From the NCBI GenBank assembly GCA_963702895.1, contig OY969767.1, positions 896,001-960,000 of the forward strand: DNA of 64,000 nucleotides. The letters are read 5' to 3'. Under the pieces are notes generated by a model. That model saw only the letters and a list, made by a program, of their open reading frames with translations. It ran no database searches and had not been told where the DNA came from. Origin of the DNA: an uncultured Elusimicrobia bacterium. GTDB taxonomy: Bacteria; Elusimicrobiota; Elusimicrobia; 2-01-FULL-59-12. The position numbers and the translations under genes were made by a program. Positions 1 through 64,000 of this stretch are shown in pieces. How positions within the stretch are numbered: the first letter of the stretch is position 1; every line of letters starts with the position of its first letter.

Positions 1-1
1 T

Positions 2-574
2 CTCAAGCCCACCGCCGTGGTGACCGATGTCGGCAGCGTCAAAGGGGTCATTCACCGGCAGGTGCGAGGTGTGAGGTTTGTCGGGTCGCACCCGCTGGCG
101 GGCTCTCACAAAACCGGTGTTGCCTTCGCGAAGCCCGACCTGTTTCGCGGCGCGACCTGCGTGATGGTGGCTCAAGACCGTTCGGTGATGGCGCCCATAC
201 GAAAGATGTGGCAAGACGCTGGGGCCCGGGTGGTGGAGATGACGTCCGAGGATCACGATGCTTGTGTCGCCCTGACCAGCCACCTCCCTCATTTGATCGC
301 CTACGCCCTCGTGCAGGCCGCGAGGAAGTCGCCGAACCAAAAAAGAGTCACCGCGCTCGTGGCCGGGTCGTTTCGCGATGTTACCCGGGTCGCTTCTTCG
401 GACCCGGAACAATGGAGTCAGATCTTTCAGGCGAATCGGCCGCACCTCCGAGTGGCCGCGCGCCAATTTCAGAAAGAATTTGCGCGCCTCGTCTGGGCCC
501 TGCGCCGTCCTTCCCTTCGATCGGTCTTAAAAGGTTCGCAGGCCTACAGGTCTCGCCTTTTCAATGAAATCTAA
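2..574 (+). CDS. tyrA: Prephenate dehydrogenase, 5'-truncated by window edge
   Basis: Motifs TDVGSVK, GSHPLAGS, HD..ALTSHLPH, FRDVTRVASSDP; lies upstream of aroA. Confidence 0.92.
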   Translation, partial: LKPTAVVTDVGSVKGVIHRQVRGVRFVGSHPLAGSHKTGVAFAKPDLFRGATCVMVAQDRSVMAPIRKMWQDAGARVVEMTSEDHDACVALTSHLPHLIAYALVQAARKSPNQKRVTALVAGSFRDVTRVASSDPEQWSQIFQANRPHLRVAARQFQKEFARLVWALRRPSLRSVLKGSQAYRSRLFNEI

Positions 575-1942
575 AGTCGTCCTGCCAGCCGCATCCGTCG
601 AGGGCGTGATCCGTGTCCCGGGTGATAAATCGATCTCGCACCGCGCGGTCCTCTTAGGCGCTCTTTCCAATCGCGCCTGCCGGGTCAACAACTTTCTTGA
701 GGCCGAGGATTGTCTCTGTACGCTCGAAGCCATGCGATCGGCAGGCATTAAGATTGAGCGGCAGGGTTCATCGCTTGAGATTCACGGCCAGGGTCTCGAT
801 GGCTTCCAAGCGCCGAAGGGCCCGATCTGGTGCGGTAATTCAGGAACGACGACGCGTCTGTTGATGGGCGTGCTGACCGGACAGCCTTTTGAGGCGCGCC
901 TCGAAGGCGATCCCTCGCTCTCCCGGCGCCCCATGGACCGCGTGATCGAACCTCTGTCCCGGATGGGCGCGTTCTTTTGGGAGGCGTCGTCGTCCGACGT
1001 CCAACGTCCGACGTCGGACCCGCCACACAACAGGCGGGCGCCTGACGTGTGGCGCCTCGAACGTCGGACGGCTGCTTTAACACTTCCGCTGCGGATGATG
1101 GGAACGCGCTCGGTCAAGACGCTCCGCTGGAAAAGTCCCGTGGCCTCCGCGCAGGTGAAGTCGGCGATCCTCCTCGCTGGGCTCTATGCCTCGGGTACCA
1201 CGATCGTGGAAGAGCCCTCCCTTTCGCGCGACCACACCGAACGCATGATGGAAGCCAGCGGGGTCAGCCTGAAGCGTGAAGGCTGTCGTGTTTCCATCGA
1301 CGGCACGGCCGTGATCAGGGCCAGCCAATTCGAGGTGCCGGGCGACTTTTCCAGCGCCGCCTTTCTTCTGGCCGCGGGCCTCTTGCGCTCCGCCGGAGAA
1401 CTCGTCGTGCAGGGGGTTGGTGTCAATCCTACGCGCACAGGCTTTCTGGACGTGGTCAAAGCCATGGGCGGGGCGGTCCGCGCGCTTCGCTCGACGGTCG
1501 TGGGGGGGAACCTCTCGCGGAGCTTGGCGCGAAAAAATCTATTCTTCTGGCGGCCAACATTCAAGGGGACTTGATTCCTCGCGCCATTGATGAGATCCCC
1601 ATCCTCGCGGTTCTGGCCACGCAGGCCAAAGGCAAGACCGTGATCGCGGACGCCGCGGAGCTGCGTGTCAAAGAATCCGATCGTTTGAACGCCCTCCGAA
1701 TTGAACTTTCCAAAATGGGGGCCCGCATCGAGGAGACACCCGGCGGCCTTCTCATCGAGGGGCCGACACCGCTTCGGGGGGCGGTGGTCCAAAGCCATGG
1801 GGACCATCGTCTCGCGATGTCGCTGGCGATCGCGGCGCTTGTCGCGCAGGGGCCCACCACAATTGAGGACGTCGCCTGCGTGGCGACTTCCTTCCCCACG
1901 TTTTGGGACGTCTTGGACCAGGTCCGGATGACGCCGCCATGA
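564..1942 (+). CDS. aroA: EPSP synthase, frameshifted at a G7 run (1502-1508); split into ORFs 564-1574 and 1571-1942
   Basis: PGDKSISHR, CGNSGTT, SAQVKSA, RDHTERM, IDEIP, LRVKESDR, GDHRLAM; one extra G restores GGEPLAEL..IPRAIDE. Confidence 0.93.
991..1070. repeat. CGTCCGA heptamer inverted-repeat array carrying a double-hairpin insert, in frame within aroA
   Basis: cgtccga cgtccaa cgtccga..tcggac[ccgccacacaacaggcgggcgcctgacgtgtggcgc]ctcgaacg tcggacg. Confidence 0.85.
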
Positions 1943-2556
1943 ACTATCGGAACATCAATCCCCTCTATAGCCCCATCCTCTATGCGTTAGGAAAGCACAG
2001 TGAGGGGACCGCCTTCCAGCTGATCTGGAGGAGACGCGTGGTCGGCCGAGGAAACATCCCTCCCCTCGGGACCCCGGTGATCTTTGCCGCCAATCATCGC
2101 TCGCTCAGTGATCCTCCCAACGTGGGGAGTGCGATCCCCTACCCGATCTTCTATTTCGCGAAAGAAGAGCTCTTTCAGGTGCCGGTCTTGGGGTGGCTCA
2201 TCCGCCGCGTCAATGCCTTTCCCGTGCGGCGCACGGAGCATGATGTGGGTGCTCTCAAAACGGCGATTCGTGTTCTCGAAAATGGCGGCGGGCTCATGCT
2301 CTTCCCGGAAGGCGGCCGGCGCGTCGATCCCCGCCGCCAATGGAAGGCGAAATCCGGCGTGGGAATGCTGGCCTGCAAAACCGGCGCACGGGTGGTCCCG
2401 GTCGGCATCAAAAATGCGGATCGATTCATGCGCCTGGCGAGGCTTGAAGTGCGGTTCGGAAAACCGGTCTTTCCCCCTCAATCGTCGACCCCAGAAGACT
2501 ATCAAAAGGTGACGGACGAAGTGATACGCCGGATTAAGGAGCTATGTCATGAATGA
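1939..2556 (+). CDS. plsC: 1-acyl-sn-glycerol-3-phosphate acyltransferase
   Basis: NHRSLSD and FPEG motifs; ATGA overlap with aroA stop. Confidence 0.88.
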   Translation: MNYRNINPLYSPILYALGKHSEGTAFQLIWRRRVVGRGNIPPLGTPVIFAANHRSLSDPPNVGSAIPYPIFYFAKEELFQVPVLGWLIRRVNAFPVRRTEHDVGALKTAIRVLENGGGLMLFPEGGRRVDPRRQWKAKSGVGMLACKTGARVVPVGIKNADRFMRLARLEVRFGKPVFPPQSSTPEDYQKVTDEVIRRIKELCHE

Positions 2557-2740
2557 ACTCAAACCCATCCTACGACTCTTGGTCATGGTCCAGATCTTTT
2601 TGTTGTTTATGGTGATCTTTTTGCCGTTTCTGGTTCACCTGCTCCAGGGGCCGGGCGGCCGATTTCTTTACGTGATACTCTCCCTTTTTGGCATCGTTCA
2701 GGCGCTTCTTCTGCGCCGCGTGCTCGCCCAGCTCACGTAG
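2549..2740 (+). CDS. Small two-TM membrane protein
   Basis: 63 aa hydrophobic ORF with AAGGAG RBS, overlapping the plsC stop. Confidence 0.6.
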   Translation: MNELKPILRLLVMVQIFLLFMVIFLPFLVHLLQGPGGRFLYVILSLFGIVQALLLRRVLAQLT

Positions 2741-2800
2741 CTCCTTTCCTCCAGAACGCCTGGCCCTGCCGTCGTCATGCCGGTATGGTATACTCGTCCT

Positions 2801-4483
2801 ATGTCTGACGATAAACTCACCATCGACGACATGTCCATGAGCGATCTGCTCGCGGGCCTTCCCGAAAAGGTCCATTCCGGAACCGTGGTGCAAGCCCGGG
2901 TCCTGGGCAAGAACGCCGATGGCGTCCTGGTGGACATCGGGCTTAAAATGGAAGGCCTCATTCCCAAAATTGAATTCCCGAATTTTGATCAGGCGCTGCC
3001 GTTCAAGGAGGGGGAAACGATTCCCGTTCTGGTCCGTCAGATCGAAGGCCACGACAACTACCACCGCGTCTCCTGGCGTTCCGCCCGTGAGATGTCCGCT
3101 TGGGACAAGCTCTATGCGGCCTATCAGGGCCAGCAGGCTGTGGAGGCGACCATCACGAAGAAGGTCAAAGGTGGCTATGTCGTCGATGTGGGTTGTGATG
3201 CGTTCCTGCCGGGGTCACAACTCGAATTAAGGCCGAGCCATCAGGCGGAGGCCTGGCTCCAAAAGAAAATCTCTGTCCTCATTACGGAAATAGATCGCGC
3301 GAAGTCCAATGTGGTGGTGTCGCGGCGCAAGCTCCTCGAAAAAGAGCGCACCCGCAACCGGGAAGCCACCCTGTCCCATCTGACCGAAGGCCATGTCGTC
3401 ACAGGGACCGTGACCAGCATCACCAGTTTTGGCGCCTTCGTCGATATTGGGGGCATCGAAGGCCTGCTGCATGTGTCCGACATGTCCTGGAGCCGCTCTG
3501 AAAAACCGTCCGCTTGTGTGAAGGTGGGGCAAACGCTTGAACTGAAGGTTCTGAAATACGATCCCGCGACGCATCGCATTTCCTTGGGTCTGAAGCAGCT
3601 CAAAGCTCATCCCTGGGCGAATGTCCCCGCCAAGTATCCGGTCGGGACCCTTGTCCACGGCCGTGTGACGACGATGACCAATTTTGGCGCGTTTGTGGAG
3701 TTGGAAGCGGGCGTCGAAGGCTTGATCCATGTGAGTGAGATTTCATGGAAAGAGCGCGCCGCCAAGCCCCACGAGACGTTTAAGCACGGACAAGAGGTCA
3801 CGGCGAAAGTCATTTTGGTGGACCCTTCGAAAGAAAAGCTTTCACTCTCACTGAAAAGACTCGGCACAAGCCCCTGGGAATTGGCTAAGACGCATTATCC
3901 TCTTGGAACAAGGATCCGAGGCCCTGTCACGCATTTAACGCCGTTTGGGGCCTTTGTCATGCTTCCTGAGGGCATTGAGGGGCTCGTCCACATCTCGGAT
4001 ATGTCCTGGACCAAGAAAATCCAGCATCCTTCCGAGTTGCTCAAGGTGGGCCAGGAGATCGAAGCGGTTCTCATCGACCTTAAGGTGGAGGCGGAAAAGA
4101 TCGTCCTTTCTCTCAAACATTTGCAGCCCGATCCATTTTCAGCGCTCAAGGTCGGACAATCCGTGACGGGGCGCGTCATTCGGAGCGGTGAAAGCGGCGT
4201 GACGCTCGAGCTTCCGTCGGGGATGGAGGCCCATATTCGACAGAGTGAGCTCTCCGAAGATGCCACGGGCCGCGTGCATGTGCCCGCCGCGGGCGAAGAG
4301 GTGACGGCCAAAGTGTTGCGTCTTGAGGCGCGAGAGCGCCGCGTGGATTTGTCCGTACGGCGACACGATCGTGAGGAAGAGCGACATTTGCTCAAACGCT
4401 ACGGTGGACACAACCAGCAACCGCTCACGCTCGGTGACGTCCTCATCGAAGCCGAACCGGAAGAAACACCCCCCAACCAATAG
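2801..4483 (+). CDS. rpsA: 30S ribosomal protein S1
   Basis: Repeated S1 domains (FGAFVDIGGIEGLLHVSDMSW, FGAFVELEAGVEGLIHVSEISW). Confidence 0.95.
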   Translation: MSDDKLTIDDMSMSDLLAGLPEKVHSGTVVQARVLGKNADGVLVDIGLKMEGLIPKIEFPNFDQALPFKEGETIPVLVRQIEGHDNYHRVSWRSAREMSAWDKLYAAYQGQQAVEATITKKVKGGYVVDVGCDAFLPGSQLELRPSHQAEAWLQKKISVLITEIDRAKSNVVVSRRKLLEKERTRNREATLSHLTEGHVVTGTVTSITSFGAFVDIGGIEGLLHVSDMSWSRSEKPSACVKVGQTLELKVLKYDPATHRISLGLKQLKAHPWANVPAKYPVGTLVHGRVTTMTNFGAFVELEAGVEGLIHVSEISWKERAAKPHETFKHGQEVTAKVILVDPSKEKLSLSLKRLGTSPWELAKTHYPLGTRIRGPVTHLTPFGAFVMLPEGIEGLVHISDMSWTKKIQHPSELLKVGQEIEAVLIDLKVEAEKIVLSLKHLQPDPFSALKVGQSVTGRVIRSGESGVTLELPSGMEAHIRQSELSEDATGRVHVPAAGEEVTAKVLRLEARERRVDLSVRRHDREEERHLLKRYGGHNQQPLTLGDVLIEAEPEETPPNQ

Positions 4484-4484
4484 T

Positions 4485-5297
4485 GTGAAAGACCGCTCGA
4501 AACTCTGGGACGCCTCCCTCCTTGCAGGGGGCATGCTCCTGGTGGGCGTCACCCTCAAATCTTATCGCTCGTTTAGCGTCCCGACAGGACCGCCTCAATA
4601 CCACAAACTCACCGCCAAAGAGGCCGAGGGCACCATCAGGTCCATCCAATCCTTTTTAGAAACCCACCCTGAAGATTTCAAAGCTTGGGCGCGCCTGGCC
4701 ATCGCCTACTACTACAAAGGGCCAGAATTTTATGGCGATGGGCTCAATGCGCTTGAGAAAGCCAGAAGTCTGGGCGCGACGAGTGAAATCCTCTTTTATT
4801 ACGCGGGCCTGATGTATGAGGCGCTGGGCCTGCCGGAGTACGCTTATCACGAGCTTTCCAAGTATCTGCGTCACTTCCCGGATGATTTTGAAACACGCGT
4901 GCGCCTGGCGAATGTGCTCGCCAAGCAAGGCAAGACAGAGGAAGCCTATAAGCAATACGGCCTCCTCACCGAAAAGTGGCCGAAAGATGCGACGCTCTGG
5001 TATAACTTCGGCGTGGTGAGCAAGGAAAGAGGCGACTTGGATGGCGCTCTCTCATGCTTTTTAAAGGCCAAGGAACTTTCTAAAACGCTTCCGGAGGGGG
5101 GGATTTTTCAGCAGGGCGAGGTCATGCGGCTAAAAGGCTCTTTGGACGAGGCCATGGCCTTCTATCAACAAGAACTTGCTTTGCACCCCCAGCACATGCC
5201 CTCCCTTTTGGCGCTGGAGGCTCTTCAAAAGAAGAAAAGCTTATGGAAAGAGGCACGCGAAACACGTAAAAAGATAAACGACCTCAAACAACCGTAA
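4485..5297 (+). CDS. TPR-repeat protein with N-terminal membrane anchor
   Basis: TPR-like helices (AWARLAIAYY, LWYNFGVV..GDLDGALSCF); start GTG inferred right after rpsA. Confidence 0.75.
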   Translation: MKDRSKLWDASLLAGGMLLVGVTLKSYRSFSVPTGPPQYHKLTAKEAEGTIRSIQSFLETHPEDFKAWARLAIAYYYKGPEFYGDGLNALEKARSLGATSEILFYYAGLMYEALGLPEYAYHELSKYLRHFPDDFETRVRLANVLAKQGKTEEAYKQYGLLTEKWPKDATLWYNFGVVSKERGDLDGALSCFLKAKELSKTLPEGGIFQQGEVMRLKGSLDEAMAFYQQELALHPQHMPSLLALEALQKKKSLWKEARETRKKINDLKQP

Positions 5298-5988
5298 GCC
5301 CCCCCCCGCCTGTTGGCCAAGTTTCAGGCCTGAAATTACAAATCGGCTCTATTTCTAGGCATTTTCTCGACGGTAAACGCACAAAAATACGATTTTAGGG
5401 GGGTATTTTTTTTATCTGAGGTCTAGACATGTCTGCAATTTCTGGCGGATTCACGGTCTTTTCGATGTCTCATGAATTGGAACTGTTTTGGGCCAGTGGC
5501 TCTGTTGGTGTGCGTGTGCTTGCGCTGATGGTTTGAATTCGGACAGAACGACGCCTCTCCTTCTAAGGGGGATCTGTCTCTGCTTTGATCCTGTTCCAGA
5601 GAGTCTTTTCACGAGTCGCCATTCGCAGCTCTCCATCCTGAGGTATTCCTCAATCTTGCGACCGATTCGCCCTAAATTGCCAGGAATTTGGCAAATTTGT
5701 GGTCAAAATTCGTCCAAAATCGACTGCTAGTTCTCAATCCTGCAAGCAATCTCGATAGCTGACTCGAAGATGCCTCAACTCCCTCGCATATGAGCACATT
5801 CCGTATGTAAATTCGACAGAAATGGCATCGTCGACAAATTGACAACATGTAATATAATATTGGTTATCAGAAGCATCGAATTGAGGAGAAAGGGGGAGAA
5901 AAGTCAAAAGGATAGGGGTGAAATTACGTGTACTTTTATCTGCCGCCAGCCGGCGGAAACCGGGCTGGCGCTAACTGGTGATTGCTGG

Positions 5989-8181
5989 CTAGACCTGCCA
6001 GTTCAGGACGAAGGTATCTTCGGTAGGATAAGGTATTTGAAGGGTTGCTTCCGCCGGCCAGCGTTCCTGCTCTAAGCCGTCTTTGAGGACCTTCACGTAG
6101 ATTTTGAAATCTTGTTTTTGCTCATTCTTGAGCCACTCCAGTGGCAAAGCAATTTCCATGACCTTCTTGTACTTCCCAAGATAGCCTTTTGGCGCCTCTG
6201 GCAGCACGTTGCCCTTCTTGTGATCCCTCATTTCGCCCAAGACCTGGCCATCCTCATCTGCTCGAAGGCTGATTTCTTTGACCGTTTCGTGCTCTACGAA
6301 AACGCGTAATTCCAGTCCTTTCATCGGATCGGTTCGCTGTCCAAAGTCAAATCTTAAGTAAATAGCCTCACGGTCATAGCCGAAATAGATGCTTTTCACG
6401 AGATTTTCGGCTTTCTGCATCGTTCCTGTACCGCTTGCTTCCGTGTGGTAATAGCCCGCGGAACGCCACTCAAAATAGCCGGTGATCTTGCCATCGAGCA
6501 CCGGTTTGATGAAATCGACCGGATCCACGATGCTCGCCTTTTGCCTTTTCTTTTTAATCGGCAGATGCAGATCATCGGGTACTTTTTCCCCCAAGAGCAC
6601 ATAGACATTCATGAGGTGTCGCCGGAAAAGGTAGTCGAAGGCGCCATCGTTGGCGGACGAGTGGTCTTCGCCAAACCACCAGCACCAATCACTTCCTTCG
6701 GCGATATAAATCTCCTCCCAGGCCTGGGCCGCTTGAGGACTTGCCTTGAGCTCCGGCTGGGCCTGCAGCGTGTCGACGAGAAACTGACGTGTCCGGAAGA
6801 GCAGATCCCAGGCCATATTGTCTTCGCCGTGTCCTATCCAGATCGCGTAATTGCTGTTGATCCAGGAGCCTGACCAGAGCTGATGGAGCGTCTTCACGTC
6901 ATTGGACCGATTGAGATAATCGGACCCTCGGACGGTCTCAAGCAAGGGATCACTCGATATTTGTCTGTAGAGGGCCCTCAAGAAGGGCAGCCCGTCGTCC
7001 GCGTAGTATTCCCAACAGTTTTCCCCATCGAGGATCACCGAAACGACATGCGGTTGTCTTGGGTCCTTGAACGAGTTCCTGATCTTATGCAGACGGTTGA
7101 TGAAGTCCCTTGCTGCCGCTTCGGGGTCCCAGGAGGCGTAGACAAAGCCGATGGCGTCGGAGAGCTCGTGGTCGCGGAAAAAAAGATGGAGGTCCTTATC
7201 GCCAAGAATCAAGCGATAAGGCTCATAGAGAAGCTCCTTACGGTAAGTCTGAGGCGGCAGAGAGCGCGCTAAGATTTGCTCGTCGGTCGCTGCCCAACGG
7301 AGACCCGATTCTGCGATCAATCGGGCCGCTTCTTCCGACACGGACCCTTCCGAAGGCCAAAGGCCTTGGGGCGCCTGACCAAAGCGGCGCGTGTAGTCTT
7401 CCACGGCGCGTTTGATCTGTTCTCGGGCGTCTTCCGGATGGCAAAAACGGTGTTTAGGCAAAAGGATGTTGGGAAGCGCGACGCGGGCCGACTCCGTATC
7501 GCACAAGAGCGGCAGGATGGGGTGATAAAAGGGGGTGGTCGTCACCTCAATCTGCCCTTTGTCCTGCAAAGCCTTGTGTTTGGCGACGACCTGCGCGCAA
7601 ATCTCTAATTGTTTGCGGACGAGCCTCTGCTTGTCCTCTTCCGTGAAGTTTTTCCCCTTCTTGAACAAGTCGTGGAGAAAAGGATCAGTCTGTCTCCAAA
7701 GGGGGTCAAACCAGGTCAGATTAAACCAGGCTTGCAGGTCCCGCCAGTCTTGTTCCTTAAAGTACTTCTGGGTGCGAGACAGGCTCTCAGGCGTCGTCAT
7801 TCGTCCCCGTTTATCGAGGAGCTCACAGTAGCGAGGATAGGGATCGATCATGTGTTCCCAATGGGCCATAAAAAAGTTTTGCAGGATGAACTGACGATCA
7901 TCGAAGCTGAGTTCGGAAGGATGTTTGAGCGTGAGCTCAAGGAACCGGTCCTGGGCCTTCTGTTCGGCGTAATCATCGAGCTGCGCGAGCAGCGAAGGAA
8001 CCAGATTAAAGTTGGCCTTGATGGACGGGAACTCGTCGAGCAGCGCCACCATGTCGTAGTAGTCTTTGGTCGCGTGCAGACGCACCCAAGGCATCTCGTA
8101 CCGATTCTTTAATCCGTCTTTATAGAGAGGCTGGTGCTGGTGCCAAAGAAAAAGGACGGACAGTGGAGTCTCAGCGGTCAT
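5989..8181 (-). CDS. Glycoside hydrolase family 57 (amylopullulanase-like)
   Basis: LWHQHQP, PFYHPILPL, LWPSEGSVS, ILDGENCWE, AEGSDWCWW. Confidence 0.92.
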   Translation of the reverse strand: MTAETPLSVLFLWHQHQPLYKDGLKNRYEMPWVRLHATKDYYDMVALLDEFPSIKANFNLVPSLLAQLDDYAEQKAQDRFLELTLKHPSELSFDDRQFILQNFFMAHWEHMIDPYPRYCELLDKRGRMTTPESLSRTQKYFKEQDWRDLQAWFNLTWFDPLWRQTDPFLHDLFKKGKNFTEEDKQRLVRKQLEICAQVVAKHKALQDKGQIEVTTTPFYHPILPLLCDTESARVALPNILLPKHRFCHPEDAREQIKRAVEDYTRRFGQAPQGLWPSEGSVSEEAARLIAESGLRWAATDEQILARSLPPQTYRKELLYEPYRLILGDKDLHLFFRDHELSDAIGFVYASWDPEAAARDFINRLHKIRNSFKDPRQPHVVSVILDGENCWEYYADDGLPFLRALYRQISSDPLLETVRGSDYLNRSNDVKTLHQLWSGSWINSNYAIWIGHGEDNMAWDLLFRTRQFLVDTLQAQPELKASPQAAQAWEEIYIAEGSDWCWWFGEDHSSANDGAFDYLFRRHLMNVYVLLGEKVPDDLHLPIKKKRQKASIVDPVDFIKPVLDGKITGYFEWRSAGYYHTEASGTGTMQKAENLVKSIYFGYDREAIYLRFDFGQRTDPMKGLELRVFVEHETVKEISLRADEDGQVLGEMRDHKKGNVLPEAPKGYLGKYKKVMEIALPLEWLKNEQKQDFKIYVKVLKDGLEQERWPAEATLQIPYPTEDTFVLNWQV

Positions 8182-8201
8182 AAAAGGCCCAACAACTTGC
8201 T

Positions 8202-9572
8202 TTAGAAGCGTCCAACGGCTTCAAGGACAATGCGCTGGGCATTGTTGGTGAACGCGCCATAGGCTTTGCCGGGAGAAAACACCGCGTAGGAGGCCCGAAA
8301 CGACATGTAGTTGGTGTAGGCAAAACCTATTCCGATGTCGAGTTCCGTGCCCAAAGAGGACTCCGAGGGGGCAGGCGAGAAGTTGGTGCTTTCCTGCGCG
8401 GTGAAGACAAAATAGTCGATTCCGATCGACAGAAGGCTCGTCGGATGCATCGTGACGCCTGCGCCGATCACGCGGAGTCCCGAATTGCCCGCGGGCAGGC
8501 CCGAGACCGTGGGCGTGGAAGACGTCGGACCGTAGGTGCTCGACGGGAGCGCGTCATAGAGCGTGGAACCATAAAATTCGCCGAAGCCCGAACGCTCCAG
8601 GCCATCGACCTTGTGGCCAAAACTCGGGCGGAAAGAATTGTCGCTCGAGCCGCCGGAGTCGCCGCTCGCCATGCCAAAGAGGCCGTGGATTTCGATCGGG
8701 CCGTACTTGCTAAAGCGCGTAAAAAGTCCCGCCGACATCAGGAAGGCATAGCCTCCCAGGTCGACCGAGCCCAGCGTCGCACTGGAGCGGCTCACGCTTC
8801 CACTCTGAAGAGCGACTTCCCCCTTATAGAACCCGCCTTCACGGAGCCGTCCCTCAATGCGGGCATCGTAAAAAGTTCTCGTGATTCTTGAGGCTGTCCA
8901 GTTGGTGTCGGGGGCGAAGCCGCCCGCGTTTTCGGAAGGTCGAATATAAACCGTGCTGCCGCTTGTGTCGCGTTCGGTGACGACGGAAGCTTGGTAGCGA
9001 ATGTTGCGGGTCGGCTTGGTGAGCTCAATGCCGTAAATGTCGGTGTCACTGGAGCCCACGAGGCTTTCGGAGGCCTTGAAGGTAAACAGTTGGGCCTGCA
9101 AGCCGTACCATGGGAGCCTGGACTCGAGGCGAATGCCCGTGAAGCCGAGATCATCATCGGAGAGGACGAACCCATCGCCCAAGATGATCGGCTGTCGGCC
9201 AAGGGTGACGTCGACCGGAAGATCATAGAGTTGAGTCGCTTTCATGTAAGCGGTCTGGACCCAGGGGGTAAACGTGGTATTGGGATAGCGTGAACCAGCA
9301 GGGTTGGCTGACGGCACGGTCACCGTGCTCGAGGAACCCGCGATGCCAATGGCCTGGAATTGCGTCTTAAATTCGATATTGGGCGAGAATTTCCCTCCGA
9401 TGTAGGCTTGGAGTCTTTGTGAATAATAGGCGTAGTCCTGATTGTCGGTGGCGCCATAATCAACGTTACTCATGGAAATGCCGCGAAGGCGGTAGTTCGT
9501 CCCAATATCGAGTGAAGAGGAAGCGATCGCGGTGGAACTTGCGAGAAAGAGAAGAGAAATGATTTTTTTCAT
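8202..9572 (-). CDS. Outer-membrane beta-barrel (alginate-export-like)
   Basis: Signal peptide, GRQ motif, LGTELD motif, C-terminal Phe. Confidence 0.7.
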   Translation of the reverse strand: MKKIISLLFLASSTAIASSSLDIGTNYRLRGISMSNVDYGATDNQDYAYYSQRLQAYIGGKFSPNIEFKTQFQAIGIAGSSSTVTVPSANPAGSRYPNTTFTPWVQTAYMKATQLYDLPVDVTLGRQPIILGDGFVLSDDDLGFTGIRLESRLPWYGLQAQLFTFKASESLVGSSDTDIYGIELTKPTRNIRYQASVVTERDTSGSTVYIRPSENAGGFAPDTNWTASRITRTFYDARIEGRLREGGFYKGEVALQSGSVSRSSATLGSVDLGGYAFLMSAGLFTRFSKYGPIEIHGLFGMASGDSGGSSDNSFRPSFGHKVDGLERSGFGEFYGSTLYDALPSSTYGPTSSTPTVSGLPAGNSGLRVIGAGVTMHPTSLLSIGIDYFVFTAQESTNFSPAPSESSLGTELDIGIGFAYTNYMSFRASYAVFSPGKAYGAFTNNAQRIVLEAVGRF

Positions 9573-9592
9573 TCGCGCCATTATAAAACAAA

Positions 9593-9636
9593 CCCCCGGC
9601 CCCCTGCCACCAAACGCCGGTGGCCGGGGCCGGGGG
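9593..9636 (-). terminator. Probable intrinsic terminator/hairpin between the two barrel genes
   Basis: ccccggcccc..ggggccggggg stem next to an A-rich tract (U-tract on minus). Confidence 0.5.
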
Positions 9637-9655
9637 TCTTCAGAAGCGGCTCAGT

Positions 9656-10939
9656 TTAGAACTTTATTTTGACGTCTCCGCCAATTCGAAGGATCGGACT
9701 GCTGCCCGTTCCGGGCGCGTTTCGAAGCGCGTCACCCAGTTGGAACGAAGCCGCGTTGGCTTCGAGCGTCACGTTGTCGGAATGCTTCCACGAAACGACG
9801 AGGTCGTATTCCGTCCCGAGGTTGCTCAGCCCTGGATTGACTCCAGAGAGCTTGTCCGCTTTTTGGAAGTAATACCAGCTCGCATCGATGCCGAGCTTCT
9901 TCATCAGCGTGACGCCAGCGCTGAGGTCCATGACTTCCAAGTTGCTCAGGCCCGTGGATGAGGCGCCGCCATGGAGTGTCGACGGCCCAACGTTGCTGTG
10001 CTGTCCCCAGATGAGGCCGAAGCGCTTTTCCGCCGCGATGGGTTCGAAGGTCGCAGACCCTTTGCCCCACTCCGCCGATGCCCGGATCGGCATATCGTTC
10101 TTGCTTTGGCCAAATGCCAGAGCGAGAAAGTATGCGTCCCCATCGTAGCCGGCGCCGTCTCCAGCGATGCTGTTATCGCGCCCGCCGTTGAGCATGAGTT
10201 CTGCGCGATAGCTTAAGCCCGCCACTTTCGGGATATCGCCGTGGACCACGAGGTCCAGGACGTTGAGGAGGTCGTTGCCTTCAGCGCCATCGTTTTTAGT
10301 GTGTCCGATATAGTAACCAGCCGCGGCTTGCAGGACCTTAAAGTAGTCAGTCTCAACCTGCCCGCCGTAGATGTCTGTGTCGGTGTTCGCCGTCGCGCCA
10401 GTTGCGCTGGTGTCGGCGATCTTGCCGGCGATGAGCTGGAGCTTCCCAAAGTCCTTGAGGCCCATGTCGGCGCGGAAGAGATCCACAGCCGTCACGCTCA
10501 GGACTTCGTCGTTCGTCGGGCCGAAGTAGATGACGAGGTCATTCGGATTGCCATAGAACTGGCGTCCCATGGTCAGGTCCATATGGCCGAACACCTTGTC
10601 GATCTTTGCGTAGGCATTGTCTACGACGAGGTTCGACTGAACCGTGTTCAGGTCTTCCCCTGCGTTTCCATACTGTCGATTGTTCTTCCGCAAGAGGATC
10701 CGGGCATGAACATCATCGAGCAGGTCGAAAGATCCCCCCAGCATCAGCCGGGTATTGACCTCACTGCGGTAGTCATCCGTGGCTGAATCGCGGTCGGTCT
10801 CGTTGTCGATGCCGAAGACTCTGGTTTCGATACTTCCATCGGCTTTGAAGTTTTTAACAAGCTCCGCACGGGCTGGAAGAGAGATAGAGTAGACCAGCGC
10901 CAGCGCGAGGCTCAGGCTAGCAAGCTTTTTAACGAACAT
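9656..10939 (-). CDS. Outer-membrane beta-barrel (alginate-export-like), probable paralog of 8202-9572
   Basis: Signal peptide, MGRQFYG, LGTEYD, terminal KIKF. Confidence 0.7.
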   Translation of the reverse strand: MFVKKLASLSLALALVYSISLPARAELVKNFKADGSIETRVFGIDNETDRDSATDDYRSEVNTRLMLGGSFDLLDDVHARILLRKNNRQYGNAGEDLNTVQSNLVVDNAYAKIDKVFGHMDLTMGRQFYGNPNDLVIYFGPTNDEVLSVTAVDLFRADMGLKDFGKLQLIAGKIADTSATGATANTDTDIYGGQVETDYFKVLQAAAGYYIGHTKNDGAEGNDLLNVLDLVVHGDIPKVAGLSYRAELMLNGGRDNSIAGDGAGYDGDAYFLALAFGQSKNDMPIRASAEWGKGSATFEPIAAEKRFGLIWGQHSNVGPSTLHGGASSTGLSNLEVMDLSAGVTLMKKLGIDASWYYFQKADKLSGVNPGLSNLGTEYDLVVSWKHSDNVTLEANAASFQLGDALRNAPGTGSSPILRIGGDVKIKF

Positions 10940-11048
10940 GGAATTTCCCCCTTTATATCGTCTTTGATGTTTTGCTTCACCGCTACCTTAGCGGCAGCGA
11001 AATACTAGACAACTTTTCTCTGAGTGTCAAGAGACGGCCTGAATATTC

Positions 11049-11675
11049 CTACTTATTCTTAGAGAGGTTTTGTGATTTGGACTTCGCGAGGGCTGACCAG
11101 GGACTTTGGGGAAACAGAAGAACGATGCGCTCGTAGACAGCGGACGCCGCTGCGGAATCGCCCTGGATTTCGGCGAGCCTGGCCTGGGCGAGATAGAGGG
11201 TGGCGGCAAGGAAATGGTCCGGGTACTTCTCCAGAAAGGTTTGTGCCAGAGCTTGGGCCTGGGGATAGCGCCCCGCCATTTCTTCACTGGCCACCTGAGC
11301 GGACAAGGCGAGGGGCCTCAGGATCTCTGGGTTGCCACTTTGCGCGAGCTCGCCGTAGACTTGAGCAGCCTGCGCATAATCAGAAGTGCGATAGGCCAGG
11401 TCTGCCTTTAAAAACATCGCATACGAGTTGGCGCTGCTTCCTTTAAAGCGTGTCTCCCAGGCGTCTAAACTTTTACGGGCTTCCGCCAGATTGTTTTGGG
11501 AGAGCTGATTTTGGGCAGCGCCAAGCTCCGACCAAGCGGCGTCCCGTTCTTTTTGTTGGCGCTGCACCAGAAGAAAGACCAACAAAACCAGCAGTAGGGA
11601 TGTCCCTGTGATCGCCCAAAACCGTTCTTGGTTTTCACGGATCCAGCGAACAATTCTTTCAATTTGTAATTCCAT
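11049..11675 (-). CDS. YfgM-like membrane-anchored TPR protein
   Basis: W..EN motif, single TM helix, then TPR helices; start at ATG 11675 inferred. Confidence 0.7.
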   Translation of the reverse strand: MELQIERIVRWIRENQERFWAITGTSLLLVLLVFLLVQRQQKERDAAWSELGAAQNQLSQNNLAEARKSLDAWETRFKGSSANSYAMFLKADLAYRTSDYAQAAQVYGELAQSGNPEILRPLALSAQVASEEMAGRYPQAQALAQTFLEKYPDHFLAATLYLAQARLAEIQGDSAAASAVYERIVLLFPQSPWSALAKSKSQNLSKNK

Positions 11676-11725
11676 CTGAAGTTTTCTTTCTGCTCTCTGC
11701 TCTCTGCTTTCTGATTCGATTAACT

Positions 11726-11812
11726 TGCCCCCAGCCGGAATCGGTCGCCAGACTACAGGCGACCGCCCGCCGGATGTCTGGCGGGCGAACCTGGTTCGAT
11801 GTCCGGCTGGGC
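11726..11812 (-). repeat. Duplicated 3' end of tRNA-Arg with a 44-bp double hairpin in the T-loop, followed by an inverted T-arm copy
   Basis: tgcccccagccggaatcg[11744-11787]aacc matches the tRNA 3' end; ctggttcgatgtccggctggg is the opposite-strand copy. Confidence 0.8.
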
Positions 11813-11832
11813 TGGTTTCAGCCAATTTCAAT

Positions 11833-11904
11833 TGCCCCCAGCCGGAATCGAACCAGCATCTGCTCCTTAGGACGGAGTAGCACTATCCATTGTGCTATGG
11901 GGGC
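11833..11904 (-). tRNA. tRNA-Arg(CCT), CCA not encoded
   Basis: Cloverleaf GCCCCCA..TGGGGGC, T-loop GGTTCGATTCC, anticodon loop GTCCTAA (atypical G32). Confidence 0.85.
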
Positions 11905-11920
11905 GATAGCGCCTTTCGGT

Positions 11921-12445
11921 TTAATATCTCAGGAGCGAGGTGACCTCGTAGCCCCGAAGTTTTTCCCTGCCATGGAGGAATTCCAATTCGATGGCAAACG
12001 AAAGCCCTGCGACTTTCGCTTGAAGTTGCTCCACCAGCAGGCAGGTGGCCCTGGCGGTGCCGCCGGTGGCCAGCACATCATCGATGATCAACACGCGCGA
12101 GGAGCTGGTCAAGGCATCCGCGTGCACTTCCAGGGTGTCGGTGCCGTATTCCAGTTCATACGTATGCGAAAGCGTCTTGTAGGGAAGTTTCCCTTTCTTG
12201 CGGATGGGAATGTAGCCGGCCCCCAGAAGATACGCCACCGGCGCGCCAAAAATAAATCCGCGCGACTCGATGGAAGCCACATGCGTGATGCCTTTGCGCT
12301 GGAAGGGACCTGCCAAACGCTCCAGGGCCGACTTGAAGAGCTCAGCATTTTGTAATAAGGGTGTAATGTCTTTAAAGACGATGCCCGGCTTGGGAAAATC
12401 AGGGACGTCTCGAATCGAAGCGCGAATTTTTTCAATCACCGGCAT
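11921..12445 (-). CDS. apt: Adenine phosphoribosyltransferase
   Basis: DFPKPGIVFKDITPLL, YELEYG, IIDDVLATGGT. Confidence 0.95.
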   Translation of the reverse strand: MPVIEKIRASIRDVPDFPKPGIVFKDITPLLQNAELFKSALERLAGPFQRKGITHVASIESRGFIFGAPVAYLLGAGYIPIRKKGKLPYKTLSHTYELEYGTDTLEVHADALTSSSRVLIIDDVLATGGTARATCLLVEQLQAKVAGLSFAIELEFLHGREKLRGYEVTSLLRY

Positions 12446-12446
12446 C

Positions 12447-13274
12447 TTAAACAATCCCCATGCGCTGAGCGAGACGTCGCAGCCTTTCGAGCCCCCGCTT
12501 TTCCAGCTGGCGGATCCGTTCGCGCGAAACACGGAGTTTCTTGCCGACTTCTTCCAGCGTTTGGTTTTCGCCGTTTAAGCCAAAGCGCATTTCCAGAATT
12601 TGACGTTCCCGAAGCGGCAACTGTGACAAGGCGACGTCCAGTTCGTCGTGGAGCTTAAAAAGGGAGATCAAGCGGTCGGGCGCATAGAGCTCATCATCCG
12701 AAATGACATCTTTGATCGTGAGATTTTCATCATCATCAAGCGGAGCTTCCAGGCTCCCAATGCCCCGGGCCGCTTCGGCGGCATCGAGAATCCCCTTCAC
12801 CTGGCGTGCCGATAAATGGAGCTTTTGCGCCATCTCCTGAAGCGTGGGATCGCGGCCCAGCTGGCCATGCAATTGGTCCCATTGCCTGAGCCAGCGCCGC
12901 AGGGCTTCCCAGGCATGGGGCGGAATGCGGATGGTTTTGGATTGCTCATCAATGGCCCGGCGAATCGATTGCTCGATCCAATAAGCGCCGTAGGTTGAGA
13001 AACGGAAACCCTTCGTGGGGTCAAATTTATCAATAGCATGCATGAGGCCCAAATTGCCTTCCTCAATAATGTCTAAAAAATCCAAGCCCGGCCGGTAGTA
13101 TTTCTTGGCGATGGGGATCACCAAGCGAAGGTTGCGTTCGACGAGTTCCTTCTTGGCGGCCTTGTCCCCCTTGTGGGCGCGCCGCCAGAGCGTATTAAAC
13201 GACTCACGCGATAATTCGGGAAAATCCTTAATCGCTCGGAAATAAAGCGAGACAGCATCTAAACTTTCGACCAT
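12447..13274 (-). CDS. Sigma-70 family factor, RpoD/RpoS-like, lacking region 1.1
   Basis: NLRLV, DIIEEGNLGLMHAIDKFD, FSTYG.YWI, TLEEVG..VSRERIRQLE. Confidence 0.9.
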   Translation of the reverse strand: MVESLDAVSLYFRAIKDFPELSRESFNTLWRRAHKGDKAAKKELVERNLRLVIPIAKKYYRPGLDFLDIIEEGNLGLMHAIDKFDPTKGFRFSTYGAYWIEQSIRRAIDEQSKTIRIPPHAWEALRRWLRQWDQLHGQLGRDPTLQEMAQKLHLSARQVKGILDAAEAARGIGSLEAPLDDDENLTIKDVISDDELYAPDRLISLFKLHDELDVALSQLPLRERQILEMRFGLNGENQTLEEVGKKLRVSRERIRQLEKRGLERLRRLAQRMGIV

Positions 13275-13324
13275 GAACGCGTCCTTTATCTCTCAAGTCT
13301 TGACATCATTCGTCACGGGCTGGA

Positions 13325-13567
13325 TCGGGGCGGCCGGGATTTGCCCGCCACACTTCTGGCGGGCATCCGCCTGTTTTGTGGCGGATGAACCCGGGACCTC
13401 TTGGTCCCACCTTCGCAGCTCTGCGCAGAGTCGGGGCGCCGGGATTTGAACCCGGGACCTCTTGGTCCCGAACCAAGCGCGCTACCAGCTGCGCTACGCC
13501 CCGACTCTGCGCAAGCTTTGGTTGGCTATCCCGAACCAAGCGCGCTACCAACTGCGCTACGCCCCGA
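13325..13567 (-). pseudogene. Interrupted outer copy of tRNA-Pro(CGG): 3' half 13325-13408 and 5' half 13529-13566, flanking the intact copy
   Basis: The two halves rejoin into a full tRNA-Pro(CGG), with TCCC duplicated at the break; the T-loop carries a 44-bp insert. Confidence 0.78.
13431..13503 (-). tRNA. tRNA-Pro(CGG)
   Basis: CGGGGCG acceptor stem, anticodon arm CTTGG-TTCGGGA-CCAAG, T-loop GGTTCAAATCC. Confidence 0.95.
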
Positions 13568-13642
13568 TCAAGCCAGCGCCGGGATTTGTCCCGCCTTCCC
13601 CTGGCCAGACGGCCTCCCAAAATCAGGACGGCGAGAATTCTA

Positions 13643-14758
13643 TCATATTGATCGAATCAGTCGGGAGATCTGCCTGGCCACTTCCATCGCGGCGTAGGGG
13701 CGCGCTATGTTTCGAGCATTTTCAGCCATTTTCTTAAGACGTGTCGGATGGTGCAAGAGAGTTTCCGCCACGCGAGCGATCTCCATCGAGTCACTGGCTT
13801 GTTCAGCGACGCCGGCTTTGATGAGAAATCGGGCATTACGCTCTTCTTGTCCGGGGATGGGGTTCACGATGAGAATGGGAAGCCCTTTGGCAAGCGCCTC
13901 CGAAGAGGTGAGGCCCCCGGGCTTGGTCACGAGAAGATCGGCCGCGTCCATCAGCTCGCTGATATGCCGTGTGTAGCCAAACAGACGAATGGACCGGTCC
14001 CGTCCATAACGTTTTTGAAGCGCGCGGTACGTCTCACGGTTGAGACCGGTCGACACAATACATTGCACAGAGGCCGCATGCAAGCGGTCGACCATTTCCT
14101 GGATGGGTCCCAGCCCCTGGCTTCCTCCCATCACCAAGAGCGTAGGGCTTTTCGGGTCCAGCCCGAGCTTCTCGCGGGCCTGCACGCTGGGGGTATGACG
14201 CAAAAAATCAGGACTGATCGGAATGCCCGTCACCGCGATTTGGGTGGCGGGCAGGCCCTGCTGAATGAGGTATCTCCGTTCCTCTTCCGTGGCGACGCAG
14301 TAGAGGTCCACTTCGGGGTGGACCCAATAAGCGTGAAGAGCGAAGTCCGTCATGACGGCAATCAGCGGAATCGCCAAGTGCCCCCGCCTCTTTTCTGCCG
14401 CAAACAGAGAGCAGGGCACCGCTTGCGTGCAAACCAAAGCCTGCGGGTTATGCTTTTTGAGGAGTGAGCGCATCTTGGGAACAGAAATCAAATTCAAGAG
14501 ATCGCGAACCTCTCGGGTCGCTTCTTCGACATCGGGATTGTCGTAAACCAAGTCCCACAGGATGGGGGTGTAACGAAGAATTTCCAGGTAGGTTCGGGAA
14601 ACGATTTTGCCGATGGTGGGGTAGGCATAGGAAAAGGCGTCGATGCCCACGGTTTCCCATGTCGGATTGAGCGTCGCGAGCGCCTCCCGGGCAGCGTCTG
14701 CGGCGCGCTGGTGGCCAGAAGAGCTGGAGATATAAAGGAACAAAACCCGTGTGGTCAT
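13643..14758 (-). CDS. MGDG synthase/UgtP-like glycosyltransferase (GT28)
   Basis: SGHQRAA, VMTDF..H..W, MGGSQG, TKPGGLTSSEA, PIPGQEERNA. Confidence 0.85.
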   Translation of the reverse strand: MTTRVLFLYISSSSGHQRAADAAREALATLNPTWETVGIDAFSYAYPTIGKIVSRTYLEILRYTPILWDLVYDNPDVEEATREVRDLLNLISVPKMRSLLKKHNPQALVCTQAVPCSLFAAEKRRGHLAIPLIAVMTDFALHAYWVHPEVDLYCVATEEERRYLIQQGLPATQIAVTGIPISPDFLRHTPSVQAREKLGLDPKSPTLLVMGGSQGLGPIQEMVDRLHAASVQCIVSTGLNRETYRALQKRYGRDRSIRLFGYTRHISELMDAADLLVTKPGGLTSSEALAKGLPILIVNPIPGQEERNARFLIKAGVAEQASDSMEIARVAETLLHHPTRLKKMAENARNIARPYAAMEVARQISRLIRSI

Positions 14759-14812
14759 GAGTTTACGCGACAGCGGGACATGGGTACGACGTTCCACATG
14801 GATACTGGGTCA

Positions 14813-14908
14813 TCGGGCCGGCGGGATTTGCCCGCCACACTTCTGGCGGGCATCCGCCTGTTGTCTGGCGGATGAACCCGTATGGTTCTTGGAATCGGGC
14901 CGGCGGGA
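14813..14908 (-). repeat. Two duplicated 3' ends of tRNA-Pro(GGG); the first has a 44-bp double hairpin in the T-loop
   Basis: tcgggccggcgggatttg[14831-14874]aacccg and aatcgggccggcggga (14893-14908) match the tRNA 3' end. Confidence 0.8.
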
Positions 14909-14942
14909 CGTGGACGTGAGATCCTGGAGATATGATGCACAA

Positions 14943-15014
14943 TCGGGCCGGCGGGATTTGAACCCGCGACCTCTCCCACCCCAAAGGAGCGCGCTACCCC
15001 TGCGCCACGGCCCG
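14943..15014 (-). tRNA. tRNA-Pro(GGG)
   Basis: CGGGCCG acceptor stem, anticodon loop TTGGGGT, T-loop GGTTCAAATCC; follows the IHF-merR pair as in many bacteria. Confidence 0.93.
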
Positions 15015-15062
15015 ATTGTGCAACTATAAAAATGTTCTCGCGTTTGCGTTTTGGACCCTTAT

Positions 15063-15488
15063 TCAGGATTTGAGTAGTTTAAGTGCCTCTTCGAGGTCCT
15101 TGCGAACCAATCGGAGGGAGTCGAGCGTTTGAGAGGACGATGGCCCATCGTTTAATTCAAAACGAAGCTGGGTTGTCCCGCGACGGGACGCTTGCTTTAA
15201 ATATTGCTTGGCTCCCGCGATGGTGAAACGCTTGTCGTATAAAAGCTCTTTGATTTTGCCAATCACATCGACGTCTCGTTGTGTAAATTTCCTTTGGCCC
15301 GATTCCCTCCGCGCGGGCCGGAGCACTCCGAACTGGGATTCCCAGTACCGGATGACATAGGGCTTGACCCCCGTGATCTGGCTCACCTCCCGGATCGAAA
15401 AATAGGTTTGTGGCGGCAGATAGGCATCCCCCGCGAGGGGAAGCTCCTGTCTGCTCAAGGGCAGGGTGGTAGGGGTGAGATCACTCAT
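15063..15488 (-). CDS. MerR-family transcriptional regulator
   Basis: YFSIREVSQITGVKPYVIRYWESQF, RRESGQRKF. Confidence 0.9.
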   Translation of the reverse strand: MSDLTPTTLPLSRQELPLAGDAYLPPQTYFSIREVSQITGVKPYVIRYWESQFGVLRPARRESGQRKFTQRDVDVIGKIKELLYDKRFTIAGAKQYLKQASRRGTTQLRFELNDGPSSSQTLDSLRLVRKDLEEALKLLKS

Positions 15489-15777
15489 GGCTTTGATTGT
15501 AACTCGCCGCAAGCGCCTTCGGGAAGAGGTCTTTCGACATCTTGAACCGTACGGCCCTTCGCGGAGGGATCGGCACCGTTTGCCCGGTTTTGGGATTTCT
15601 GCCAATTTTTGCTTTTCGCATTTTCACATGAAAACTGCCAATCCCCGCCAAGACCACTTTCTCACCGGAGCGCAGGGCATGCTGGATGGCCTCGAGCGAA
15701 GCATCCACGGCGGCTAAGGCCTCTTTTCTCGTGCTCACCACTCTGCCGACGACCCTGACCAGCGATGCCTTGTTCAT
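15481..15777 (-). CDS. HU/IHF family DNA-binding protein
   Basis: MNKASL, GIGSF.V, GRNPKTG, F.MSK. Confidence 0.92.
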   Translation of the reverse strand: MNKASLVRVVGRVVSTRKEALAAVDASLEAIQHALRSGEKVVLAGIGSFHVKMRKAKIGRNPKTGQTVPIPPRRAVRFKMSKDLFPKALAASYNQSHE

Positions 15778-16805
15778 AAGTCCCCCTTTTTTAACCCCTG
15801 CCACTCCGATCGTGTTTGGCGATGCATGAGATCAGAGAGAGATCGTTGAGGGTCCTTCCCTTGATAGAGGACCTCATAGATTTCATGTGTCAAAGGACAA
15901 TCTAATTTTAACTTTTGAGCGAGCTTCCACGCAGACGGCGCTGTCTTCATGCCTTCGGCGACCATGGTCATCTCGGAGAGGGCCTCCTGAACGGACTTGC
16001 CCCGCCCTATCTTTTCCCCTAACTGTCGGTTGCGCGAGTGTCGTGACATGCAGGTGACATACAGGTCTCCCATGCCCGCAAGGCCAAAGAACGTCAGGAG
16101 TTTGCCGTGCATTTTGACACCGATGCGCGTCATTTCGTTGAGCCCTCGGGTGAGGATCGCGGCGTGGCTGTTGTCCCCCAGTCCAAGACCATCGGCGATG
16201 CCGCAGACGATGGCGAAGATATTTTTGAGGGCCCCTCCGAGTTCAGCGCCCACGACATCCCGATGCGGATAGACACGCAAGAACTTTTCTTCGAAGAGCC
16301 TTTTCACGCGCCGGACCGCGGAGAGATTCTCTCCCGCGGCGACCACCGCGGTCGGCATCTTCTGGCAGACCTCTTCGGCATGACTGGGACCCGTGAGGAC
16401 GACGATGCTTTTCGCGGAAATGCCCAGTTCGTTCGAGATGACTTCGCTCATGCGCTCGAGCGTCCCTTCTTCCAACCCTTTCGTCACGCTGACGACCCAG
16501 GCCCCTCGAGAGAAAGACTTCGATTGTTGAACGGCGTGCATGGTGGACCGGACGGTGTGCGACGGTGTCGCGGAGACCACCACAGGGCGGCCCTGCAGGG
16601 CGCGAGCAAGGTCGTGGGTGACGAGCACCGCCGCTGGAAGCTCCAGCTGCGGCAGGACTTGCAGGCGCCGGGTTCGCGCGAGCGAATCCGCTGCTCCAGG
16701 ATCAAACTCCCAGAGCGTCACGTCATGGCCCTTGTGCGCCAAGTGCGCGGCGAGCGTTGCCCCCCATGAACCGGCCCCTAAAACAGCGACCCGTTCTTGG
16801 CTCAT
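15774..16805 (-). CDS. gpsA: NAD(P)H-dependent glycerol-3-phosphate dehydrogenase
   Basis: GAGSWG, GPSHAEEV, GALKNI, GMGDL..TC.S.HSRN. Confidence 0.95.
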   Translation of the reverse strand: MSQERVAVLGAGSWGATLAAHLAHKGHDVTLWEFDPGAADSLARTRRLQVLPQLELPAAVLVTHDLARALQGRPVVVSATPSHTVRSTMHAVQQSKSFSRGAWVVSVTKGLEEGTLERMSEVISNELGISAKSIVVLTGPSHAEEVCQKMPTAVVAAGENLSAVRRVKRLFEEKFLRVYPHRDVVGAELGGALKNIFAIVCGIADGLGLGDNSHAAILTRGLNEMTRIGVKMHGKLLTFFGLAGMGDLYVTCMSRHSRNRQLGEKIGRGKSVQEALSEMTMVAEGMKTAPSAWKLAQKLKLDCPLTHEIYEVLYQGKDPQRSLSDLMHRQTRSEWQGLKKGDL

Positions 16806-17407
16806 CGAGCCCTTCCCCAGTCAATGCGGTTTTCGGTACCCTCAAGGAGCCGTTTGATATTGGCACGATGCGTCCAGATGACAAAAAAGAAAATCCCAAC
16901 CGTTGCCCAGGACAAGGGTCGCGGCGACGAAAGAGCAAAGGCACTCAGGACCAGGACGAGCGCTGCGCACAGGGAACCTAGAGATACGTAGCGGGTGATC
17001 CCGAAGATGATCCCGAAAGAGGAAACCGCCAAGAGCGATGGGACCGGAAGAAGCGCAAGAAAAACTCCCGCTGAAGTGGCCACGCCCTTGCCTCCCCGAA
17101 ACCGGACAAACACCGACATGGTATGCCCCACAATGGCGGCGAGGCCTGCACCGAGGGACGTGATCACCTGAGCGGGGAACAGAACTTTCGCGAGCCCAAC
17201 GGCGGCAAGACCTTTCAGAATATCAATCGCCAAGGTGATGCCGCCCGGCCAGGGTCCCAAGACCCGGAAGACATTGGTGGCACCCAGGTTCCCCGATCCA
17301 TGCTGACGCACATCGATCCCCTTCCAAGCCTTGGCGAGCCAATAGCCCGTCGGGATCGAACCCAAGAGATAGCATCCCACGAAAAGGCCCGCCAGAGAGA
17401 AGCTCAT
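16802..17407 (-). CDS. plsY: Glycerol-3-phosphate acyltransferase
   Basis: YLLGSIP, GSGNLGATN, GH..S.F..FRGGKGVAT, HRANIKRL. Confidence 0.95.
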   Translation of the reverse strand: MSFSLAGLFVGCYLLGSIPTGYWLAKAWKGIDVRQHGSGNLGATNVFRVLGPWPGGITLAIDILKGLAAVGLAKVLFPAQVITSLGAGLAAIVGHTMSVFVRFRGGKGVATSAGVFLALLPVPSLLAVSSFGIIFGITRYVSLGSLCAALVLVLSAFALSSPRPLSWATVGIFFFVIWTHRANIKRLLEGTENRIDWGRAR

Positions 17408-17925
17408 TCCAAAGCACCAAGCCGCTTGTTGCCAATCCATACGTAATCCACAGCGGATAAGAAGGTGGCGGCGATCATGGCGGGCAAGAGGACACTATAG
17501 GCCGGCTCAAGCACGGGAAAGAGTTTCGCGATGGCAACCGCCATTTGCAAGACAGTCGTGATTTTGCCGATCGGCCTGGGCTCAATTTTGGCGTTGCCGG
17601 TCAGGATGTAAACCAGGGTCCAACCCAGAAGAATAATGAGATCGCGGGAGACGACTGCGACCAAGACCCACAGGGGGATCCAGTTCAGGTGGCTGAACAC
17701 GAGATAGCTGGTCACCAGAAGCAGTTTGTCCGCCAGAGGATCCAGGAATGCCCCGAGGGGCGTGCGTTCTTTTCGAAGCCGGGCGAGCGTCCCATCGAGC
17801 GCGTCGCTGAAGACAGATAAGGTGAAAATCCACTGGCCCAAGAGGAGGTGCTGCTCTAAGAGCGCAATCACAAAAAACGGGATCGCAATGATGCGCAGGA
17901 CGGTGATTTTACTGGCGAGTGTCAC
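17404..17925 (-). CDS. pgsA: CDP-alcohol phosphatidyltransferase (PgsA-like)
   Basis: DALDG..AR..T.LGAFLDPLADK motif. Confidence 0.8.
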   Translation of the reverse strand: MTLASKITVLRIIAIPFFVIALLEQHLLLGQWIFTLSVFSDALDGTLARLRKERTPLGAFLDPLADKLLLVTSYLVFSHLNWIPLWVLVAVVSRDLIILLGWTLVYILTGNAKIEPRPIGKITTVLQMAVAIAKLFPVLEPAYSVLLPAMIAATFLSAVDYVWIGNKRLGALE

Positions 17926-19031
17926 GGGGAATCCTCTCCAAAGACTGTTTGTTCAACGCGTTTGAGTAATTCGTCAAGGCCTCGTCTTTGGGATGCTGAG
18001 ACCAAAACGCCTCCCTCCGAAGCCCATGACGCCATTTGGGATGCAGAAAGGCGATCCATCTTATTATATGCCGTCAAAACGGGCAATTGATCCATGTGCA
18101 AGTCCTGAACGATCCGCAGAACGGTATGCGCTTGTTCTTCCCAGTCAGCGGCGGAGACATCGATCACATGCACCAAAAGGTCGGCCGAAGCTGTCTCCTC
18201 CAACGTCGCGCGGAAGGCGGCAATAAGTTCGGTGGGAAGCTTCCGGATAAAGCCGACGGTGTCCGTAAAAAGGACCATCCGCCCCGAGGGGAGCCGGATG
18301 CGTCGCGTGGTCGGGTCCAGCGTCGCAAAAAGCTTGTCGTCCGCATAAACATGAGGTTCTTTCGCTTTGGAAGAGCCGCTGTGTACGGCCACGAGGGCAT
18401 TCAAGAGCGTGGACTTGCCGGCGTTGGTATAACCCATGAGCGCGACTTGTGGGACCGGAACGCTTCGGCGGACCGAACGCTGCTGGTCGCGCTGGCGGCG
18501 GACGCTCTCCAGGTCCTTCTTTAAAGAAGCCATCCGGTCACGCAGTCGCCGGCGATCGACTTCCAGCTTGCGTTCGCCGGGGCCGCGCGTGCCGATGCCG
18601 CCGGTTTGCTGCTCAAAGCGCCCGAAGCGCTGCGTCAAACGCGGCAAGAGATACGTGAGCTGTGCCAGTTCCACCTGCAATTTCCCTTCACGGGTGTGCG
18701 CTCGTTTGGCGAAGATGTCCAGGATCAGCCGCGTGCGGTCCACCACTTTGGTTTGCGTAAGGTCTTCCAAGGCCCGCTGCTGGTTGGGCTTGAGTTCCTC
18801 ATCGAAAATGATGGTGCGAACATGTTGCCGTAGGGCCACGTGCGCGAGTTCCTGCGCCTTCCCTTTACCGATATAAAAAGCGGGGTCGGGGCGCTCGCGT
18901 CTCTGCCTGAGCGTGTGGACCACCATGCCCCCCGCCGTCTCGACGAGTCGAGCGAGTTCCTCCAGGGAAGCCAGGGCCTGGGCAGGCCTGTCCCGTGGAA
19001 GCTGCACGCCAACGGTTATAACGCGTTCCAT
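17922..19031 (-). CDS. hflX: GTPase HflX
   Basis: ILDIFAKRA, GTRGPGE, GYTNAGKSTL, LFATLDPT, DTVGFI. Confidence 0.95.
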   Translation of the reverse strand: MERVITVGVQLPRDRPAQALASLEELARLVETAGGMVVHTLRQRRERPDPAFYIGKGKAQELAHVALRQHVRTIIFDEELKPNQQRALEDLTQTKVVDRTRLILDIFAKRAHTREGKLQVELAQLTYLLPRLTQRFGRFEQQTGGIGTRGPGERKLEVDRRRLRDRMASLKKDLESVRRQRDQQRSVRRSVPVPQVALMGYTNAGKSTLLNALVAVHSGSSKAKEPHVYADDKLFATLDPTTRRIRLPSGRMVLFTDTVGFIRKLPTELIAAFRATLEETASADLLVHVIDVSAADWEEQAHTVLRIVQDLHMDQLPVLTAYNKMDRLSASQMASWASEGGVLVSASQRRGLDELLKRVEQTVFGEDSP

Positions 19032-19927
19032 GTCACGGGGAGCTGATGGCGGAACCACGTCATTTGGCGTTTGGCGTATTGCCTTGTGTCCTGAATGAGG
19101 AGCCGCAAACATTCCTCCTGAGAGATCGTTCCTTGAAGGTAACTTAGGATTCTGGGATAACCCAGTCCGGTGAGCGCAGGACAGTCTCGCGGATAGCCGA
19201 GCGCCAGCAGTCTTTGGGTTTCCTCGATCATGCCGTCCTTGAGCATGGTGCGGCACCTCGCCTCAATCCGGCGGAGGAGTTCCTCACGCCCAAGATCAAT
19301 GCCGATGAATCGAATCTTGACGTCATGGGACTTTCCTGTCGCTTTGCCGCCTTCCCCCCCGGCTGGAGGGATAGGCCTCATGGTAGGTTGGCGATGCCAC
19401 AGCGATATGGGTTTTCCCGTCAACTCATAGACCTCCAGCGCTCGCACAAGCCGCTGGATGTTGTTGGCGGGGATCTTGGCTGCCGCTTCGGGATCGACTT
19501 GGGCCAGTCTTCGGTGCAGGTGTTCGCGTCCTCGGTCCTCTGCTTCCTGCTTGAGTCGCGCTCGCGTCTTGGGATCGGCGGGCGGAAGCGGAGCCAGACC
19601 TTCATGAAGAGCTTTGAAATAGAGTCCAGTCCCCCCCACCAGGATTGGCTTTTTGCCGCGCTGGCCTATCTCATGGATCTTCTCCAAGGCCAGTCGCACA
19701 AAATCCGCAGCCGTGAAAGTGCTCGCCGGGTCCCAGAAATCAACAAGGTGATAGGGCACGCCGCGCACGAGGTAGGCGCGTCCCACCCATTTCCCTTCGG
19801 GCTTCGCTGTTCCGATCGCCAGGTGCTCATAGATCTGCCGCGAATCGACGGAGATCAGCTCCGCGTTATTCGCGGCCGCAAGTTCAAGCGCTTTCTCCGT
19901 TTTTCCCGACGCGGTAGGGCCGACCAT
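19016..19927 (-). CDS. miaA: tRNA dimethylallyltransferase; true start probably slightly upstream
   Basis: GPTASGKT, DSRQIY, IGTAKP, VGGTGLY, RALEVY, YAKRQMTWF. Confidence 0.93.
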   Translation of the reverse strand: MVGPTASGKTEKALELAAANNAELISVDSRQIYEHLAIGTAKPEGKWVGRAYLVRGVPYHLVDFWDPASTFTAADFVRLALEKIHEIGQRGKKPILVGGTGLYFKALHEGLAPLPPADPKTRARLKQEAEDRGREHLHRRLAQVDPEAAAKIPANNIQRLVRALEVYELTGKPISLWHRQPTMRPIPPAGGEGGKATGKSHDVKIRFIGIDLGREELLRRIEARCRTMLKDGMIEETQRLLALGYPRDCPALTGLGYPRILSYLQGTISQEECLRLLIQDTRQYAKRQMTWFRHQLPVTWNAL

Positions 19928-20103
19928 CGCGAGGATGTTGAGGTGTCTATCGATTTTGTTCTCTTTCGCGTCAGCGACGAGGGAGACTCAAGGGTTGAAC
20001 ACAGAGGACAGGGGCAATGGAAATTTTGTGAGGCCAAAAGCGAATGAACCGCAGCAGGCCCTCCACCCTCTGCTTACTTCACTGCCGAAAAGGTCCGCCG
20101 CCG

Positions 20104-20439
20104 TTACAGAGGGATGTGGACGCGGAAGCGGCGGATCGAGGACAGAATGAGTTTGCCTCCGGGCATCGTCGCGCGAACGACAAACTGATGGTTGCCGGGC
20201 GCGTAGTCCTTGTAGTCGTACCACCAATGGGTGCCGGACACGCGACAGGCCTCCCAGGGGCCACGATCCATGGAGATCTCCACCTGTTCCGGGATGGCCC
20301 GGACGGTGAAACGGAACGTATAGGTGGAAGCGATGATCGTCTCCATCTGACGCGGATAGTCCACCGTGATCATGGGCTTGCGCAAGGTGATCGGCGTCAG
20401 CATGATCGTTTCGACATTCTCCCTCAATTTTTCAAGCAT
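20104..20439 (-). CDS. Hypothetical small beta-rich (Ig-like) protein
   Basis: 111 aa ORF with RBS-like GGGGAG; beta-strand pattern. Confidence 0.55.
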   Translation of the reverse strand: MLEKLRENVETIMLTPITLRKPMITVDYPRQMETIIASTYTFRFTVRAIPEQVEISMDRGPWEACRVSGTHWWYDYKDYAPGNHQFVVRATMPGGKLILSSIRRFRVHIPL

Positions 20440-20541
20440 GAAGTTCTCCCCCTTCGTAAGGACATTCGATCGTAGATCGGCTATGGTATAGCAAAAGTTG
20501 AAGCAAGACTCCAGCGCCTGCGGCTGTGGCGGCCGGCGTGA

Positions 20542-21015
20542 TCAGTCTTCCAGAAGACTCCGCAGCATCCAAGCGGTCTTCTCATGGATCTGCATGCGCT
20601 GCGTGAGAAGGTCCAGCGTGGCCTGATCGCCTGCCTTCTCGGCGGCAGGGAAGGCTTTCTTGGCTGTTTGAACCAGGGTCTGGTGGTCAGACAAGAGCTG
20701 CCGGATCATGTCTTGGGCCTTGATCACTCCGACCGCTTCTTGGATCTGCGTCAGTTTACCGAACTCCGCGTAGGAGCCCGGAGAGCGCTGTCCAACGGCC
20801 CGGATGCGTTCCGCAATTAAATCGACCGCTAAGGCAAGCTCGTTGTAGTGGGTTTCAAACATCAAATGGAGCGTTTGAAACATCGGGCCCGTCACATTCC
20901 AATGGAAGTTATGGGTTTTGAGGTAGAGGGTATAGGAATCGGCCAAGAGCAGGCCCAATCCTTCTGCGATGGCTTTCCGATCCTTCATGGGAACTTCTGT
21001 TGTCATGACACTCAT
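20542..21015 (-). CDS. dps: Dps ferritin-like protein
   Basis: [32 protein letters not shown]. Confidence 0.95.
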
Positions 21016-21177
21016 GGTTGCTCCTCCTTATTGAGAATTGATTCTATCTTTATTTCAATCCAGCTTTCATGGGATTCGGATGACCGGCACAACTCAAAAA
21101 AGATATGCTCATCCCGCAGGCAGTGGGTTGACCCGAGAGGGTGGAAGATCTTGTCGTTGCATGGGAGGCATCGCGTC

Positions 21178-22536
21178 ATGAAAAAGCGGGTGGTGTGGTC
21201 GGGCGGTGGTCTGTTGATTCTGGTGCTCGGTCTGGGGGTTTTGAATATCTTTTTCTTCGACGGGACTCCGTTTCAGCAATACCCAAAGGAAAATCCAGCC
21301 GCTGATGCGATCCGCCCCATCTTGGAGAAAAAATGCCTGAGCTGCCACAGCCCCGCCGGACGAGCGCCTTATTACGCCATTGTTCCTCCGGCTAAGCAAC
21401 TGATCGCTCGCGACATGAAAACAGGGACACTCCTCTTTAATTTAGAAAAATTTATGAACCCCCCAGCGGGAGAGCCATTCCATGAGGCTGAGCTGGCCCA
21501 TCTGGAACAAAGCGTGGAGGATGGTTCCATGCCACCACCGCAGTTTCTGGCCCTGCACTGGGATTGCCGGCTGAGCGCTCAAGACAAAGACGCGCTCCGC
21601 CGCTTCATTAAGGAGAGTCGCAAGGCTTTTGTCACCCGGAAGGGTGCGGATGTCTACACCTGGGGTGCGCTTCAGCCTCTTCCAGAACAACCCGGCGCTC
21701 ATCTGGCCCGGGCGGTGCTTGGCAACAAGCTTTTTCACGACAAACGTCTTTCCGGAGACAACACGATCTCGTGCGCCACCTGCCACGACCTGGCGAAAGG
21801 CGGAACAGATCAGAAACAATTCTCGACCGGGGTCCGCGACCAACGGGGGCCCATCAATTCGCCCACCGTCTTTAACGCCCGGTACAATTTCGTCCAGTTC
21901 TGGGATGGCCGCGCGAAAGACTTGAAGGAACAAGCCGCCGGACCCGTGACCAATCCCATCGAGATGGATGCCAAGTGGCCGAAGGTTCTGGCCAAGCTCC
22001 GCCAGGACCCGGAGCTCACGAAGGCGTTCGACGCGAGCTACCCCGACGGCATCACCCAGGATAACGTCCAGGATGCCATCGCGGAATTTGAAAAGACCCT
22101 GGTCACGCCTCATTCCCGCTTTGACCGCTACCTGCGCGGCGATCAGGCCGCGCTGTCGAAGGAAGAAGCCATGGGGCTGCAGGTGTTTCTTCAAAAAGGC
22201 TGTCAGACCTGTCACGTTGGGAAAATTCTGGGTGGGCAATCCTTCGAGAAGATGGGTCTTGTACGGGATTACTTTGCCGATCGCGGAGGGCTGACCGAAG
22301 CGGACAACGGCCGGTTCAATGTGACCAAGAAGGAAGAAGACCGGCATTACTTTAAGGTCCCAACGTTAAGGAATATTGAACTGACCTTCCCCTACTTCCA
22401 CGATGGGAGCAGGACGGATCTGAAGCAGGCCGTCAAAGTCATGGGGAAATATCAGATCGAGAAATCGCTCAGCGACGCCGAGGCCGAGAAGATCACGGCC
22501 TTCCTCAAAACGCTGACGGACGAAACCTTGCGCTAG
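21178..22536 (+). CDS. Tri-haem cytochrome c peroxidase (YhjA-like)
   Basis: Three CxxCH motifs (CLSCH, CATCH, CQTCH), QFWDGRA, FKVPTLRNI, PYFHDG; N-terminal TM. Confidence 0.9.
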   Translation: MKKRVVWSGGGLLILVLGLGVLNIFFFDGTPFQQYPKENPAADAIRPILEKKCLSCHSPAGRAPYYAIVPPAKQLIARDMKTGTLLFNLEKFMNPPAGEPFHEAELAHLEQSVEDGSMPPPQFLALHWDCRLSAQDKDALRRFIKESRKAFVTRKGADVYTWGALQPLPEQPGAHLARAVLGNKLFHDKRLSGDNTISCATCHDLAKGGTDQKQFSTGVRDQRGPINSPTVFNARYNFVQFWDGRAKDLKEQAAGPVTNPIEMDAKWPKVLAKLRQDPELTKAFDASYPDGITQDNVQDAIAEFEKTLVTPHSRFDRYLRGDQAALSKEEAMGLQVFLQKGCQTCHVGKILGGQSFEKMGLVRDYFADRGGLTEADNGRFNVTKKEEDRHYFKVPTLRNIELTFPYFHDGSRTDLKQAVKVMGKYQIEKSLSDAEAEKITAFLKTLTDETLR

Positions 22537-22541
22537 ATCCT

Positions 22542-22639
22542 ACGACCCGGGGACGTTCCTCACGATCTCACGGTTTTGCCGACTCCCAACGCTGGCAGGC
22601 GCCGACACCGTGAGATCGTGAGGAACGTCCCCTGGTCGT
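22542..22639. repeat. Long inverted repeat: 33-bp arms, 1 mismatch, 32-nt loop
   Basis: acgacccggggacgttcctcacgatctcacggt / accgtgagatcgtgaggaacgtcccctggtcgt between convergent genes. Confidence 0.9.
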
Positions 22640-22711
22640 CATAGACCGCCGGGTAAAAGAACTGAGTAAGGCCAGGTGATCAGAAAGAGAACAAGACAAC
22701 TCGAAGGTCGT

Positions 22712-23401
22712 TTAGCGTACCCAGTAGGTTAGGGATAAATAGATCCCAACACCGATGAAAATGATTCCGGTGCCGAGGCGTCCCCATTTTTCGATCTTGC
22801 CGACCTGGTGAAACACCGTTCCAAGCGAGCGCGCGCCCAGGGCAATCAAAACGGCGAACACCGCCACCGGTGCGGCGGTTCCGATTCCGTAGGCAACGGG
22901 CAGGATCAGGCGTGATTCATGAGCGAAGGATAGAGGGATTAAACTTCCGAAGAACAAGGCTGCTGAAACTGGGCAAAAGGACAACGCGAACAGCAACCCC
23001 AGGGCGGCTGATCCCCACAGTCCCCAGCCCTCGGCGCGCACCTGAATCTTTTGCAAAAAACGACTGTCTCCACTGATGCTGAGCGGAATGAGGCCGACTA
23101 CCACCAATCCGGTCACGATCAGAAGCGGGCCGAGGGCTTTGTTCAGGTATCGTTGAAGCGCGAACGATACGCTCGAAATCGAAAGCACTCCACCCACCAA
23201 GACCGCCGCAAGCACCGCATAGCTCATCGTCCGCCCGGCTGTGTAAAGGAGCCCCGAAAGCCATACATAGCTCGGACAATCCATTTTGCGACCGATAAAG
23301 GAGAGTGCTGTGATGTTTGTGGCCAGAGGGCAAGGGCTGATCGACGTCATGATCCCCAGCCAGAAGGCGCTGCCTACCGCCATCGCAAAGGAATCCATCA
23401 T
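22712..23401 (-). CDS. ArsG/CcdA-like membrane protein
   Basis: SISPCPLATNI and FCPVSAALFFG motifs; in arsenic operon. Confidence 0.78.
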   Translation of the reverse strand: MMDSFAMAVGSAFWLGIMTSISPCPLATNITALSFIGRKMDCPSYVWLSGLLYTAGRTMSYAVLAAVLVGGVLSISSVSFALQRYLNKALGPLLIVTGLVVVGLIPLSISGDSRFLQKIQVRAEGWGLWGSAALGLLFALSFCPVSAALFFGSLIPLSFAHESRLILPVAYGIGTAAPVAVFAVLIALGARSLGTVFHQVGKIEKWGRLGTGIIFIGVGIYLSLTYWVR

Positions 23402-23832
23402 GAGCCCTTCGTAAATTGGCGAATTTCGTCTTCAATGTAACGGCTGAAGGCTTCGGGCTTGCCGACCAGCCGCCAGACTTGGTCTAGATTCTTCCACCGG
23501 GCAGGTTTACCCTTTTCTTCGCTGACAAGCACGAGAGAGCTGGCGTACAAATCGAATTCCTTAATGAAGTGACGGTTGGCCGGCTGGTCAATATTGACGA
23601 CTCGCCATTCCATAGAGCCATTCTTGAGCTCCTGGGGGAACCCCTTTTTTATGGCGTCTGCCGAATAAGCTTCAATCTTGCGGCAGGTTGGACAACGCCG
23701 AGTCGAATGGAAATAGTAAGCAACGGTATTTGCGGATGAGAGAGGCTGCAGAGCCGCGTCTGTGGCTTTCTCTGCCGCAAAGCTCGGCGAGCATCCCAAC
23801 AGCATCACGACGATAAGAATCCCTCTGCTCAT
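23398..23832 (-). CDS. ArsF-like exported thioredoxin-fold protein
   Basis: Signal peptide, YYFH..RRCPTC..IE motif. Confidence 0.75.
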   Translation of the reverse strand: MSRGILIVVMLLGCSPSFAAEKATDAALQPLSSANTVAYYFHSTRRCPTCRKIEAYSADAIKKGFPQELKNGSMEWRVVNIDQPANRHFIKEFDLYASSLVLVSEEKGKPARWKNLDQVWRLVGKPEAFSRYIEDEIRQFTKGS

Positions 23833-23842
23833 TGACGACCTC

Positions 23843-24076
23843 CTAAACCAGAAACTTCTTGATCTCATCGACCGAGGGGACATGGCCCGAAACTTTGACT
23901 TTACCGTCGACCGCCAAGGCGGGTGTCATCATGACGCCGAAACTGATAATCTGGTTGATGTCGGTCACTTTCTCAATCTTGTACTCGATGCCCAACGCTT
24001 TCGCGGCGGCCTCGGCCTGCTCCATGAGTTTGAGGCATTTCGGGCATCCGGTGCCGAAGATCTGAATTTTCTTCAT
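23843..24076 (-). CDS. Small redox-active disulfide protein (MTH895/ArsE-like)
   Basis: GTGCPKC, GVMMTPALAVDG. Confidence 0.85.
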   Translation of the reverse strand: MKKIQIFGTGCPKCLKLMEQAEAAAKALGIEYKIEKVTDINQIISFGVMMTPALAVDGKVKVSGHVPSVDEIKKFLV

Positions 24077-24089
24077 TCAGGATTCCTTT

Positions 24090-25394
24090 CTAGGCGAACA
24101 GCATTCCGTACAGGATCCCGGTGACGGTCGCCATCGAGATGACCAGTGAAACATACACCACGGTCTTCTTCGTGCCCAGGATGCTTTTGAGAACCAGCAT
24201 GCTCGGAAGCGAAAGCGCGGGACCGGCCAGGAGAAGCGCAAGTGCCGGACCCTTCCCCATGCCGCTTCCCATCAGTCCTTGAAGAATGGGGATCTCCGTG
24301 CAGGTCGCGAAATACATGAAGGCTCCGAGGATTGAGGCGAGGAAGTTCGCTGTCCAGGAATTGCCACCCACGGCTCTCGATACCCAAACGGAGGAAATCA
24401 GTCCTTCGTGCTCCGGCCGCCCGAGGAGCAGCCCGGCAGCGAGAATCCCCCAGAAAAGAAGAGGCGTGATCTCTTTGGCGAAATCCCAGGAGGCTTTGAA
24501 CCAGGTTCCAAGCTCGCCCTCCGAGGTGCTGGTCAGCCACGAAAGGCCGATCACCCCGGCGCCGAAGGAAAGCAGCGTTTGTTCCGGCCAGATCAAAGCG
24601 AAGATCGCAGTGGGCGCGCCAGCCGCGACGACCCGCATGGTGTTGGCACCGAACCACTTCACCAGCACGACGGCAAGACCGAGGCTGGCCATACTGGTCA
24701 GCCACCATTTCACCTGAAAGACCACAAACCAGGCCCCACGCGCTTGCGCGGGTTGAGTCCAGTTCGACAAGACGAGGATCGCGACAAGAAGGGCCATGAA
24801 GGTCGCGTTCTGCCAGAGCGGACGGGTCGGAGTCTCTGCCGGCATCTGCATCTGGGCTTCCGCTTTGGCTGTTTCTTCCTTTCGGAAAATCACTTGCATC
24901 AAAAGACCAATCACGACGCTAAACACCACGGCACCGACCGTGCGCGCGACACCGATTTCGAACCCCAGAACCCGAGCTGTCAGGACGATTGCCAGGACAT
25001 TGATCGCGGGGCCCGAATAGAGGAAGGCGGTCGCCGGTCCCAGCCCCGCCCCCATACGCCAAATCCCGGAGAAAAGCGGCAGAATCGTGCAGGAGCAAAC
25101 GGCCAGAATCGTTCCGGAGACGGAAGCGACGCCATAGGCGAGCGGCTTGGGGGCCCGGGCGCCGAGGTATTTCATGACGGACGCCTGGCTGACGAACACC
25201 GAGATGGCTCCGGCGATATAGAACGCGGGAATTAGACAGAGAAGCACGTGCTCCCGGGCATACCACTTGAGAAGGTGCAGCGATTCCATCACAGCGTTGT
25301 CGAATCGCAGCGAGCCGACCGGCAGATGAAACGCGATGAGGAACACCGCGACCATCACCGCTAAGGACTTCCACTCACTTTTCCAGTTGTTCAT
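24090..25394 (-). CDS. arsP: ArsP-family permease
   Basis: VCSCTILPLF, FLYSGPAIN, YFATCTEIP, GPALSLP. Confidence 0.82.
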   Translation of the reverse strand: MNNWKSEWKSLAVMVAVFLIAFHLPVGSLRFDNAVMESLHLLKWYAREHVLLCLIPAFYIAGAISVFVSQASVMKYLGARAPKPLAYGVASVSGTILAVCSCTILPLFSGIWRMGAGLGPATAFLYSGPAINVLAIVLTARVLGFEIGVARTVGAVVFSVVIGLLMQVIFRKEETAKAEAQMQMPAETPTRPLWQNATFMALLVAILVLSNWTQPAQARGAWFVVFQVKWWLTSMASLGLAVVLVKWFGANTMRVVAAGAPTAIFALIWPEQTLLSFGAGVIGLSWLTSTSEGELGTWFKASWDFAKEITPLLFWGILAAGLLLGRPEHEGLISSVWVSRAVGGNSWTANFLASILGAFMYFATCTEIPILQGLMGSGMGKGPALALLLAGPALSLPSMLVLKSILGTKKTVVYVSLVISMATVTGILYGMLFA

Positions 25395-26431
25395 AACGCC
25401 CGCTCGTACCATAGGCGGCTGGCCAGGCACACCCGGCACACCGAAAGCATGACGGGCACCTCGACGAGCACCCCTACCACCGTCGCCAGTGCCGCGCCCG
25501 AGCCTGGTCCATAGAGCGCAATCGCCGTAGCCACGGCCAGCTCGAAGAAGTTCGAAGCGCCGATCAGCGCGCCGGGAGCCGCCACTGGATAGGGGACCTT
25601 GAGCAGTTTCATCAGCCCGTAGGCAAGCCCGGAGTTGAAATACACCTGAATGAGAATCGGAATGGCAATCAAAACCACATGGAAGGCGCGCGTCGTGATG
25701 TTTTCCGCTTGAAAAGCAAAAATCGCCACCAGCGTACACAAAAGAGCCGAGATGGCCACCGGCTGAAAGCCCGGCAAGAACCGTTCATTGAACCAGGCCA
25801 GCCCTTTGCGCTTGATCACCATCGCCCGGCTCATGGATCCCAGCGCAAGCGGAATGACGACAAAGATCGCGACGGAATAAAGCAGCACCCGAAAGGGCAC
25901 CTCGAGGCCCGATGCGCCCGACACCAGGAACTTCACGATGGGAGCAAAGGCAAAGAGCATGATGAGGTCATTCACCGACACTTGGACCAGGGTGTAGGCG
26001 GGATCCCCCTTGGAAAGATACGACCAGACAAACACCATGGCCGTGCAGGGCGCGGCCGCCAGGATGATGACCCCCGCGATGTATTGACCGGCGAGTTCCG
26101 GCCCAATCCATGGGGAGAAAAGGTGCTTGAAGAAGAGCCACCCCAGGAAGGCCATGGAGAAGGGTTTGACGAGCCAATTGACGACAAGCGTCACAAGAAG
26201 TCCCTTGGGTCTTTCGCCCACGCTTCGGATCGAAGCAAAGTCGATCTTGAGCATCATCGGATAGATCATCAGCCAGATGAGAACAGCGATGGGGATGTTG
26301 ATCTGGCTGCCTGAACCAAACTCGAGCGACCGGACCACGGCGACCCCCTCCGGAAAGAGGCGACCCAGCGCGATGCCCAGAACCATGCAGAGGCCAACCC
26401 ACAAGGTCAAATACCTTTCGAAGAGATTCAT
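25391..26431 (-). CDS. acr3: ACR3-family arsenite efflux transporter
   Basis: FERYLTLWV, MIYPMM, APCTAMVFVW, SNFFELAVA, VEVPVML. Confidence 0.95.
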   Translation of the reverse strand: MNLFERYLTLWVGLCMVLGIALGRLFPEGVAVVRSLEFGSGSQINIPIAVLIWLMIYPMMLKIDFASIRSVGERPKGLLVTLVVNWLVKPFSMAFLGWLFFKHLFSPWIGPELAGQYIAGVIILAAAPCTAMVFVWSYLSKGDPAYTLVQVSVNDLIMLFAFAPIVKFLVSGASGLEVPFRVLLYSVAIFVVIPLALGSMSRAMVIKRKGLAWFNERFLPGFQPVAISALLCTLVAIFAFQAENITTRAFHVVLIAIPILIQVYFNSGLAYGLMKLLKVPYPVAAPGALIGASNFFELAVATAIALYGPGSGAALATVVGVLVEVPVMLSVCRVCLASRLWYERAL

Positions 26432-26523
26432 CGGCTTACAGCCATTCGGACTTCATCAAAGACGGACCTGACAAAACCTCAATTTGCTCACAAGAAGAGC
26501 ACGCGGTGGAGGGTGTCATGGAA

Positions 26524-27972
26524 TTAGACTTCAAGCACTTCTTCCCTACGACTCGAGGTCGGGGTGCGATCGGGTGTCGGACATTGGCCGGTCCAGCAGT
26601 AGAGGCAGAGCTTTTCGCGAGGGACACCGATCGCGCTCACCATGTCTTCGGCTGTCTGGTACTTGAGGCTGGAAACACTCAAGTCGTTGGCAATCCAGTT
26701 CACCATGGCCTGATACTTGGGGTGTGACGGGTCCAAGTAGGCGGAGACGTCTTCGACGTCTTGGCCTTCGAGCGCCCGAATGGCCCGCCGAGCGGCGAGC
26801 TCCTGGGTCGTGCGGGTGGAGAGGTTAAACCGGCAGGGAAACATGAGCGGCGGGCAGGCGATGCGGACGTGGATCTCTTTCGCGCCCGCTTTCTTGAGTT
26901 TGTCGATCGTGAAGTTTTTGAGCTGCGTCCCGCGGACGATGGAGTCGTCGCACACGACAATGCGCTGAGCTTCGGCCACCTTTTGGACCGAGACCAGTTT
27001 CATTGTGGCCACCAAGTCACGCGACGCCTGAGAAGGCGGGGTGTAGCTTCGCCCGTAGCCGGGGGTGTATTTGACCAGCGGCCGCCGGAAGGGCTTGCCG
27101 CTTTCCATTGCATAGCCAATGGCGTGCGTCGTTCCGGAGTCCGGCACACCGCACACCTGATCGATCTCTAGCCCCTGATCGCGCCGGGCGAGCTTTGCCC
27201 CTGAGCGCTCGCGCACGATCTCGGTATTGACGCCTTCGTAATCGGAAGCGGGAAACCCTGTATAAATCCAGAGGAACGAGCAAATCTGGGTGCATTCTCC
27301 GGCGGGCCGGACCGTTTGCAGACCCTGTTCGCTTAAGAGCACAATCTCGCCTGGCCCGAGGACTTTCACGACTTCAAAACCGTTGTTGGGAAAGGCGGTG
27401 GTTTCGGTGGTGACCGCCCATCCGGAGCCGCGCCGGCCGATGACGAGCGGCGAATAGCCGTAGCGGTCTCTTGCGGCATAAATCCCGTCCTCGCTTAAAA
27501 TCAACATCGTGCAGGATCCTTTGATCTTCTCGAAGACTTGTTCGATGCCGTCCAAGAGCGTCTCGCCCTGCGCCACGATCCGGGCGATGAGTTCCGAGGC
27601 GTTCACGCCATCGCCTTTCATCTCAGAAAAAGAATTGCCCTGGCGCATCAGGTCCTCCGCCAGCTGCTGGGTGTTTTCAATGCGGCCGTTGGTCGCAATG
27701 CAAAAGGAGCCAACCTTGGATTTCAGAAAGATAGGTTGTTCTTCGAGCGCGCTGATGACGCCGATGCCCTTGTTGCCTTTTAGGGATGACAAATCTTCAT
27801 AAAACTTGGATTTGAATTGGCTCTGGGAGATGTTGTGGATTCTCCGGACGAAGGTCTCGCCCAGCACCGCGAGGCCTCCGTACTCGGTGCCCAGGTGCGA
27901 GTGATAGTCCGTTCCGAATAAAAGGGTGTCGATACAATCCGTCTTGGAGACAACGCCGAAAAGTCCGCTCAT
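26524..27972 (-). CDS. Amidophosphoribosyltransferase-like protein, Ser in place of the catalytic N-terminal Cys
   Basis: RDRYG..PL, VPDSG, DDSIVRGT, RIACPP, CLYC; begins MSGLFG. Confidence 0.85.
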   Translation of the reverse strand: MSGLFGVVSKTDCIDTLLFGTDYHSHLGTEYGGLAVLGETFVRRIHNISQSQFKSKFYEDLSSLKGNKGIGVISALEEQPIFLKSKVGSFCIATNGRIENTQQLAEDLMRQGNSFSEMKGDGVNASELIARIVAQGETLLDGIEQVFEKIKGSCTMLILSEDGIYAARDRYGYSPLVIGRRGSGWAVTTETTAFPNNGFEVVKVLGPGEIVLLSEQGLQTVRPAGECTQICSFLWIYTGFPASDYEGVNTEIVRERSGAKLARRDQGLEIDQVCGVPDSGTTHAIGYAMESGKPFRRPLVKYTPGYGRSYTPPSQASRDLVATMKLVSVQKVAEAQRIVVCDDSIVRGTQLKNFTIDKLKKAGAKEIHVRIACPPLMFPCRFNLSTRTTQELAARRAIRALEGQDVEDVSAYLDPSHPKYQAMVNWIANDLSVSSLKYQTAEDMVSAIGVPREKLCLYCWTGQCPTPDRTPTSSRREEVLEV

Positions 27973-28066
27973 AGGCTCGTTCCTCCTGAATCCATTCTAA
28001 CACAACCGATGTTGATCTATAATGCTGACGTCTTTAGAATCCCTGTCCCAGACCAAGGAACCTCTT

Positions 28067-29629
28067 ATGACCGAGACCATCGACGTTCTCGCAACCCGTG
28101 CCACCGTCTGCCGTGCTCCCGTTGGCTTTGATAACCAGAAGTACCTTCGCGAGCAGACCGAAGCGATTCTTGAGCGCGTCGCCGCCTATCCCGACAAGCT
28201 CTATCTCGAGTTTGGAGGCAAACTCCTTTACGACTACCACGCGGCACGGGTGCTCCCGGGTTTTGACCCGAATGTGAAGATGCATCTCTTGCAAAACCTG
28301 AAGGACAAAGCGGACATCATCCTGTGCATTTATGCGGGAGATATCGAACGCAAGAAGGTCCGCGCCGACTTCGGCATCACCTACGATGTGGACGCTTTCA
28401 AGCAGATCGACGACATGCGGCGCTGGGGGATCGAGGTGACGGCCGTTGTCATCACCCGCTTCACCGGACAGCCCTCGGCGAAGGTGTTTAAAAACAAGCT
28501 CGAGAGAAGAAACATCCCCGTCTACACCCACTACCAGATTCCGGGGTATCCGGCGGACCTGGAGCTCGTGGTGAGCGAAGAGGGCTACGGCAAGAACGAT
28601 TATGTCGAGACCACCAAGCCCCTGGTCATCGTCACAGGGCCGGGCCCCGGGAGCGGGAAACTCTCGACGTGCCTTTCCCAGCTATATCACGATTACCGAC
28701 GGGGGTGTGTGTCGGGTTATTCGAAATTTGAGACGTTTCCGATCTGGAACTTGCCGCTCAAGCACCCGGTCAACGTCGCTTACGAAGCGGCGACGGCCGA
28801 TATCGCGGACTTCAACCTGATCGATCCGTTTCATCTGCAGACCTACGGCGAAACGACCGTCAACTACAACCGGGATGTGGAGATCTTCCCGATCTTGAAA
28901 CGTATCCTGGAAAGAATCACCGAAGCAAAATCCCCCTACCAATCGCCCACCGACATGGGGGTGAACCGCGCGGGGTTCGGTATTGTGGATGATGCGGCCG
29001 TGCAAGACGCGGCGCGGCAGGAGATTGTCCGGCGCTATTTCCGCATGGCCAGTGAATACGCCATGGGGCTTGTGGAAAAGAAGGCGGTGGAGCGCTGCTC
29101 CTGCATCATGGAAGAGTTTGGTTTAAAACCCGAGGACCGACCGGTTGTCGAACCCGCCCGCCGCGCCGCGGAAGAAGCGCGGCAGATTGGCCGGGGAAAC
29201 AACGGCATTTATTGCGGCGCGGCCATCCGGCTTCCGAATGGCACGGTCATTACGGGATCTAATTCCCCCACGATGCATGCCGCCTCAAGCCTGATCGTCA
29301 ACACCCTCAAACACCTGGCCGAGCTGCCTCGGCCCTTGCGGCTCCTGGCGCCTGCGGTGATGGATTCGATCAAAGAATTAAAGCAGGAGATCCTGCAGGG
29401 TGAAAACATCAGTCTCGATTTGGAGGAGACCTTGATTGCCTTGAGCATCAGCTCGGCCGCCAACCCGACGGCGCACCTGGCGATGAAGCAGTTGAAGGAA
29501 CTGCGGGGCTGTGAAGTCCACATGACGCACCTGCCCACACCGGGAGATGAGGCAGGACTCCGCCGGCTCGGCGTCAATCTGACGAGCGAACCGACGTTCT
29601 CGAGCAAGAACCTTTTCGAAAGCCGCTAA
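28067..29629 (+). CDS. DUF1846/UPF0371 family P-loop protein
   Basis: KLYLEFGGKL..D.HAARVLPG, GPGSGK, KFETFPIWN, SPTDMGVN. Confidence 0.88.
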   Translation: MTETIDVLATRATVCRAPVGFDNQKYLREQTEAILERVAAYPDKLYLEFGGKLLYDYHAARVLPGFDPNVKMHLLQNLKDKADIILCIYAGDIERKKVRADFGITYDVDAFKQIDDMRRWGIEVTAVVITRFTGQPSAKVFKNKLERRNIPVYTHYQIPGYPADLELVVSEEGYGKNDYVETTKPLVIVTGPGPGSGKLSTCLSQLYHDYRRGCVSGYSKFETFPIWNLPLKHPVNVAYEAATADIADFNLIDPFHLQTYGETTVNYNRDVEIFPILKRILERITEAKSPYQSPTDMGVNRAGFGIVDDAAVQDAARQEIVRRYFRMASEYAMGLVEKKAVERCSCIMEEFGLKPEDRPVVEPARRAAEEARQIGRGNNGIYCGAAIRLPNGTVITGSNSPTMHAASSLIVNTLKHLAELPRPLRLLAPAVMDSIKELKQEILQGENISLDLEETLIALSISSAANPTAHLAMKQLKELRGCEVHMTHLPTPGDEAGLRRLGVNLTSEPTFSSKNLFESR

Positions 29630-29632
29630 ACT

Positions 29633-29723
29633 GAAGTACCGGAGTCTCGGGGTAACGGAGTATCGGAGTAAAATAGGTTGCGCTCTTACTCCGGCACCCC
29701 GATACGCCGATCCTCCGATACCT
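29633..29723. repeat. GGAGTAYC-type octamer inverted-repeat array
   Basis: gaagtacc ggagtctc ggggtaac ggagtatc..ggcacccc gatacgcc gatcctcc; same family as the insert in miaB. Confidence 0.8.
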
Positions 29724-29730
29724 AAGTGAG

Positions 29731-30174
29731 CTACTGTGGGGCTGGGGCGCTTACCGCCGCCTTGACGGCGAATTCGACAGAAGACAAAATCGCTCCCGCC
29801 TCGTCTGTCACCTCCACTTTCCATGGCCCGGGCCATACATTCTTGCTGCTCCACGTTCGGGCCGCGGGGTAATTGATATCCAAGGCGACCTCTGCCTCTT
29901 TCTTGCCGTCCGCGTACCAGAGGTGCTTGATTTTAGAAGGCGGGTTCGAGGCCGTGACCTTGGTCCAGCAATACAGGCGTGTCATGGACGCGTCAAACTC
30001 CGCGGCGGCTCCGGAGAGCTCTCTGCTTTCGATCGCCGTGCCGACAGCGATCTTCTCCACTTGGAGTGTCTGAGCCTGAGCTTGGGCCTGTGCCTGAGGA
30101 GGGGCAGCTTCCTCGGCTCCTATGGCGATAGGGGCAAACAACAGTACAGCGAATGTAGCGATCAGTCTTTTCAT
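29731..30174 (-). CDS. DUF2914-like exported protein
   Basis: Signal peptide; LYCWT, H.WY..G, RTWSSK, G.W.VEV. Confidence 0.75.
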   Translation of the reverse strand: MKRLIATFAVLLFAPIAIGAEEAAPPQAQAQAQAQTLQVEKIAVGTAIESRELSGAAAEFDASMTRLYCWTKVTASNPPSKIKHLWYADGKKEAEVALDINYPAARTWSSKNVWPGPWKVEVTDEAGAILSSVEFAVKAAVSAPAPQ

Positions 30175-30314
30175 AGGTCCTCCTTGGGATTCATACGATG
30201 CTCTGGAGATAGTACCACGGTTCTCTACGAAACGGCCCCCCTATTTAAGGATTTTCAAGGGTCTGGGTAAAGCCATGCGGAGGGGGCAGGGCTGTTGGAG
30301 GTCAAAGCCTCTCC

Positions 30315-31475
30315 TTATCCGAAGTTCCAAAGCCACAACGAGAGAGCGTGAACGTTATAGCGGGAGGCGATATCGGCTGAATAAGAAAGGCTGACCAGGC
30401 GCTCGCCGAAGAATCGGAAGCGAAAGAGGCCGAGCTCCAAACCTGCGGTAGCGTGCTGCCGGACGGAAACCCCGGCATAGCGGCTGGGTTCACGATAGGT
30501 GCCAAGGCGCAATCGCAATCGATTCGGCAGGGGCTCGACTTCCAAGCCCGCGTGCAGGCTGAAGACGTCTTTCTGGCCCGCCTGTTGAACGGTCTGTTGA
30601 AGGAAGGAAGACAGTCCGATGGCATTGTGGCTGACTCCAAACCATCGCACGTCCGTGCTTAAGATCGTCCGCCGATAAGGCCAGACCGATGGGGCCCGCC
30701 ACTCGTAAGCGATGCCGAGGGAAGCGGACGGGGCGGTCGTGACTTCGGATGGAAGAATCAACCCTGCTGCGGTCGTCGGGGAGCTGCCCTGCACAACAAA
30801 CTCTTCTTCTTTTTTGATTCGCCCCTGGTAGGAAGCGCCGATCCGCAGGGGACCCCGTCTCGGGTGCCAAAGCACTCCCCAACAGAACCCGCTGCCGGAA
30901 AGATCTAAGAATCGTTCGCCGGAACCGCCGTCGGCGGTCCCCTTGAGGCTCACGGGCTGGACCCCCAGGCCTAGCGCTAATTCCCCTTCCTGGAACGAAT
31001 AGCCCACGGCGACTTCTCCCGTGATCGTTTCAAACCGATCGTTGCGGCCAGCGTTTTGATAGTCAAACTGTCCGGTGCGGACAATGAACCCGATGCCGAA
31101 GCGCTTTCTTTGGACCAGTGGCCCGATGTCGAACACCCTTTGCGCGTCATAGAGGTCATCGCCTTGACCGTCATTGAAGACATCATCACGGGAGACGGAA
31201 ACCTGTCCCAGAAGAAAATCGAAGTCCCAAGTCGATGTGCTGCGCACAGAGCGGTAGGCGGCGCTGGCCGGGTTTTCGTGCAGCGCCGCGACCCCTTCGG
31301 CCAGCGCCACATAGGCGCCGCCCATCGCGATCTTGCGTGCGGGTCCGGATACCGCTGTACGCGTCACGTCAACGCGAAAATCGTTGGACGTAATCGCCGT
31401 CCCGTCTTCAAGCCCTTGGCAGGGCGCGGCTATCAGCAGCCCTATCCCCGCTATCGCAAGAGCGCGTTGAAACAT
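30315..31475 (-). CDS. Outer-membrane beta-barrel (FadL-like)
   Basis: Signal peptide; AMGGAYVA..NPA motif; amphipathic strands. Confidence 0.6.
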   Translation of the reverse strand: MFQRALAIAGIGLLIAAPCQGLEDGTAITSNDFRVDVTRTAVSGPARKIAMGGAYVALAEGVAALHENPASAAYRSVRSTSTWDFDFLLGQVSVSRDDVFNDGQGDDLYDAQRVFDIGPLVQRKRFGIGFIVRTGQFDYQNAGRNDRFETITGEVAVGYSFQEGELALGLGVQPVSLKGTADGGSGERFLDLSGSGFCWGVLWHPRRGPLRIGASYQGRIKKEEEFVVQGSSPTTAAGLILPSEVTTAPSASLGIAYEWRAPSVWPYRRTILSTDVRWFGVSHNAIGLSSFLQQTVQQAGQKDVFSLHAGLEVEPLPNRLRLRLGTYREPSRYAGVSVRQHATAGLELGLFRFRFFGERLVSLSYSADIASRYNVHALSLWLWNFG

Positions 31476-31506
31476 GGTCTGCTTCCTGGAACCCTTTCGT
31501 GCCTCA

Positions 31507-32469
31507 TTAATAGCGGTAGCTCAGCATGGCGCGCATGAAAGGTTGATTATCGAGCGATTGGTACGGCTTGTCGGTGTCGTAGACGGAGCGCGCTTCGAGC
31601 CAGCGGCGATCGAAAGCCCAACCGCCACCCACCTCTCCCTCCAGACGCTTCCCCAAGAAAAATCGCAGGCCGCCTGAAAAAGCCTTGGCATCATAGATCA
31701 GGCGATTGCGGTTGTTGTCGCGGTTCGCGCGCTGCCAGAGGCGCGGGTTTCGCTCATAGCCGGCATAGGCCTTGAGCCAAGGAGCAAGGCGCCTCTGGAA
31801 GCGAACCCGCGACTCCACGATACCCACCCACATCACGTCGATGTCCCAGGCCTCATCAGGATGATAGCTCAGCAAGACGAGCGGAAATCCCACGGTGCCC
31901 CGCCACTTTTTGTTGAAGGAGGTCCAGGAATAGGCCACACCGGGAAGCGGGACATGGTTGAGGAAGGATCGGTTGTTGGAGTATTGAAAAAGAAATTGCC
32001 AGGCGCTGCGCTCACCAGAGGGTTTGGAGTAGATGCCGGTGAACTCGAAGGTGGTCTCCGCGAGGCTGTTGAAGAGGTGATCGCTGGCGCTGCCCGCTTT
32101 GAGCTTGGTTCCCCAGAAAGCCATCGGCCCCTGGAAGCGTGTATAGGACAGCGATCCGTTGAGCTCACCGAGGTTTTCCGTGACGGCCCAGTCCCGCTCC
32201 GGAAGGACGAGGGTCTCGTCGATCCGGAAGCCCCCCCCGCCGAGCTCGGCCCCCCACTGCCTTTCACGGTTTCTGGAAAGGACCCGTGTGGCCGAGATCT
32301 GTTGATCCACTTGGGTCGGCGAGCGCTCCCCGGCAGGGGACACGACTCCTTGATAGCGGACTTCATCATGGGTCACGAAAAACGATTCCGCACGCGCCCC
32401 AGCGAATGAACTCACCAGCAGGCCTGCCACGAGAACAGGACGTCTCGAACGTCGGATCAAGGTTCCCAT
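31507..32469 (-). CDS. Putative outer-membrane beta-barrel protein
   Basis: Signal-like N-terminus, aromatic beta-strands, terminal YRY; start inferred. Confidence 0.55.
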   Translation of the reverse strand: MGTLIRRSRRPVLVAGLLVSSFAGARAESFFVTHDEVRYQGVVSPAGERSPTQVDQQISATRVLSRNRERQWGAELGGGGFRIDETLVLPERDWAVTENLGELNGSLSYTRFQGPMAFWGTKLKAGSASDHLFNSLAETTFEFTGIYSKPSGERSAWQFLFQYSNNRSFLNHVPLPGVAYSWTSFNKKWRGTVGFPLVLLSYHPDEAWDIDVMWVGIVESRVRFQRRLAPWLKAYAGYERNPRLWQRANRDNNRNRLIYDAKAFSGGLRFFLGKRLEGEVGGGWAFDRRWLEARSVYDTDKPYQSLDNQPFMRAMLSYRY

Positions 32470-32585
32470 ACGATGTCCATCCAAGATACCTTGAGTGGTC
32501 ACTCGAATGCAAGACCGGCTATGGAACATTGTAGAATGCAGCTCAGACGCCATTCGTTCAACATGAACTTCAAACGAGGAGACTT

Positions 32586-32972
32586 ATGAAAATAGAACGG
32601 TTAGTGATGCTTCTGGCGGTTTTGTGTGGTGCCATGCTTACCTCTGTGCCCGCTTCGGCGGCCAAAAAGCAGTCTTTCGATCTCTACAGTTGGGCTATCG
32701 AAGGCAATACCAATTTTTGTTATGCGATATTGCCGTCCTCTAAAGAGCCCCGCACCGTCGGTGACATTAAGAATGCCAAAGACCAGGTCTGCGGCGGGCG
32801 CGATGACCTCAAGCGCATCATGGGGCAGTCGGTCCCGAGGGACTCGAAGATCTACTGGAAAGTCGACGAACCCAATGGCTTTGTGCTCCCTGAACGCGCG
32901 ATTGTCAATGATCTTAAGCGGTTCGTCGTAACCATTCCTTATAAGCTGATCGTTCCAGGGCCGAAAAAGTAG
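32586..32972 (+). CDS. Exported hypothetical protein, paralog of 43328-43723
   Basis: Signal peptide; F.LYSW and .YW..G..LP..D..RF shared with 43328-43723. Confidence 0.7.
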   Translation: MKIERLVMLLAVLCGAMLTSVPASAAKKQSFDLYSWAIEGNTNFCYAILPSSKEPRTVGDIKNAKDQVCGGRDDLKRIMGQSVPRDSKIYWKVDEPNGFVLPERAIVNDLKRFVVTIPYKLIVPGPKK

Positions 32973-33157
32973 TGCGATAACCTCGTAAGTTCGAAGATCA
33001 CTTATTCCGCGAACGTTCTCAGCGGGGCAGGTGGTAATTGCTCCAATCTTCAAGACAGAGGCGGTCGAACCCTCCTCCCATGGACTCATGCTATTTCCAA
33101 CGCCTGCGCGCTCAGGGCAGCCTCGAGCCGCTCATGCGTTGAAAGGAGAATACACGA

Positions 33158-34945
33158 ATGAACGCTGCACGGATGAAGAAAGCCATTGCTTACGCTCGAG
33201 GATTTCGTCTTTTCGAAGGTTTTGTACTTGCCCCTTTGATGGGTTTGACGGGACAACTCCTGGCGGGGCGCACGGTTCTGGACTCCACCGCGATCGTCAG
33301 TTTTCTCCTGTCCCCGAAGGGCTTCGGCGCGCTTCTGTTGATCAGTGTCGGCCTGGTGTTGATTCGGATGATGGAACAAGCCGGCCTTTCCATTTTGACG
33401 GCAGAAAAGTTTGGTGCTACGCCGCTGTCCCCCGTGGCCGTCCTGCACTTCGTCGTCAAGCGCATGGCCACGCTCGTCCGAGCCGCCTTTCGGGGCGTGG
33501 GACTCGTCCTGGCGATGCTCGCGCCCTTCTTGATCCTCTCGGGGTTTGTGGCGCGTCATTTGCTCTCCCGCCACGACATCAATTTTTATTTAGCGGAACG
33601 CCCGTCAAATTTCCTCTTCTGGGGGGTCCTCCTGATCTTGCTTGCAGCGGTGACGGCCGCGGTGATCCTTTGGAATGTGGTCCGGTGGAGATGGGTCGTG
33701 CAGACGATCTTGTTCGAAGATCAAACGGGTCGATCCGCGTTTCGCCGCAGCGCGGAGTTGGTGAAGGGCATCGCGCTCAAGGTCGCGCTGCAATGGAGCG
33801 CCATTGGGCTCTTGTATGGGGTCTTGGGACTCTTCGCGGCCTGGATAGGACGGTTGATTCTTCCCTTCGGCGTCACCCTCTTCGGGAAATCGATGACATC
33901 CTTGGGCGTTCTTCTGGGATGTCTGCTCGTTCTCCAGGCGATCCTCGGGGCATTGATCTTGGTCGCGGCCCCGATCGTCGAGGCAGACGTCTTCACCCGT
34001 CTTTATTTCAAACGGTCTGGGCAAAGCGTGGCAGGATGGCCGAGTGTGTCTTCAACGCCAGCGGGTCCCGGGAGCTTGTTGCCCGCATGGCTGAAGCTTG
34101 TTTTGTTCGTGGTCCTGATTAGTCTGGGTGCTGTGGCCGGTGGTCTTTGGGGGACCCAGGCCTTGTCGCTTGAGAGACCCGTGAAAATTATCGCGCACCG
34201 GGCCGCTGTGAAGGATGTGCCAGAGAATTCTCTGCCCTCCATCGAACAGGCCATCCGGGATGGGGCCGATGTCGCCGAAATCGATGTGCAGCTCTCCCGC
34301 GACGGGGTCGTGGTGGTGTCTCATGATAGGGATTTTTCGCGCGTGGCCGGTGTGGCCAAAAATGTATCGGATCTCTCCTGGAATGAAATTCAGAACATCG
34401 ATATCGGAGCCGGTGTTGGGCCGGTCTTCAGCGGGGCGCGGGTGCCGCGGTTGGAGCAGGTCCTCCAGTCTGCCCGGGGGCGCATTCCTCTCCTGATTGA
34501 ACTGAAACATTACGGCGGGGTGGACGGAAAGCTGGAGGCCAAGGTTGTGGATCTCATCCACCGTTACAGCAGCACGGGCCAAATCGAATTGCAATCCCTC
34601 GAGTATGAGGCGCTCCAGGCGGCGCGGCGCCTTGAGCCCGCCCTTCCCATCGGCTACCTGATGTCAGTGAACGCCCGAAAGCCCGCGCGGCTCGAGGTCG
34701 ATTTCTTAAGTGTCGAAGCGGCCCGCGCCGACGCACGATTCCTGCGTCAGGCCCGCCGCGCGAGGCAAAAGGTTTATGTGTGGACCGTCGATAAAGTTGG
34801 GGACATGGAACAGATGATGGATCTCGGGGTGGACGGCCTGATCACCAATCAGTCGCAGGCGGCCTCAGCGCTCGTACGTGAGCGTCGCGCTCTTTCGCCC
34901 GATGAAAAGGCACTCCGGCGTATCCGCGCGTGGCTCGCCCGATAA
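33158..34945 (+). CDS. Glycerophosphodiester phosphodiesterase with membrane domain
   Basis: Multi-TM N-half; IAHRA..PENS, EIDVQLSRDG..HD, IELK, WTVD, GVDGLITN. Confidence 0.9.
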   Translation: MNAARMKKAIAYARGFRLFEGFVLAPLMGLTGQLLAGRTVLDSTAIVSFLLSPKGFGALLLISVGLVLIRMMEQAGLSILTAEKFGATPLSPVAVLHFVVKRMATLVRAAFRGVGLVLAMLAPFLILSGFVARHLLSRHDINFYLAERPSNFLFWGVLLILLAAVTAAVILWNVVRWRWVVQTILFEDQTGRSAFRRSAELVKGIALKVALQWSAIGLLYGVLGLFAAWIGRLILPFGVTLFGKSMTSLGVLLGCLLVLQAILGALILVAAPIVEADVFTRLYFKRSGQSVAGWPSVSSTPAGPGSLLPAWLKLVLFVVLISLGAVAGGLWGTQALSLERPVKIIAHRAAVKDVPENSLPSIEQAIRDGADVAEIDVQLSRDGVVVVSHDRDFSRVAGVAKNVSDLSWNEIQNIDIGAGVGPVFSGARVPRLEQVLQSARGRIPLLIELKHYGGVDGKLEAKVVDLIHRYSSTGQIELQSLEYEALQAARRLEPALPIGYLMSVNARKPARLEVDFLSVEAARADARFLRQARRARQKVYVWTVDKVGDMEQMMDLGVDGLITNQSQAASALVRERRALSPDEKALRRIRAWLAR

Positions 34946-34984
34946 AGACCGTATGAATGTTGCCGAAATCAAAAAGGAGAAATC

Positions 34985-35488
34985 ATGAAAACGTTGACTG
35001 TCGTTGTCGCAGCTCTGTCGATACTGAGCGCGCCGCTCTGCGCGGGCATGGATTCCGAGCTCAAAGCTGAGCGCGCCGCGGCGCAGGCCCAGCAGAAGGC
35101 GCTCATCATGCAGGCGATGAGCTTGGATGAAGGAACCTCCAAAGTCTTCTGGCCCCTGTATGATGCCTACCAAGCCGAGAAGGCCAAAATCAATGATCAG
35201 ACGGCGACGTTGATTGAGGATTACGCGATGAACTACAAGACGATGACCGATCCTGTCGCGATGACCCTCGTCAACAAAATGGTCGACCTCCAGGTCCAGA
35301 AGGTCACTCTCAAAGCGGAGAGTGTGAAGAAATTCGCGAAAGTCCTTCCCGGCCGCGTGGTCGCGCGCTACTTCCAGGCCGACAACAAAATTGATGCGGC
35401 CCTGAGCGCGAGCATCGCCAATCAAATCCCCCTCGTTCCGACGGATCAGACGAAGGCCCTCGTTCCCACGAGCGCGCCTCAAAAATAG
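34985..35488 (+). CDS. Exported helical hypothetical protein
   Basis: AAGGAG RBS, signal peptide, FWPLYDAYQ motif. Confidence 0.7.
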   Translation: MKTLTVVVAALSILSAPLCAGMDSELKAERAAAQAQQKALIMQAMSLDEGTSKVFWPLYDAYQAEKAKINDQTATLIEDYAMNYKTMTDPVAMTLVNKMVDLQVQKVTLKAESVKKFAKVLPGRVVARYFQADNKIDAALSASIANQIPLVPTDQTKALVPTSAPQK

Positions 35489-35505
35489 ATTCATCGAAGT
35501 CAAAA

Positions 35506-35543
35506 CTCCCCCTCTCTCGACGTGAATGTCGAGAGAGGGGGAG
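35506..35543. terminator. Strong hairpin after 34985-35488
   Basis: ctccccctctctcgac..gtcgagagagggggag. Confidence 0.55.
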
Positions 35544-35586
35544 CCGTGAGGCGGCCTTACGTTTCAGCCCCGAAACTGCAGTTGTC

Positions 35587-35670
35587 GTCATCCCGGCATG
35601 CCGTCAGCCGGGATCCATCATATCTTTTACGTCGATGATGGACCCCGGATGACGGATCTCCGGGGTGACG
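35587..35670. repeat. REP-like inverted pair (GTCATCCCGGC..GCCGGGATCCA family)
   Basis: Related copies at 38017-38088, 38298-38412, 48572-48603 and 43122-43157. Confidence 0.8.
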
Positions 35671-35867
35671 TCAAATGCAGGTTTCGGGTTAGTGGTATCG
35701 AGCGCTGAAGAAAGGATTCGGGGCTCATTCACGCTCACAGAGACCGATCGATCCTTGTGCCAGCGGAAACCGAAGCTGATCGGCATGCACGGTGTGGAGT
35801 TCTTCGAAGTTTCGGTCGGGTGGTCACCTTTTTAGAAGCAACACGGTCGATGATGTCGAGAAGGGGC

Positions 35868-36941
35868 TTAATCTCGGGACTTGAGGACATAGGTGCGGTA
35901 GATGTCCAACAGGATCGGTAAAATCGCGAAGATGAGGGGGCCCAGCAAGAGACCTGCGATTCCGAACACTTGCAGGCCGCCCAAGAGGGCGAAGGTGAAC
36001 CAGAAAAAGGGCAGCTGGACTTTATTGCCGGCCAGCAGGGGCCGAAGGACATTGTCCAGAAAACTCGCGATCACACCGAAGACCAGGATCACGACTCCTT
36101 TCCCAGCGTGTGCCGTCAGGATATAAACGAGTCCGACGGGCAACCACACGAGACCAATCCCCACGGCAGGCACGAAGCTCGCAATCGCGGTGAGGCCGCA
36201 CAAGGCCACCACGGCCGGGGAGCCCACCGAGACATAGGCGATGGTCATGAACATCGCTTGTGCCAAACCAACGAGCAAAGTTCCACGGACCATTCCTTGG
36301 ACGATGTCTTCAAAGCGATTGTGCAGGCGCTTGACGAAGGAGTCGGGGAAAGGAAGGCAGGCGATCCACTGTTGATAGAGCATTTCGCCGTCCCGAAAAA
36401 TGAAGAACAGCGAAAACTGAAACAAAACCCAGTTGGCAACGAGGGTAAACAGGTCTTTGGCCAGGCCGGCCGCTCCCTCCGCGAACCCTCCGACCAGCTG
36501 GCTCGCCAAGGCCGTGATGCGCTCGTCGGGGTGATCGAGAACCCCTTGAAGGCGCTCCACCACGGAACTGGGAAGTCGGGCCATCCAAGCAGGGGGTTGG
36601 GTCTTCAGCTGGGAGAGATGCTGGCCCCAGCTTGCCAATTGGGCCTTCACGGAAGGCAGGACCGCCTGAAGTTCGGAGACGGCAGAGAACAGAACAACCG
36701 TCAGAGGCACCACGATAAAAAGCATCACGAGAAGGCTCGACAAGAACGCCTGAAGCGAAGGGCCGGCTTTTTTGAGCTTGCGACCGATCCACAGGTGCAT
36801 TGGGTAGCAGACTATCGCGGCCACAAGCGCTGAGAGCAGGGGTCCAAAGAAAGGCGCCAGAAGCCGCCCGGCCTGGTAGAGCAGAAAGACCAGGAACGCA
36901 AAGAAGACCATCTGCCCGAGATTTTCTTTAATGGATGTCAT
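35868..36941 (-). CDS. AI-2E family transporter
   Basis: Multi-TM; FFIFRDG, DNVLRP, GGLQVFG..GLLLGP. Confidence 0.9.
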   Translation of the reverse strand: MTSIKENLGQMVFFAFLVFLLYQAGRLLAPFFGPLLSALVAAIVCYPMHLWIGRKLKKAGPSLQAFLSSLLVMLFIVVPLTVVLFSAVSELQAVLPSVKAQLASWGQHLSQLKTQPPAWMARLPSSVVERLQGVLDHPDERITALASQLVGGFAEGAAGLAKDLFTLVANWVLFQFSLFFIFRDGEMLYQQWIACLPFPDSFVKRLHNRFEDIVQGMVRGTLLVGLAQAMFMTIAYVSVGSPAVVALCGLTAIASFVPAVGIGLVWLPVGLVYILTAHAGKGVVILVFGVIASFLDNVLRPLLAGNKVQLPFFWFTFALLGGLQVFGIAGLLLGPLIFAILPILLDIYRTYVLKSRD

Positions 36942-36965
36942 TTCGGAGCTCCTCTCTTTACGGGA

Positions 36966-37193
36966 TCAAGCGCGTTCCTTAATAGCGGACGCCAAGGAGG
37001 AAAGCGGCGGTGCTCTGTGCGCAGTTCCGCGCGCGTCGCCTCCGGAGAGAACGAGACCGATCCGAGGACGCCCCTTGGTAGGCGGACGCGTAGAGGATGG
37101 CTCGCCGCGGACAACGAGCGGACAGACAGCGATAAGCGCCAGCAGCAGAAACGGTTTTTGATATCGGCGGGCCAAGGCACGTGTCAACATCAT
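36966..37193 (-). pseudogene. N-terminal remnant of a patatin-like phospholipase
   Basis: Signal peptide then RPRIGLVLSGGDARGTAH (degenerate GGGARGxAH), ends after 75 aa. Confidence 0.65.
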
Positions 37194-37229
37194 TTCAGAA
37201 CCTCCCGTTGGAAAGTCAACCTTTCGAAG

Positions 37230-37898
37230 TTAAAGTCGAACAATAAGGCCCGCGGTGAATTCGAAAGGGTTCACCGCGCTTCCCGAAGTGGTGTAGGAAC
37301 AATTGAGGCCGCTCCCGCCTCCGGTGCAGAACGTTTGGGAATCGGAGCTGATGACCGTCGGCATCCATCTCGCGTCGACGCGAAGCCCGAAGCGCTTATG
37401 GAAATAGTATTTCGCTCCCAGTCCCAAACTGGCGCCGAAACGGTTCTCCCCGCTGTAATCCCCTCCTGGCTGGTAGTGTGTCATCCCCAAACCGGCCAGC
37501 ACAAAAGGCCGCAGGGACTGCTGATCTTCCTCGTCCTGCTCCGTAAAATAGTAAAGGCCGTCAAAGCGGAATTGATCTATTTTGAGGCTGGTCAAACGCT
37601 CCGCAGTGCCCCCCGGCAACTCCCCATACAAAGCGCTTTCCTGGCGGCTCCAGAGGATTTCGATGGAACCATCCTCCTGGATCTCATAACCCAGGATGAG
37701 TCCGTAAGATCCACCGTCCTGGATGTTGAGGCGGTCGTAGGAGGAGGACTCGGTCAGCGCGATGTGCGCTCCGGTCTGATAACCACCGAAGGGGGTGAGT
37801 TCCCAGTCGCTCGCCCAGGCGCCTTCCAAGAGAAACAATCCGAGAGCAAGCACGATTGCGACAAACACGATGCGTCGGTAGGGTCGAAACAGTTTCAT
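37230..37898 (-). CDS. Small outer-membrane beta-barrel protein
   Basis: Signal peptide; ELTPFGGY, RPFVLAGLG, terminal AGLIVRL. Confidence 0.75.
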   Translation of the reverse strand: MKLFRPYRRIVFVAIVLALGLFLLEGAWASDWELTPFGGYQTGAHIALTESSSYDRLNIQDGGSYGLILGYEIQEDGSIEILWSRQESALYGELPGGTAERLTSLKIDQFRFDGLYYFTEQDEEDQQSLRPFVLAGLGMTHYQPGGDYSGENRFGASLGLGAKYYFHKRFGLRVDARWMPTVISSDSQTFCTGGGSGLNCSYTTSGSAVNPFEFTAGLIVRL

Positions 37899-38016
37899 AA
37901 TCACCTCTGGAAGAACGATCGCGAAAATATTTCCGATTGGCCGCGTCAGATCATCTAACCAAAAAAGCTCAGTTGAACGTGGCTTATCGACTGAGACTTC
38001 GGGACTTTTTCGTGCC

Positions 38017-38088
38017 GTCATCCCGGCGAAAGCCGGGATCCATCATTTCCGTCGAAACATGATAGGCCCCGGTTTTCACCGGGGTGAC
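38017..38088. repeat. REP-like inverted pair
   Basis: gtcatcccggcgaaagccgggatcca..ccccggttttcaccggggtgac. Confidence 0.8.
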
Positions 38089-38297
38089 GTCAACAGAAGA
38101 TTCCTCGCTAACCTGACGAGCCATTATATAGATTGCCTTCGATTGCAACAAACGATCATGTTGGCTGAGGATGCTGTCTTGCAAGTGCGTGGCCGTTCAA
38201 GTAACATCTCGATAAGTCGCCGCGCAAGCGGCACGTCAGTTTTTTGAACCTTAGTGAGGCGTAAACTAATACCTCGCTCATTTCGGGTCTCTAAAAC

Positions 38298-38412
38298 GTC
38301 ATTCCGGCGAAAGCCGGAATCCATCATATTGTCGACGATAGACCCCGGGTCTCCAGAAGTCGGGCGACCCGGCCCGCCTGATGTGTGGAGGGCCGGCTTC
38401 CGCCGGGGTGAC
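38298..38412. repeat. REP-like inverted pair with a 48-bp double-hairpin insert
   Basis: gtcattccggcgaaagccggaatcca..gaccccgg[38349-38396]cttccgccggggtgac. Confidence 0.78.
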
Positions 38413-38479
38413 GTCCCAAAATGAGCAAACTGTTTATTCATAGCAGAGAGGTATCTATTGACTTCAGGAGGAATCAAAC

Positions 38480-39049
38480 ATGCCATCGTTATTGCGTCGT
38501 CTCCCTATGTTGTTTTTGTTCGTCCTGCCTCTGACACTGGCCCACGCGGAGGAGCATGCCGAAACCATCAAAGTCTTTCGTGATGCGGGTGAAAGCGGCC
38601 AGTTTTTTAAGAATGCTTACGGCTATGCCGTGTTCCCCAATATCGGAAAAGGCGGTGCAGGGATCGGTGGGTCTCATGGTTCGGGCCGGGTGTACGCCCA
38701 GGGACGTTACGTGGGTGATACCAAGATGACGCAGCTCACGATTGGCCTCCAGCTCGGCGGTCAGTTCTTCAGCCAGATCATCTTTTTCCAGGACAAGCGT
38801 TCCTTCGATGAATTCACGAGCGGCAATTTCGAGTTCGGCGCTCAGGCGACCGCGGTGGCCATTACGGCGGGAGCCTCAGCGCAAGCAGGCACCACCGGCT
38901 CTTCCGCGGGCGCTAGTGCCGGCAAAAAAGATGCCGACACCATTGGCAAGTACCGCAAAGGTATGGCGGTCTTCACCGTTGCAAAAGGCGGGTTGATGTA
39001 TGAGGCCAGTATCGGTGGCCAGAAGTTTAGCTATACGCCAAAGAAGTAA
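38480..39049 (+). CDS. YSC84/SYLF lipid-binding domain protein
   Basis: GYAVFP.IGKGG..IGG, GLQLGGQ, KGGLMYEASIGGQKF. Confidence 0.85.
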   Translation: MPSLLRRLPMLFLFVLPLTLAHAEEHAETIKVFRDAGESGQFFKNAYGYAVFPNIGKGGAGIGGSHGSGRVYAQGRYVGDTKMTQLTIGLQLGGQFFSQIIFFQDKRSFDEFTSGNFEFGAQATAVAITAGASAQAGTTGSSAGASAGKKDADTIGKYRKGMAVFTVAKGGLMYEASIGGQKFSYTPKK

Positions 39050-39113
39050 AGAGCTTCAGCAAGCGTTCATCCAAAGCAATCACATTCTGAAGAACAGTCC
39101 AGAGGAGGCTGAA

Positions 39114-39776
39114 ATGGAGAAGCGGAGATTTCTTGTGCTGGCAGGAGTCGTCACGGGACTTGGGCTTTTCGGTTGTGCTACGACCTCGGTGAAGTCGGTG
39201 TGGAAAGATCCGCAGTGGAACACGCCGATGGGATCGATCATGGTGGTGGCCGCCGCTGAAAAAATCGGTATCCGGCGCGTGGTCGAAGACGAAGTCGCAA
39301 GCCAGCTCCAGGCCAAAGGGGTCATGGCTTCGGCAAGCTACGCTTACGGTCATCCTGTCCAAGTGCAGGCCCTCGAGGAAAAAGTGAAGCAGGCAAATTT
39401 TGATGGGGTCCTCGTGCTGCAGATGGTCGATCAGAAGACGATCGTCACGACCACCCCGGAAGAAACCCGCATTTCGACCTATAACGATGATCCCTATCGC
39501 GGTCGCCCAGGTTATGGTGCGAGCACCGGCGGCGGATATCACAGCGGTTGGTCCGGGTATTACGATCAGTCGATGACCATTACCCGCACACCCAGCCAGA
39601 CGCAGGAGCACAAGATCGTGTCTCTCGAGACGAAACTCTTCTCCGCGAAGGGCAACAGCCAGCCGGTCTGGTCGGCCCTCTCAGAAACCTATGTGCCGGC
39701 TGAAACCGGCGGCCAGGCCAAGCCCTTGGCTCGGGCCATCGTGCAGAGCTTGTCGACCTCGAAAGTCATTCCTTAA
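39114..39776 (+). CDS. Lipoprotein of unknown function
   Basis: Lipobox-like LFGC after a hydrophobic leader; GGAGG RBS. Confidence 0.7.
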   Translation: MEKRRFLVLAGVVTGLGLFGCATTSVKSVWKDPQWNTPMGSIMVVAAAEKIGIRRVVEDEVASQLQAKGVMASASYAYGHPVQVQALEEKVKQANFDGVLVLQMVDQKTIVTTTPEETRISTYNDDPYRGRPGYGASTGGGYHSGWSGYYDQSMTITRTPSQTQEHKIVSLETKLFSAKGNSQPVWSALSETYVPAETGGQAKPLARAIVQSLSTSKVIP

Positions 39777-39778
39777 GC

Positions 39779-41443
39779 ATGTTGCGGCGCCTCCCGCTCC
39801 GGAATTCTCGATCCTGTGCCCTCTTCAGGATTTGGTTGATGGCTTTGATGGGGTGCGCCGTGCTGCGTCTTGAGGCGGCTGGTCCTGCCCCCCTGGCAGC
39901 CAAGGACGAAAACGAGGCCGCTCTGGAGATGGCCCCTGTCGTCCTCGATGGGTATGTCCTGTTCAAGGTCCGCGGAGCGGCGGTCTATCCGGCCCAAGAG
40001 CGCGCCACAGCCATCACCCATCGGTTGAAGAATGCCTTAGGAGATAAAACCCTCGGTCCAAAGGATTTTCGCATCGAGGAAGATAAAGAGGTCACCGCCC
40101 TTTGGCTGGGAGATCGATTCATCGTTCGGGTCTTTGACGCCGATTCTGGTGCGATGAAAACCCCCCGCCATCTCCTGGCCGAAATCTACCATCAACGCTT
40201 GTCCGAAGCGGTCCAGCGCTACCGCGAGGAGCGCAGCCCAAGACGATTGCTTGAGAGCGCGGGCTTGGTTGCCTTGGCGACGGCCCTGTTTGTGTTTGCC
40301 CTATGGGGGCTCGGGGTTCTCTTGCGCCGATTCCAGGCGCTTGTGGACCGACACATGCAAGCGGCGGTTCAAGGGATGCAGTCGAAGACCTTAAACCTTC
40401 TCTCAGGAAGGCCGCTCTGGATGCTGACCGTGGGGTTGGTGGCCTCGTTGCGCTGGATCCTTTTGGTCTCTCTGGGATACGCGTGGTTGGCGTTCGTCCT
40501 GGGTCTATTTCCCTGGACCCGTCCGTTAGGAAATTCACTGTTTTCGGTCCTCATCGCCCCGCTCCGCCAGATTGGGCAAGCGACGCTCGAGGCCGTTCCC
40601 GGCCTGGTGTTTATCGCCATTGCGCTGCTTCTGACGCGCTACGCCATCAAAGCCTTACGGCTTCTTTTCGACGGGTTGGCTCGCGGGCATCTGAGTTGGC
40701 AAGGATTTGATCCCGAGTGGGCGAGACCGACCTACAAGATCGTGCGGCTCCTCATCATGTGTTTTTCTGCTGTCATCATCTACCCGTACATTCCGGGATC
40801 CAGTTCCGATGCCTTCAAAGGGATATCGCTCTTTCTTGGCATTGTGTTCTCTCTGGGGTCCACGTCGGTGATCTCCAACCTCATCGCCGGCTACAGCATG
40901 ACCTACCGCCGGGCCTTTAAAGTGGGGGATCGGATCCAAGTCAAGGATATCGTGGGCGAAGTGACGGATATCGGCACCGTCGTCACGCGTATCCGCACAA
41001 TCAAGAACGAGGACGTGGTGGTTCCGAATTCGCTGGTCCTGAACGAATGCGTGGTCAACTACTCCACCTTGGCCCGCAAAGGCGAGCTGATCCTGCATAC
41101 GACAGTGGGCATCGGCTATGAAACGTCTTGGCGTCAAGTGGAAGCGATGCTCAAGCTCGCGGCGGAGCGCACCGAAGGCTTACTGAAGACGCCGCCACCC
41201 TTTGTGCTGCACCGCGCGCTGGGTGATTTCGCTGTGACCTACGAGATCAACGCTTATGTTAACGATCCCCTGCGCTACGTGGCGCTCCAAACGGCGCTCC
41301 ATCAGAATATCCTGGATCTCTTCAATGAATACGGTATCCAAATTATGACACCCGCCTACGAAGGGGATCCCGAAGCCCCAAAGGTGGTCCCTAAAAATCA
41401 TTGGTTCGCGGCGCCGGCGAAACCACCCCCGCCCAAAAGCTGA
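39779..41443 (+). CDS. MscS-family mechanosensitive channel
   Basis: ISNLIAG, FKVGDRI, TRIRT, VPNS, GIQIMTPAY. Confidence 0.9.
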   Translation: MLRRLPLRNSRSCALFRIWLMALMGCAVLRLEAAGPAPLAAKDENEAALEMAPVVLDGYVLFKVRGAAVYPAQERATAITHRLKNALGDKTLGPKDFRIEEDKEVTALWLGDRFIVRVFDADSGAMKTPRHLLAEIYHQRLSEAVQRYREERSPRRLLESAGLVALATALFVFALWGLGVLLRRFQALVDRHMQAAVQGMQSKTLNLLSGRPLWMLTVGLVASLRWILLVSLGYAWLAFVLGLFPWTRPLGNSLFSVLIAPLRQIGQATLEAVPGLVFIAIALLLTRYAIKALRLLFDGLARGHLSWQGFDPEWARPTYKIVRLLIMCFSAVIIYPYIPGSSSDAFKGISLFLGIVFSLGSTSVISNLIAGYSMTYRRAFKVGDRIQVKDIVGEVTDIGTVVTRIRTIKNEDVVVPNSLVLNECVVNYSTLARKGELILHTTVGIGYETSWRQVEAMLKLAAERTEGLLKTPPPFVLHRALGDFAVTYEINAYVNDPLRYVALQTALHQNILDLFNEYGIQIMTPAYEGDPEAPKVVPKNHWFAAPAKPPPPKS

Positions 41444-41478
41444 TCCCAACCCCATTTTTTTGCTTCAATGAATCCATC

Positions 41479-41658
41479 ATGAATAACGAAAAGGGCTTTT
41501 TAGGGCTGCGACCCATCCTCATCCTGGCCATCGTGGGAGGTTTTGCTGTGTGGGCCCTCTACCGTGGATACATCCAGTGGAAGGGTCCACGCCCTGCTGA
41601 GGTGGCGCAAGACGTGGCCGATGACGTGACCCGGTCTGTCAAAAAAATAGTGAATTAG
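41479..41658 (+). CDS. Small membrane protein with prepilin-like N-terminus
   Basis: MNNEKGF followed by a hydrophobic helix. Confidence 0.45.
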   Translation: MNNEKGFLGLRPILILAIVGGFAVWALYRGYIQWKGPRPAEVAQDVADDVTRSVKKIVN

Positions 41659-41796
41659 GCTGCCAGGAGAAGTCCCCCCAGTCGGGTTGGCGCGCCCCGG
41701 GAGTCAGAACCCGTTTGAATGTTGTAGTATGGGAGCTTCTCAGGAAGGGAAGCTTCTTCACCTGTCATCAGAAAACTCGAAAGGAAGATTCATCAC

Positions 41797-43005
41797 ATGA
41801 AAATCCGGACATCGTGGTTGGTCGTATGGAGCATCGGCATCGTAGCCTTGGGGTCTCGACCAGTGCTGGCTGAGGACATCAAAGGACGATTTGGCATAGG
41901 GGGTATTTTTGAAGCGGTATGGCCTCTCGGGCAGGAATCGGTGAAGCAGCAGGCCGATAATGTCGGTCCAGGGCTCGGCGGCTGGTTGCGCTATGGGCTC
42001 TCGAAGCATTTGAGCGCGGCTGTTTCTTATGAGAACATCCATTTGGGCAACGACATCCGCGTGGAACCTGTCATTTTGCAAGGCATCTACTCGCTCATGC
42101 CCGATCGCAAGGTTTCTCCCACGATCATCGCGGGGGGTGGTATCTCCCGGGGTGTCGATGCGAAGAATTTTAGTCGCGCAGCTTGGAAAGGCGGTCTTGG
42201 GCTCGAGTTATTCCCGAACCGCAATTTCGCGATCGGGCCTCAGGTGACCTTCCATTATGTCGACTCCGGACACAGCTCTCCACGGCATCTCAATGCCTTG
42301 GGCGGCGGTCTGAACGCGACGTGGTTCTTCGGTGGCGCCAAAGAAGCGGCTGCCACCCCTGCGGCTGCGGCGCCCGTGGCGGCAGCTCTTGTTTCGGTGA
42401 GCGCCAGCCCGTCCAGTGTCGTCCTGGGACCCGGCGCGAGCCAGAGCATCTCGGCTGCGGTGGACAACACCAGCAACAAGGCCGTGACCTGGAGCATCAA
42501 CCCGCCTTTGGGAAGCGTGGATGCCAACGGCGTCTACACGGCGCCGGCGACGGTTTCGTTCGCGCAAGATGTGACGGTGACCGCGACGAGCGTCGCCGAC
42601 CCCAGCAAGTCGGCCACGAGCATCGTTCGACTCACGCCTCCCGCGGCGGCCCCTCAGACGGTGAGCATCAGCCTGAACGTGCTCTTTGACACCGGCAAGA
42701 CTGTCGTGAAGCCTGCCTACAAGGCCGACATCGCCAAAGTGGCCGAGTTCATGCAGAGCTATCCCGGCACAAGCGCCGAAATCGCGGGATATACCGATAA
42801 CGTTGGATCTGAGAAGATGAACATCAGCCTCTCCCAGCGCCGCGCTGATGCGGTGAGGCAGTATCTGATCGACAACTTCGGAATTGACGCCGCACGCCTC
42901 ACAGCGAAGGGCTATGGTCCGGCGAGACCCATCGCGGACAACAAGACGGTTGAAGGCCGCGCTCAGAACCGACGTGTGGTGGCCACACTGACAGCGACGA
43001 AGTAA
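41797..43005 (+). CDS. OmpA-family protein (beta-barrel, Ig-like domain, peptidoglycan-binding domain)
   Basis: FDTGK, GYTDN.G, LSQRRADAV, GYG..P, NRRV. Confidence 0.9.
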   Translation: MKIRTSWLVVWSIGIVALGSRPVLAEDIKGRFGIGGIFEAVWPLGQESVKQQADNVGPGLGGWLRYGLSKHLSAAVSYENIHLGNDIRVEPVILQGIYSLMPDRKVSPTIIAGGGISRGVDAKNFSRAAWKGGLGLELFPNRNFAIGPQVTFHYVDSGHSSPRHLNALGGGLNATWFFGGAKEAAATPAAAAPVAAALVSVSASPSSVVLGPGASQSISAAVDNTSNKAVTWSINPPLGSVDANGVYTAPATVSFAQDVTVTATSVADPSKSATSIVRLTPPAAAPQTVSISLNVLFDTGKTVVKPAYKADIAKVAEFMQSYPGTSAEIAGYTDNVGSEKMNISLSQRRADAVRQYLIDNFGIDAARLTAKGYGPARPIADNKTVEGRAQNRRVVATLTATK

Positions 43006-43327
43006 CGGAGAGTTTCATCATCCCGGCTCCCCAGCTTGTGCGTTGTTCGGCATAGGCTGGGGAGCCGGCTTATTTTTGTAGGGACGTTCCCATGGCGGGG
43101 ATTGGGCCGAACTCTTCAGTTCGTCACCCCTGGAGATTTCTTATCCGGGGGGATGACAGCAAGTAATCTCGACGTCCCAGTCGATAAACAACGTCCAATA
43201 GAACTTTTTCGGTTAACCCGGATTATTCGGATGTCCATGTGCTCCCTCTCCCGCCTCGCGGCGGGAGAGGGGACAGTAAAGTCCGTAGATCTTTGACAAC
43301 AATATTCAGCTAATGGAATATTCCCGG

Positions 43328-43723
43328 TTAAGGGGTTTCGTTGGGAAGGATCAGTTGGAGCTGCGAGGCATCGGCAAATCGGTTGATATCGTAGATCATT
43401 TCTTTGGGCGGCAGTTTGAGGCCGCGTTTGGGTTTTTCCCTCCAGTAGACCTTTTCCCCGCTCGGCAAGCTGGCCAGCCGGCCTTTCAAAAAAACCACAC
43501 CCCGGAGTTGATGGTCACGGTCCTGAATCTGCGAAAGTTGGCGTACCGTGGTTGTCCCTTCCAACACCGAAAAATACCACTCCGTCCCTTTCTTCCAGCT
43601 GTAGAGCTCAAAACCGATTTCTGCTGGTTCTGCCGCGTGAAGCTCGACGGGTATGGATCCGAGGAGCAGCCACAGGGCGCCGAGCGCCCAAACCTTTCGC
43701 GTGATCAAGTGTCTCAAGCTCAC
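43328..43723 (-). CDS. Exported hypothetical protein, paralog of 32586-32972
   Basis: Signal peptide; FELYSW, KVYW, GLKLP..DINRF. Confidence 0.7.
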   Translation of the reverse strand: MSLRHLITRKVWALGALWLLLGSIPVELHAAEPAEIGFELYSWKKGTEWYFSVLEGTTTVRQLSQIQDRDHQLRGVVFLKGRLASLPSGEKVYWREKPKRGLKLPPKEMIYDINRFADASQLQLILPNETP

Positions 43724-44217
43724 TTGAAGTAATACCGGATGCCAATGGCACCGTCCAGGTCCGCATCGGTGGAGGGGATGACGTCCAGGACCGGGACGAG
43801 CTCGATGAATGCCTCCAGCGGCGCGCGTTCGAAAAGGTAGCTTGCTCCCAAAGGAATCCGTATGCCTGCGTCGGTGTCTGATCCGGCGATGACGCGCAGG
43901 CCTATGCCCGCATAAAGCGGGAGCCGGCCTTCGGTCGTGCGCAGATCTTTAAGTTCCCAATGCCAAAGATGGTTGCCGTGAATCTGGAACCGGTCGTTTT
44001 CCCCAAAATGCCAGGCCAAAGCCCCATCGATCGCCGTCTTTCCCGAGAGCCAATACTTGGCGGACAAGCCCGTTGGAGCTCCCAAGATGACACCCAGTCC
44101 AAAATCACCTTGCGACCCCACGACGCTGCTCGCCGCAAACGCAGAAGAAGGAACAAGGATAGAGAACATGATGACGGACAAACCAGCGAGCTTTGAAGGT
44201 GAAAAGCGAAAGGGCAT
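43720..44217 (-). CDS. Small outer-membrane beta-barrel (DUF3996-like)
   Basis: FGLGVILGAPTGLSAKYW, GIRIPLG, terminal GIRYYF. Confidence 0.7.
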   Translation of the reverse strand: MPFRFSPSKLAGLSVIMFSILVPSSAFAASSVVGSQGDFGLGVILGAPTGLSAKYWLSGKTAIDGALAWHFGENDRFQIHGNHLWHWELKDLRTTEGRLPLYAGIGLRVIAGSDTDAGIRIPLGASYLFERAPLEAFIELVPVLDVIPSTDADLDGAIGIRYYFK

Positions 44218-44317
44218 AAGTCCTCCTCATTCAACGAGATCAAGAATCCTGGACAGTATAAATAAAAAGGGTTCCCGCTGTTCAACGACCATGATGGGTC
44301 AATCAAGAGGATCGGAG

Positions 44318-46063
44318 TTATGTGCGCCGGAAACGGTTGTGAAAATCACGGATGGGCATGCGGATGTGCGTCGGTCGGCCATGCGGGCAGGTCATGGGGC
44401 GCTCGCAGGCGGAGAGGTCTTCGACGAGGCGCGATACTTCCTCCGGGGAGACGGAATCGTTTGCCATAATCGAGGCCCGACAAGCGGCCGAGGCAGCGAT
44501 CTGATGTTGGATGTCGGCGACCGTCTGCGGTCTTTCCCCTTCGAACTTTTCGAGGACCTCTTCCAGAAAGCGTTTGGCGTGTTGGGTCTCGGGCAGGACG
44601 ACAGGCCATTCTTTGAGCGCGAACGTGCTGGGACCAAAGGATTCCAAGAGAAAGCCCATCTTTTCGAGCTCCTGTTGGTAGGAACGAATCAATTCCGCTT
44701 GTGCCGCGGAAACATCCCAAAGCAACGGGGCAAGGAGCGCCTGCCTCGCGACATGGCCGCTTGTGACTTGGGCCAGGATCCGTTCGTAGAGGACCCGTTC
44801 GCAGGCCGCGTGCTGATCGATCAGGATCAGCTCTTCCCCTTGTTCAAAGAGAAGGTAGAGTTTTTGAAATTGGCCGAGGTAGCGCAGTTGCGTGAATTCT
44901 GTCCTGGATGTGATGTCTTGGAGTGCGGGTGGGGCCTTAAGTCCAAGCGCCAGGGGAAGGGCGGGGGTGCTGTCCTGGCGAGTTCGCCAGGTGTCTGGCG
45001 AGCGAAGCCACCGGCCCTTGTTTGGGTCGATCGCCGAGCTCGCGTTGCCTGAACGCGATGACGGTACCGCTGGAGCATCGGCTTTAAAAAGACTGCGAAT
45101 GCTCGTAAAGACGAGATCGTAGAGCGCTCGCTCATCCGAAATTCGCACTTCTCGCTTGGTGGGGTGGACGTTCACGTCCACGAGTGCCGGATCAAGTTCG
45201 ACGAACAAACAATACACGGGATGCCGCCCCACCGGGAGCCACTCGCGGAAAGCTTCGTAAATCGCATGGTTGATGGCGCGCTGCTGGACGGGACGTTGAT
45301 TGATAAAAAGCGCCTGGTAAGCTCGCGTCGCGTGATGGGCGCTCAGAGCGCTTACAAAACCCTTGATGGTGCAGGGCCCTTTCGTCACGTTCACGGGAAC
45401 AAGAGACTGAGCTGCTTCGATGCCCCAGAGCTCCGAGAGTCGCTCTCCCAGCTCTTGGGTCGGCACCAGCTGCATCATGGTTTTGCCGTCCATCGAGAGC
45501 TCAAAGCGCACGGAGGGATGGGCGAGCGCCATCTCCTGTAAAGTCTTCAAGACATGCAAGCGTTCGGTGGAGTCGCGTTTGAGGAACTTGGCACGGGCTG
45601 GTGTATTAAAGAATAAGTCTTGAACGTCAAGCGTCGTGCCGGCGGGGGATCCTGAAACGGTTTTCGAGACAAGCTTGCCGCCCTCGAGCTTGAGCGTCCA
45701 GCCTTCGGGGGCCTCCTGGGTCCGTGTGGTGAGCTCCAGCCGCGAAACGGCCGCAATGGAGGGGAGCGCTTCACCGCGAAATCCAAAGGTCGCGAGCGCT
45801 TCCAGATCTTTAAAGTCTGTGAGCTTGGAGGTGGCATGGCGCTCAAGGGCGGCGAGCGCGTCTTCGAGCGTCATCCCTTCGCCGTTGTCGGACACCCGGA
45901 CGCGCGTGCGTCCGGCGCCCCAGAGATCGATATGGACAGCGGAGGCACGCGCGTCCAGGCTGTTTTCCACCAGTTCCTTAACGACGCTGGCCGGTCGCTC
46001 AATCACTTCCCCCGCGGCGATGAGCCGAATTAGGGATTTAGGAAGGATGTGGACTTTTGCCAT
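44318..46063 (-). CDS. mutL: DNA mismatch repair endonuclease MutL
   Basis: IAAGEVIERPASVVKELVENS, GFRGEAL, DQHAACER, CPHGRP. Confidence 0.96.
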   Translation of the reverse strand: MAKVHILPKSLIRLIAAGEVIERPASVVKELVENSLDARASAVHIDLWGAGRTRVRVSDNGEGMTLEDALAALERHATSKLTDFKDLEALATFGFRGEALPSIAAVSRLELTTRTQEAPEGWTLKLEGGKLVSKTVSGSPAGTTLDVQDLFFNTPARAKFLKRDSTERLHVLKTLQEMALAHPSVRFELSMDGKTMMQLVPTQELGERLSELWGIEAAQSLVPVNVTKGPCTIKGFVSALSAHHATRAYQALFINQRPVQQRAINHAIYEAFREWLPVGRHPVYCLFVELDPALVDVNVHPTKREVRISDERALYDLVFTSIRSLFKADAPAVPSSRSGNASSAIDPNKGRWLRSPDTWRTRQDSTPALPLALGLKAPPALQDITSRTEFTQLRYLGQFQKLYLLFEQGEELILIDQHAACERVLYERILAQVTSGHVARQALLAPLLWDVSAAQAELIRSYQQELEKMGFLLESFGPSTFALKEWPVVLPETQHAKRFLEEVLEKFEGERPQTVADIQHQIAASAACRASIMANDSVSPEEVSRLVEDLSACERPMTCPHGRPTHIRMPIRDFHNRFRRT

Positions 46064-46069
46064 TGGAGT

Positions 46070-46180
46070 TCGTCCTAGGTCCGAGGTCCGACGTCCCGAG
46101 ACCCTTCGGGTGTAGTGGCTGCCCGTACTGGCCGCCGAAGGCGACCTGTAAGGGCGTCGTACGTCGCACGTCGGACGGTT
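46070..46180. repeat. CGTCCGA/GGTCCGA heptamer inverted array between pilZ and mutL
   Basis: ggtccga ggtccga cgtcccg..gtcgtac gtcgcac gtcggac; same family as inserts in aroA and miaB. Confidence 0.7.
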
Positions 46181-46181
46181 C

Positions 46182-46640
46182 TTAGACCGTCACGACCCGG
46201 GGAAAGACGCGCGTTTTCTCGTCCTTCTGGCAGAGTGAGAAAAAGGCACATTTCTTAAAGCAGAACCGACGCTCACCCTGGGAAAGACGCTCTTCGCATT
46301 CCTCATAGGCTTTGGTGAGTTTGCCCACGAGGCGGGCCCATTCTTCCTTAAATTCGCTGAAGGCAATAGCGACCTGATAGGTTTCCCCTTTTTTGTGGGC
46401 GCGCATGACGGTGCCATGGAGTTGCGCGCTCACGAGGCCCGGCAAATCGAGCCGGAAGGTCACGTTCCGGGTGATGCTGGGCAATGCGAAGGCGATCATG
46501 GACAGACCGCCCGCGGACAAATCCACCAAAATAGCGGGCGCGGGCTGGTCCAGGCCGTCGCATTTAAAATCCACGAGCTTCGCGATACTTAGATGGAGCG
46601 GCAGCCTTGGATGTTTACGGCGCTCTTCAAGTCGTGTCAT
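46182..46640 (-). CDS. PilZ-domain (c-di-GMP-binding) protein
   Basis: RRKHPR and DLSAGG motifs. Confidence 0.85.
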   Translation of the reverse strand: MTRLEERRKHPRLPLHLSIAKLVDFKCDGLDQPAPAILVDLSAGGLSMIAFALPSITRNVTFRLDLPGLVSAQLHGTVMRAHKKGETYQVAIAFSEFKEEWARLVGKLTKAYEECEERLSQGERRFCFKKCAFFSLCQKDEKTRVFPRVVTV

Positions 46641-46830
46641 GATCGGGCTTTCTCCTTCCACGCCTGCAGTTTCAAGAGGGCCTGCAGAGGGGTCATCTGA
46701 TCTAAATCGAGCTGGGCCAGTTCTTCTGCCCAGGCCCGTCGTGCCGCACTCGCCTCGGCCAATTCCGTGGAGACTTTATCATTTTCAGGCCGGGCATTTC
46801 CCGCGCTCCCAGCGTCTCCCAAAAGCTCCG
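46637..46830 (-). pseudogene. Detached MutS C-terminal segment
   Basis: LAQLDLDQMTPLQALLKL is the typical MutS C-terminal motif; its stop overlaps the PilZ start (ATGA). Confidence 0.75.
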
Positions 46831-46875
46831 GTAATTTTCTGCAGCGCTGCGTTTTGACGTAGGCCACACATAGGT

Positions 46876-48530
46876 CCCAATTTTTCACCGCTCGGTCGCC
46901 GCGGCGACCAGGTTTCTCGCCTGCTTCGGGTACCCTTGGCTTCCCTCGGAGGCGGTTCAGACTACCGTCTGATCAATTGTCGGCCTTTTGCGGCAGTTTT
47001 CGCCGCTCCGACCCTCTGTTCGGTTCTTTCCCTCCGTCGATGCCTTCGGTGTCGCCGTCCCGTCAATCAACCGGTAGACGCGATCACCACAGACAGCCCC
47101 AACACGCCATAGCGCGCCTCTTCAAAAACCCGCCGGAACGGGTAGTTTTCCGGAATCTTTAACCACAGATAGCGCGACTTCCGGCACACTGTCCCGGCCA
47201 AGCGGATCAGCCGGTGCCGCAGCGTCTGGATCGTGAAGCTCTGCCAGGCTTTCGGCAGAACCAAATGCTTGAAGGCTGCCGTGACCACCGACGCCAACAT
47301 CGCGATCTGGAAATAGGCGGCATTGGCCATAAAATCCCGGCACGGCAGCTTGGATAATCCAAACCCACCCTCGCTCTTCATCTCCCGGTTCACGTTCTCC
47401 GACCCATCCTGCCGGTTACGGTGAAATTGCAGAACCAATCCCGGTTCCCATGTGAACCGCGTCGCCACCGCATGGTATTCAAAGTGCTCCTTATCGAAAA
47501 GCTCGCCTTGCGGCTCCTGCTGCCAGCGCACCACGACCAACCGAAATGCGGCGATATCCTTGTCCGCCTCCCCAAAAGCATGCACCGTCTCGGCAATCTC
47601 AGATCCCTTATGGGGATAGACCGGCGAGTTGTACTTCTTCCAGGCCTTCTCCGGAATCGACCGAATCGCTTCCAAAACGGCATCATCCTTGCGCGCCGTG
47701 ATGGTGAAGTCCACCCCGGCCCGATCCAATTCCCGAACCACCTTCGCCTGATACCCCGCGCTGTCTGAGCGCGCCCTCATCCGCAAACCGGAAAACTGCC
47801 GCAAGACCCGCCGCAACAAACTCGCCAGGTTCGCCATCGGGCTCGCATTGCCTGCCCGAAACGCCCCGGCCAGCGGCATCTTCAGCTCCGCGCAACTGAC
47901 CATCACCGGACAATACCCTTCCAGTCCATCGTAATTCATCAAGACGCCTTCCTTCTGTGACTCCAAAAAATAAGCGTCGATATCGATCGTCACAATAGAC
48001 AGCTCGCAGGCCCGGATCACCTTCGCCGCCGTCTTGAGCTGGACCCATCCCAACCCATGAATCGTCTTGCGCCCAAAACGCCGAAGAAATTCGCCCAACG
48101 TGTTCGCTGCCGGAAAATCCCCCAGCAAGCGCCGTATCCCCTCGTCCCCTTGCAGCAGCCCGATGTCTTCGAGCGCTTCCCCGCCCGCCTGGATCGATCC
48201 CATCAACCCCAAAATACTCTCGGCAGGATCGTATCCCCGCGCCCGCTCCTTCACCGGCAGCGCATTGAGCCGCTCCTCCAACCCCAGGCTCCGTGCCGTC
48301 CCCAACAACAACGGCAGCCCTGCAAAACTCGTCACCGCTTGATCCGTCGTCGAGACCTTGTATACGTCCAAGTTCTTCAGTAACATAAAAGCACCTCGCA
48401 GTTCAGATTCCACTCTGGCTTGCGAGGTATTTTATTGCCTCTGCGCGTCGCTGTAAAATCACGCGCTGCACCCTTTTTCAAAGCCTCCTGTGTTGACCCC
48501 TCATTTTTCACCCAATAAGTGAAACCCTTC
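46876..48530 (-). mobile_element. IS1380-family insertion sequence, ends approximate
   Basis: Transposase plus non-coding flanks; candidate end cccaatttttcacc at 46876; matching opposite IR not resolved. Confidence 0.6.
47067..48386 (-). CDS. IS1380-family DDE transposase
   Basis: TSFAGL, IDID, RSDSAG, FHRNRQ..EN..REMK, F.ANAA, LRHRLIRLAG; start-proximal hairpin at 48391-48430. Confidence 0.88.
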   Translation of the reverse strand: MLLKNLDVYKVSTTDQAVTSFAGLPLLLGTARSLGLEERLNALPVKERARGYDPAESILGLMGSIQAGGEALEDIGLLQGDEGIRRLLGDFPAANTLGEFLRRFGRKTIHGLGWVQLKTAAKVIRACELSIVTIDIDAYFLESQKEGVLMNYDGLEGYCPVMVSCAELKMPLAGAFRAGNASPMANLASLLRRVLRQFSGLRMRARSDSAGYQAKVVRELDRAGVDFTITARKDDAVLEAIRSIPEKAWKKYNSPVYPHKGSEIAETVHAFGEADKDIAAFRLVVVRWQQEPQGELFDKEHFEYHAVATRFTWEPGLVLQFHRNRQDGSENVNREMKSEGGFGLSKLPCRDFMANAAYFQIAMLASVVTAAFKHLVLPKAWQSFTIQTLRHRLIRLAGTVCRKSRYLWLKIPENYPFRRVFEEARYGVLGLSVVIASTG

Positions 48531-48623
48531 GTCTTCGATCCCGCCACCAACACCTACACCAAGGCCGTCGATGGATCCCCCGCTGACGGCCGCGGGGGAT
48601 GACGTCAGGGGTGGCTTATCGGA

Positions 48624-51203
48624 TTATTTGGGAGCGTCTGGGAAAAGCAAAGGTTGTCCTGGCTCCTGGGAGGAAGCGGTCCTGTCACGCGTTTTTTCAA
48701 ATTCGCTGAGGAGTGCTTCCGCCCGCCCCAGGACCTCTTTGGGCACACCGGCGAGCTTCGCGACATGGATGCCAAACGAGCGGTCGCCTGGACCTGGCTC
48801 CACTTTATGGAGAAAAACGACCTGGTCCCCCCACTCCCGGGCCGTGACGTGGGCGTTCGCCACGCCGGGCAAGCTCTGCGCCAGTTGGGTGATCTCGAAG
48901 TAATGTGTGGCAAACAAGACTTTTGGACCTTGCCGGCGCAAATATTCAAGACACGACCAGGCGATCGAGATCCCGTCGTAGGTCGAGGTACCTCTTCCCA
49001 CCTCGTCAAGAATCACGAGGCTCTGTGGAGTGGCGTGGTTCAGGATTCTGGCGGTCTCGACCATTTCAACCATGAACGTGGATTCTCCTTCGGAAAGCCT
49101 GTCCGAGGCGCCGATGCGGGTGAAGAGCTGGTCCAGAACCCCTACGCGCGCTTGGGCGGCAGGAACATAGGAACCCATCTGGGCCAAGATCGCGATGAGG
49201 GCCGTCTGGCGAAGGTAAGTCGATTTGCCGGACATATTGGGTCCCGTCAAAATGATGATCGCCTGGTCTGTCCCGTTTAAGAGGACGTCGTTGGGCACCA
49301 TGCTGCCGGCAGGAAGAACGTCTTCCAAAATCGGGTGGCGTCCTTCGCGGATAGAAAGAACATCAGACTCATCCACGAGGGGTCTGATGAAGCGTTTGCG
49401 ATCGGCCACTTCAGCGAGGCTCGCGAAGGTATCCAGCTCCGCGATGGCTTGAGCGATGCGCTGGATCAGCTCGGATTTCTTTAAGATTTCCTCGCGCAGG
49501 GCCGCGAGCAACACCTGCTCTATCCGTAAAGCCCGCTCCTCGGCGCCCAGGATCCGCGTTTCGAAATCCTTAAGCTCGGGCGTGATGTAGCGCTCGCCGT
49601 TTGCTGTGGTTTGCTTGCGGATGTAATGCAGGGGGACTTTGGAGAGATGGGTCTTGGTCACTTCGATGTAGTAGCCAAAGATATTGTTAAAGCCGATTTT
49701 GAGTGAGGAGATACCGGTCTGTTCGCGTTCCTGAGACTCCAGCTCAAGGAGTCGGTTTTTCCCGCTATGGATCCAGGAGCGGACTTCGTCCAGCTCTGGA
49801 TCATAGCCGCTTTTGATCACCCCCCCTTCTTTGAGCGTCGCGGGAGGGGCTTCCACGAGCGCCAAATCAAGCAAATGGGCCAATCCCTCTTCCTCAGGGA
49901 ATTGTTGGATGAACTCAAGGAGCGGCGCGGGTAAGGGTCTCCCGAGCTGCGTGGATTGTTCCAGGAGCATGGCCAGCTGCGCTTTCATCTTCGGGAGGCG
50001 CCGGAGCCCCTGGCCGAGGGCGGCATAATCCCGGGGCCCCGCCGAACCAGCGGCCAGGCGCGTCAGGATCCGCTCAAGGTCCGGCCAGCCTTGCAGAAGC
50101 GCACGCAAGGAACGCCTTCCTTCCTTGGCTTCGTAGAAAAACTCAACTTTGTCCTGGCGATCGATGATGCGAGAAACTTCTCTGAGCGGACTGACGAGCC
50201 AACGCCTGAGGAGTCTTGCCCCCAGCGGCGTAAGGGTCTGATCAATGATTTCTAAAAGGCTTCTGGCTCTTGTGGAATAGCTATTTCCTTTAGGTAATAA
50301 GTCAAGATGGTCGATGGTGCTTGCGTCCATCTGCAGATGCTTGTGGACTTCATAGGTTTTGAGCGGTCTTAAGGGCGTGGGCCTGCCGCACTGGGTGTTT
50401 TCAAGGTAGCGCGTGACAGCTCCCGCGGCGGAGATCGCCTGGGGCTTCTTTTCAAGGCCAAACCCACGTAGGGAAGAGACCTCCAAGAGCTTCTTCAGAT
50501 GATCTTCGGCCAGCGCGGCGGAAAAGTCGTTGGGGGCGAGCTCCGCGATGCTAATCCCCTGGCTGGCCAGACGCTCTTTCCAGAAAGAACTCTGGGAAGA
50601 TGCTGGGAGGACCACTTCGGAGGGCCTGAGGCGCATCACCTCATCCCAGGCCCGCGACCGGGCAGCTGGGCCCGAAAGCTCTGTCGCTATAAATTCTCCT
50701 GTCGAGCACTCGATGGCGGCCAGGCCTATGGCCTGTTCGCTTTCGGAGAGGGCAAGGAGGTAATTACACCGTTTGGAAGGAAGGAGCGTATCTTCCTGCA
50801 GCGTTCCAGCGGTCATGACGCGCACCACGCTTCGCTTCACAAGGCCCTTCGTCGTGCCAGGATCCTCCATTTGATCGGCAATGGCCACGCGAAGGCCCGC
50901 TTTCAAAAGTTTAGCGATATAAGGCTCGACCGAATGGGCCGGTACGCCGCACATGGGCTGGCCCTGGCGCTGGGTGAGCACGACCTCAAGTATCGGGGCC
51001 GCGCGGCGCGCGTCCTCGTCAAAGAGTTCGTAGAAGTCGCCCAGTCGGAACAGCAGGATGTCCTGAGGGTGGCGATTTTTCAGTTCCAGATATTGCGTCA
51101 TGAGAGGTGTGGTTGCCTTGAAGGGATTCGGGGTGAGGGGTGAGGGGACAGAAGTTTCCTTTCCCCTTTCCTCTTTCCCCTGGACCCGGCGGTTATTTTC
51201 CAT
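48624..51203 (-). CDS. mutS: DNA mismatch repair protein MutS, lacking its C-terminal tail
   Basis: FRLGDFYELF, TGPNMSGKSTYLRQ, ESTFMVEM, DEVGRGTST, FATHY. Confidence 0.96.
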   Translation of the reverse strand: MENNRRVQGKEERGKETSVPSPLTPNPFKATTPLMTQYLELKNRHPQDILLFRLGDFYELFDEDARRAAPILEVVLTQRQGQPMCGVPAHSVEPYIAKLLKAGLRVAIADQMEDPGTTKGLVKRSVVRVMTAGTLQEDTLLPSKRCNYLLALSESEQAIGLAAIECSTGEFIATELSGPAARSRAWDEVMRLRPSEVVLPASSQSSFWKERLASQGISIAELAPNDFSAALAEDHLKKLLEVSSLRGFGLEKKPQAISAAGAVTRYLENTQCGRPTPLRPLKTYEVHKHLQMDASTIDHLDLLPKGNSYSTRARSLLEIIDQTLTPLGARLLRRWLVSPLREVSRIIDRQDKVEFFYEAKEGRRSLRALLQGWPDLERILTRLAAGSAGPRDYAALGQGLRRLPKMKAQLAMLLEQSTQLGRPLPAPLLEFIQQFPEEEGLAHLLDLALVEAPPATLKEGGVIKSGYDPELDEVRSWIHSGKNRLLELESQEREQTGISSLKIGFNNIFGYYIEVTKTHLSKVPLHYIRKQTTANGERYITPELKDFETRILGAEERALRIEQVLLAALREEILKKSELIQRIAQAIAELDTFASLAEVADRKRFIRPLVDESDVLSIREGRHPILEDVLPAGSMVPNDVLLNGTDQAIIILTGPNMSGKSTYLRQTALIAILAQMGSYVPAAQARVGVLDQLFTRIGASDRLSEGESTFMVEMVETARILNHATPQSLVILDEVGRGTSTYDGISIAWSCLEYLRRQGPKVLFATHYFEITQLAQSLPGVANAHVTAREWGDQVVFLHKVEPGPGDRSFGIHVAKLAGVPKEVLGRAEALLSEFEKTRDRTASSQEPGQPLLFPDAPK

Positions 51204-51816
51204 GGGCCATCCCAAAAAGATATTTCCAGCCCTGCAGCATTTTCAGAATCCCAAAGGTCCGCTCGACGCGCTTCACGAATTTGCGGGTTTCGGGGTAAGG
51301 AATGTCACGGATTTCAAGGACGGGCTTGCCTTGGCGCCACTGGCTCGTCACGCCGGGCCCGGCGTTATAGGCGGCCAGGACCGCTACGTCATCGTCAGGA
51401 AAGAGGAATTGGAGCTTCGTCAGATAATAGACACCCAGATGGAGATTCGTGTCGGGATCCTTCAAGTCATCATCGTTTTCAATGACAACACCGATCTCGG
51501 GGGCGATCTCACGCGCCGTCGAGGGCAAGATCTGCATCAGTCCCACCGCGCCACGGGACGATCGCGCTCCGGGGAGAAAGCCCGACTCCACCTTGATGAT
51601 CGCCATCACCCAAAGGGGATCGCATTTGAAGACGCCGGCATATTTGTTGATCAAAGGTTTGTTCAAGACGGGGCGAAACCAGATCCAAGCGGTGCCCGAG
51701 TAGATCAAGGCGAGGAGCAGAAGAACCACGGCGAGCAGCAACCCGCGGAATAAGCGGCGCTTGGTGCGCTCGACCGGCGGCATCCTGCGCAGCTCGCGCG
51801 CGTACACGCCTACCAT
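51193..51816 (-). CDS. Lytic transglycosylase (SLT domain)
   Basis: IKVES, GAVGLMQI, LAAYNAG, ETRKFV. Confidence 0.92.
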   Translation of the reverse strand: MVGVYARELRRMPPVERTKRRLFRGLLLAVVLLLLALIYSGTAWIWFRPVLNKPLINKYAGVFKCDPLWVMAIIKVESGFLPGARSSRGAVGLMQILPSTAREIAPEIGVVIENDDDLKDPDTNLHLGVYYLTKLQFLFPDDDVAVLAAYNAGPGVTSQWRQGKPVLEIRDIPYPETRKFVKRVERTFGILKMLQGWKYLFGMAHGK

Positions 51817-53117
51817 CGCGCGGCCTCTTTCTTGGGGATGGCCTTGTCCGCGTTCAAGGAAAGATTGAGGGACAGAACTTTTTGGAGCCGTGATTCTTTG
51901 ATGTCTTGGCTGACATCATCCGGTTCTTGAGCGGAAGTCGTGCCGGGCCTTGGCGAATATTGAAAGGCGAAAAGGCCATTAAACCGAACTTCTTCAATCA
52001 GGGAGAGGCTCTCGTCAAAATCTTCATCCGATTCGCCGGGATAACCGACAATGATGTCGGTTGTCAGGCTGATCCCAGGCAAGGCCTTTCTCAAACGTCT
52101 TACGACATCCAGATAATCCTCACGGGAGTAAAGTCGCTTCATCCGGGAAAGAACTGCGCTCGAGCCGGACTGAACGGGCAAGTGGACATGGCGGGCGACT
52201 TTCTCGCACGATTGGATGGCTTCCACCACGCGCTCACGCATGTGGACCGGATGAGGGCTCATGAAACGGATGAGTTCGACGCCTGGGAGGGCGTTGACGG
52301 CGCGCAGCAAGTCCGCGAAATCAACGACCGTATCGGGGTAACGGGGTAACGGGGTAACGGTGTCACGGCTTAACTGAGATGTTGTGACTTCGTTACTCCG
52401 ATACTCCGGTACTCCGGTACTCCGATACTCCGGTACTCCGATACTCCGGTACTCCGATACTCCGGTACGGTAGTAATAAGAATTGACGGTCTGTCCCAAC
52501 AGCATCACTTCGCGGTATCCTTCGGCAACCTTCTTCTGAATTTCGCTCAGGATCTCGGCGACGGGGCGGTACTTCTCCCGACCGCGTACCTGGGGCACGA
52601 TGCAGTAGGAGCAAGCGAGGTTACAGCCGCGCATGATGGTGATGTAGGCCGTTGACTCATTTCCAAAAAGGCCGTCCGACGTGCGACGTCCGACGCCAAT
52701 CTCCGGACCTCGGACCTCGGACCTCGGACGAAAAAGCGCAGCTTCATTTCCCCAATTCCACCTGTCCTTCAACACTTGCGCGATCGCTTCTGGAAAGTTT
52801 TCGATTTGGGTAGCGGGCGAGACAAGATCTACAAAAGGGTATTTCTTTTTGAGGGAGTCCCCCCAGAGGCTTGCCGCGCAGCCCGCGACAATAAGGAGCC
52901 GGTCCGGATTTTCTCTTTTCCAGTCGCGGAGTCGCCCGAGGTTGGAGATCGCCTTGTGTTCGGCATGTTCGCGCACGGTGCAGGTGTTCATGATCAGGAC
53001 ATCGGCGTCATCGGGTTCCAACGTCCGGACGAGCCCGCGCTCCCGGAGCGGCTGGGCCATCTCCTCCGAATCCGCGACGTTCATCTGACAACCGTAGGTG
53101 ATGAGGTGGTATTTCAT
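51810..53117 (-). CDS. miaB: tRNA-i6A37 methylthiotransferase (radical SAM); no TRAM domain evident; two in-frame repeat inserts
   Basis: TYGCQMNVADSE, NTCTVRE.AE, GCNLACSYCIVP, HLPVQSGS, TDIIVGYPGE, YSPRPGT. Confidence 0.95.
   Translation of the reverse strand: MKYHLITYGCQMNVADSEEMAQPLRERGLVRTLEPDDADVLIMNTCTVREHAEHKAISNLGRLRDWKRENPDRLLIVAGCAASLWGDSLKKKYPFVDLVSPATQIENFPEAIAQVLKDRWNWGNEAALFRPRSEVRGPEIGVGRRTSDGLFGNESTAYITIMRGCNLACSYCIVPQVRGREKYRPVAEILSEIQKKVAEGYREVMLLGQTVNSYYYRTGVSEYRSIGVPEYRSTGVPEYRSNEVTTSQLSRDTVTPLPRYPDTVVDFADLLRAVNALPGVELIRFMSPHPVHMRERVVEAIQSCEKVARHVHLPVQSGSSAVLSRMKRLYSREDYLDVVRRLRKALPGISLTTDIIVGYPGESDEDFDESLSLIEEVRFNGLFAFQYSPRPGTTSAQEPDDVSQDIKESRLQKVLSLNLSLNADKAIPKKEAARW
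52328..52468. repeat. Octamer inverted-repeat array in frame within miaB
   Basis: ggggtaac x3, then 9 units of g(a/g/t)tactcc. Confidence 0.9.
52675..52730. repeat. Heptamer inverted-repeat array in frame within miaB
   Basis: gtccgac gtgcgac gtccgac..cggacct x3 cggacg. Confidence 0.85.
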
Positions 53118-53576
53118 CTACATCCTGAATATGGGAACAAGCATTATCCTGAATAGCGAAAATATAAGCACCGATAGTGAAAGAAAAGAATATACCAGCC
53201 AACCCGCTGATGTGCGGTAAACGAACTTCAATACAATCCACTTGGCGGCCCCAGTCACAAGAGCTTCCAGCACAAGCCAGAATAACCAATGGGGTCCCGT
53301 TGGGTAAACATAGCTTGAAAGTTCAGCAGACCAATATTTCTCTGTTGGGGTTGGGATGACGAAGCTCGAACCCGCAACGGTTAGAGCCGTCATGATGAGA
53401 AGAGCGCTGGCTTGTTGCTGACGTGAAAGGTTGGAAGACCGCAATGAAATCAAAAAATCGATTGTTGCGGAAACGACCAAACCCGGAAGCAACGCCCCTA
53501 GATTTTGAAAAGGTTGCTTTCGAAAAATAGCGACCTCTAAACGGCTCCATACTATTGGTTCACCCAAATAGCTCAT
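53118..53576 (-). CDS. Cassette gene: multi-TM hypothetical protein
   Basis: Hydrophobic ORF whose TAG directly abuts the miaB ATG; start uncertain. Confidence 0.6.
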   Translation of the reverse strand: MSYLGEPIVWSRLEVAIFRKQPFQNLGALLPGLVVSATIDFLISLRSSNLSRQQQASALLIMTALTVAGSSFVIPTPTEKYWSAELSSYVYPTGPHWLFWLVLEALVTGAAKWIVLKFVYRTSAGWLVYSFLSLSVLIFSLFRIMLVPIFRM

Positions 53577-53980
53577 ATCATGCAGCCACCTTAAATTGGG
53601 CAAAATGCACTTTCTGCTCCCACCGTAAGAGCTTGCACAACGGGGGAAAGTCTTTGAGTGGCGGCTTCATCCGACAATACTGCTTTGCATCCAATTTGTT
53701 CGGTACCATCGCCAAGCGCTAGCGTCCCCATCCTTTGAGCTTAGAGGAAGGAGCAGTCCTCGGCGGTGCGCGAGATGGGTGACAGGCACCAATCTAACGC
53801 ATTTCATAGTATTTTCCTCGTTCTTAGATCTCGGTCCCATTCTTCGCTGGACGGTTGTTACGCGATGATCACCAAATAATCTTCTTCCGGGCTGCACACA
53901 ACGTGGATTGTCCTCGCGGCAGAGGTAATTCCCATCCTATGGCAGCTACGCATAAGGCAACCTTTATGCGAATCGAATGG

Positions 53981-54181
53981 TCAGGCGGCTTTTCGAGGAT
54001 GGAGAGCCTCATCCAGACTGACATAGCCAGCCTGGATCGCAGAACAAACGCGCATAAGATGAAGCTCATACATCATGTCATCAGTAGGGAATTCCTCGCG
54101 AACATGCTTCGCCAATAGCTGTAGCTTCTCTGACGGAACCTTGGCCTCTCGGGCAACTGCTTCATAGTCGAAATAACGCAT
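53981..54181 (-). CDS. Putative antitoxin partner of the PIN protein
   Basis: 66 aa, AAGGAG RBS, directly downstream of the PIN gene; EEFPTDDMMYELH. Confidence 0.65.
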   Translation of the reverse strand: MRYFDYEAVAREAKVPSEKLQLLAKHVREEFPTDDMMYELHLMRVCSAIQAGYVSLDEALHPRKAA

Positions 54182-54193
54182 GATATCGCTCCT

Positions 54194-54649
54194 TTAAATT
54201 TCTGGCGGAGCTACGATCTCAATGGTCGGCAACCCACGTGCTGTGTTGAGTTGGTTGACTAACGCCCGCCGGCGCCGGTTGACCAGATGCTTAAAATTCC
54301 ATGACAGAAGGATGTCTTGCCGCGACAAAACTGCTGCCGAAACGTGAAGCGCGTCGTCAGCCATCGTTGGCAAGAAAATGCCGCCATCAATATAATGCTT
54401 TGCCAATTCTTTCATTTCGGCGTCGATCTTCAACAGATTAAATCCTTCCAGTAATTTCAGAAGCTTAACGCGATGATCCGGATCGGGAGTTCGGGCCAGT
54501 TCTTGACGCGCCAACTCCGATGTCGAGAACTCATACTGATGAAGCCGCTTCCAAAATTCTGTTGTATCGGCCTTCCGCTCCGGCGCGCGGTCATCGAGAT
54601 AGGCGCTGAAAACGGAAGTATCCAAATAAACTCGGAGCTTTATAGACAT
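54194..54649 (-). CDS. PIN-domain (VapC-like) nuclease
   Basis: VYLDTSV, DALH, LLSWNFKHLVN. Confidence 0.88.
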   Translation of the reverse strand: MSIKLRVYLDTSVFSAYLDDRAPERKADTTEFWKRLHQYEFSTSELARQELARTPDPDHRVKLLKLLEGFNLLKIDAEMKELAKHYIDGGIFLPTMADDALHVSAAVLSRQDILLSWNFKHLVNRRRRALVNQLNTARGLPTIEIVAPPEI

Positions 54650-54832
54650 CGTATCACCGCGATAATTTTAGCACCTTGAAGCTCACTTGCTTAAAATCTT
54701 TGAGCGCTTGAAAAGCTGCTGGATAGGCTAAAAGGCCTGTTCGTCGCCTACTGAAAGCGTCTGGGCTACGTAGAGCACCCTCATCAAGGCGGCTTCCTCC
54801 ACGCTGACGGGTTGATATCCAATTTGTCGCAT

Positions 54833-54866
54833 ATGGCCAGCCGTAGGTAATGAGATGATATTTCAT
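54833..54866 (-). repeat. miaB head copy R7
   Basis: ATG AAA TAT CAT CTC ATT ACC TAC GGC TGG CCA. Confidence 0.92.
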
Positions 54867-55171
54867 GGATGTCCGCTAAGTAAGAAACGTTGTGCCAACT
54901 TGCCCAAACCATAAAGGAGGAAACAATAAAAGGTCGCAACAAGGATAACTCCCGGCCAAGTGGGGAAGGACCAATAAGCGCTCATGCCAAGGCCCAGGGG
55001 ACGTAGCACTGGTCGTGCAGGCAGATATATTGCGTAGGCGAGTGATAGCAGATTAGTCGCCAGAACCGGTAGGTGCTCTCCCCATAGCGACAATACCGCC
55101 AGGCTGGAGATATTCCACACCAAGAATGCGCCGGGAAGAAGAAGGGCCAGATGCCGCTTAAGGTATGTCAC
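54863..55171 (-). CDS. Cassette gene: 102-aa membrane protein, copy A
   Basis: GGGAGG RBS, hydrophobic, near-identical to 57685-57993. Confidence 0.8.
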   Translation of the reverse strand: MTYLKRHLALLLPGAFLVWNISSLAVLSLWGEHLPVLATNLLSLAYAIYLPARPVLRPLGLGMSAYWSFPTWPGVILVATFYCFLLYGLGKLAQRFLLSGHP

Positions 55172-55278
55172 ATTCCTCCCCTATCGCATGCTCGGCTGCC
55201 CATGCGAGCGTCCGCGCAATACCTTCCAGTCTATCTGCCGCCAAAATCCGCTTGGCAGAACAGTGAATCCAATCCATT

Positions 55279-55311
55279 CGGCCAGCCATAGGCGATCAAA
55301 AAATAGTTCAT
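55279..55311 (-). repeat. Degenerate miaB head copy R6
   Basis: ATG AAC TAT TTT TTG ATC GCC TAT GGC TGG CCG (MNYFLIAYGWP). Confidence 0.75.
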
Positions 55312-55463
55312 TTTTAGGGTTGTTTTGAGATGCCGGATTCATTAGAGCCAAACCCATCGATGAAAACTTCAGTGGGTGGTCAGAACCGTACGTAACCACG
55401 CCGGAGATCATATCGTGAATTTGGAGGCCATGGGCCTCTCAGAAAGAACAGGCCTCAGTCACT

Positions 55464-55745
55464 TTAAGCGGCCCGGTGGTGCGAGCGGTGGTTGATGGCG
55501 CGGGCCACCAGCGGATAGCGTTCGGGATGCGTCAGCGATTCCAAGGCCAGATCGATATCAAGGTCCGGCCAATAGAGGTGACTCCCATGGAGCAGGCTCA
55601 CATGGTGAATTTGGTTTATGGTGGCGTTTCCGAACCACGGGAACAGCCGATAAGGCAAAAAGTATTCTTGTCCTTTCACCAGCAGCCATACAGCCTGCTT
55701 GTTGACACTCAAAATCTCAACGGCTGAAATGCTCTTTCCATGCAT
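55464..55745 (-). CDS. DUF2442-like protein (putative TA component)
   Basis: LPY..FPWF..AT, HLYWPDLDIDL..ESL..PERYPL. Confidence 0.8.
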   Translation of the reverse strand: MHGKSISAVEILSVNKQAVWLLVKGQEYFLPYRLFPWFGNATINQIHHVSLLHGSHLYWPDLDIDLALESLTHPERYPLVARAINHRSHHRAA

Positions 55746-55956
55746 GGATAATCTCCACTTTCCGAGATTCAATGATACGGCGTAACTCCAGGAGTCGTCG
55801 CGACGTGAAACCACTATGGGTCGCAAGGGACACAATGGGTTCAAGCCAGAATTTCGCTTCTCCTTCTGGCGAGACCACATGAACATGAATGCGTGATTCT
55901 TCGCGTGAAAAGAAGAAAAAGCGGTAATTCTTATGACGAAATATCGTTGGACTCAC
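55717..55956 (-). CDS. DUF4160-like protein (putative TA component)
   Basis: YRFFFFSREESRIHVHV..GEAKFWL..AW.EHF. Confidence 0.85.
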   Translation of the reverse strand: MSPTIFRHKNYRFFFFSREESRIHVHVVSPEGEAKFWLEPIVSLATHSGFTSRRLLELRRIIESRKVEIIHAWKEHFSR

Positions 55957-56003
55957 GGGTTATGACTAAAATTATACCCTTTCTCCTCTTGCTTGTGGTA
56001 TCC

Positions 56004-56196
56004 CGCGCAAACGCCCCAGGTTGGAGAGGGCCTTGTGCTCGGCATGCTCGCGCACGGTGCAGGTGTTCATGAGGATGACGTCCGCTTGTCCGACGTCCGA
56101 CGTCTGAAGGAACCCGCGATCCTGGAGCGGCTGGGCCATCTCCTCCGAATCCGCGACGTTCATCTGGCATCCATATGTAATCAGGTGGTATTTCAT
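56004..56196 (-). pseudogene. Long miaB head copy R5 (first ~64 codons of a divergent miaB allele)
   Basis: MKYHLITYGCQMNVADSEEMAQPL..NTCTVREHAEHKALSNLGRLR, then unrelated sequence. Confidence 0.92.
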
Positions 56197-56744
56197 TTGA
56201 GCTGTAGACTGTTAAGAATCTCTAGGTAAATATTCTTGAACAGTGGTTGTGAGAGTGGATAGATGATTTCGATAACGTCAGCTTTTTTATAAGCCTGAAT
56301 GTAGTAGTGTGCGTTACGCCCGATCTCAGAAACCTCGCAACGGATGGCAGGACGTTTGCCAACGGTAACCTGTTCTACCTGCAAGGGTGGAGTTGTGGCG
56401 TTGTGATAAAAATCTTTTGCCTCAAACCACTTATGTATGGCGAGCTTCTGCGGATTTTGATTAACACCTAAATTTATAGTGAAGTTGGATTCGTTATCTA
56501 AGCTTTTGTCATTTTCTTCCGAAAACTCTTTCACATTGCTTAGAGTAACGCGGTATAAGTCTGTAAACGTTTTTTCTCGCACATGCCATTCCGATGGATA
56601 TCGGAGCTGAATTCCTGCCGTTTCCAATTTTAAGTTTGACCATGGCGATGGATCAGACATAACGGGCTGTACGCTGCACAGTGTCAAAAAGCTGGTAAAC
56701 GCAGCGGTTGCTAATATGTACACGACATTTCTCAATCTTTGCAT
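56193..56744 (-). CDS. Cassette gene: exported PsbP-like protein
   Basis: Signal-like N-terminus, LRYPSEW and ILNSLQLK pattern; stop overlaps head R5. Confidence 0.6.
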   Translation of the reverse strand: MQRLRNVVYILATAAFTSFLTLCSVQPVMSDPSPWSNLKLETAGIQLRYPSEWHVREKTFTDLYRVTLSNVKEFSEENDKSLDNESNFTINLGVNQNPQKLAIHKWFEAKDFYHNATTPPLQVEQVTVGKRPAIRCEVSEIGRNAHYYIQAYKKADVIEIIYPLSQPLFKNIYLEILNSLQLK

Positions 56745-56784
56745 GGCTTCAGCGCACCTCAATTGATATCCAATTTGTTTTATA

Positions 56785-56817
56785 TGGCCAGCCGTAGGTG
56801 ATCAGGTAATATTTCAT
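56785..56817 (-). repeat. miaB head copy R4
   Basis: ATG AAA TAT TAC CTG ATC ACC TAC GGC TGG CCA. Confidence 0.9.
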
Positions 56818-57383
56818 TCGATAACCTGAGCTTCTTTTTGAAGTCGCAACCATTCGGCTTCGATCGCCAACTCTTTGGCCCAAAGGTTGATGTAAGTTAA
56901 ATCAAGTTTGTTGAATTGCACTTCATAAACACGAAGCGCATCGATGAATTGTTTTTCGCTGCCACCGGATTGTTGTGCCCATCGCAGCTTCATTAGGATC
57001 GTATCTTCAGCCCGAGTCACCTGCATCTTCAAGCCGAAGAAATCTTCAGTGTATCGCCGCTGAAATCGGGACTGATCAAAGGCATCAGAAGTCAGGGGCC
57101 AGAAGTCGACCTTGTCCCCACCATTGACATCGATGAGGTTCACCATTTGACCGGATTTCAAAGCGTCGCGGAGGCCATCCGCGTCTAGATAATAGTGAGG
57201 GGACGGGAAGGCGGCGAGAAGCCGTGGGATGGAGGCCGCTTGGATTGCGATGACCACATCGATATCATGCGTGGCTCGCGGTTCTCCTTGCAGGCTGGAA
57301 ACCACCGATCCCGTGATCATGTAATCGATTTGCGCGGATTCGAGTGTTTGAACGACTTTGCTTAGTAATTCCTGTTGTGACAT
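56814..57383 (-). CDS. Nucleotidyltransferase-like putative toxin
   Basis: YMITGS..GEPRATHDIDVV, EDTILMKL. Confidence 0.8.
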   Translation of the reverse strand: MSQQELLSKVVQTLESAQIDYMITGSVVSSLQGEPRATHDIDVVIAIQAASIPRLLAAFPSPHYYLDADGLRDALKSGQMVNLIDVNGGDKVDFWPLTSDAFDQSRFQRRYTEDFFGLKMQVTRAEDTILMKLRWAQQSGGSEKQFIDALRVYEVQFNKLDLTYINLWAKELAIEAEWLRLQKEAQVIE

Positions 57384-57565
57384 TTATCGAGCCGGTCGCG
57401 GACAATTTCTTGTAGTTTTTCTCCTGAGATCCCGGCGAAGCGTTTGCGCAGTCCATGAATAAAGAGCTGTTTGGAAAATTCAGACAGTTCAAACGCCTTT
57501 TGCAGCCGCTGAGCAGGCGACAACGCGCGCAACATCCGCAGATAAACGGGAGAGTTCTTTTTCAT
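57362..57565 (-). CDS. Small putative antitoxin
   Basis: 67 aa, LRALSPAQRL..AFELS; overlaps the toxin start. Confidence 0.7.
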   Translation of the reverse strand: MKKNSPVYLRMLRALSPAQRLQKAFELSEFSKQLFIHGLRKRFAGISGEKLQEIVRDRLDKCHNRNY

Positions 57566-57655
57566 GTGGGATGCGACTATTGTACTCAGATTATGCGGGC
57601 ACCTGAACGGCTCCGATTGCGTGGCACTGATTGTTCAGTAGGAACCCTGAACGTA

Positions 57656-57688
57656 TGGCCAGCCGTAAGTGATGAGGTGGTACTTCAT
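57656..57688 (-). repeat. miaB head copy R3
   Basis: ATG AAG TAC CAC CTC ATC ACT TAC GGC TGG CCA. Confidence 0.92.
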
Positions 57689-57993
57689 GGGTGTCCGTCA
57701 AAAAAGTAACGCTGTGCCAACTTGCCCAAACCATAAAGGAGGAAACAATAAAAGGTCGCAACAAGGATTACGCCCGGCCAAGTGGGGAAGGACCAATAAG
57801 CGCTCATGACAAGGCCCAGGGGACGTAGCAGTGGTCGTGCAGGCAGATAGATTGCGTAGGCGAGTGATAGCAGATTAGTCGCCAGAACCGGTAGGTGTTC
57901 TCCCCATAGCGACAATACCGCCAGGCTGGAGATATTCCACACCAAGAATGCGCCGGGAAGAAGAAGGGCCAGATGCCGCTTAAGGTATGTCAC
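57685..57993 (-). CDS. Cassette gene: 102-aa membrane protein, copy B
   Basis: Near-identical to 54863-55171. Confidence 0.8.
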   Translation of the reverse strand: MTYLKRHLALLLPGAFLVWNISSLAVLSLWGEHLPVLATNLLSLAYAIYLPARPLLRPLGLVMSAYWSFPTWPGVILVATFYCFLLYGLGKLAQRYFFDGHP

Positions 57994-58100
57994 ATTCCTC
58001 CCCTATCGCATGCTCGGTTGTCCATGCGAGCGTCCGCGCAATACCTTCCAGTCTATCTGCCGCCAAAATCTGCTTGGCAGGATAGTGAATCCAATCCATT

Positions 58101-58193
58101 CGGCCAGCCGTGCCACTTCCTGTTTTGAGAATAGGCGGCACCGTTCGGGCACAAACGCATGCCCTCGCGGAAGGTGATGAGGTGGAATTTCAC
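58101..58193 (-). repeat. miaB head copy R2, split by a ~60-nt insert
   Basis: GTG AAA TTC CAC CTC ATC ACC T[insert]AC GGC TGG CCG. Confidence 0.78.
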
Positions 58194-59023
58194 GTGGCGC
58201 CTCTCTTCTTGGCGACGACAACGAGAGAGCCTCCCCACGGAAGCGACCGGCCTGAGAAAATCAATCTCTCGTCGGCCCGCATCACGAAATCTCCCATGGC
58301 ATCCAACCACGGCGGGAGATGCAATTCGCTGTCATCCATTCCGCTCCGTTTTTTCATAAACCGATTCTTGACTCTTGAAAGATACATGGCAGGAAAGAGT
58401 GAAAACACAAAGGAGCTGATGAAAGAGACCTCGAGCCCTGCTTGAGACACCTTTTGCACCAGTTCTTTGCGAGAGTACCTGCGTTTATGCATTGCAACAA
58501 CGTCAGTTTGACTCCAGAGGGATGGGTGTTGAGGGACTGTCAAGAACAGTAGTCCGTTGACTTTCAGAGCAGCATGGATCTGTTTAAGGACGATGACATC
58601 ATTCTCGATATGTTCAAGAACATCAAATACCCCAATTCCATCGAAGGCTTCCACGTAAGGTAAGCGCGTTGCATCCAGCTGAACCAGTTCCACACCATCG
58701 AGCCTCTTGGCAGCCCATTTTAGACCAGCGAGGTTCAATTCTGCCCCGGTCAAATGAAGATTCTTAAATTTCGACAGCCCGTTCAGAACAAATCCTGTTC
58801 CGCATCCAATCTCGAGAAACTTCGCTGTGCGATTTCCAAAGTGCTGGCATATGAGGTGCTCAAGGATACGTTGCCTGCTACGGAACCAAAAACTTCCCGC
58901 CTCCGACCTGTAGAGCGCTGGGTAGCTTTCAGGAGGAAAATCAGAATTTCCGGAACCCAGTTCGGGAGCGTAACATTTGATGTTATCGATAACTACGTAT
59001 GAAGGTTCAGTCCCTTCGCTCAT
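58190..59023 (-). CDS. Cassette gene: class I SAM-dependent methyltransferase
   Basis: FWFRSR, LEIGCGTG, FDVLEHI, LTVP, HKRRYS. Confidence 0.88.
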   Translation of the reverse strand: MSEGTEPSYVVIDNIKCYAPELGSGNSDFPPESYPALYRSEAGSFWFRSRQRILEHLICQHFGNRTAKFLEIGCGTGFVLNGLSKFKNLHLTGAELNLAGLKWAAKRLDGVELVQLDATRLPYVEAFDGIGVFDVLEHIENDVIVLKQIHAALKVNGLLFLTVPQHPSLWSQTDVVAMHKRRYSRKELVQKVSQAGLEVSFISSFVFSLFPAMYLSRVKNRFMKKRSGMDDSELHLPPWLDAMGDFVMRADERLIFSGRSLPWGGSLVVVAKKRGAT

Positions 59024-59080
59024 GAATAGGACCCTGGGTGTTCTGCATTGCTTTGGCGAGCCGTGACGCCACCCGCGAAA

Positions 59081-59215
59081 TTAGATACGTCCGACGCCAT
59101 AGCACCGTTGCAATATCCAGTGGACAGCGAATTCTGGCCAAAAAATGGCGGCAATGCCAATCGATGAGAAGATTGCGATGACCGACATGGGGATCATAAG
59201 GCCGCGTTCAAACAT
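59081..59215 (-). CDS. 44-aa single-TM peptide coupled (TAATG) to the head R1 ORF
   Basis: MFERGLMIPMSVIAIFSSIGIAAIFWPEFAVHWILQRCYGVGRI, read manually. Confidence 0.35.
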   Translation of the reverse strand: MFERGLMIPMSVIAIFSSIGIAAIFWPEFAVHWILQRCYGVGRI

Positions 59216-59316
59216 TAGCGAAAAACCTTTCTGTGCCCATCGGGAGCGTCTGGGCCGCCTTCAGGAACCTTGCTTCTGGGTACTCCTCGGCGAAAAGATG
59301 CTGAATCAAACCCATT

Positions 59317-59349
59317 CGACCAGACATAGGTGATCAAGTGGTATTTCAC
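59317..59349 (-). repeat. miaB head copy R1 (promoter-proximal)
   Basis: GTG AAA TAC CAC TTG ATC ACC TAT GTC TGG TCG. Confidence 0.88.
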
Positions 59350-59356
59350 GTCGGAG

Positions 59357-59362
59357 ATTATA
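59357..59362 (-). promoter_or_regulatory. -10 box TATAAT 7 nt upstream of head R1 (probable leaderless miaB promoter)
   Basis: agcag TATAAT ctccgac GTGAAATAC; no SD sequence before the GTG. Confidence 0.6.
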
Positions 59363-59703
59363 CTGCTTCTAGGGCAGAGCCCAAACTGGATGACCATGAG
59401 CGAGAGGAGAGAGATGAAGCAGGTGGATGAAAGAAAGAAATACGAGATTTCATCATGCCGGTTTCCTATGGTGAAGCTGCCCGCCTATGCTCTTCCTCAA
59501 AAAAAACTCACCAAACGGAGGGCCGCCAATAGGCGACCCGGTGCTTCAACGTCACCCAGTGTTCGGCGCTCAAAAAAAAACGCATCATTTCTTGAAATAA
59601 TATAGGTAAAGAACGCATCTAGAATACATGCAGAGATGAGATGTTAACTAACCTATCTTAAGCCGGAAAATGAACACTTGCGGGAAATGCCGAGTCCTGA
59701 CAA

Positions 59704-62172
59704 ATGTCAAGTATGAAAAGATTAATTTCTTCGGCTCACCGCGTCCAGTCCCAAAAAGGGGTGTCCCTGGTCGAAATCATGTTGACGGTGGGGCTCATCA
59801 TGACCGTCATGATTTTCACGAGCAACATCCTGGCCAATTCATTGCGTTCGACCACCCGTAACGCGCAAAAACAAAAGGTGTCGAAGCTCGCCGAGATGGT
59901 CTTTGAACAATACGGCGCGTTTTCTGCCCATGAATTCGGAAAATTGGCTTCCCGGAACGTGACCAACGCGATTCCCATGGTGTTTTTCCACACCTCGGAC
60001 AATCTTGGATTTGACGGCTACGCGATCACAACCAGCGCCGCCTATTCCGGTCCCAACAACGGGCTCTGCGATATCACATTGGACATCGCGTGGCTGCAAG
60101 ATGGCGACGCCCGGACCGAGCGCTTTGTGCGCCGGTATTCCGAGTCCAACGAAATTTATACCGGGGCCGCCGCCGAGGTGTATGTGAAAATCCCCTGCAA
60201 CGGCCTGACCGACACCCAGGAGATCATCGCGACCTGCCCCGGCATCTCCTCCATGACCGTGATGGCCCTTGGCGCCAGCGGCTCCCCTGTCACTGGCCTC
60301 ACCGACCACACGGGGCGGCTCCTCCTATCGCAGCTAGCGCCCATCACCGCCAACCCAATCGTGGTCAGCGCCCCCGCCTATTCTTCCTATACCATCCGCA
60401 TGAGTGATCCCAACTACGCGCCGCTCTTTTTTGCCCGCACGAAGCCCGAAATAAACTTCGTTGACGGGCAGCCGATCACCAGCATCTCCACCACCGTGGC
60501 GCTGAGCCCCAGCGTCCCCAACACCCTTCTCTTCACAGACTTCCATCAGGCGTCGCGCATTACCGGGCGCGTGATCAATGATTCCGATCCGGCGGACGTG
60601 GCCGGCAAGGACGTGTCTATAGGCGAGACAAACGCAGCATTTGTTGGTTCGATCGACCAATGCTATAGCTCCAACATGTCGATCGGAAATTGTGTCGTTA
60701 AGACAGACGCTTTCGGGAACTATGAATTTAACAATATCACGACATGGCAAGCGACCTCAGCCGATGCATACTTCAAATTGGTCACACTTAATACGAGGGG
60801 TTCTCGCCCGGACATTCAGCCGGGAAATCCCTTGTTTGCCTACGGACAAATCGGCTCCGTGGAGAGTGTTTCCTCCTTGATGACTCATCCGTACCCACCT
60901 GAATTTGTTCAGGATGTCCACATGAAGCTCCGCGGCTGGGTCCGTTTTGACTTGTCCGTGAGCGGCGCGCCCTTCCCGGGAGGGGTCCTCAAAATCCAGA
61001 ATTCTTCGGCGGATGATGGGTGGGGCAGCAGATTTCCTAGAGACTTCGGCATCACGCCGCTTGATACCATCAGTCTGACGGCAGATGCCTCGGGTGTTGT
61101 TCGAGCCTATAACCTTCGAGAAAAATGCACGGTGAATGTGTACGACCCCATTGACCTCGACCACCCCTCCAACTGGGTCCTTTGGGAATGTGTCAGCGGG
61201 GATTGTTTCCGGGAAAATCCCGTGGCTGTCGAGATGAATGCTTTCGCGCTTAACGGCACGGTGGTAGACCTCCGTTTCCCTCCGCGTCTTTTAGGAAGAG
61301 CAATCATTAAGGTTCAGGGGGAACGCGACGTTGCGACGACCACAGAGTGGATTCATTATTCCAGCGCGACGGTCAATGATGACGGTACAAGTATTTCCGT
61401 CCAGGGCATTGACCCGGGCCTCTCTCAGTCCGGTCCGACATTCAATGTTACGGTGTCCTTGAGCACTACATCATTTTCTTTCCCTGGCATCACGGTGTCC
61501 GGCAACATCACCGATGTCGATACTGGCGAGCCGGCCGTGCACGCTTCGGTGAGACTCAATTCCAACGGGCCCGTTCCTCCGTTCTGGAATCTCAAGACGG
61601 ACACCAGCGGCCATTATGATTTTGGCCCGAAAACGATCTACTGGAAAACGCCTTCGGCCGGCTATCAAATCAGCTGTGATGTCGTCACTCGGCTCTGTTC
61701 TTTCTCGGCTCCTACAGCGAATTATCAAGTGGATACCAGTCAAACCAGCGTGTTGCTTGAACAGGATCTCTCCGTTAGTGCTGGGTATCGGGTGATCGAG
61801 AACAACGGGACAGTCTCAGAGACGTCTTCGGCCGTCAATATCAATGCCCAGGCCAAGCTGAAGACCTATCAGGTGATCGGTACGGTTCGTGATAAGATCA
61901 CCGGAGGCGTCCTGCCCGATGTCTCCGTCGAGGACGGGGCCGGCGATAGCAATCTGAGCTCCGTCTCTGGGACTTTCAGTCTTTGGGCGAGGGTTGAGGG
62001 GCGAACGACCGGCGAGCCCGGGACCGTCACGGTACGGGTAGGCAATCAGGTCGTGAATGGAGTATCCTATACAGGTGCTGAATATGTTTTGCCGATCCCA
62101 AGCCCAGCCGATCCTGATGTCCCGCTTACGCAGGACTTCCTGCTCCAGCGTCCCTTTTCCTCGTCCATCTAG
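59704..62172 (+). CDS. Large prepilin-type N-terminal cleavage protein with beta-rich (adhesin-like) domains
   Basis: QKG|VSLVEIM class III signal plus hydrophobic helix; repeated V.G.V.D..TG beta modules. Confidence 0.75.
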   Translation: MSSMKRLISSAHRVQSQKGVSLVEIMLTVGLIMTVMIFTSNILANSLRSTTRNAQKQKVSKLAEMVFEQYGAFSAHEFGKLASRNVTNAIPMVFFHTSDNLGFDGYAITTSAAYSGPNNGLCDITLDIAWLQDGDARTERFVRRYSESNEIYTGAAAEVYVKIPCNGLTDTQEIIATCPGISSMTVMALGASGSPVTGLTDHTGRLLLSQLAPITANPIVVSAPAYSSYTIRMSDPNYAPLFFARTKPEINFVDGQPITSISTTVALSPSVPNTLLFTDFHQASRITGRVINDSDPADVAGKDVSIGETNAAFVGSIDQCYSSNMSIGNCVVKTDAFGNYEFNNITTWQATSADAYFKLVTLNTRGSRPDIQPGNPLFAYGQIGSVESVSSLMTHPYPPEFVQDVHMKLRGWVRFDLSVSGAPFPGGVLKIQNSSADDGWGSRFPRDFGITPLDTISLTADASGVVRAYNLREKCTVNVYDPIDLDHPSNWVLWECVSGDCFRENPVAVEMNAFALNGTVVDLRFPPRLLGRAIIKVQGERDVATTTEWIHYSSATVNDDGTSISVQGIDPGLSQSGPTFNVTVSLSTTSFSFPGITVSGNITDVDTGEPAVHASVRLNSNGPVPPFWNLKTDTSGHYDFGPKTIYWKTPSAGYQISCDVVTRLCSFSAPTANYQVDTSQTSVLLEQDLSVSAGYRVIENNGTVSETSSAVNINAQAKLKTYQVIGTVRDKITGGVLPDVSVEDGAGDSNLSSVSGTFSLWARVEGRTTGEPGTVTVRVGNQVVNGVSYTGAEYVLPIPSPADPDVPLTQDFLLQRPFSSSI

Positions 62173-62692
62173 GACGCTTCATCGCGGGGGATGGACCCTG
62201 GTCGAGATGCTCGTTGTGGTCGCGCTCTTGGGGTTCTTCGCGGCGGCCCTCCAGCAGCTGATTCGTTTGCCCTTTCGGCTGCAGCAGCAGCAACAGAAAC
62301 AAGACGTCAAAGCGAGTCTCGAAAGGGCGATGAATACGATGGTCAACGATCTTCGCGAAGCCGATCCCACCCGCTTCAGGTTCTCCGACATTTATCCCAC
62401 GTCGACGATCGTGGATACCTTCACGTTTAATAAGAGGTGGATGGATCTGGCGACCCCCAGTGAGGTCTCGCACAGCACCTATACGTATACGATCACCGCG
62501 GGGGTTCTCCAGCGGAACGAAAACGGCGCCCTCAAGGCGCTCATGAGCGGTCTGGAAACACCCACGGCGAGCCTTCCGCTGATCCAACTGAATCCCGCAA
62601 GCCCCGCCATGCTGATCTTGACCCTTCAAACGAGCACCTCCACGCTCACCACCCCCCTCAAAGTGGAAAGGGTGGTGACCCTTAAATCATGA
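62117..62692 (+). CDS. Minor pilin/pseudopilin (PilW/GspJ-like); start uncertain
   Basis: RGG|WTLVEMLVVVALL, M.NDLREA. Confidence 0.75.
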   Translation: MSRLRRTSCSSVPFPRPSRTLHRGGWTLVEMLVVVALLGFFAAALQQLIRLPFRLQQQQQKQDVKASLERAMNTMVNDLREADPTRFRFSDIYPTSTIVDTFTFNKRWMDLATPSEVSHSTYTYTITAGVLQRNENGALKALMSGLETPTASLPLIQLNPASPAMLILTLQTSTSTLTTPLKVERVVTLKS

Positions 62693-63882
62693 AGCGTCTC
62701 CAGGCGGACCGCGGCATCGTGCTCATCGAGTGGACGATCATCAGCGTCCTGATCATCGCGGCGATCGTCTGCTACGCCAATTTCATCCACGTTCAAACGG
62801 TTGGGGCGGTACGCAGCTCTGTCCGTGCCAAAGCGGTCCAGCAGACCGACTCCGGCATGAACCATGCCCGGAACTATCTTCGCACGCCACAAGGCCTTTT
62901 GCAGCTGCCCATCGCAAGTTCCACGACCCTCACGTCCGCCACCGTGGCGGAAGGCCGCTATGAGGTCAGTTTATACCGGACCTTCGCCGACATCAATTTA
63001 GTGGATGGATACGCGACCGGCTACTACTACTTGCCCGGCGGGGCCGATGTCGATCCCGTGACAGGACAACAAGCGATTTCAGCTGCCGCGAATTTCCGTC
63101 TGCGCATAACCAATGTAAGTGACTTCCTCTTGGCGGTCCCGGGCCCGCTCACGGTGAAGTATGGATCGGATCTTTCGAGCGGAAGATTGTACGCGCGCGA
63201 ACTGACGCTGGAGACGGGAGTCACGTTGCCACACACGAGGCTCTTCAAGGCCTACTATTTTGCGTCCGTCGCGCCCAGCGCGTCGCCGGTGAATGTCGAT
63301 TTCATGACGTTGCCGGCTTATGCCCAGCAGTTGCCGGTCGCGCCCAATTTCCCGGTTTTAGACGCGAACTGGCGGGGGCAGTACGAGGCGCTCGCGGATC
63401 CGGGCCCATTCCCCAGCTTTAGCGGCTCCGTCGGAATAGCCGCCCCCTATCATGTGTACTACTTCCCGGGGGCAGTTCTGCAGGTCGGCGTGCCGTCGCA
63501 ACCCTTGCAAGTCACCGGGACCTATGTCGTCTATTCGACGGGGGATATTTATATTGGAGATTCCGTGACCGTCGTTCCGGGGGAATGCGTCGCATTTCTT
63601 GCCGAAGGCAGCATCCATATCAGGGAGAGCGCGCCGGATAACTTAGTCTTGGAAGGCAATTATATGGCGAATAACGATATCGTCGCCGACGGCCCGCAGC
63701 GTCCGATAACGTCGTCCCTCACGATTCAGGGAGGACTCTTCGCTGGCAAGAATATTGTACTCGCGCCGGTCTATCGGGGGACCCGCCAGTACACCTACCA
63801 GCCGTGCGGCAACCCTGATCTCATGCTCCCCACCCAGGCCGACCTCTCCGACTACCGCGTCACGAAAGGCAGCAAATCCTAA
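62689..63882 (+). CDS. PilX-like minor pilin with extended C-terminal domain
   Basis: DRG|IVLI hydrophobic helix, A..TDSGM.HA motif; ATGA overlap. Confidence 0.65.
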   Translation: MKRLQADRGIVLIEWTIISVLIIAAIVCYANFIHVQTVGAVRSSVRAKAVQQTDSGMNHARNYLRTPQGLLQLPIASSTTLTSATVAEGRYEVSLYRTFADINLVDGYATGYYYLPGGADVDPVTGQQAISAAANFRLRITNVSDFLLAVPGPLTVKYGSDLSSGRLYARELTLETGVTLPHTRLFKAYYFASVAPSASPVNVDFMTLPAYAQQLPVAPNFPVLDANWRGQYEALADPGPFPSFSGSVGIAAPYHVYYFPGAVLQVGVPSQPLQVTGTYVVYSTGDIYIGDSVTVVPGECVAFLAEGSIHIRESAPDNLVLEGNYMANNDIVADGPQRPITSSLTIQGGLFAGKNIVLAPVYRGTRQYTYQPCGNPDLMLPTQADLSDYRVTKGSKS

Positions 63883-64000
63883 AGGCGTTCTTCGCGTTCG
63901 ATTGATTATCTAAAGGAGTTTCGGGTGGTAAGGGTTGGGAGCAGGATTTTCTTGGCCCGGCGCGCATGGCACGGGAAGAATCTCAAAGATCAAGACGTCA

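Follow-up and report, generated by a model that had tools for sequence, protein, structure and literature searches.

A row of small integrase-free units at the miaB 5' end of an Elusimicrobia bacterium, probably stacked by visiting serine recombinase islands

In an uncultured Elusimicrobia bacterium (GCA_963702895.1), miaB is preceded by a row of seven gene-sized units, each of which closes in a replacement miaB start. The best reading, to which a probability of about 60% is given, is that these units are non-autonomous cassettes stacked by visiting islands that encode a large serine recombinase (LSR). The row resembles an integron with a different enzyme, because the island serine recombinase of relatives uses the same spot. 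The array is a variant of known tandem accretion, as in CIMEs and SCC composites. The window is the whole stretch analysed, 64,000 nucleotides of contig OY969767.1, and positions in Table 1 count from its first letter.

The miaB array

Translation of the minus strand gives eight miaB starts, each reading MKYHLITYG or a near variant, which delimit seven units of 445-1749 nt (Table 1). The earlier note had described the same eight heads and units of 0.45-1.75 kb, and both descriptions hold. The motif is confined to these starts, as a six-frame scan of the 2.72-Mb single-contig genome found no other. At the DNA level, a 27-nt scan, in which chance matches set in from 8 mismatches, gave 3-6 mismatches in six displaced heads and more than 8 in the seventh (55311). 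Five heads overlap the stop of the preceding gene as ATGA or GTGA and the true start abuts a TAG, again as first described. A head length of about nine codons is correct in general and fails twice. The head at 56196 is 193 nt long (to 56004) and carries neither a stop nor a frameshift; its differences from miaB are concentrated in the variable region, and both miaB 5' alleles of this genome are 65-73% identical to 8 relatives. A 60-nt insert, of which the genome has no second copy, interrupts the head at 58193. The crossover TG of this head is therefore placed at 58106-58105, making unit 2 as long as unit 6.

Displaced heads and island ends part from miaB immediately 3' of a conserved TG, and the preceding base varies. 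The sequences fit a predicted two-base crossover core (TG), common to the junctions and lying in miaB Cys10. The junctions are two-armed, with a conserved non-miaB arm after the TG in six of the seven units. Units 2 and 6, which lie three units apart, are 94.8% identical over their whole length and have both ends in common. Synonymous changes predominate among the head differences (20 vs 10 on 5.3 vs 18.7 sites, p 2e-7), which follow no gradient from one end of the array to the other, a pattern that fits starts drawn from several lineages.

At the upstream end, the putative -10 box has the same spacing as before miaB at the empty site of G003, and the upstream end of another array (L101) matches the TATAAT region at 80% over 54 nt. 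The box is absent from the list of a consensus promoter scan, which gave 6 sites vs 6.3 expected.

Table 1. Array features and intact miaB, in window coordinates
Feature	Position	Strand	Basis
TATAAT, putative -10 box of original miaB promoter, 7 nt before head 1	59357..59362	-	sequence
Head 1, original host miaB start, displaced and decayed (VKYHLITYV), ends in TG core	59321..59349	-	
Unit 1: decayed recombinase-tail arm, SAM methyltransferase, split head 2	58105..59320	-	
Class I SAM methyltransferase, 277 aa; stop overlaps head 2 (GTGA)	58190..59023	-	Pfam Methyltransf_23, E 1e-13
Head 2 with 60-nt insert (58171-58112)	58105..58193	-	
Unit 2, 445 nt: tail arm, 102-aa hydrophobic protein (57993-57685), head 3 (57688-57660)	57660..58104	-	
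Unit 3, 871 nt: Rv0078B-like antitoxin (57565-57362), nucleotidyltransferase (57383-56814), head 4 (56817-56789)	56789..57659	-	
Unit 4, 621 nt, 42% GC: tail arm, probable exported protein (56741-56193), head 5 (56196-56168)	56168..56788	-	
Divergent miaB allele, 193-nt 5' fragment (64 codons), cut at Arg64	56004..56196	-	83% identity to miaB
Unit 5, 885 nt: miaB fragment replaces tail arm; DUF4160 (55956-55717), DUF2442 (55748-55464), decayed head 6 (55311-55283)	55283..56167	-	
Unit 6, 445 nt: second copy of unit-2 cassette (gene 55171-54863), head 7 (54866-54838)	54838..55282	-	
Unit 7, 1749 nt: tail arm, PIN toxin (54649-54194), 66-aa partner (54181-53981), 161-aa hydrophobic protein (53603-53118), present miaB head	53089..54837	-	
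TG crossover dinucleotide (predicted) in miaB Cys10, regenerated target site	53089..53090	-	
Intact miaB, 435 aa, in-frame 8-nt repeat insert (52379-52482)	51810..53117	-	

The cargo comprises three toxin-antitoxin-like pairs, exported or membrane proteins and one methyltransferase, and PADLOC returned nothing for 10 cargo proteins except one generic methyltransferase match. Family matches of the unit 3 antitoxin and nucleotidyltransferase are weak (E 0.002 and 0.0004). This nucleotidyltransferase is full length (homologues are mostly 187-191 aa) and its natural end falls exactly on the head. The hydrophobic protein of unit 2 has no Pfam match and no homologue at E<=0.001. The probable exported protein of unit 4 has no family match; the label PsbP-like found no Pfam or NCBIfam match and is dropped. 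Homologues of the 66-aa gene of unit 7 occur in a unit of G011 (54%) and beside junction L057 (82%). The intact gene scores 385.5 bits against TIGR01574 (cut-off 355.3), with no TRAM domain match, and is adjoined by an intact mutS.

The same site in other genomes

Among Elusimicrobiota relatives, the miaB TG occurs as an empty site, with a single small unit, with a full island or tandem islands, and with a long array. These states support the proposal that units insert serially at codon 10, each bringing a replacement start. In the same family, eight genomes have the miaB start assembled; four are empty and four are occupied at the same TG. The array-type anatomy recurs in 5 same-order genomes and 15 metagenome contigs, and the longest stacks reach 10 units. 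Gene content at miaB differs between relatives and independent arrays exist, so the identical order that would have spoken against insertion was not found. A pattern scan yielded 78 metagenome loci, of which 61 lacked a miaB-type head and were discarded as chance matches; 20 further class-level genomes held no displaced head (three 5-mismatch matches were chance).

Thirty-four closed units from 10 loci measure 67-4476 nt (median 773), and none contains a recombinase body or a Rep or helicase remnant beyond the LSR tail arm. Their heads are host-type: 14 are coupled to the cargo stop, 7 come with a promoter copy, and 13 have neither strict coupling nor a -10 box. In units of other hosts, 36 of 45 ORFs are co-oriented. 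Only 2 pairs among the 34 have a common body. One cassette is common to two hosts with different neighbours, at 81.5% identity over 552 nt, up to the right junction.

In L067, six heads are accompanied by a 70-80 nt copy of the host promoter, and one unit there, as well as unit 5 here, opens with miaB sequence instead of an island arm. In two L083/L095 units the change from miaB-like to island-like sequence comes about 7 nt to the right of the TG. In G012 the core is where a set of identical 60-nt tandem repeats ends, and array L092 terminates at queA rather than miaB.

Large serine recombinase islands

In a search of 401 genomes of the phylum, the LSR gene ended inside a replacement miaB start at 14 of 17 LSR loci. 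The 9.8-kb island of G007 encodes a 537-aa LSR that overlaps the new head, plus a small serine recombinase, and G118 has an island-type right end with recombinase 3' sequence. At the same TG, G237 carries a tandem of two islands (20.3 kb and 16.2 kb), indicating that the hybrid site is reusable. In G002, the island adjoins a small unit, and the LSR reading frame continues past the TG into a 655-nt unit, which adds a 36-aa tail. The G007 and G002 islands have a Resolvase, Recombinase and zinc-ribbon protein beside the att site, which neither this array nor this genome contains; no transfer genes were identified on either island.

The left arms connect the units to these islands. Read in the LSR frame, 31 of 40 arms remain open for at least 25 codons, compared with 15 and 3 for the other frames; in the LSR frame the unit arms align as one peptide family, the LSR C-terminal tail. 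Over 24 nt, the arm of a 461-nt unit in L101 agrees with the G007 island arm at 23 positions. By association, the cognate recombinase is a miaB-specific LSR family on larger islands using the same TG.

The cognate LSR is absent from this genome, and from all six tested genomes that have small units or repeats and no island (this one, G005, G010, G011, G038 and G012, the latter five 81-95% complete). The sole Resolvase-domain gene here (C1:372976-374667) is not cognate, being 21% identical to the miaB LSR and overlapping tRNA-Met. Viral contigs gave no confirmed LSR relative. There are 13 IS110 transposase matches elsewhere in the genome and none within the window.

Proposed explanation and alternatives

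As proposed here, the TG of miaB Cys10 would be the target (attB) of an Elusimicrobiota LSR family carried on 10-20 kb islands. On these islands the recombinase gene spans the attachment site, its 3' end doubling as a replacement miaB start, and the left (far) end encodes the last ~35 residues of the recombinase. The seven units would be gene-sized passengers of this system, each made of an island-type left arm, cargo and a host-type miaB start, which would restore miaB and its expression through translational coupling or a promoter copy. The recombinase of a visiting island would insert a unit at the miaB-proximal TG and push older units upstream as a stack, and the island would later be lost. 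The units may circularise as free circles and the LSR may accept the host-type left half-site; the order of events and expression of the units are likewise part of the proposal. Canonical serine integrases are described as recombining only attP with attB unless a directionality factor is present (PMC3783163, available text). Because the site on a unit circle would be attL-like, the proposal has to assume relaxed pairing. A simple insertion scheme does not account for unit 5.

Rather unlikely, although the most serious competitor, is that the units are immobile scars: each would be the surviving left end of an island that lost its recombinase core by deletion and had its right end rebuilt from an intact miaB allele (promoter and start), regenerating the target, so that no unit ever moved alone. 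In the available text, the published default is that islands decay into integrase-free CIMEs and that accretion follows (PMC5704250; PMC3146451). The left arms are indeed island left ends, the L067 heads bring host promoter copies, unit 5 resembles an illegitimate join at codon 64 and most units were seen once. Plain deletion, however, predicts an island-type right end as in G118, which was found in 0 of 34 units. Against scars there are also the ends that units 2 and 6 have in common, the cassette found in two hosts and the recurring precise coupling of full-length cargo genes.

It is improbable that a recombinase made only the first junctions and that spread and duplication now proceed, with no recombinase, by homology between repeated heads of related strains. 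The missing LSR in all six genomes, the 70-80 nt of homology offered by the L067 promoter-head blocks, the few shifted or mosaic junctions and the G012 repeats would suit such exchange. Here, however, the heads are 29 nt long, with 3 to more than 8 differences from the intact start, and short divergent heads are a poor RecA substrate. Moreover, mutS is intact next to miaB and most junctions lie exactly at the TG.

Least credible of all, with very little probability left to it, is an assembly chimera of several strains' miaB loci, or an integron or CALIN array. No public contig bridges any junction of this array. Among sequencing runs, none of RNA was listed as containing this sequence. One DNA run contained 0.10 of the words, and five near-identical contigs from it, 151-245 nt long, map to miaB, unit 7 and unit 6 without bridging a junction; the single joint listed in that run (side 29) fits intact miaB of another organism. 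The genome is nevertheless one contig, and the same anatomy recurs in the same-order genomes and metagenome contigs. As for an integron, no RYYYAAC...GTTRRRY pair 40-140 nt apart lies on either strand of the array, in which no recombinase gene or attC-like palindrome had been noticed at the outset, and its junctions show no long inverted repeat. The genome has four PF00589 genes, none near the array. Their catalytic parts match best or near best to XerC/XerD or generic models, and their TIGR02249 (IntI) scores of 21-125, three of them from scans of the catalytic domain only, are far below the cut-off of 265.

Relation to known systems

Integron cassettes form ordered rows, are small, mostly co-oriented and rich in toxin-antitoxin pairs and exported proteins, and the newest lies by the insertion site. 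Like integrons and CALINs, the miaB array is an ordered row of small, mostly co-oriented, toxin-antitoxin-rich cassettes. Unlike them, it has no IntI or attC, a double-stranded att with a TG core, a non-resident enzyme and a predicted stack-like behaviour.

CIMEs of the ICESt1 family are integrase-free and retain att sites, and newcomers insert at the regenerated site by the target gene, displacing older elements (PMC5704250, available text). The miaB units likewise accrete in tandem at a regenerated target, and the 34 closed units hold no integration or transfer genes. CIMEs, however, are decayed islands with their own attL and attR (PMC5704250, same text), whereas the miaB units have island-type left arms and mostly host-type right ends (a start, often a promoter), not the recombinase-overlapping form. 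Further differences are that they are gene-sized, stack up to 10 deep and split a protein-coding 5' end.

SCC composite islands at rlmH arise by an LSR, and their tandem integration records chronology; the available text reports 450 att-flanked SCC-type elements without ccr and medians near 30 kb for extracted elements (PMC13739063). Both systems thus combine an LSR, a protein-coding target and tandem integration. SCC integrates at the 3' end of rlmH, whereas here the target is the 5' end of miaB. The best NCBIfam model for the G007 LSR is CcrB; its scores against Ccr models are 126, 98 and 81 (cut-offs 900, 900 and 700), so it is not a Ccr.

Rows of islands separated by partial target-gene copies are also described at Dehalococcoides ssrA, some without an integration module and with the 540-aa serine recombinase DsiB (PMC3146451), and for tycheposons (bioRxiv 2020.12.28.424599). 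In the available text these target tmRNA or tRNA 3' ends, which, unlike miaB, need no new promoter or start codon. Islands associated with dusA integrate in the 5' end of a tRNA-modification gene, and an element in the MiaB-like gene rimO is cited in the same paper (PMC4482086). An LSR survey lists Pfam UPF0004, the MiaB/RimO N-terminal domain, in 6 target clusters vs 0 random (PMC10083194). As far as these texts were available, such elements are large with their own integrase, and integrase-free arrays were not found among them. A search of openly accessible papers listed no published account of miaB cassette arrays; TIGER/Islander may list miaB islands.

The earlier idea of cassette capture at a gene start is supported for the site and its serial use. 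It needs amending in that the system is no orphan, LSR islands using the same TG, in that tandem accretion is known, and in that the circles belong to the proposal.

Significance

The miaB start is a candidate cassette-stacking hotspot that escapes integron and island finders, since both attC and an integrase are missing from it. Its natural LSR family, with predicted attB and attP and apparently relaxed half-site pairing, would serve studies of directionality control and may provide an integration tool. A wider reading is tentative, with the odds somewhat against it: the system may be a serine-recombinase analogue of the integron, in which visiting islands capture gene-sized cassettes that circulate among Elusimicrobiota as circles (att being host gene start plus recombinase tail), and in which the cassettes bring an expression module to rescue the host gene and perhaps supply the resident recombinase with a form-switching C-terminal tail, as the G002 read-through suggests. 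The same design may exist at other gene starts, such as atpG here; four other repeat clusters in the genome showed no recognisable gene-start array among the matches listed. For this uncultured phylum, the units are a source of small accessory and candidate defence genes. To our knowledge, the origin of integron cassettes has not been settled. Here, the cassette ends are recognisable pieces of host gene and recombinase, so the birth of cassettes would be traceable.

The array in the window

The start of miaB (MKYHLITYG or a near variant, here called a head) occurs eight times in the window: as seven displaced copies and as the intact gene start. The earlier note had placed all eight correctly; when the 2.72-Mb genome, a single contig, was scanned for the motif in all six frames, they turned up nowhere else. 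In a 27-nt DNA scan of this genome, six displaced heads have 3–6 mismatches and chance matches begin at 8. The intact gene scores above the cut-off of the MiaB model. The earlier observation that five heads overlap the stop codon of the preceding gene, with the intact start abutting one, is borne out. Head 5 is positioned as described but is longer than described, extending over 193 nt as a fragment of a divergent allele of miaB; head 2 was also correctly positioned, but a 60-nt insert inside it had been missed. Because of this insert, units 2 and 6 are recognised as one 445-nt cassette (94.8% identical).

Cargo comprises a methyltransferase, an Rv0078B-like/nucleotidyltransferase pair, DUF4160/DUF2442, and a PIN protein accompanied by a small partner, while four cargo proteins have no family match. 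Unit GC is 42–54% vs 57% for the genome. The nucleotidyltransferase coupled to its head is full length, and its junction with the head is therefore precise. Features with coordinates are collected in the table.

Coordinates of the array and of other features (G000, the window's genome; C1, its contig)
Feature	Location	Observation
Intact miaB start	window 53117, minus strand
Head-2 insert	window 58112-58171	Reading frame kept; no second copy in G000
8-nt tandem repeat	window 52379-52482	In frame within miaB; family also in intergenic clusters across genome, e.g. C1:742,700-751,300
IS1380-like DDE transposase	window 47067-48413	Downstream of mutS; another copy C1:508526-509872
Decoy atpG start	G000:C1:569393-571581	In ATP synthase operon, 2.2 kb upstream of atpG; accessory genes between
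~120-nt repeat, four copies, and 579-nt duplication	G000:C1:627472-634061	Around accessory genes and IS element, near PIN paralogue
Separate island	G000:C1:367000-374723	563-aa LSR overlapping tRNA-Met, beside nickel/cobalt transporter-like cluster
Cargo-free 60-nt repeats	L037:1-230 (genome G012)	At least three, near-identical, directly before miaB; each ends at TG core; contig begins within the run
Second head of L092	oriented position 1152	Two-head array, native-type promoter; ends at queA-tgt-yajC, not miaB; cassette common to L080
Tandem islands	G237:C15:594,000-631,000	ORFs resemble restriction-modification and other defence genes, judged by eye

Distribution in relatives

The miaB-start array is real and reproducible across hosts. 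Among the relatives, which belong to Elusimicrobiota, the gene start is assembled in 8/10 same-family genomes: the site is empty in four (G001, G003, G004 and G006), G005 and G010 carry one small unit each, G007 has a 9.8-kb island, and in G002 a 655-nt unit comes after an island. A 1530-nt unit is present in a genome of the same order (G011); one of the same class (G038) has a 587-nt unit that carries a head of its own. Twenty further class-level genomes showed no array, and the distribution is therefore patchy. A metagenome pattern scan returned 78 loci, with a true head in 17 (on 15 contigs); the other 61 were dropped as chance matches. The 17 include arrays of seven units (L067), ten (L083/L095), three closed units (L080) and two (L101), which differ in cargo.

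The recombinase

Both the G007 and the G002 island carry genes for a large serine recombinase (LSR; Resolvase, Recombinase and zinc ribbon), for a small serine recombinase, and for a protein of the Rep or AAA_25 type. Here, the 3' end of the LSR gene lies within the replacement miaB start. An LSR profile search matched 16/401 phylum genomes at 17 loci; in 14 the LSR overlaps the replacement start of an intact miaB (one of the 14 has a stop within it). Of the other three, one is the upstream partner in a tandem and two are at the ends of contigs. G237 carries islands of 20.3 and 16.2 kb one behind the other, both at the miaB TG, which makes a hybrid site reusable. In G118 (L126), the LSR is on the strand opposite miaB, yet its 3' end is found a second time, together with a replacement head, in front of miaB; this is either an inversion or an artefact of assembly. 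A cognate LSR is absent from the window's genome, whose sole LSR is 21% identical and at tRNA-Met; five other unit- or repeat-bearing genomes, all incomplete, gave no cognate match.

Anatomy of the units

In displaced heads the miaB match ends after the TG of Cys10, the preceding base (Gly9 third position) is variable, and a conserved non-miaB arm follows. A unit, running between successive TG dinucleotides, comprises a left arm, cargo and a replacement head. Left arms are open for at least 25 codons in the LSR frame in 31/40 cases (other frames, 15 and 3). The count excludes arms that are short or begin as miaB, as well as three junctions that are decayed or duplicate, and part of its sample was chosen by a pattern spanning the arm's first 6 nt. 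In G002 the reading frame of the LSR continues past the TG into the 655-nt unit, which adds 36 residues, and unit left ends encode this tail.

Closed units (n = 34, 10 loci) span 67–4476 nt, with a median of 773. Their right ends are mostly host-type; the G118 remnant is island-type instead. ATGA/GTGA coupling occurs in thirteen, a directly adjoining stop in one and a -10 box in seven; none combines coupling with a -10 box, and 13 have neither. Six L067 heads carry a 70–80 nt block beginning at the -35 box, and these promoter-head blocks share 79–85% identity with the region of the native G007 promoter. We infer that a unit is retained only if miaB expression is restored. Treating heads as independent, head differences are 20 synonymous vs 10 in the window (p 2e-7), 13 vs 3 in L067, and 21 vs 28 in L083/L095 (p 4e-4). 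As differences are mostly synonymous, the heads formerly served to start miaB, and did so in what were probably several lineages.

Proposed mechanism and known systems

Units are proposed, with a probability of about 0.6, to be non-autonomous cassettes for which LSR islands visiting the cell supplied the insertion at the miaB-proximal TG. With host halves denoted B and B' and island halves P and P', a putative unit circle would bear B joined to P', an attL-like site. According to PMC3783163, canonical serine integrases make no such pairings without a directionality factor, A118 and CcrA/B being reported exceptions. In one route, an island would be resident and the unit circle would recombine with attR, giving exactly the G002 arrangement. 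In the other, the left half-sites of host and island, each of which has to encode MiaB, would be interchangeable, as the G237 tandem suggests.

Against the cassette reading, no unit circle was observed, unit 5 and one L067 unit open with miaB sequence, and a shared body occurs in only two unit pairs. Units may instead be immobile leftovers of islands, a distinctly less probable explanation; apart from the LSR tail, the 34 closed units show no recombinase, Rep or helicase remnants. Homology-driven spread of units is improbable, and an assembly chimera or integron is very unlikely. The miaB array does not belong to the integrons, nor to SCC (ccr cassettes at rlmH), and fits the cis-mobilizable elements (CIMEs) in part only. 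Under the cassette reading, either route would leave an excisable site pair at the miaB-proximal unit only, and therefore stack behaviour, not integron-like shuffling, is predicted.

Tandem accretion including integrase-free members is established for CIMEs (PMC5704250), SCC composites and ccr-less islands (PMC13739063), Dehalococcoides ssrA islands (PMC3146451) and tycheposons (bioRxiv 2020.12.28.424599). MiaB/RimO-family genes appear as LSR targets in one supplement row of PMC10083194, and a rimO integration case is cited in PMC4482086. Our literature search found no published description of miaB cassette arrays. What is new relative to the known accretion systems is that units are gene-sized, that their expression ends are host-type, how deep the stacking goes, and that the target is a coding start.

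Follow-up and report, generated by a model that had tools for sequence, protein, structure and literature searches.

Integrons and integrase-less attC clusters consist of small co-oriented cassettes, many with toxin-antitoxin pairs or small membrane or exported proteins; their attC sites fold into single-strand hairpins and have the core motifs GTTRRRY/RYYYAAC, and the integrase of such arrays, the tyrosine recombinase IntI, may act in trans. In staphylococci, SCC/SCCmec composite islands and ccr-less cassette islands are found at rlmH, the Ccr enzymes being large serine recombinases (LSRs) (PMC13739063, accessible part). Phage JC1 resides at rimO and has a serine recombinase, and integrase genes of related prophages overlap rimO (PMC9144972, accessible part). 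Islands associated with dusA bring their target gene a replacement 5' end, and the word "tandem" does not occur in the accessible text of that paper (PMC4482086). Durrant et al. include UPF0004 among LSR target genes (6/1069; PMC10083194). Both traits thus have precedents, replacement starts in the dusA islands and in JC1 at rimO, and stacking in SCC. Searches of the literature accessible to us, from which subscription papers are largely missing, found no account of recombinase-less cassette arrays at miaB.

Organization of the array

The window is the whole stretch of 64,000 nucleotides that was analysed (positions 896,001 to 960,000 of contig OY969767.1, assembly GCA_963702895.1), from an uncultured Elusimicrobia bacterium. 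It contains eight repeated beginnings of miaB, a tRNA-modification gene (heads R1 to R8), on the minus strand, the innermost being the start of the resident gene, whose product matches NCBIfam TIGR01574 at 385.5 bits (cut-off, 355.3). The cassette array lies just upstream of mutS. From the miaB side to the outermost site, the features are as follows.

48624-51215, presumably mutS (named from its own sequence), overlapping slt
51193-51816, slt, overlapping miaB
51810..53117, minus strand, miaB, intact, 435 aa, with the R8 head as its start
53070..53117, minus strand, R8 site: head (53094-53117), GG core (53092-53093), then miaB body; attR/attB-like
53118..53603, minus strand, cargo, 161-aa membrane-like protein, stop directly abutting the miaB ATG; no Pfam match
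53689..53713, minus strand, degenerate right arm without head, 70% to the R7 right arm; a probable decayed internal site
53981..54649, minus strand, cargo, PIN-domain protein (151 aa) and 66-aa partner, a probable toxin-antitoxin pair
54820..54866, minus strand, R7 site: head, GG and cassette right arm
54863..55171, minus strand, cargo, 102-aa membrane-like protein (twin B), stop overlapping the R7 ATG
55265..55311, minus strand, R6 site: degenerate head MNYFLIAYG, GG and right arm
55464..55956, minus strand, cargo, DUF4160 and DUF2442 pair (family scan), which we take to be a probable toxin-antitoxin system
56004..56196, minus strand, R5: head, GG and 165 nt of diverged miaB body, then truncated
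56193..56762, minus strand, cargo, 189-aa protein with hydrophobic N-terminus, stop overlapping the R5 ATG; no family match
56771..56817, minus strand, R4 site: head MKYYLITYG, GG and right arm
56814..57565, minus strand, cargo, Rv0078B-like protein (67 aa; a weak match, below cut-off) and nucleotidyltransferase-like protein (189 aa), a probable toxin-antitoxin pair; stop overlapping the R4 ATG
57642..57688, minus strand, R3 site: head, GG and right arm
57685..57993, minus strand, cargo, 102-aa membrane-like protein (twin A), stop overlapping the R3 ATG
58086..58109, minus strand, R2': GG and right arm on a non-miaB left arm, 60 bp past the R2 core
58168..58193, minus strand, R2 head (VKFHLITF), core decayed to CG
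58190..59023, minus strand, cargo, class I SAM methyltransferase (277 aa), stop overlapping the R2 GTG
59303..59362, minus strand, R1, outermost attL-like site: GTG head, core decayed to GT (Gly to Val), right arm

Most heads are joined at one GG to a shared arm that is not miaB, the others to the miaB body, and seven of the eight lose their resemblance to miaB at or just before this GG. Among nine positions tested in 14 miaB-type sites, which are homologous and not independent, the GG was the best dyad centre, and positions 8, 9 and 11 pair in 14/14. The R8 site itself reads as the inverted repeat TCATC-6-GG-6-GATGA. A fixed central dinucleotide with imperfect inverted arms is what characterizes sites of LSR elements, and empty and filled alleles diverge at the GG point. 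The stop codons of five cargo genes overlap the start codon of a head (ATGA/GTGA), and that of a sixth lies directly against one. The R1 head is preceded by TATAAT at 59357-59362, an arrangement (TAYAAT-head) that recurs at the empty sites of four relatives (G001, G003, G004 and G006). A promoter scan gave 7 sites vs. 7.8 expected, none at R1, so that the putative R1 promoter is proposed only from the conserved TAYAAT before heads.

The twin cassettes A and B, 97% identical in their bodies, are one cassette found twice, once on each side of R5. They differ at 11 of their last 47 nt vs. 12 of 398 elsewhere (P = 3e-6, with the boundary picked after looking); for the head alone, the figures are 5/24 vs. 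18/421 (P = 0.005).

Comparison with described systems

Likeness to SCC extends to the LSR, a target inside a conserved coding gene, sites with degenerate inverted halves around a central dinucleotide, units stacked in tandem with att sites between them, and att-flanked units without recombinase (PMC13739063, as far as accessible). However, the target here is codon 9 of miaB, at the 5' end, and not the rlmH 3' end; the core is GG, where that of SCC is GA (same source, accessible part); every unit has to supply a start codon and N-terminus of its own; and the units measure 0.4-1.7 kb, hold one or two genes that all point the same way as miaB, and form arrays of up to 8 sites. In JC1 and the dusA islands, as described in the accessible parts of those papers, the element provides its target gene with a fresh 5' end or start codon while the former 5' end remains at the outer edge, as proposed for the array, and the JC1 target rimO is a MiaB-family paralogue (PMC9144972). 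Those described there are single autonomous prophages or islands, whereas here many recombinase-less cassettes are stacked.

The array resembles integrons in its small co-oriented cassettes with toxin-antitoxin pairs and membrane proteins, and in an enzyme that perhaps acts in trans. It differs in that there is no IntI gene beside it, the associated enzyme being a serine recombinase, in that its sites derive from miaB and are centred on GG, without GTTRRRY/RYYYAAC cores (by eye), and in that new cassettes would be added at the end away from the promoter. The genome has four PF00589 matches, none of them close to the array; from their context, two resemble XerC/XerD, and the other two appear to be in phage- or island-like regions.

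Relatives and the recombinase

Relatives have the site without a cassette, with one and with several. Empty promoter-head-miaB sites were found in the four genomes mentioned above, pairs of heads separated by 468-1530 bp in G002, G005, G010 and G011, and arrays of up to 8 sites in the metagenome loci L085 and L093. Tandem units with internal att sites, some without recombinase, are present in the window, L085, L089 and L093. In G005, and likewise in G011, both heads have the same sequence, which means that some heads also arise locally. A short-pattern scan matched 27/401 genomes of the phylum, a figure not taken as a count because a reversed-pattern control also matched.

Two relatives, G007 and G002, carry elements in which an LSR gene ends inside the miaB start. 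The G007 element encodes two serine recombinases and a replication protein, a further likeness to SCC; its large recombinase has the Pfam domains PF00239, PF07508 and PF13408 (resolvase, recombinase and zinc-ribbon), and that of G002 is 50% identical to it. The G007 protein has CcrB as its best NCBIfam match, at 126 bits; against CcrAB/CcrC, the scores are 126, 98 and 81 bits, far from the cut-offs of 900, 900 and 700. Homologues at E<=1e-30 occur in 16/401 genomes of the phylum, and a scan of genome contigs with an alignment of the recombinase picked out the G002 contig and a single weak match. Of the 16 loci L100-L115, 12 have a recombinase gene whose last codons overlap the miaB start; among the rest, L100 ends in a head joined to an arm that is not miaB, the L103 gene stops early, and L105 and L114 are incomplete. 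In the L080 locus, which also encodes the recombinase, the first cargo of the element matches the PIN pair of the window at 88% and 89% identity. The heads at recombinase tails (..HIITY/F G) keep their last four codons and have changed earlier ones, unlike the cassette heads, which are of the native type (MKYHLITYG).

In the genome of the window (G000), no cognate recombinase was found by tblastn, profile and family searches. The one full LSR that it encodes shows about 20% identity and lies some 575 kb away, ending at a tRNA-like sequence. A second PF07508 match, at 206 kb, lacks a PF00239 match and was discarded. The only DNA run, whose share was 0.09, gave contigs over 12/30 bins and no joints, at a depth too low to bear on excision.

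Codon statistics of the heads

A preliminary description had quoted six heads as codon strings and stated that third-position changes dominate. All six are present exactly as written on the minus strand (R1 at 59349, R3 at 57688, R4 at 56817, R5 at 56196, R7 at 54866 and R8 at 53117); the two others, R2 (58193, VKFHLITF-R) and R6 (55311, MNYFLIAY-G), are the most divergent. The synonymous count that it had proposed, made against R8 over codons 1-8, bears the statement out: among the six quoted heads, 14 differences are synonymous and 2 are non-synonymous, with 3/0/13 falling at codon positions 1/2/3 (for an expected synonymous fraction of 0.19-0.26, binomial P = 9e-9 to 5e-7), and with all eight heads the ratio is 19:9 (positions 7/3/18; P = 3e-8 to 5e-6). 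One of the two non-synonymous counts is a product of path averaging for CTC/TTG, both Leu. Pairwise difference counts among heads are not independent of each other; of the distinct substitutions among the six, 8/11 fall at codon position 3. A whole-genome scan with the 27-nt resident start gave seven matches of at least 21/27, all inside the array, the best match outside being 19/27; R6 was recovered by separate searches.

Counts by codon position outside the window are partly circular, since most of those loci were retrieved with a codon-degenerate head pattern. A control with the right arm only, also just partly independent because most loci came from that search, gave 24 sites, 22 with a miaB-like left arm, and mismatches of 26/16/60 by codon position. 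A position logo, built from the codon-degenerate regex and therefore circular, was set aside.

Origin of the heads

We consider it likely that the cassettes carry the heads as the left halves of attachment sites of an LSR that targets miaB, and that the silent bias of the heads reflects the need for a working MiaB start whenever a cassette lay next to miaB. Each cassette likely brought its own start, which served in turn, as the preliminary description had suggested, and the att-site architecture of the relatives fits this. The start codon and Lys2 are retained in six of the seven window heads downstream of R1 (R6 has Asn2) and are absent from the recombinase-tail heads, which points to a function as protein start. 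Selection seems to relax in places, given the several amino acid replacements in R2 and R6, the loss of GG in R1 and R2, and a stop codon in one G002 head (L069).

The earlier proposal that each head was under selection as a working MiaB N-terminus is supported in part; each head also forms one side of a recombination site, so that some of the conservation at codon positions 1-2 may reflect recombinase recognition instead. Recognition of DNA by itself, the recombinase reading host-invariant positions 1-2 of the miaB codons and so producing a pseudo-synonymous pattern without peptide selection, is an unlikely explanation. The left arm is indeed an att half-site whose best-kept positions (-11, -9, -8) share the dyad symmetry around GG, and the codons kept at recombinase tails are in line with it. 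However, the start codon (-24) is kept in 35/41 promoterless heads and 26/27 with promoter (retrieval being partly circular), the recombinase's own tails do not keep it, and cargo stops are coupled to the head start. Recognition probably contributes near the core and not at the outer codons.

Less plausible still is that native miaB alleles from identifiable lineages came in by homologous or illegitimate recombination, e.g., by merging of two strains' arrays at R5. R5, the only long fragment, does hold 165 nt of a genuinely diverged allele, 83% identical to resident miaB (dS 0.50 and dN 0.12 over 64 codons in one estimate, dS 0.36 and dN 0.145 in another; position-3 excess, P = 0.02), with one cassette on both of its sides, and the heads diverge as much as between genera: window heads differ mutually by a mean of 4.5 of 24 nt, compared with 3.6 among promoter-adjacent miaB starts of eight genomes of different genera. 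On the other hand, the loss of miaB resemblance at the GG in 7/8 heads does not fit, and R5 groups with the resident allele (97/93) in a tree of 15 rows, no sampled relative being closer. Import of a native allele may explain R5 alone, not the array. When the heads were matched to related miaB 5' ends, the nearest neighbours (0-5 differences) were scattered over many loci, so 24-nt heads cannot be assigned to donors. Of the different donor alleles previously proposed, the between-genus spread was thus recovered and the named donors from other lineages were not; the heads resemble a set drawn from miaB starts across the family.

Neutral local duplication of the resident start, or an assembly artefact, is hardly credible even though R8 equals the head consensus over 24 nt and identical pairs occur in G005 and G011, since the synonymous bias (P < 1e-5) contradicts neutral decay, as had been argued before, the junction is fixed, and the same architecture in many independent assemblies speaks against an artefact.

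Under the favoured attachment-site explanation, a circle carrying head, GG and right arm would recombine at the GG of miaB codon 9. The displaced head would stay behind, upstream, attached to the right arm of the cassette, and the incoming one would serve as the MiaB N-terminus from then on, its translation coupled to the last cargo gene or driven by a promoter on the cassette. The rebuilt site could accept a further cassette, and if the cassettes nearest to miaB were excised, an older head would return to service. The recombinase would be supplied in trans by a visiting element, as this genome encodes no cognate enzyme. The sequences show the junctions at the GG, the empty and filled versions in relatives, the recombinase family and the shared cargo, and the recombination step is deduced from them. 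A simple attP x attB cycle leaves the native-type heads on cassettes unexplained.

Significance

Eight variants of one site side by side show how an element stays harmless in a conserved gene: the start of the gene is rebuilt, often coupled to the last gene of the element. Synonymous bias is an expected consequence of such 5'-end replacement. With many recombinase-less cassettes stacked, replacement starts can be compared within one chromosome, and about 68 natural site variants are available for mapping the specificity of the recombinase. A more tentative possibility is a serine-recombinase counterpart of the integron, in which free, enzyme-less cassettes of one or two genes would circulate in a family of Elusimicrobiota and stack at miaB, with exchangeable tails (promoter or coupled stop codon plus MiaB N-terminus) turning over faster than the cargo and the last cassette setting expression of the miaB-slt-mutS operon. 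If the cassettes were moved in trans, this would be a gene-capture platform outside the integron family.

Repeated miaB starts in the window

The first eight to nine codons of miaB occur in eight copies on the minus strand at 53088-59349 of the window (heads R1 to R8, R8 being the start of the intact resident gene). The rest of the genome (2.72 Mb, a single contig) has no comparable copies of the miaB start, the top match there being 19/27. The six codon strings quoted in the preliminary description are exact, and the predominance of silent changes that it claimed was upheld by counting. Compared with R8 over codons 1-8, these six heads have 14 synonymous and 2 non-synonymous differences (expected synonymous fraction, 0.19-0.26; p<1e-6). 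When R2 and R6, the most altered of the eight and both left out of that description, are added, the ratio becomes 19:9 (p<1e-5).

Anatomy of the array

In the heads, the likeness to miaB stops at the GG of Gly9, a core altered by decay in R1 (GT) and R2 (CG). After this core, R1, R3, R4, R6 and R7 run on into a common non-miaB right arm (CTGGCC.., followed in most by TTGAT or TGGAT about 15-19 nt out), R5 and R8 run on into the body of miaB, and neither continuation is left in R2. Right arms are also found without a head:

58109, right arm without head
near 53700, decayed right arm without head

The segments between sites measure 0.4-1.7 kb and have a GC content of 50%, versus 56-58% in miaB and mutS. 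Each carries a single gene or a pair of genes, always on the miaB strand. The cargo includes a methyltransferase, two copies of a 102-aa protein and three probable toxin-antitoxin pairs, as well as two proteins that match no family. The stop of five cargo genes overlaps the start codon of a head and that of a sixth abuts it. As a sign of coupling this is only suggestive, because the overlap frame in five out of six cases gives a p of 0.02 at a one-in-three expectation and the TGA is inherent in the head. Cassette tails may instead rely on their own copy of the miaB promoter region, an alternative to translational coupling. Such copies start just before a -35-like hexamer in two loci, at position 2481 of L094 and in L085, where a near-identical 45-nt promoter region is found on 6/8 heads.

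The array is located upstream of a probable operon including mutS; miaB, slt and mutS lie on the same strand (48624-53117), with the end of each gene overlapping the start of the next. A DDE transposase (PF13701, 47067-48413) is just downstream of mutS. miaB itself holds in-frame short-repeat expansions (52379-52482 and 52672-52732) with an 8-nt unit in about nine copies and repeats of GGTCCGA and CGTCCGA types. Related repeats are found at 46069-46178 and 56087-56109, and a miaB protein query also matches other places in the genome across these stretches.

Relatives and the recombinase

We compared 20 regions around miaB from relatives. Four family members (G001, G003, G004 and G006) have no insert between the TAYAAT-head and miaB, while G002 (same genus as the host), G005, G010 and G011 have two heads each, 468-1530 bp apart. 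In G007, the locus holds a 9.8-kb element coding for a replication protein and two serine recombinases, one small and one large; the gene of the large one (537 aa) overlaps the miaB start with its last codons. The remaining eleven, from more distant families, have one start or none. G002 has at the same position an enzyme 50% identical to that of G007; between it and miaB lies a 655-bp cassette that lacks an enzyme. Recombinase homologues were detected in 16/401 genomes of the phylum, and the end of the gene overlaps the miaB start in 12/16 loci outside G007. A metagenome scan provided 21 loci, some of them overlapping, with eight-site arrays in L085 and L093. L080 codes for the recombinase (51-57% identical), and the first cargo there matches the PIN pair of the window at 88-89% identity. 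A search of the host genome did not find the cognate recombinase. The dyad symmetry of the miaB-type sites is best when centred on GG, as expected for serine recombinases, the sites of which have a central dinucleotide (PMC13739063, PMC10083194).

Recombinase-tail heads appear in both orientations around miaB elements in L116/L117 (G237) and L120 (G141), which suggests invertible segments. On the minus strand of L090 (172 and 1152), head-type sites lie upstream of genes other than miaB, presumably queA/tgt/yajC-like from their sequence, and are possibly a secondary site. In the host, an unrelated large serine recombinase (G000:C1:372976-374601) belongs to a separate island; it ends beside a tRNA-like sequence and has a gene for a short tyrosine recombinase close by.

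Origin of the heads

The six heads differ among themselves at a mean of 4.5 of 24 nt, and the promoter-adjacent starts of eight genomes at 3.6 of 24. The twin 445-bp cassettes that carry the 102-aa protein, ending at R3 and R7, differ at 12/398 nt in the body and at 11/47 in the last 47 nt (5/24 in the head alone, p 0.005). With the divergence concentrated in the tail, tail and body have different histories, via tail exchange or body conversion. R5 extends into 165 nt of a miaB allele 83% identical to the resident one and sister to it in a tree of 15 rows. This allele shows purifying selection, with a dN/dS of 0.40 for the body and 0.24 when the head is included; it stems either from a more closely related genome than those sampled or from an earlier resident. 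The preliminary description had read the silent differences as selection on heads brought from other lineages or serving in turn. This reading is partly right. The synonymous bias fits selection as MiaB starts, but no head could be assigned to a named lineage, and the identical head pairs within G005 and within G011 count against a general foreign origin.

As speculation, cassettes could have gained native-type heads via occasional insertion at a pseudo-site followed by capture of promoter and head, which would fit the 2/24 right arms joined to non-miaB left arms. In the window (56004-56196 and 55311), a probable toxin-antitoxin pair lies between a head joined to a short miaB fragment, which comes first, and a head with a cassette arm. 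The same order as at R5-R6 is present in L085 (8715-9470); both would fit a circle with an attB-type site inserted into an internal junction.

A proposed cycle that rebuilds miaB

According to the respective papers, the 5' end of the target gene is replaced by dusA islands (PMC4482086) and, at rimO, by phage JC1 with its serine recombinase (PMC9144972); UPF0004 genes are among the targets of large serine recombinases (6/1069; PMC10083194), and SCC shows tandem stacking and recombinase-less units (PMC13739063). As far as these sources go, such features are already known. Among the papers that our literature search turned up, none deals with arrays of cassettes at miaB. The array works like SCC composite islands but differs from SCC in both target and enzyme, which rules out that it is one. 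An integron was rejected as well.

We propose that a cassette circle would recombine at the GG of miaB, leaving the old head upstream while its own head becomes the MiaB N-terminus, and that the rebuilt site would take the next cassette. Since the incoming head would serve as N-terminus, every cassette head would have gone through at least one period of selection as a MiaB start, and would go through another after its downstream neighbours were excised. Cassette heads retain the start codon and Lys2, which are absent from the recombinase's own tails, and this pattern favours either selection on the protein or derivation from native starts; the inner codons are probably also held by recombinase recognition. 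Afterwards selection relaxes, as in R1, R2, R6 and the head of L069, which has a stop. The synonymous bias is a footprint to be expected from an array of serine-recombinase cassettes in which the start of miaB is rebuilt.

Follow-up and report, generated by a model that had tools for sequence, protein, structure and literature searches.

A tandem cassette array at the 5' end of miaB in an uncultured Elusimicrobia bacterium, probably built by a large serine recombinase

The window, i.e. the whole stretch of 64,000 nucleotides analysed here from an uncultured Elusimicrobia bacterium (contig OY969767.1, positions 896,001 to 960,000), contains an intact miaB gene of 435 aa (51810..53117; TIGR01574 with 385.5 bits, cut-off 355.3), which is preceded by a tandem array of displaced miaB heads and cargo; all features described lie on the minus strand. 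The current target site (53063..53117) consists of the head as left arm, the TG core at 53090-53089 and the B' arm, which is formed by miaB codons 10 onward, and the first nine codons of miaB come from the last cassette. At the other end, R1 (59322..59349, TG core 59322-59321) is probably the original chromosomal miaB head and the outermost attL. Unit 1 (58106..59322, 1216 bp) comprises the R1 P' arm with a 37-aa tail (59211-59321) and a SAM methyltransferase gene (58190-59023), the stop of which overlaps the GTG of R2. The R2 head (58106..58193, core 58106-58105) is split by a 60-nt insertion (58112-58171) and leads into unit 2 (57661..58106, 445 bp) with the R2 P' arm and tail and a 102-aa ORF. 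R3 (57661..57688, core 57661-57660) opens unit 3 (56790..57661, 871 bp), where an arm with conservation limited to about 6 nt is followed by a 67-aa ORF and a 189-aa nucleotidyltransferase-like ORF (weak PF10706 match, E 4e-4) whose stop overlaps the ATG of R4. Behind R4 (56790..56817, core 56790-56789), the tail frame of the P' arm in unit 4 (56169..56790, 621 bp) continues into a 189-aa cargo ORF, the stop of which overlaps the ATG of R5.

According to sequence comparison, R5 (56004..56196) consists of 190 nt from the 5' part of a divergent miaB allele; it shares 83% identity with miaB, runs through 63 codons without a stop, and 20 of its 33 differences fall on third positions. Unit 5 (55284..56169, 885 bp) lacks a P' arm and carries about 165 nt of miaB past the core, then a DUF4160 and DUF2442 pair. 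The degenerate head R6 (55284..55311, core 55284-55283), with five non-synonymous differences from the miaB head, precedes unit 6 (54839..55284, 445 bp), which contains the R6 P' arm and tail (55161-55283) and a 102-aa hydrophobic ORF. R7 (54839..54866, core 54839-54838), with an ATG that shares bases with the stop of the preceding cargo (ATGA), starts unit 7 (53090..54839, 1749 bp); its P' arm (54731..54838) encodes a 36-aa integrase-tail peptide and is followed by a PIN gene, a 66-aa partner, a decayed further arm and a 161-aa ORF, the stop of which adjoins the miaB ATG. This extra decayed copy of P' arm and tail, R8 (53600..53713), was overlooked in the earlier note and has a candidate decayed head at 53807; unit 7 possibly represents two fused units.

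In five of seven cases the displaced head overlaps the stop of the cargo lying upstream, and one stop abuts the miaB start. The head differences are mostly synonymous in R3, R4, R5 and R7, while the sites R2, R3, R6 and R8 are damaged. Units 2 and 6 turned out to be one 445-bp cassette present twice, with 23 differences and similarity ending at the junctions, and are counted once; the previous description of unrelated cargo behind the R6 and R2 motifs thus does not hold. Of these 23 differences, 11 are clustered at one end, within the last 52 nt (P about 1e-5), so that the units have been reworked by homologous exchange. All units in the window are small (0.45-1.7 kb) and integrase-less; domain and HMM searches found neither a recombinase nor a remnant of one in them. 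PADLOC matched one of ten cargo proteins, with a generic methyltransferase match, and among the cargo only the 66-aa ORF was found at another locus (54% identity to a gene in the cassette of relative G011).

A direct check of the window found all previously quoted strings on the minus strand at the places given. Within the 6.4-kb array span, GGCTGGCC(A/G) occurs five times on the minus and never on the plus strand, at 0.16 expected from its genome-wide frequency. Direct transition into GGCTGGCC is restricted to the four heads R3, R4, R6 and R7 rather than the five named before, because the R2 junction lies 60 nt behind the head, beyond the insertion. The continuation TGY CAG ATG exists, as reported, in miaB (53090) and R5 (56169). 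In the 2.72-Mb genome, the two copies of the R7/R4 motif and the three copies of the R6/R2/R1 motif are all situated in the array, which was also the sole match in a genome-wide head search. All 12 arms aligned have T at position 16 behind the core, which corresponds to the second base of an Ile codon conserved among the aligned tails; judged from this alignment, the two motif classes proposed earlier form a single class in the same register. Between R6 and R7 the TTGGAT words are offset by 5 nt, which is reminiscent of attP/attB zinc-domain spacing but may also stem from coding constraint. The left arms are near-identical, and sequence bounds the cut tightly on the right side only.

The same 12 arms (without R2 as twin of R6 and without L112 from another clade) show imperfect dyad symmetry centred on the TG of miaB Cys10, with a mean of 4.83 of 7 matches compared with at most 2.42 at 33 other centres; the arms of relative G007 carry a 10-bp distal repeat with an offset of 1 nt. 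A central dinucleotide flanked on both sides by imperfect inverted repeats is the arrangement expected of a site for a large serine recombinase (LSR) with a 2-bp core, and we assign the junction to such an enzyme. Hence, the dyad anticipated in the earlier note exists, but it is of the serine and not of the tyrosine type. Tyrosine recombinase sites contain a 6-8-bp spacer, and the integrase of dusA islands belongs to the tyrosine type. That an integron-, Xer- or dusA-integrase-like tyrosine recombinase made the junctions is barely conceivable: four such enzymes are encoded in the genome, but none near the array, the dyad centre is 2 bp instead of 6-8 bp wide, and the P' arm continues an LSR gene. 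The repeats also differ from integrons or CALINs, because they are miaB heads with LSR arms and a tyrosine recombinase is absent at the locus. The dusA islands do offer a parallel for such an enzyme, since they likewise enter a tRNA-modification gene at its 5' end and bring a replacement for it, whereas the available part of that source contains neither an integrase tail nor the word "tandem" (PMC4482086).

The search among relatives, which are labelled Elusimicrobiota and Omnitrophota in their source records, identified the enzyme family. The same junction was found in five (G002, G005, G007, G010, G011) of nine close relatives in which the miaB start was recovered. One LSR family gave 66 matches, 50 of which end within the miaB codons GGN TGY CAR ATGA; two read through a junction, nine terminate at other places, in some cases within tRNA-like sequence, and five run off the locus. 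TG Y CAR ATG A is shared by 49 distinct attR sites, in which the wobble base of Gly varies and TG is invariant. The LSRs P0001 and P0002 from relatives possess the Resolvase, Recombinase and zinc-ribbon domains of such enzymes, and in a structure comparison the fold of the miaB LSR matched serine integrases. G007 harbours an intact 9.8-kb island with the left junction as in the window and the attL 9,786 bp upstream; its LSR gene (537 aa) overlaps the miaB start, and a rolling-circle Rep domain (PF23343) but no conjugation domain was detected among the eight ORFs scanned. Two LSR islands are arranged in tandem in G250, both left junctions breaking after TG, and an integrase-less cassette of 655 bp in G002, positioned at the TG of an arm of the LSR type, extends the LSR to 571 aa. 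G007 and G002 encode also a second serine recombinase of 258-259 aa. A head-profile scan, with duplicate loci omitted, gave 21 forward matches, 12 of them followed by GCC/GTC, compared with seven and none, respectively, in the reverse-strand control. Simple pattern search matched seven of 393 genomes of the class and two in the backward control; the matches in G233 and G489 looked like chance. A listing of sequencing runs contained none of RNA, and one DNA run (share 0.09) yielded only short contigs, too short to inform, with no joints among them.

These data support the earlier view that exchange is site-specific, at the boundary of Gly9 and Cys10, and that the motif is an element-borne att half-site, and breakpoints scattered along miaB were not found. 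The preference for a site-specific enzyme over random homologous recombination is supported for the shared junctions but not for R5, which breaks about 190 nt into miaB, hence at least one boundary was made by another process; the G-less junction of locus L027 is likewise at odds with a single cut point. Illegitimate recombination, anchored by homology and acting on miaB-linked DNA acquired through transformation, accounts for R5, the divergent heads and the mosaic twins, and competence genes are present. It is nevertheless very improbable that this happened with no site-specific enzyme at all, because one nucleotide junction is common to six window sites and several genera, and the dyad and the LSR family ending at the junction would be left unexplained. 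Illegitimate recombination is therefore refuted as sole cause but stands as contributor.

The P' arm is not only an att half-site. Its reading frame, as far as sequence similarity can tell, also encodes a conserved C-terminal integrase helix of about 36 aa, which is joined to the integrase only where a P arm precedes the P' arm. A tail HMM built from relatives alone ranked five array sites at the top among 85,613 genome segments, with R7 on rank 1 (E 0.00044), R1 on rank 2 (E 0.006) and the decayed R8 on rank 4 (E 0.13); R2 was absent among the best 15 matches listed. Only in the LSR frame are the tails similar (again without R2 and L112): there the mean pair score was 20.2, compared with 14.5 ± 0.4 after shuffling and 13.8-16.1 for the remaining five frames. 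Frame test and HMM together reject the possibility that the motifs are decayed miaB codons. The tails of R1, R2, R6 and R7 have an ATG at codon 3 and might be made as free peptides. Sequence upstream of R6 was considered as an integrase 3' remnant by eye, but the C-terminal HMM gave no match in the window.

Collectively, we regard the array as tandem-accretion site of a miaB-specific LSR, with a probability of about 85%. Junction position, dyad, the enzyme family with its miaB overlap, tail homology and the absence of a cognate LSR here are read from sequence; from them we infer cutting at TG, circular intermediates, the insertion order, mobilisation in trans and any tail function. A circular element would carry an attP composed of a replacement miaB head, TG and the P' arm, and strand exchange by the recombinase would take place at the TG of Cys10. 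This would leave the old head upstream, joined to P' as in the junction seen, while the incoming head would restore miaB; reuse of the restored site would let units pile up with the newest adjoining miaB. In autonomous islands the attP would lie within the 3' end of the integrase gene. Once integrated, this gene stops in miaB (P[T/M]A[A/V]R-stop); in the circle or in front of another unit it would instead run into the P' arm and gain the helical tail. The integrase-less units of the window would depend on a visiting island. Against this model, neither excision nor a circle or an empty site was seen. The cognate LSR is absent from the window's genome (98% complete) and was not found in the cassette-bearing G005, G010 and G011 (81-92% complete). 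The genome's own LSR (C1:372,976) was dismissed as agent, with 21% identity and a different locus. The heads of the cassettes belong to the native ATG/GTG type rather than to the integrase-gene type, and the gain of such heads is not explained by the model.

Tandem LSR-driven cassettes at one conserved gene, with neighbouring cassettes mobilised by Ccr, are known from SCC/SCCmec at rlmH according to the available part of one source (PMC11470126). The array works like these staphylococcal cassettes and the Dehalococcoides ssrA islands, but at a different target. The miaB LSR has its best NCBIfam match with CcrB (124-126 bits, cut-off 900) and, with 73-126 bits against CcrA/B/C cut-offs of 700-900, falls outside the Ccr families; the miaB integrase gene itself spans attP, different from SCC, and the C-terminal beta strands of its model are found also in SCCmec LSRs (PMC12286644). 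The ssrA islands are described with a 540-aa CcrB-like LSR and a smaller serine recombinase (DsiB/DsiA), the latter as in G007 and G002; they stand in tandem at one site, 15 without integration module, and their integrase gene overlaps att, the authors suggesting that it may be complete only in the circular state or where an adjacent island stands before it (PMC3146451). Membership of this group would entail DsiB orthology and a six-gene module; G007 has an LSR, Rep and a small serine recombinase. In contrast, the ssrA islands target the tmRNA gene instead of the 5' coding part of miaB, the C-terminus of their LSR is reported as divergent and not as conserved tail (PMC3146451), and the units here measure 0.45-1.7 kb and have to restore the N-terminus of a protein.

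The window units are CIME-like, because they lack integration and transfer genes but keep att sites, some of them damaged. CIME accretion, in which integrase-less units with att sites are stacked via the restored site, is known for conjugative elements (PMC5704250, as far as available), different from the G007 island. It is rather unlikely that the junctions are LSR scars and the units dead island remnants that were never mobile as small cassettes and were later reshuffled only by homologous recombination or transformation. The damaged sites R2, R3, R6 and R8, the homologous exchange visible in R5 and the twins, comEC and dprA in the genome and the three-step decay-and-accretion route described for IMEs (PMC5704250) would fit. 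However, the C-terminal HMM found no integrase remnant in the window, one 445-bp unit occurs from junction to junction in two contexts, the 655-bp unit of G002 sits exactly at an LSR-type arm, and the overlaps of heads with cargo stops, including the stop abutting miaB, are tidier than random decay. The tails tie the window units to LSR islands, and the native-type heads misfit simple deletion.

An attP inside a gene is not unique. Phage BPs reportedly shows integration-dependent immunity, its attP lying within a gene so that integration truncates the repressor. The suicidal archaeal integrases of SSV1 and pTN3 have attP within their gene and integration rewrites the protein; these tyrosine recombinases are split into inactive halves, whereas the miaB LSR keeps its catalytic and DNA-binding domains and loses the terminal helix only (PMC8371274, available part). 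Recombination directionality factors (RDFs) bind the integrase at the DBD2-coiled-coil junction. A docking model places the helix on this surface (score 0.76 against 0.00 for the best control), with contacts at residues 352-368, 448-478 and 496-501, which may reflect completion of a split fold. Tentatively, the attP-encoded helix might be a built-in directionality switch, the long form integrating and the short form excising. The long integrase made from the circle, with the helix on the RDF surface, would integrate; integration would remove the helix and leave a short form able to excise. A mini-cassette inserting behind a resident island would give its integrase the long form, as seen in G002, which could be why integrase-less mini-cassettes keep the tail, and would favour cassette retention and further accretion. 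For Ccr-like LSRs that have a C-terminal extension, the control of direction without an RDF is described as an open question (PMC12286644, available part); long and short integrases, one modelled helix apart at the RDF surface, make it testable.

Our analysis also names the probable enzyme and cut point for a cassette array of uncultured bacteria that is integron-like, faces a candidate promoter and sits at a housekeeping gene, and yields an LSR family with natural pairs of attB, attL and attR. In this regard, a TATAAT box (59357..59362) 7 nt before the R1 start codon is a candidate leaderless miaB promoter that would now face the entire array. A two-hexamer promoter scan did not pick up the box, and the promoter and terminator scan was at or below chance, but similar boxes are present ahead of native heads in relatives.

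The intact miaB gene (start at 53117, minus strand; TIGR01574 above cut-off) is preceded by seven copies of its first nine codons, R1 at 59349 through R7 at 54866. The motif GGCTGGCC(A/G) occurs five times in this 6.4-kb array, where 0.16 occurrences would be expected; the longer junction motifs are confined to the array within the 2.72-Mb genome. All GGC TGG CC-type junctions and downstream motifs quoted in the earlier note are present on the minus strand. Its description of five displaced heads continuing at the junction holds for the strings themselves, but the R2 junction lies 60 nt behind the R2 head. Moreover, the R6 and R2 motifs do not precede unrelated cargo, as each opens a copy of the same 445-bp unit, and the similarity of the two copies begins and ends at the junctions. 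The cargo comprises a methyltransferase, a PIN gene, a DUF4160/DUF2442 pair, a nucleotidyltransferase-like pair and unknown ORFs, with a GC content of 42-53% versus 57% genome-wide; we take the DUF4160/DUF2442, PIN and nucleotidyltransferase-like pairs to be toxin-antitoxin-like. Five of the seven displaced heads overlap the stop of the upstream cargo (ATGA or GTGA), and a cargo stop directly adjoins the start of miaB; this arrangement was absent at the miaB starts of the 11 relatives examined.

The same junction was searched in the miaB regions of 20 of 53 other genomes with a match and of 80 metagenome loci. A miaB start was present in 98 loci, and 7 of these had extra heads; two of the seven (L019 and L024) lack the junction. 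The metagenome contig L027 carries two extra heads. Among the 11 same-order genomes, nine gave a miaB start and five of these show the junction (G002, G005, G007, G010 and G011); several of the junction-less ones cover less than 4 kb upstream. Breakpoints scattered along miaB, which the earlier note had set against a site-specific enzyme, were not observed: a head-profile scan of 0.9 Mb gave 21 forward matches, 12 of them followed by GCC or GTC, compared with 0 of 7 in the reverse-strand control. Two sites deviate, namely R5 and an L027 head in which the first G of the arm is missing. The displaced head in L019 (genome G038) lies 611 nt upstream of miaB. It continues into some 45 nt resembling miaB and then a small gene pair, lacks an element-borne half-site (P' arm) and resembles R5 rather than the recombinase junction.

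The enzyme behind the junction could be assigned to a family of large serine recombinases (LSRs), in agreement with the site-specific enzyme proposed before. In G007, a 537-aa LSR gene ends within the miaB start and a native head that carries the junction is found 9,786 bp further upstream; this locus is a complete LSR island, in which a second serine recombinase of 259 aa and a rolling-circle Rep domain are also encoded. The LSR architecture was confirmed by Pfam and structure search. Most of 17 homologues share a P[T/M]A[A/V]R-like C-terminus, which corresponds to ACC TAY GGN TGY CAR ATG A of miaB in another reading frame. Searches of GTDB, viral and phylum sets gave 66 matches of at least 150 bits, 50 of which stop exactly in the miaB start, whereas two read through a junction, five run off the locus and nine end outside the miaB start, some in tRNA-like sequence. 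Named hosts are mainly Elusimicrobiota and Omnitrophota, and G250 contains two such islands in tandem. No family member was found in the window's genome or in the assemblies of G005, G010 and G011, which are 81-92% complete. The design of an integrase gene spanning its att site seems to be used with tRNA targets as well, because more distant relatives (L187, L188, L149 and L150) terminate inside tRNA-like sequence.

The dyad symmetry sought around the core is present in imperfect form, with its centre at the TG of Cys10 (CCTAYGGC-TG-GCCRWAKG), where 12 arms reach a mean of 4.83 of 7 paired positions versus at most 2.42 at 33 other centres. All of 49 distinct attR sites have the TG, and they vary at the Gly wobble base. 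Since target and incoming heads differ at this base in G250 and in R7 versus miaB, the exchange point must, judged from these sequences and barring later mutation, lie to its right. Arm sequences diverge immediately after the TG; hence, a 2-bp core is bracketed, and we infer that the cut is made at TG. A 2-bp core is a signature of serine recombinases.

The motif following the heads was regarded before as the cassette-borne half of an att-like site with two classes. The first part stands, as an element-borne P' arm; the two classes are one P' arm that also forms the 3' terminus of the integrase gene, given the similarity in the LSR frame and the ranking by a tail HMM. The G002 LSR frame continues across the junction into the arm of a 655-bp cassette, which lengthens the protein by about 35 residues. 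Translation of the arms in this frame yields peptides related to one another (consensus GH..LIG......A..RL..V.QTL..GAE), and the mean pairwise similarity of 12 arms past the first 27 nt is 20.2, compared with 13.8-16.1 in the five other frames and 14.5 ± 0.4 in 300 shuffles. An HMM built from the arms of seven relatives only ranked R7, R1, R4, R8 and R6 (E 0.0004-0.68) as the top five among 85,613 six-frame segments of the window's genome, R8 being an eighth, decayed arm (53600-53713, minus strand). The R3, L014 and L015 arms are likewise decayed, and distant-clade arms encode shorter, different tails. Over 56193-56789, the R4 tail frame is open into a 189-aa cargo ORF; with no stop in between, this tail may have been co-opted as the N-terminus of the cargo protein.

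In the AlphaFold prediction, a linker of low confidence leads to the tail, which forms a helix from residue 547 to 568 with a pLDDT of about 60-68. A two-chain model of the C-terminal part of the G007 integrase with its own tail gave a complex score of 0.76 (best control 0.00), with at least 87% of contacts agreeing between runs and a partner pLDDT of at least 73; in a calibration that applies roughly here, 116 of 157 solved pairs attained the mark, as did 2 of 215 mismatched pairs. The modelled contacts flank the coiled coil and involve integrase residues 352-368, 448-478 and 496-501. According to one study, the DBD2-coiled-coil junction is where known recombination directionality factors (RDFs) bind, and SCCmec LSRs have C-terminal extensions that were proposed to block it (PMC12286644). 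Split-gene halves tend to pass the complex-score test; because integrase and tail are such a pair, the model supports that the tail belongs to the integrase fold but is no demonstration of a switch. That the tail sets the direction of recombination, the long form from the circle integrating and the short integrated form excising, is a tentative idea, somewhat less probable than its negation, drawn from conservation and one model. Titles and abstract beginnings of openly available papers gave nothing on an attP-dependent serine integrase C-terminus.

Collectively, the locus is a genuine att-site array, and we consider it highly probable (about 0.86) that it was built by LSR accretion. A circle carrying attP (head-TG-P') would integrate at the miaB site, leaving the old head on P' while the incoming head restores miaB, and the restored site could be used again by the next element. 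R1 is probably the oldest head and the array probably grows at its miaB end, because R1 has a TATAAT box 7 nt before the start codon, as at native heads in relatives. The heads of the integrase-less units are of the native type, and the overlaps with cargo stops would keep miaB translated at the operon end. A second process has been at work as well: R5 represents a miaB allele that diverges by 17% and breaks off at about 190 nt; of the 23 differences between the 445-bp twins, 11 fall within 52 nt towards the head end (P ~1e-5); and comEC and dprA are present in the genome.

The closest known system is that of the Dehalococcoides ssrA islands, which has a CcrB-like LSR plus a small serine recombinase and islands in tandem, some with and some without an integration module; there, the suggestion was made that the integrase reaches full length solely in the circular form or when another island adjoins it (PMC3146451). 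Partial likenesses are tandem cassettes in SCC (PMC11470126), accretion in CIME (PMC5704250), replacement of a gene 5' end in dusA islands (PMC4482086) and some features of archaeal suicidal integrases (PMC8371274). The array itself is not an SCC, as Ccr scores are far under the cut-off and the target is different. A search of openly available papers (bioRxiv supplements and island databases excepted) for miaB with a serine recombinase or island led to one text in which an element targeting rimO is the sole one named. Nor is the target class without precedent, because a supplement of one study assigns 'methylthiotransferase activity' to 6 of 1069 LSR targets and to 0 of 908 random ones, a difference not significant after correction and with miaB unnamed (PMC10083194).

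Several other repeats and mobile features were noticed. The miaB frame holds an 8-nt repeat array (52322-52482), giving an insert of about 45 residues not present in relatives, whose alignments break there at residues ~218-262; a related inverted array lies at 29628-29727. Short GTCCGA(C/G)GTCCGA-type repeats are dispersed at 999-1018, 46069-46178, 52672-52732 and 56088-56107, some within coding sequence (miaB, the R5 piece) and some as inverted pairs. A PF13701 transposase (DDE_Tnp_1_4; 47067-48413) is located between ORFs labelled by eye as mutS-like and mutL-like. Elsewhere in the window's genome (G000:C1, ~365,000-375,000), a separate region encodes an LSR of 563 aa together with a tyrosine recombinase of 207 aa beside metal-uptake-like genes. 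Finally, tRNA-like repeats with partial duplicates and an adjoining 66-nt repeat at 11728-14998 possibly mark a second integration site.
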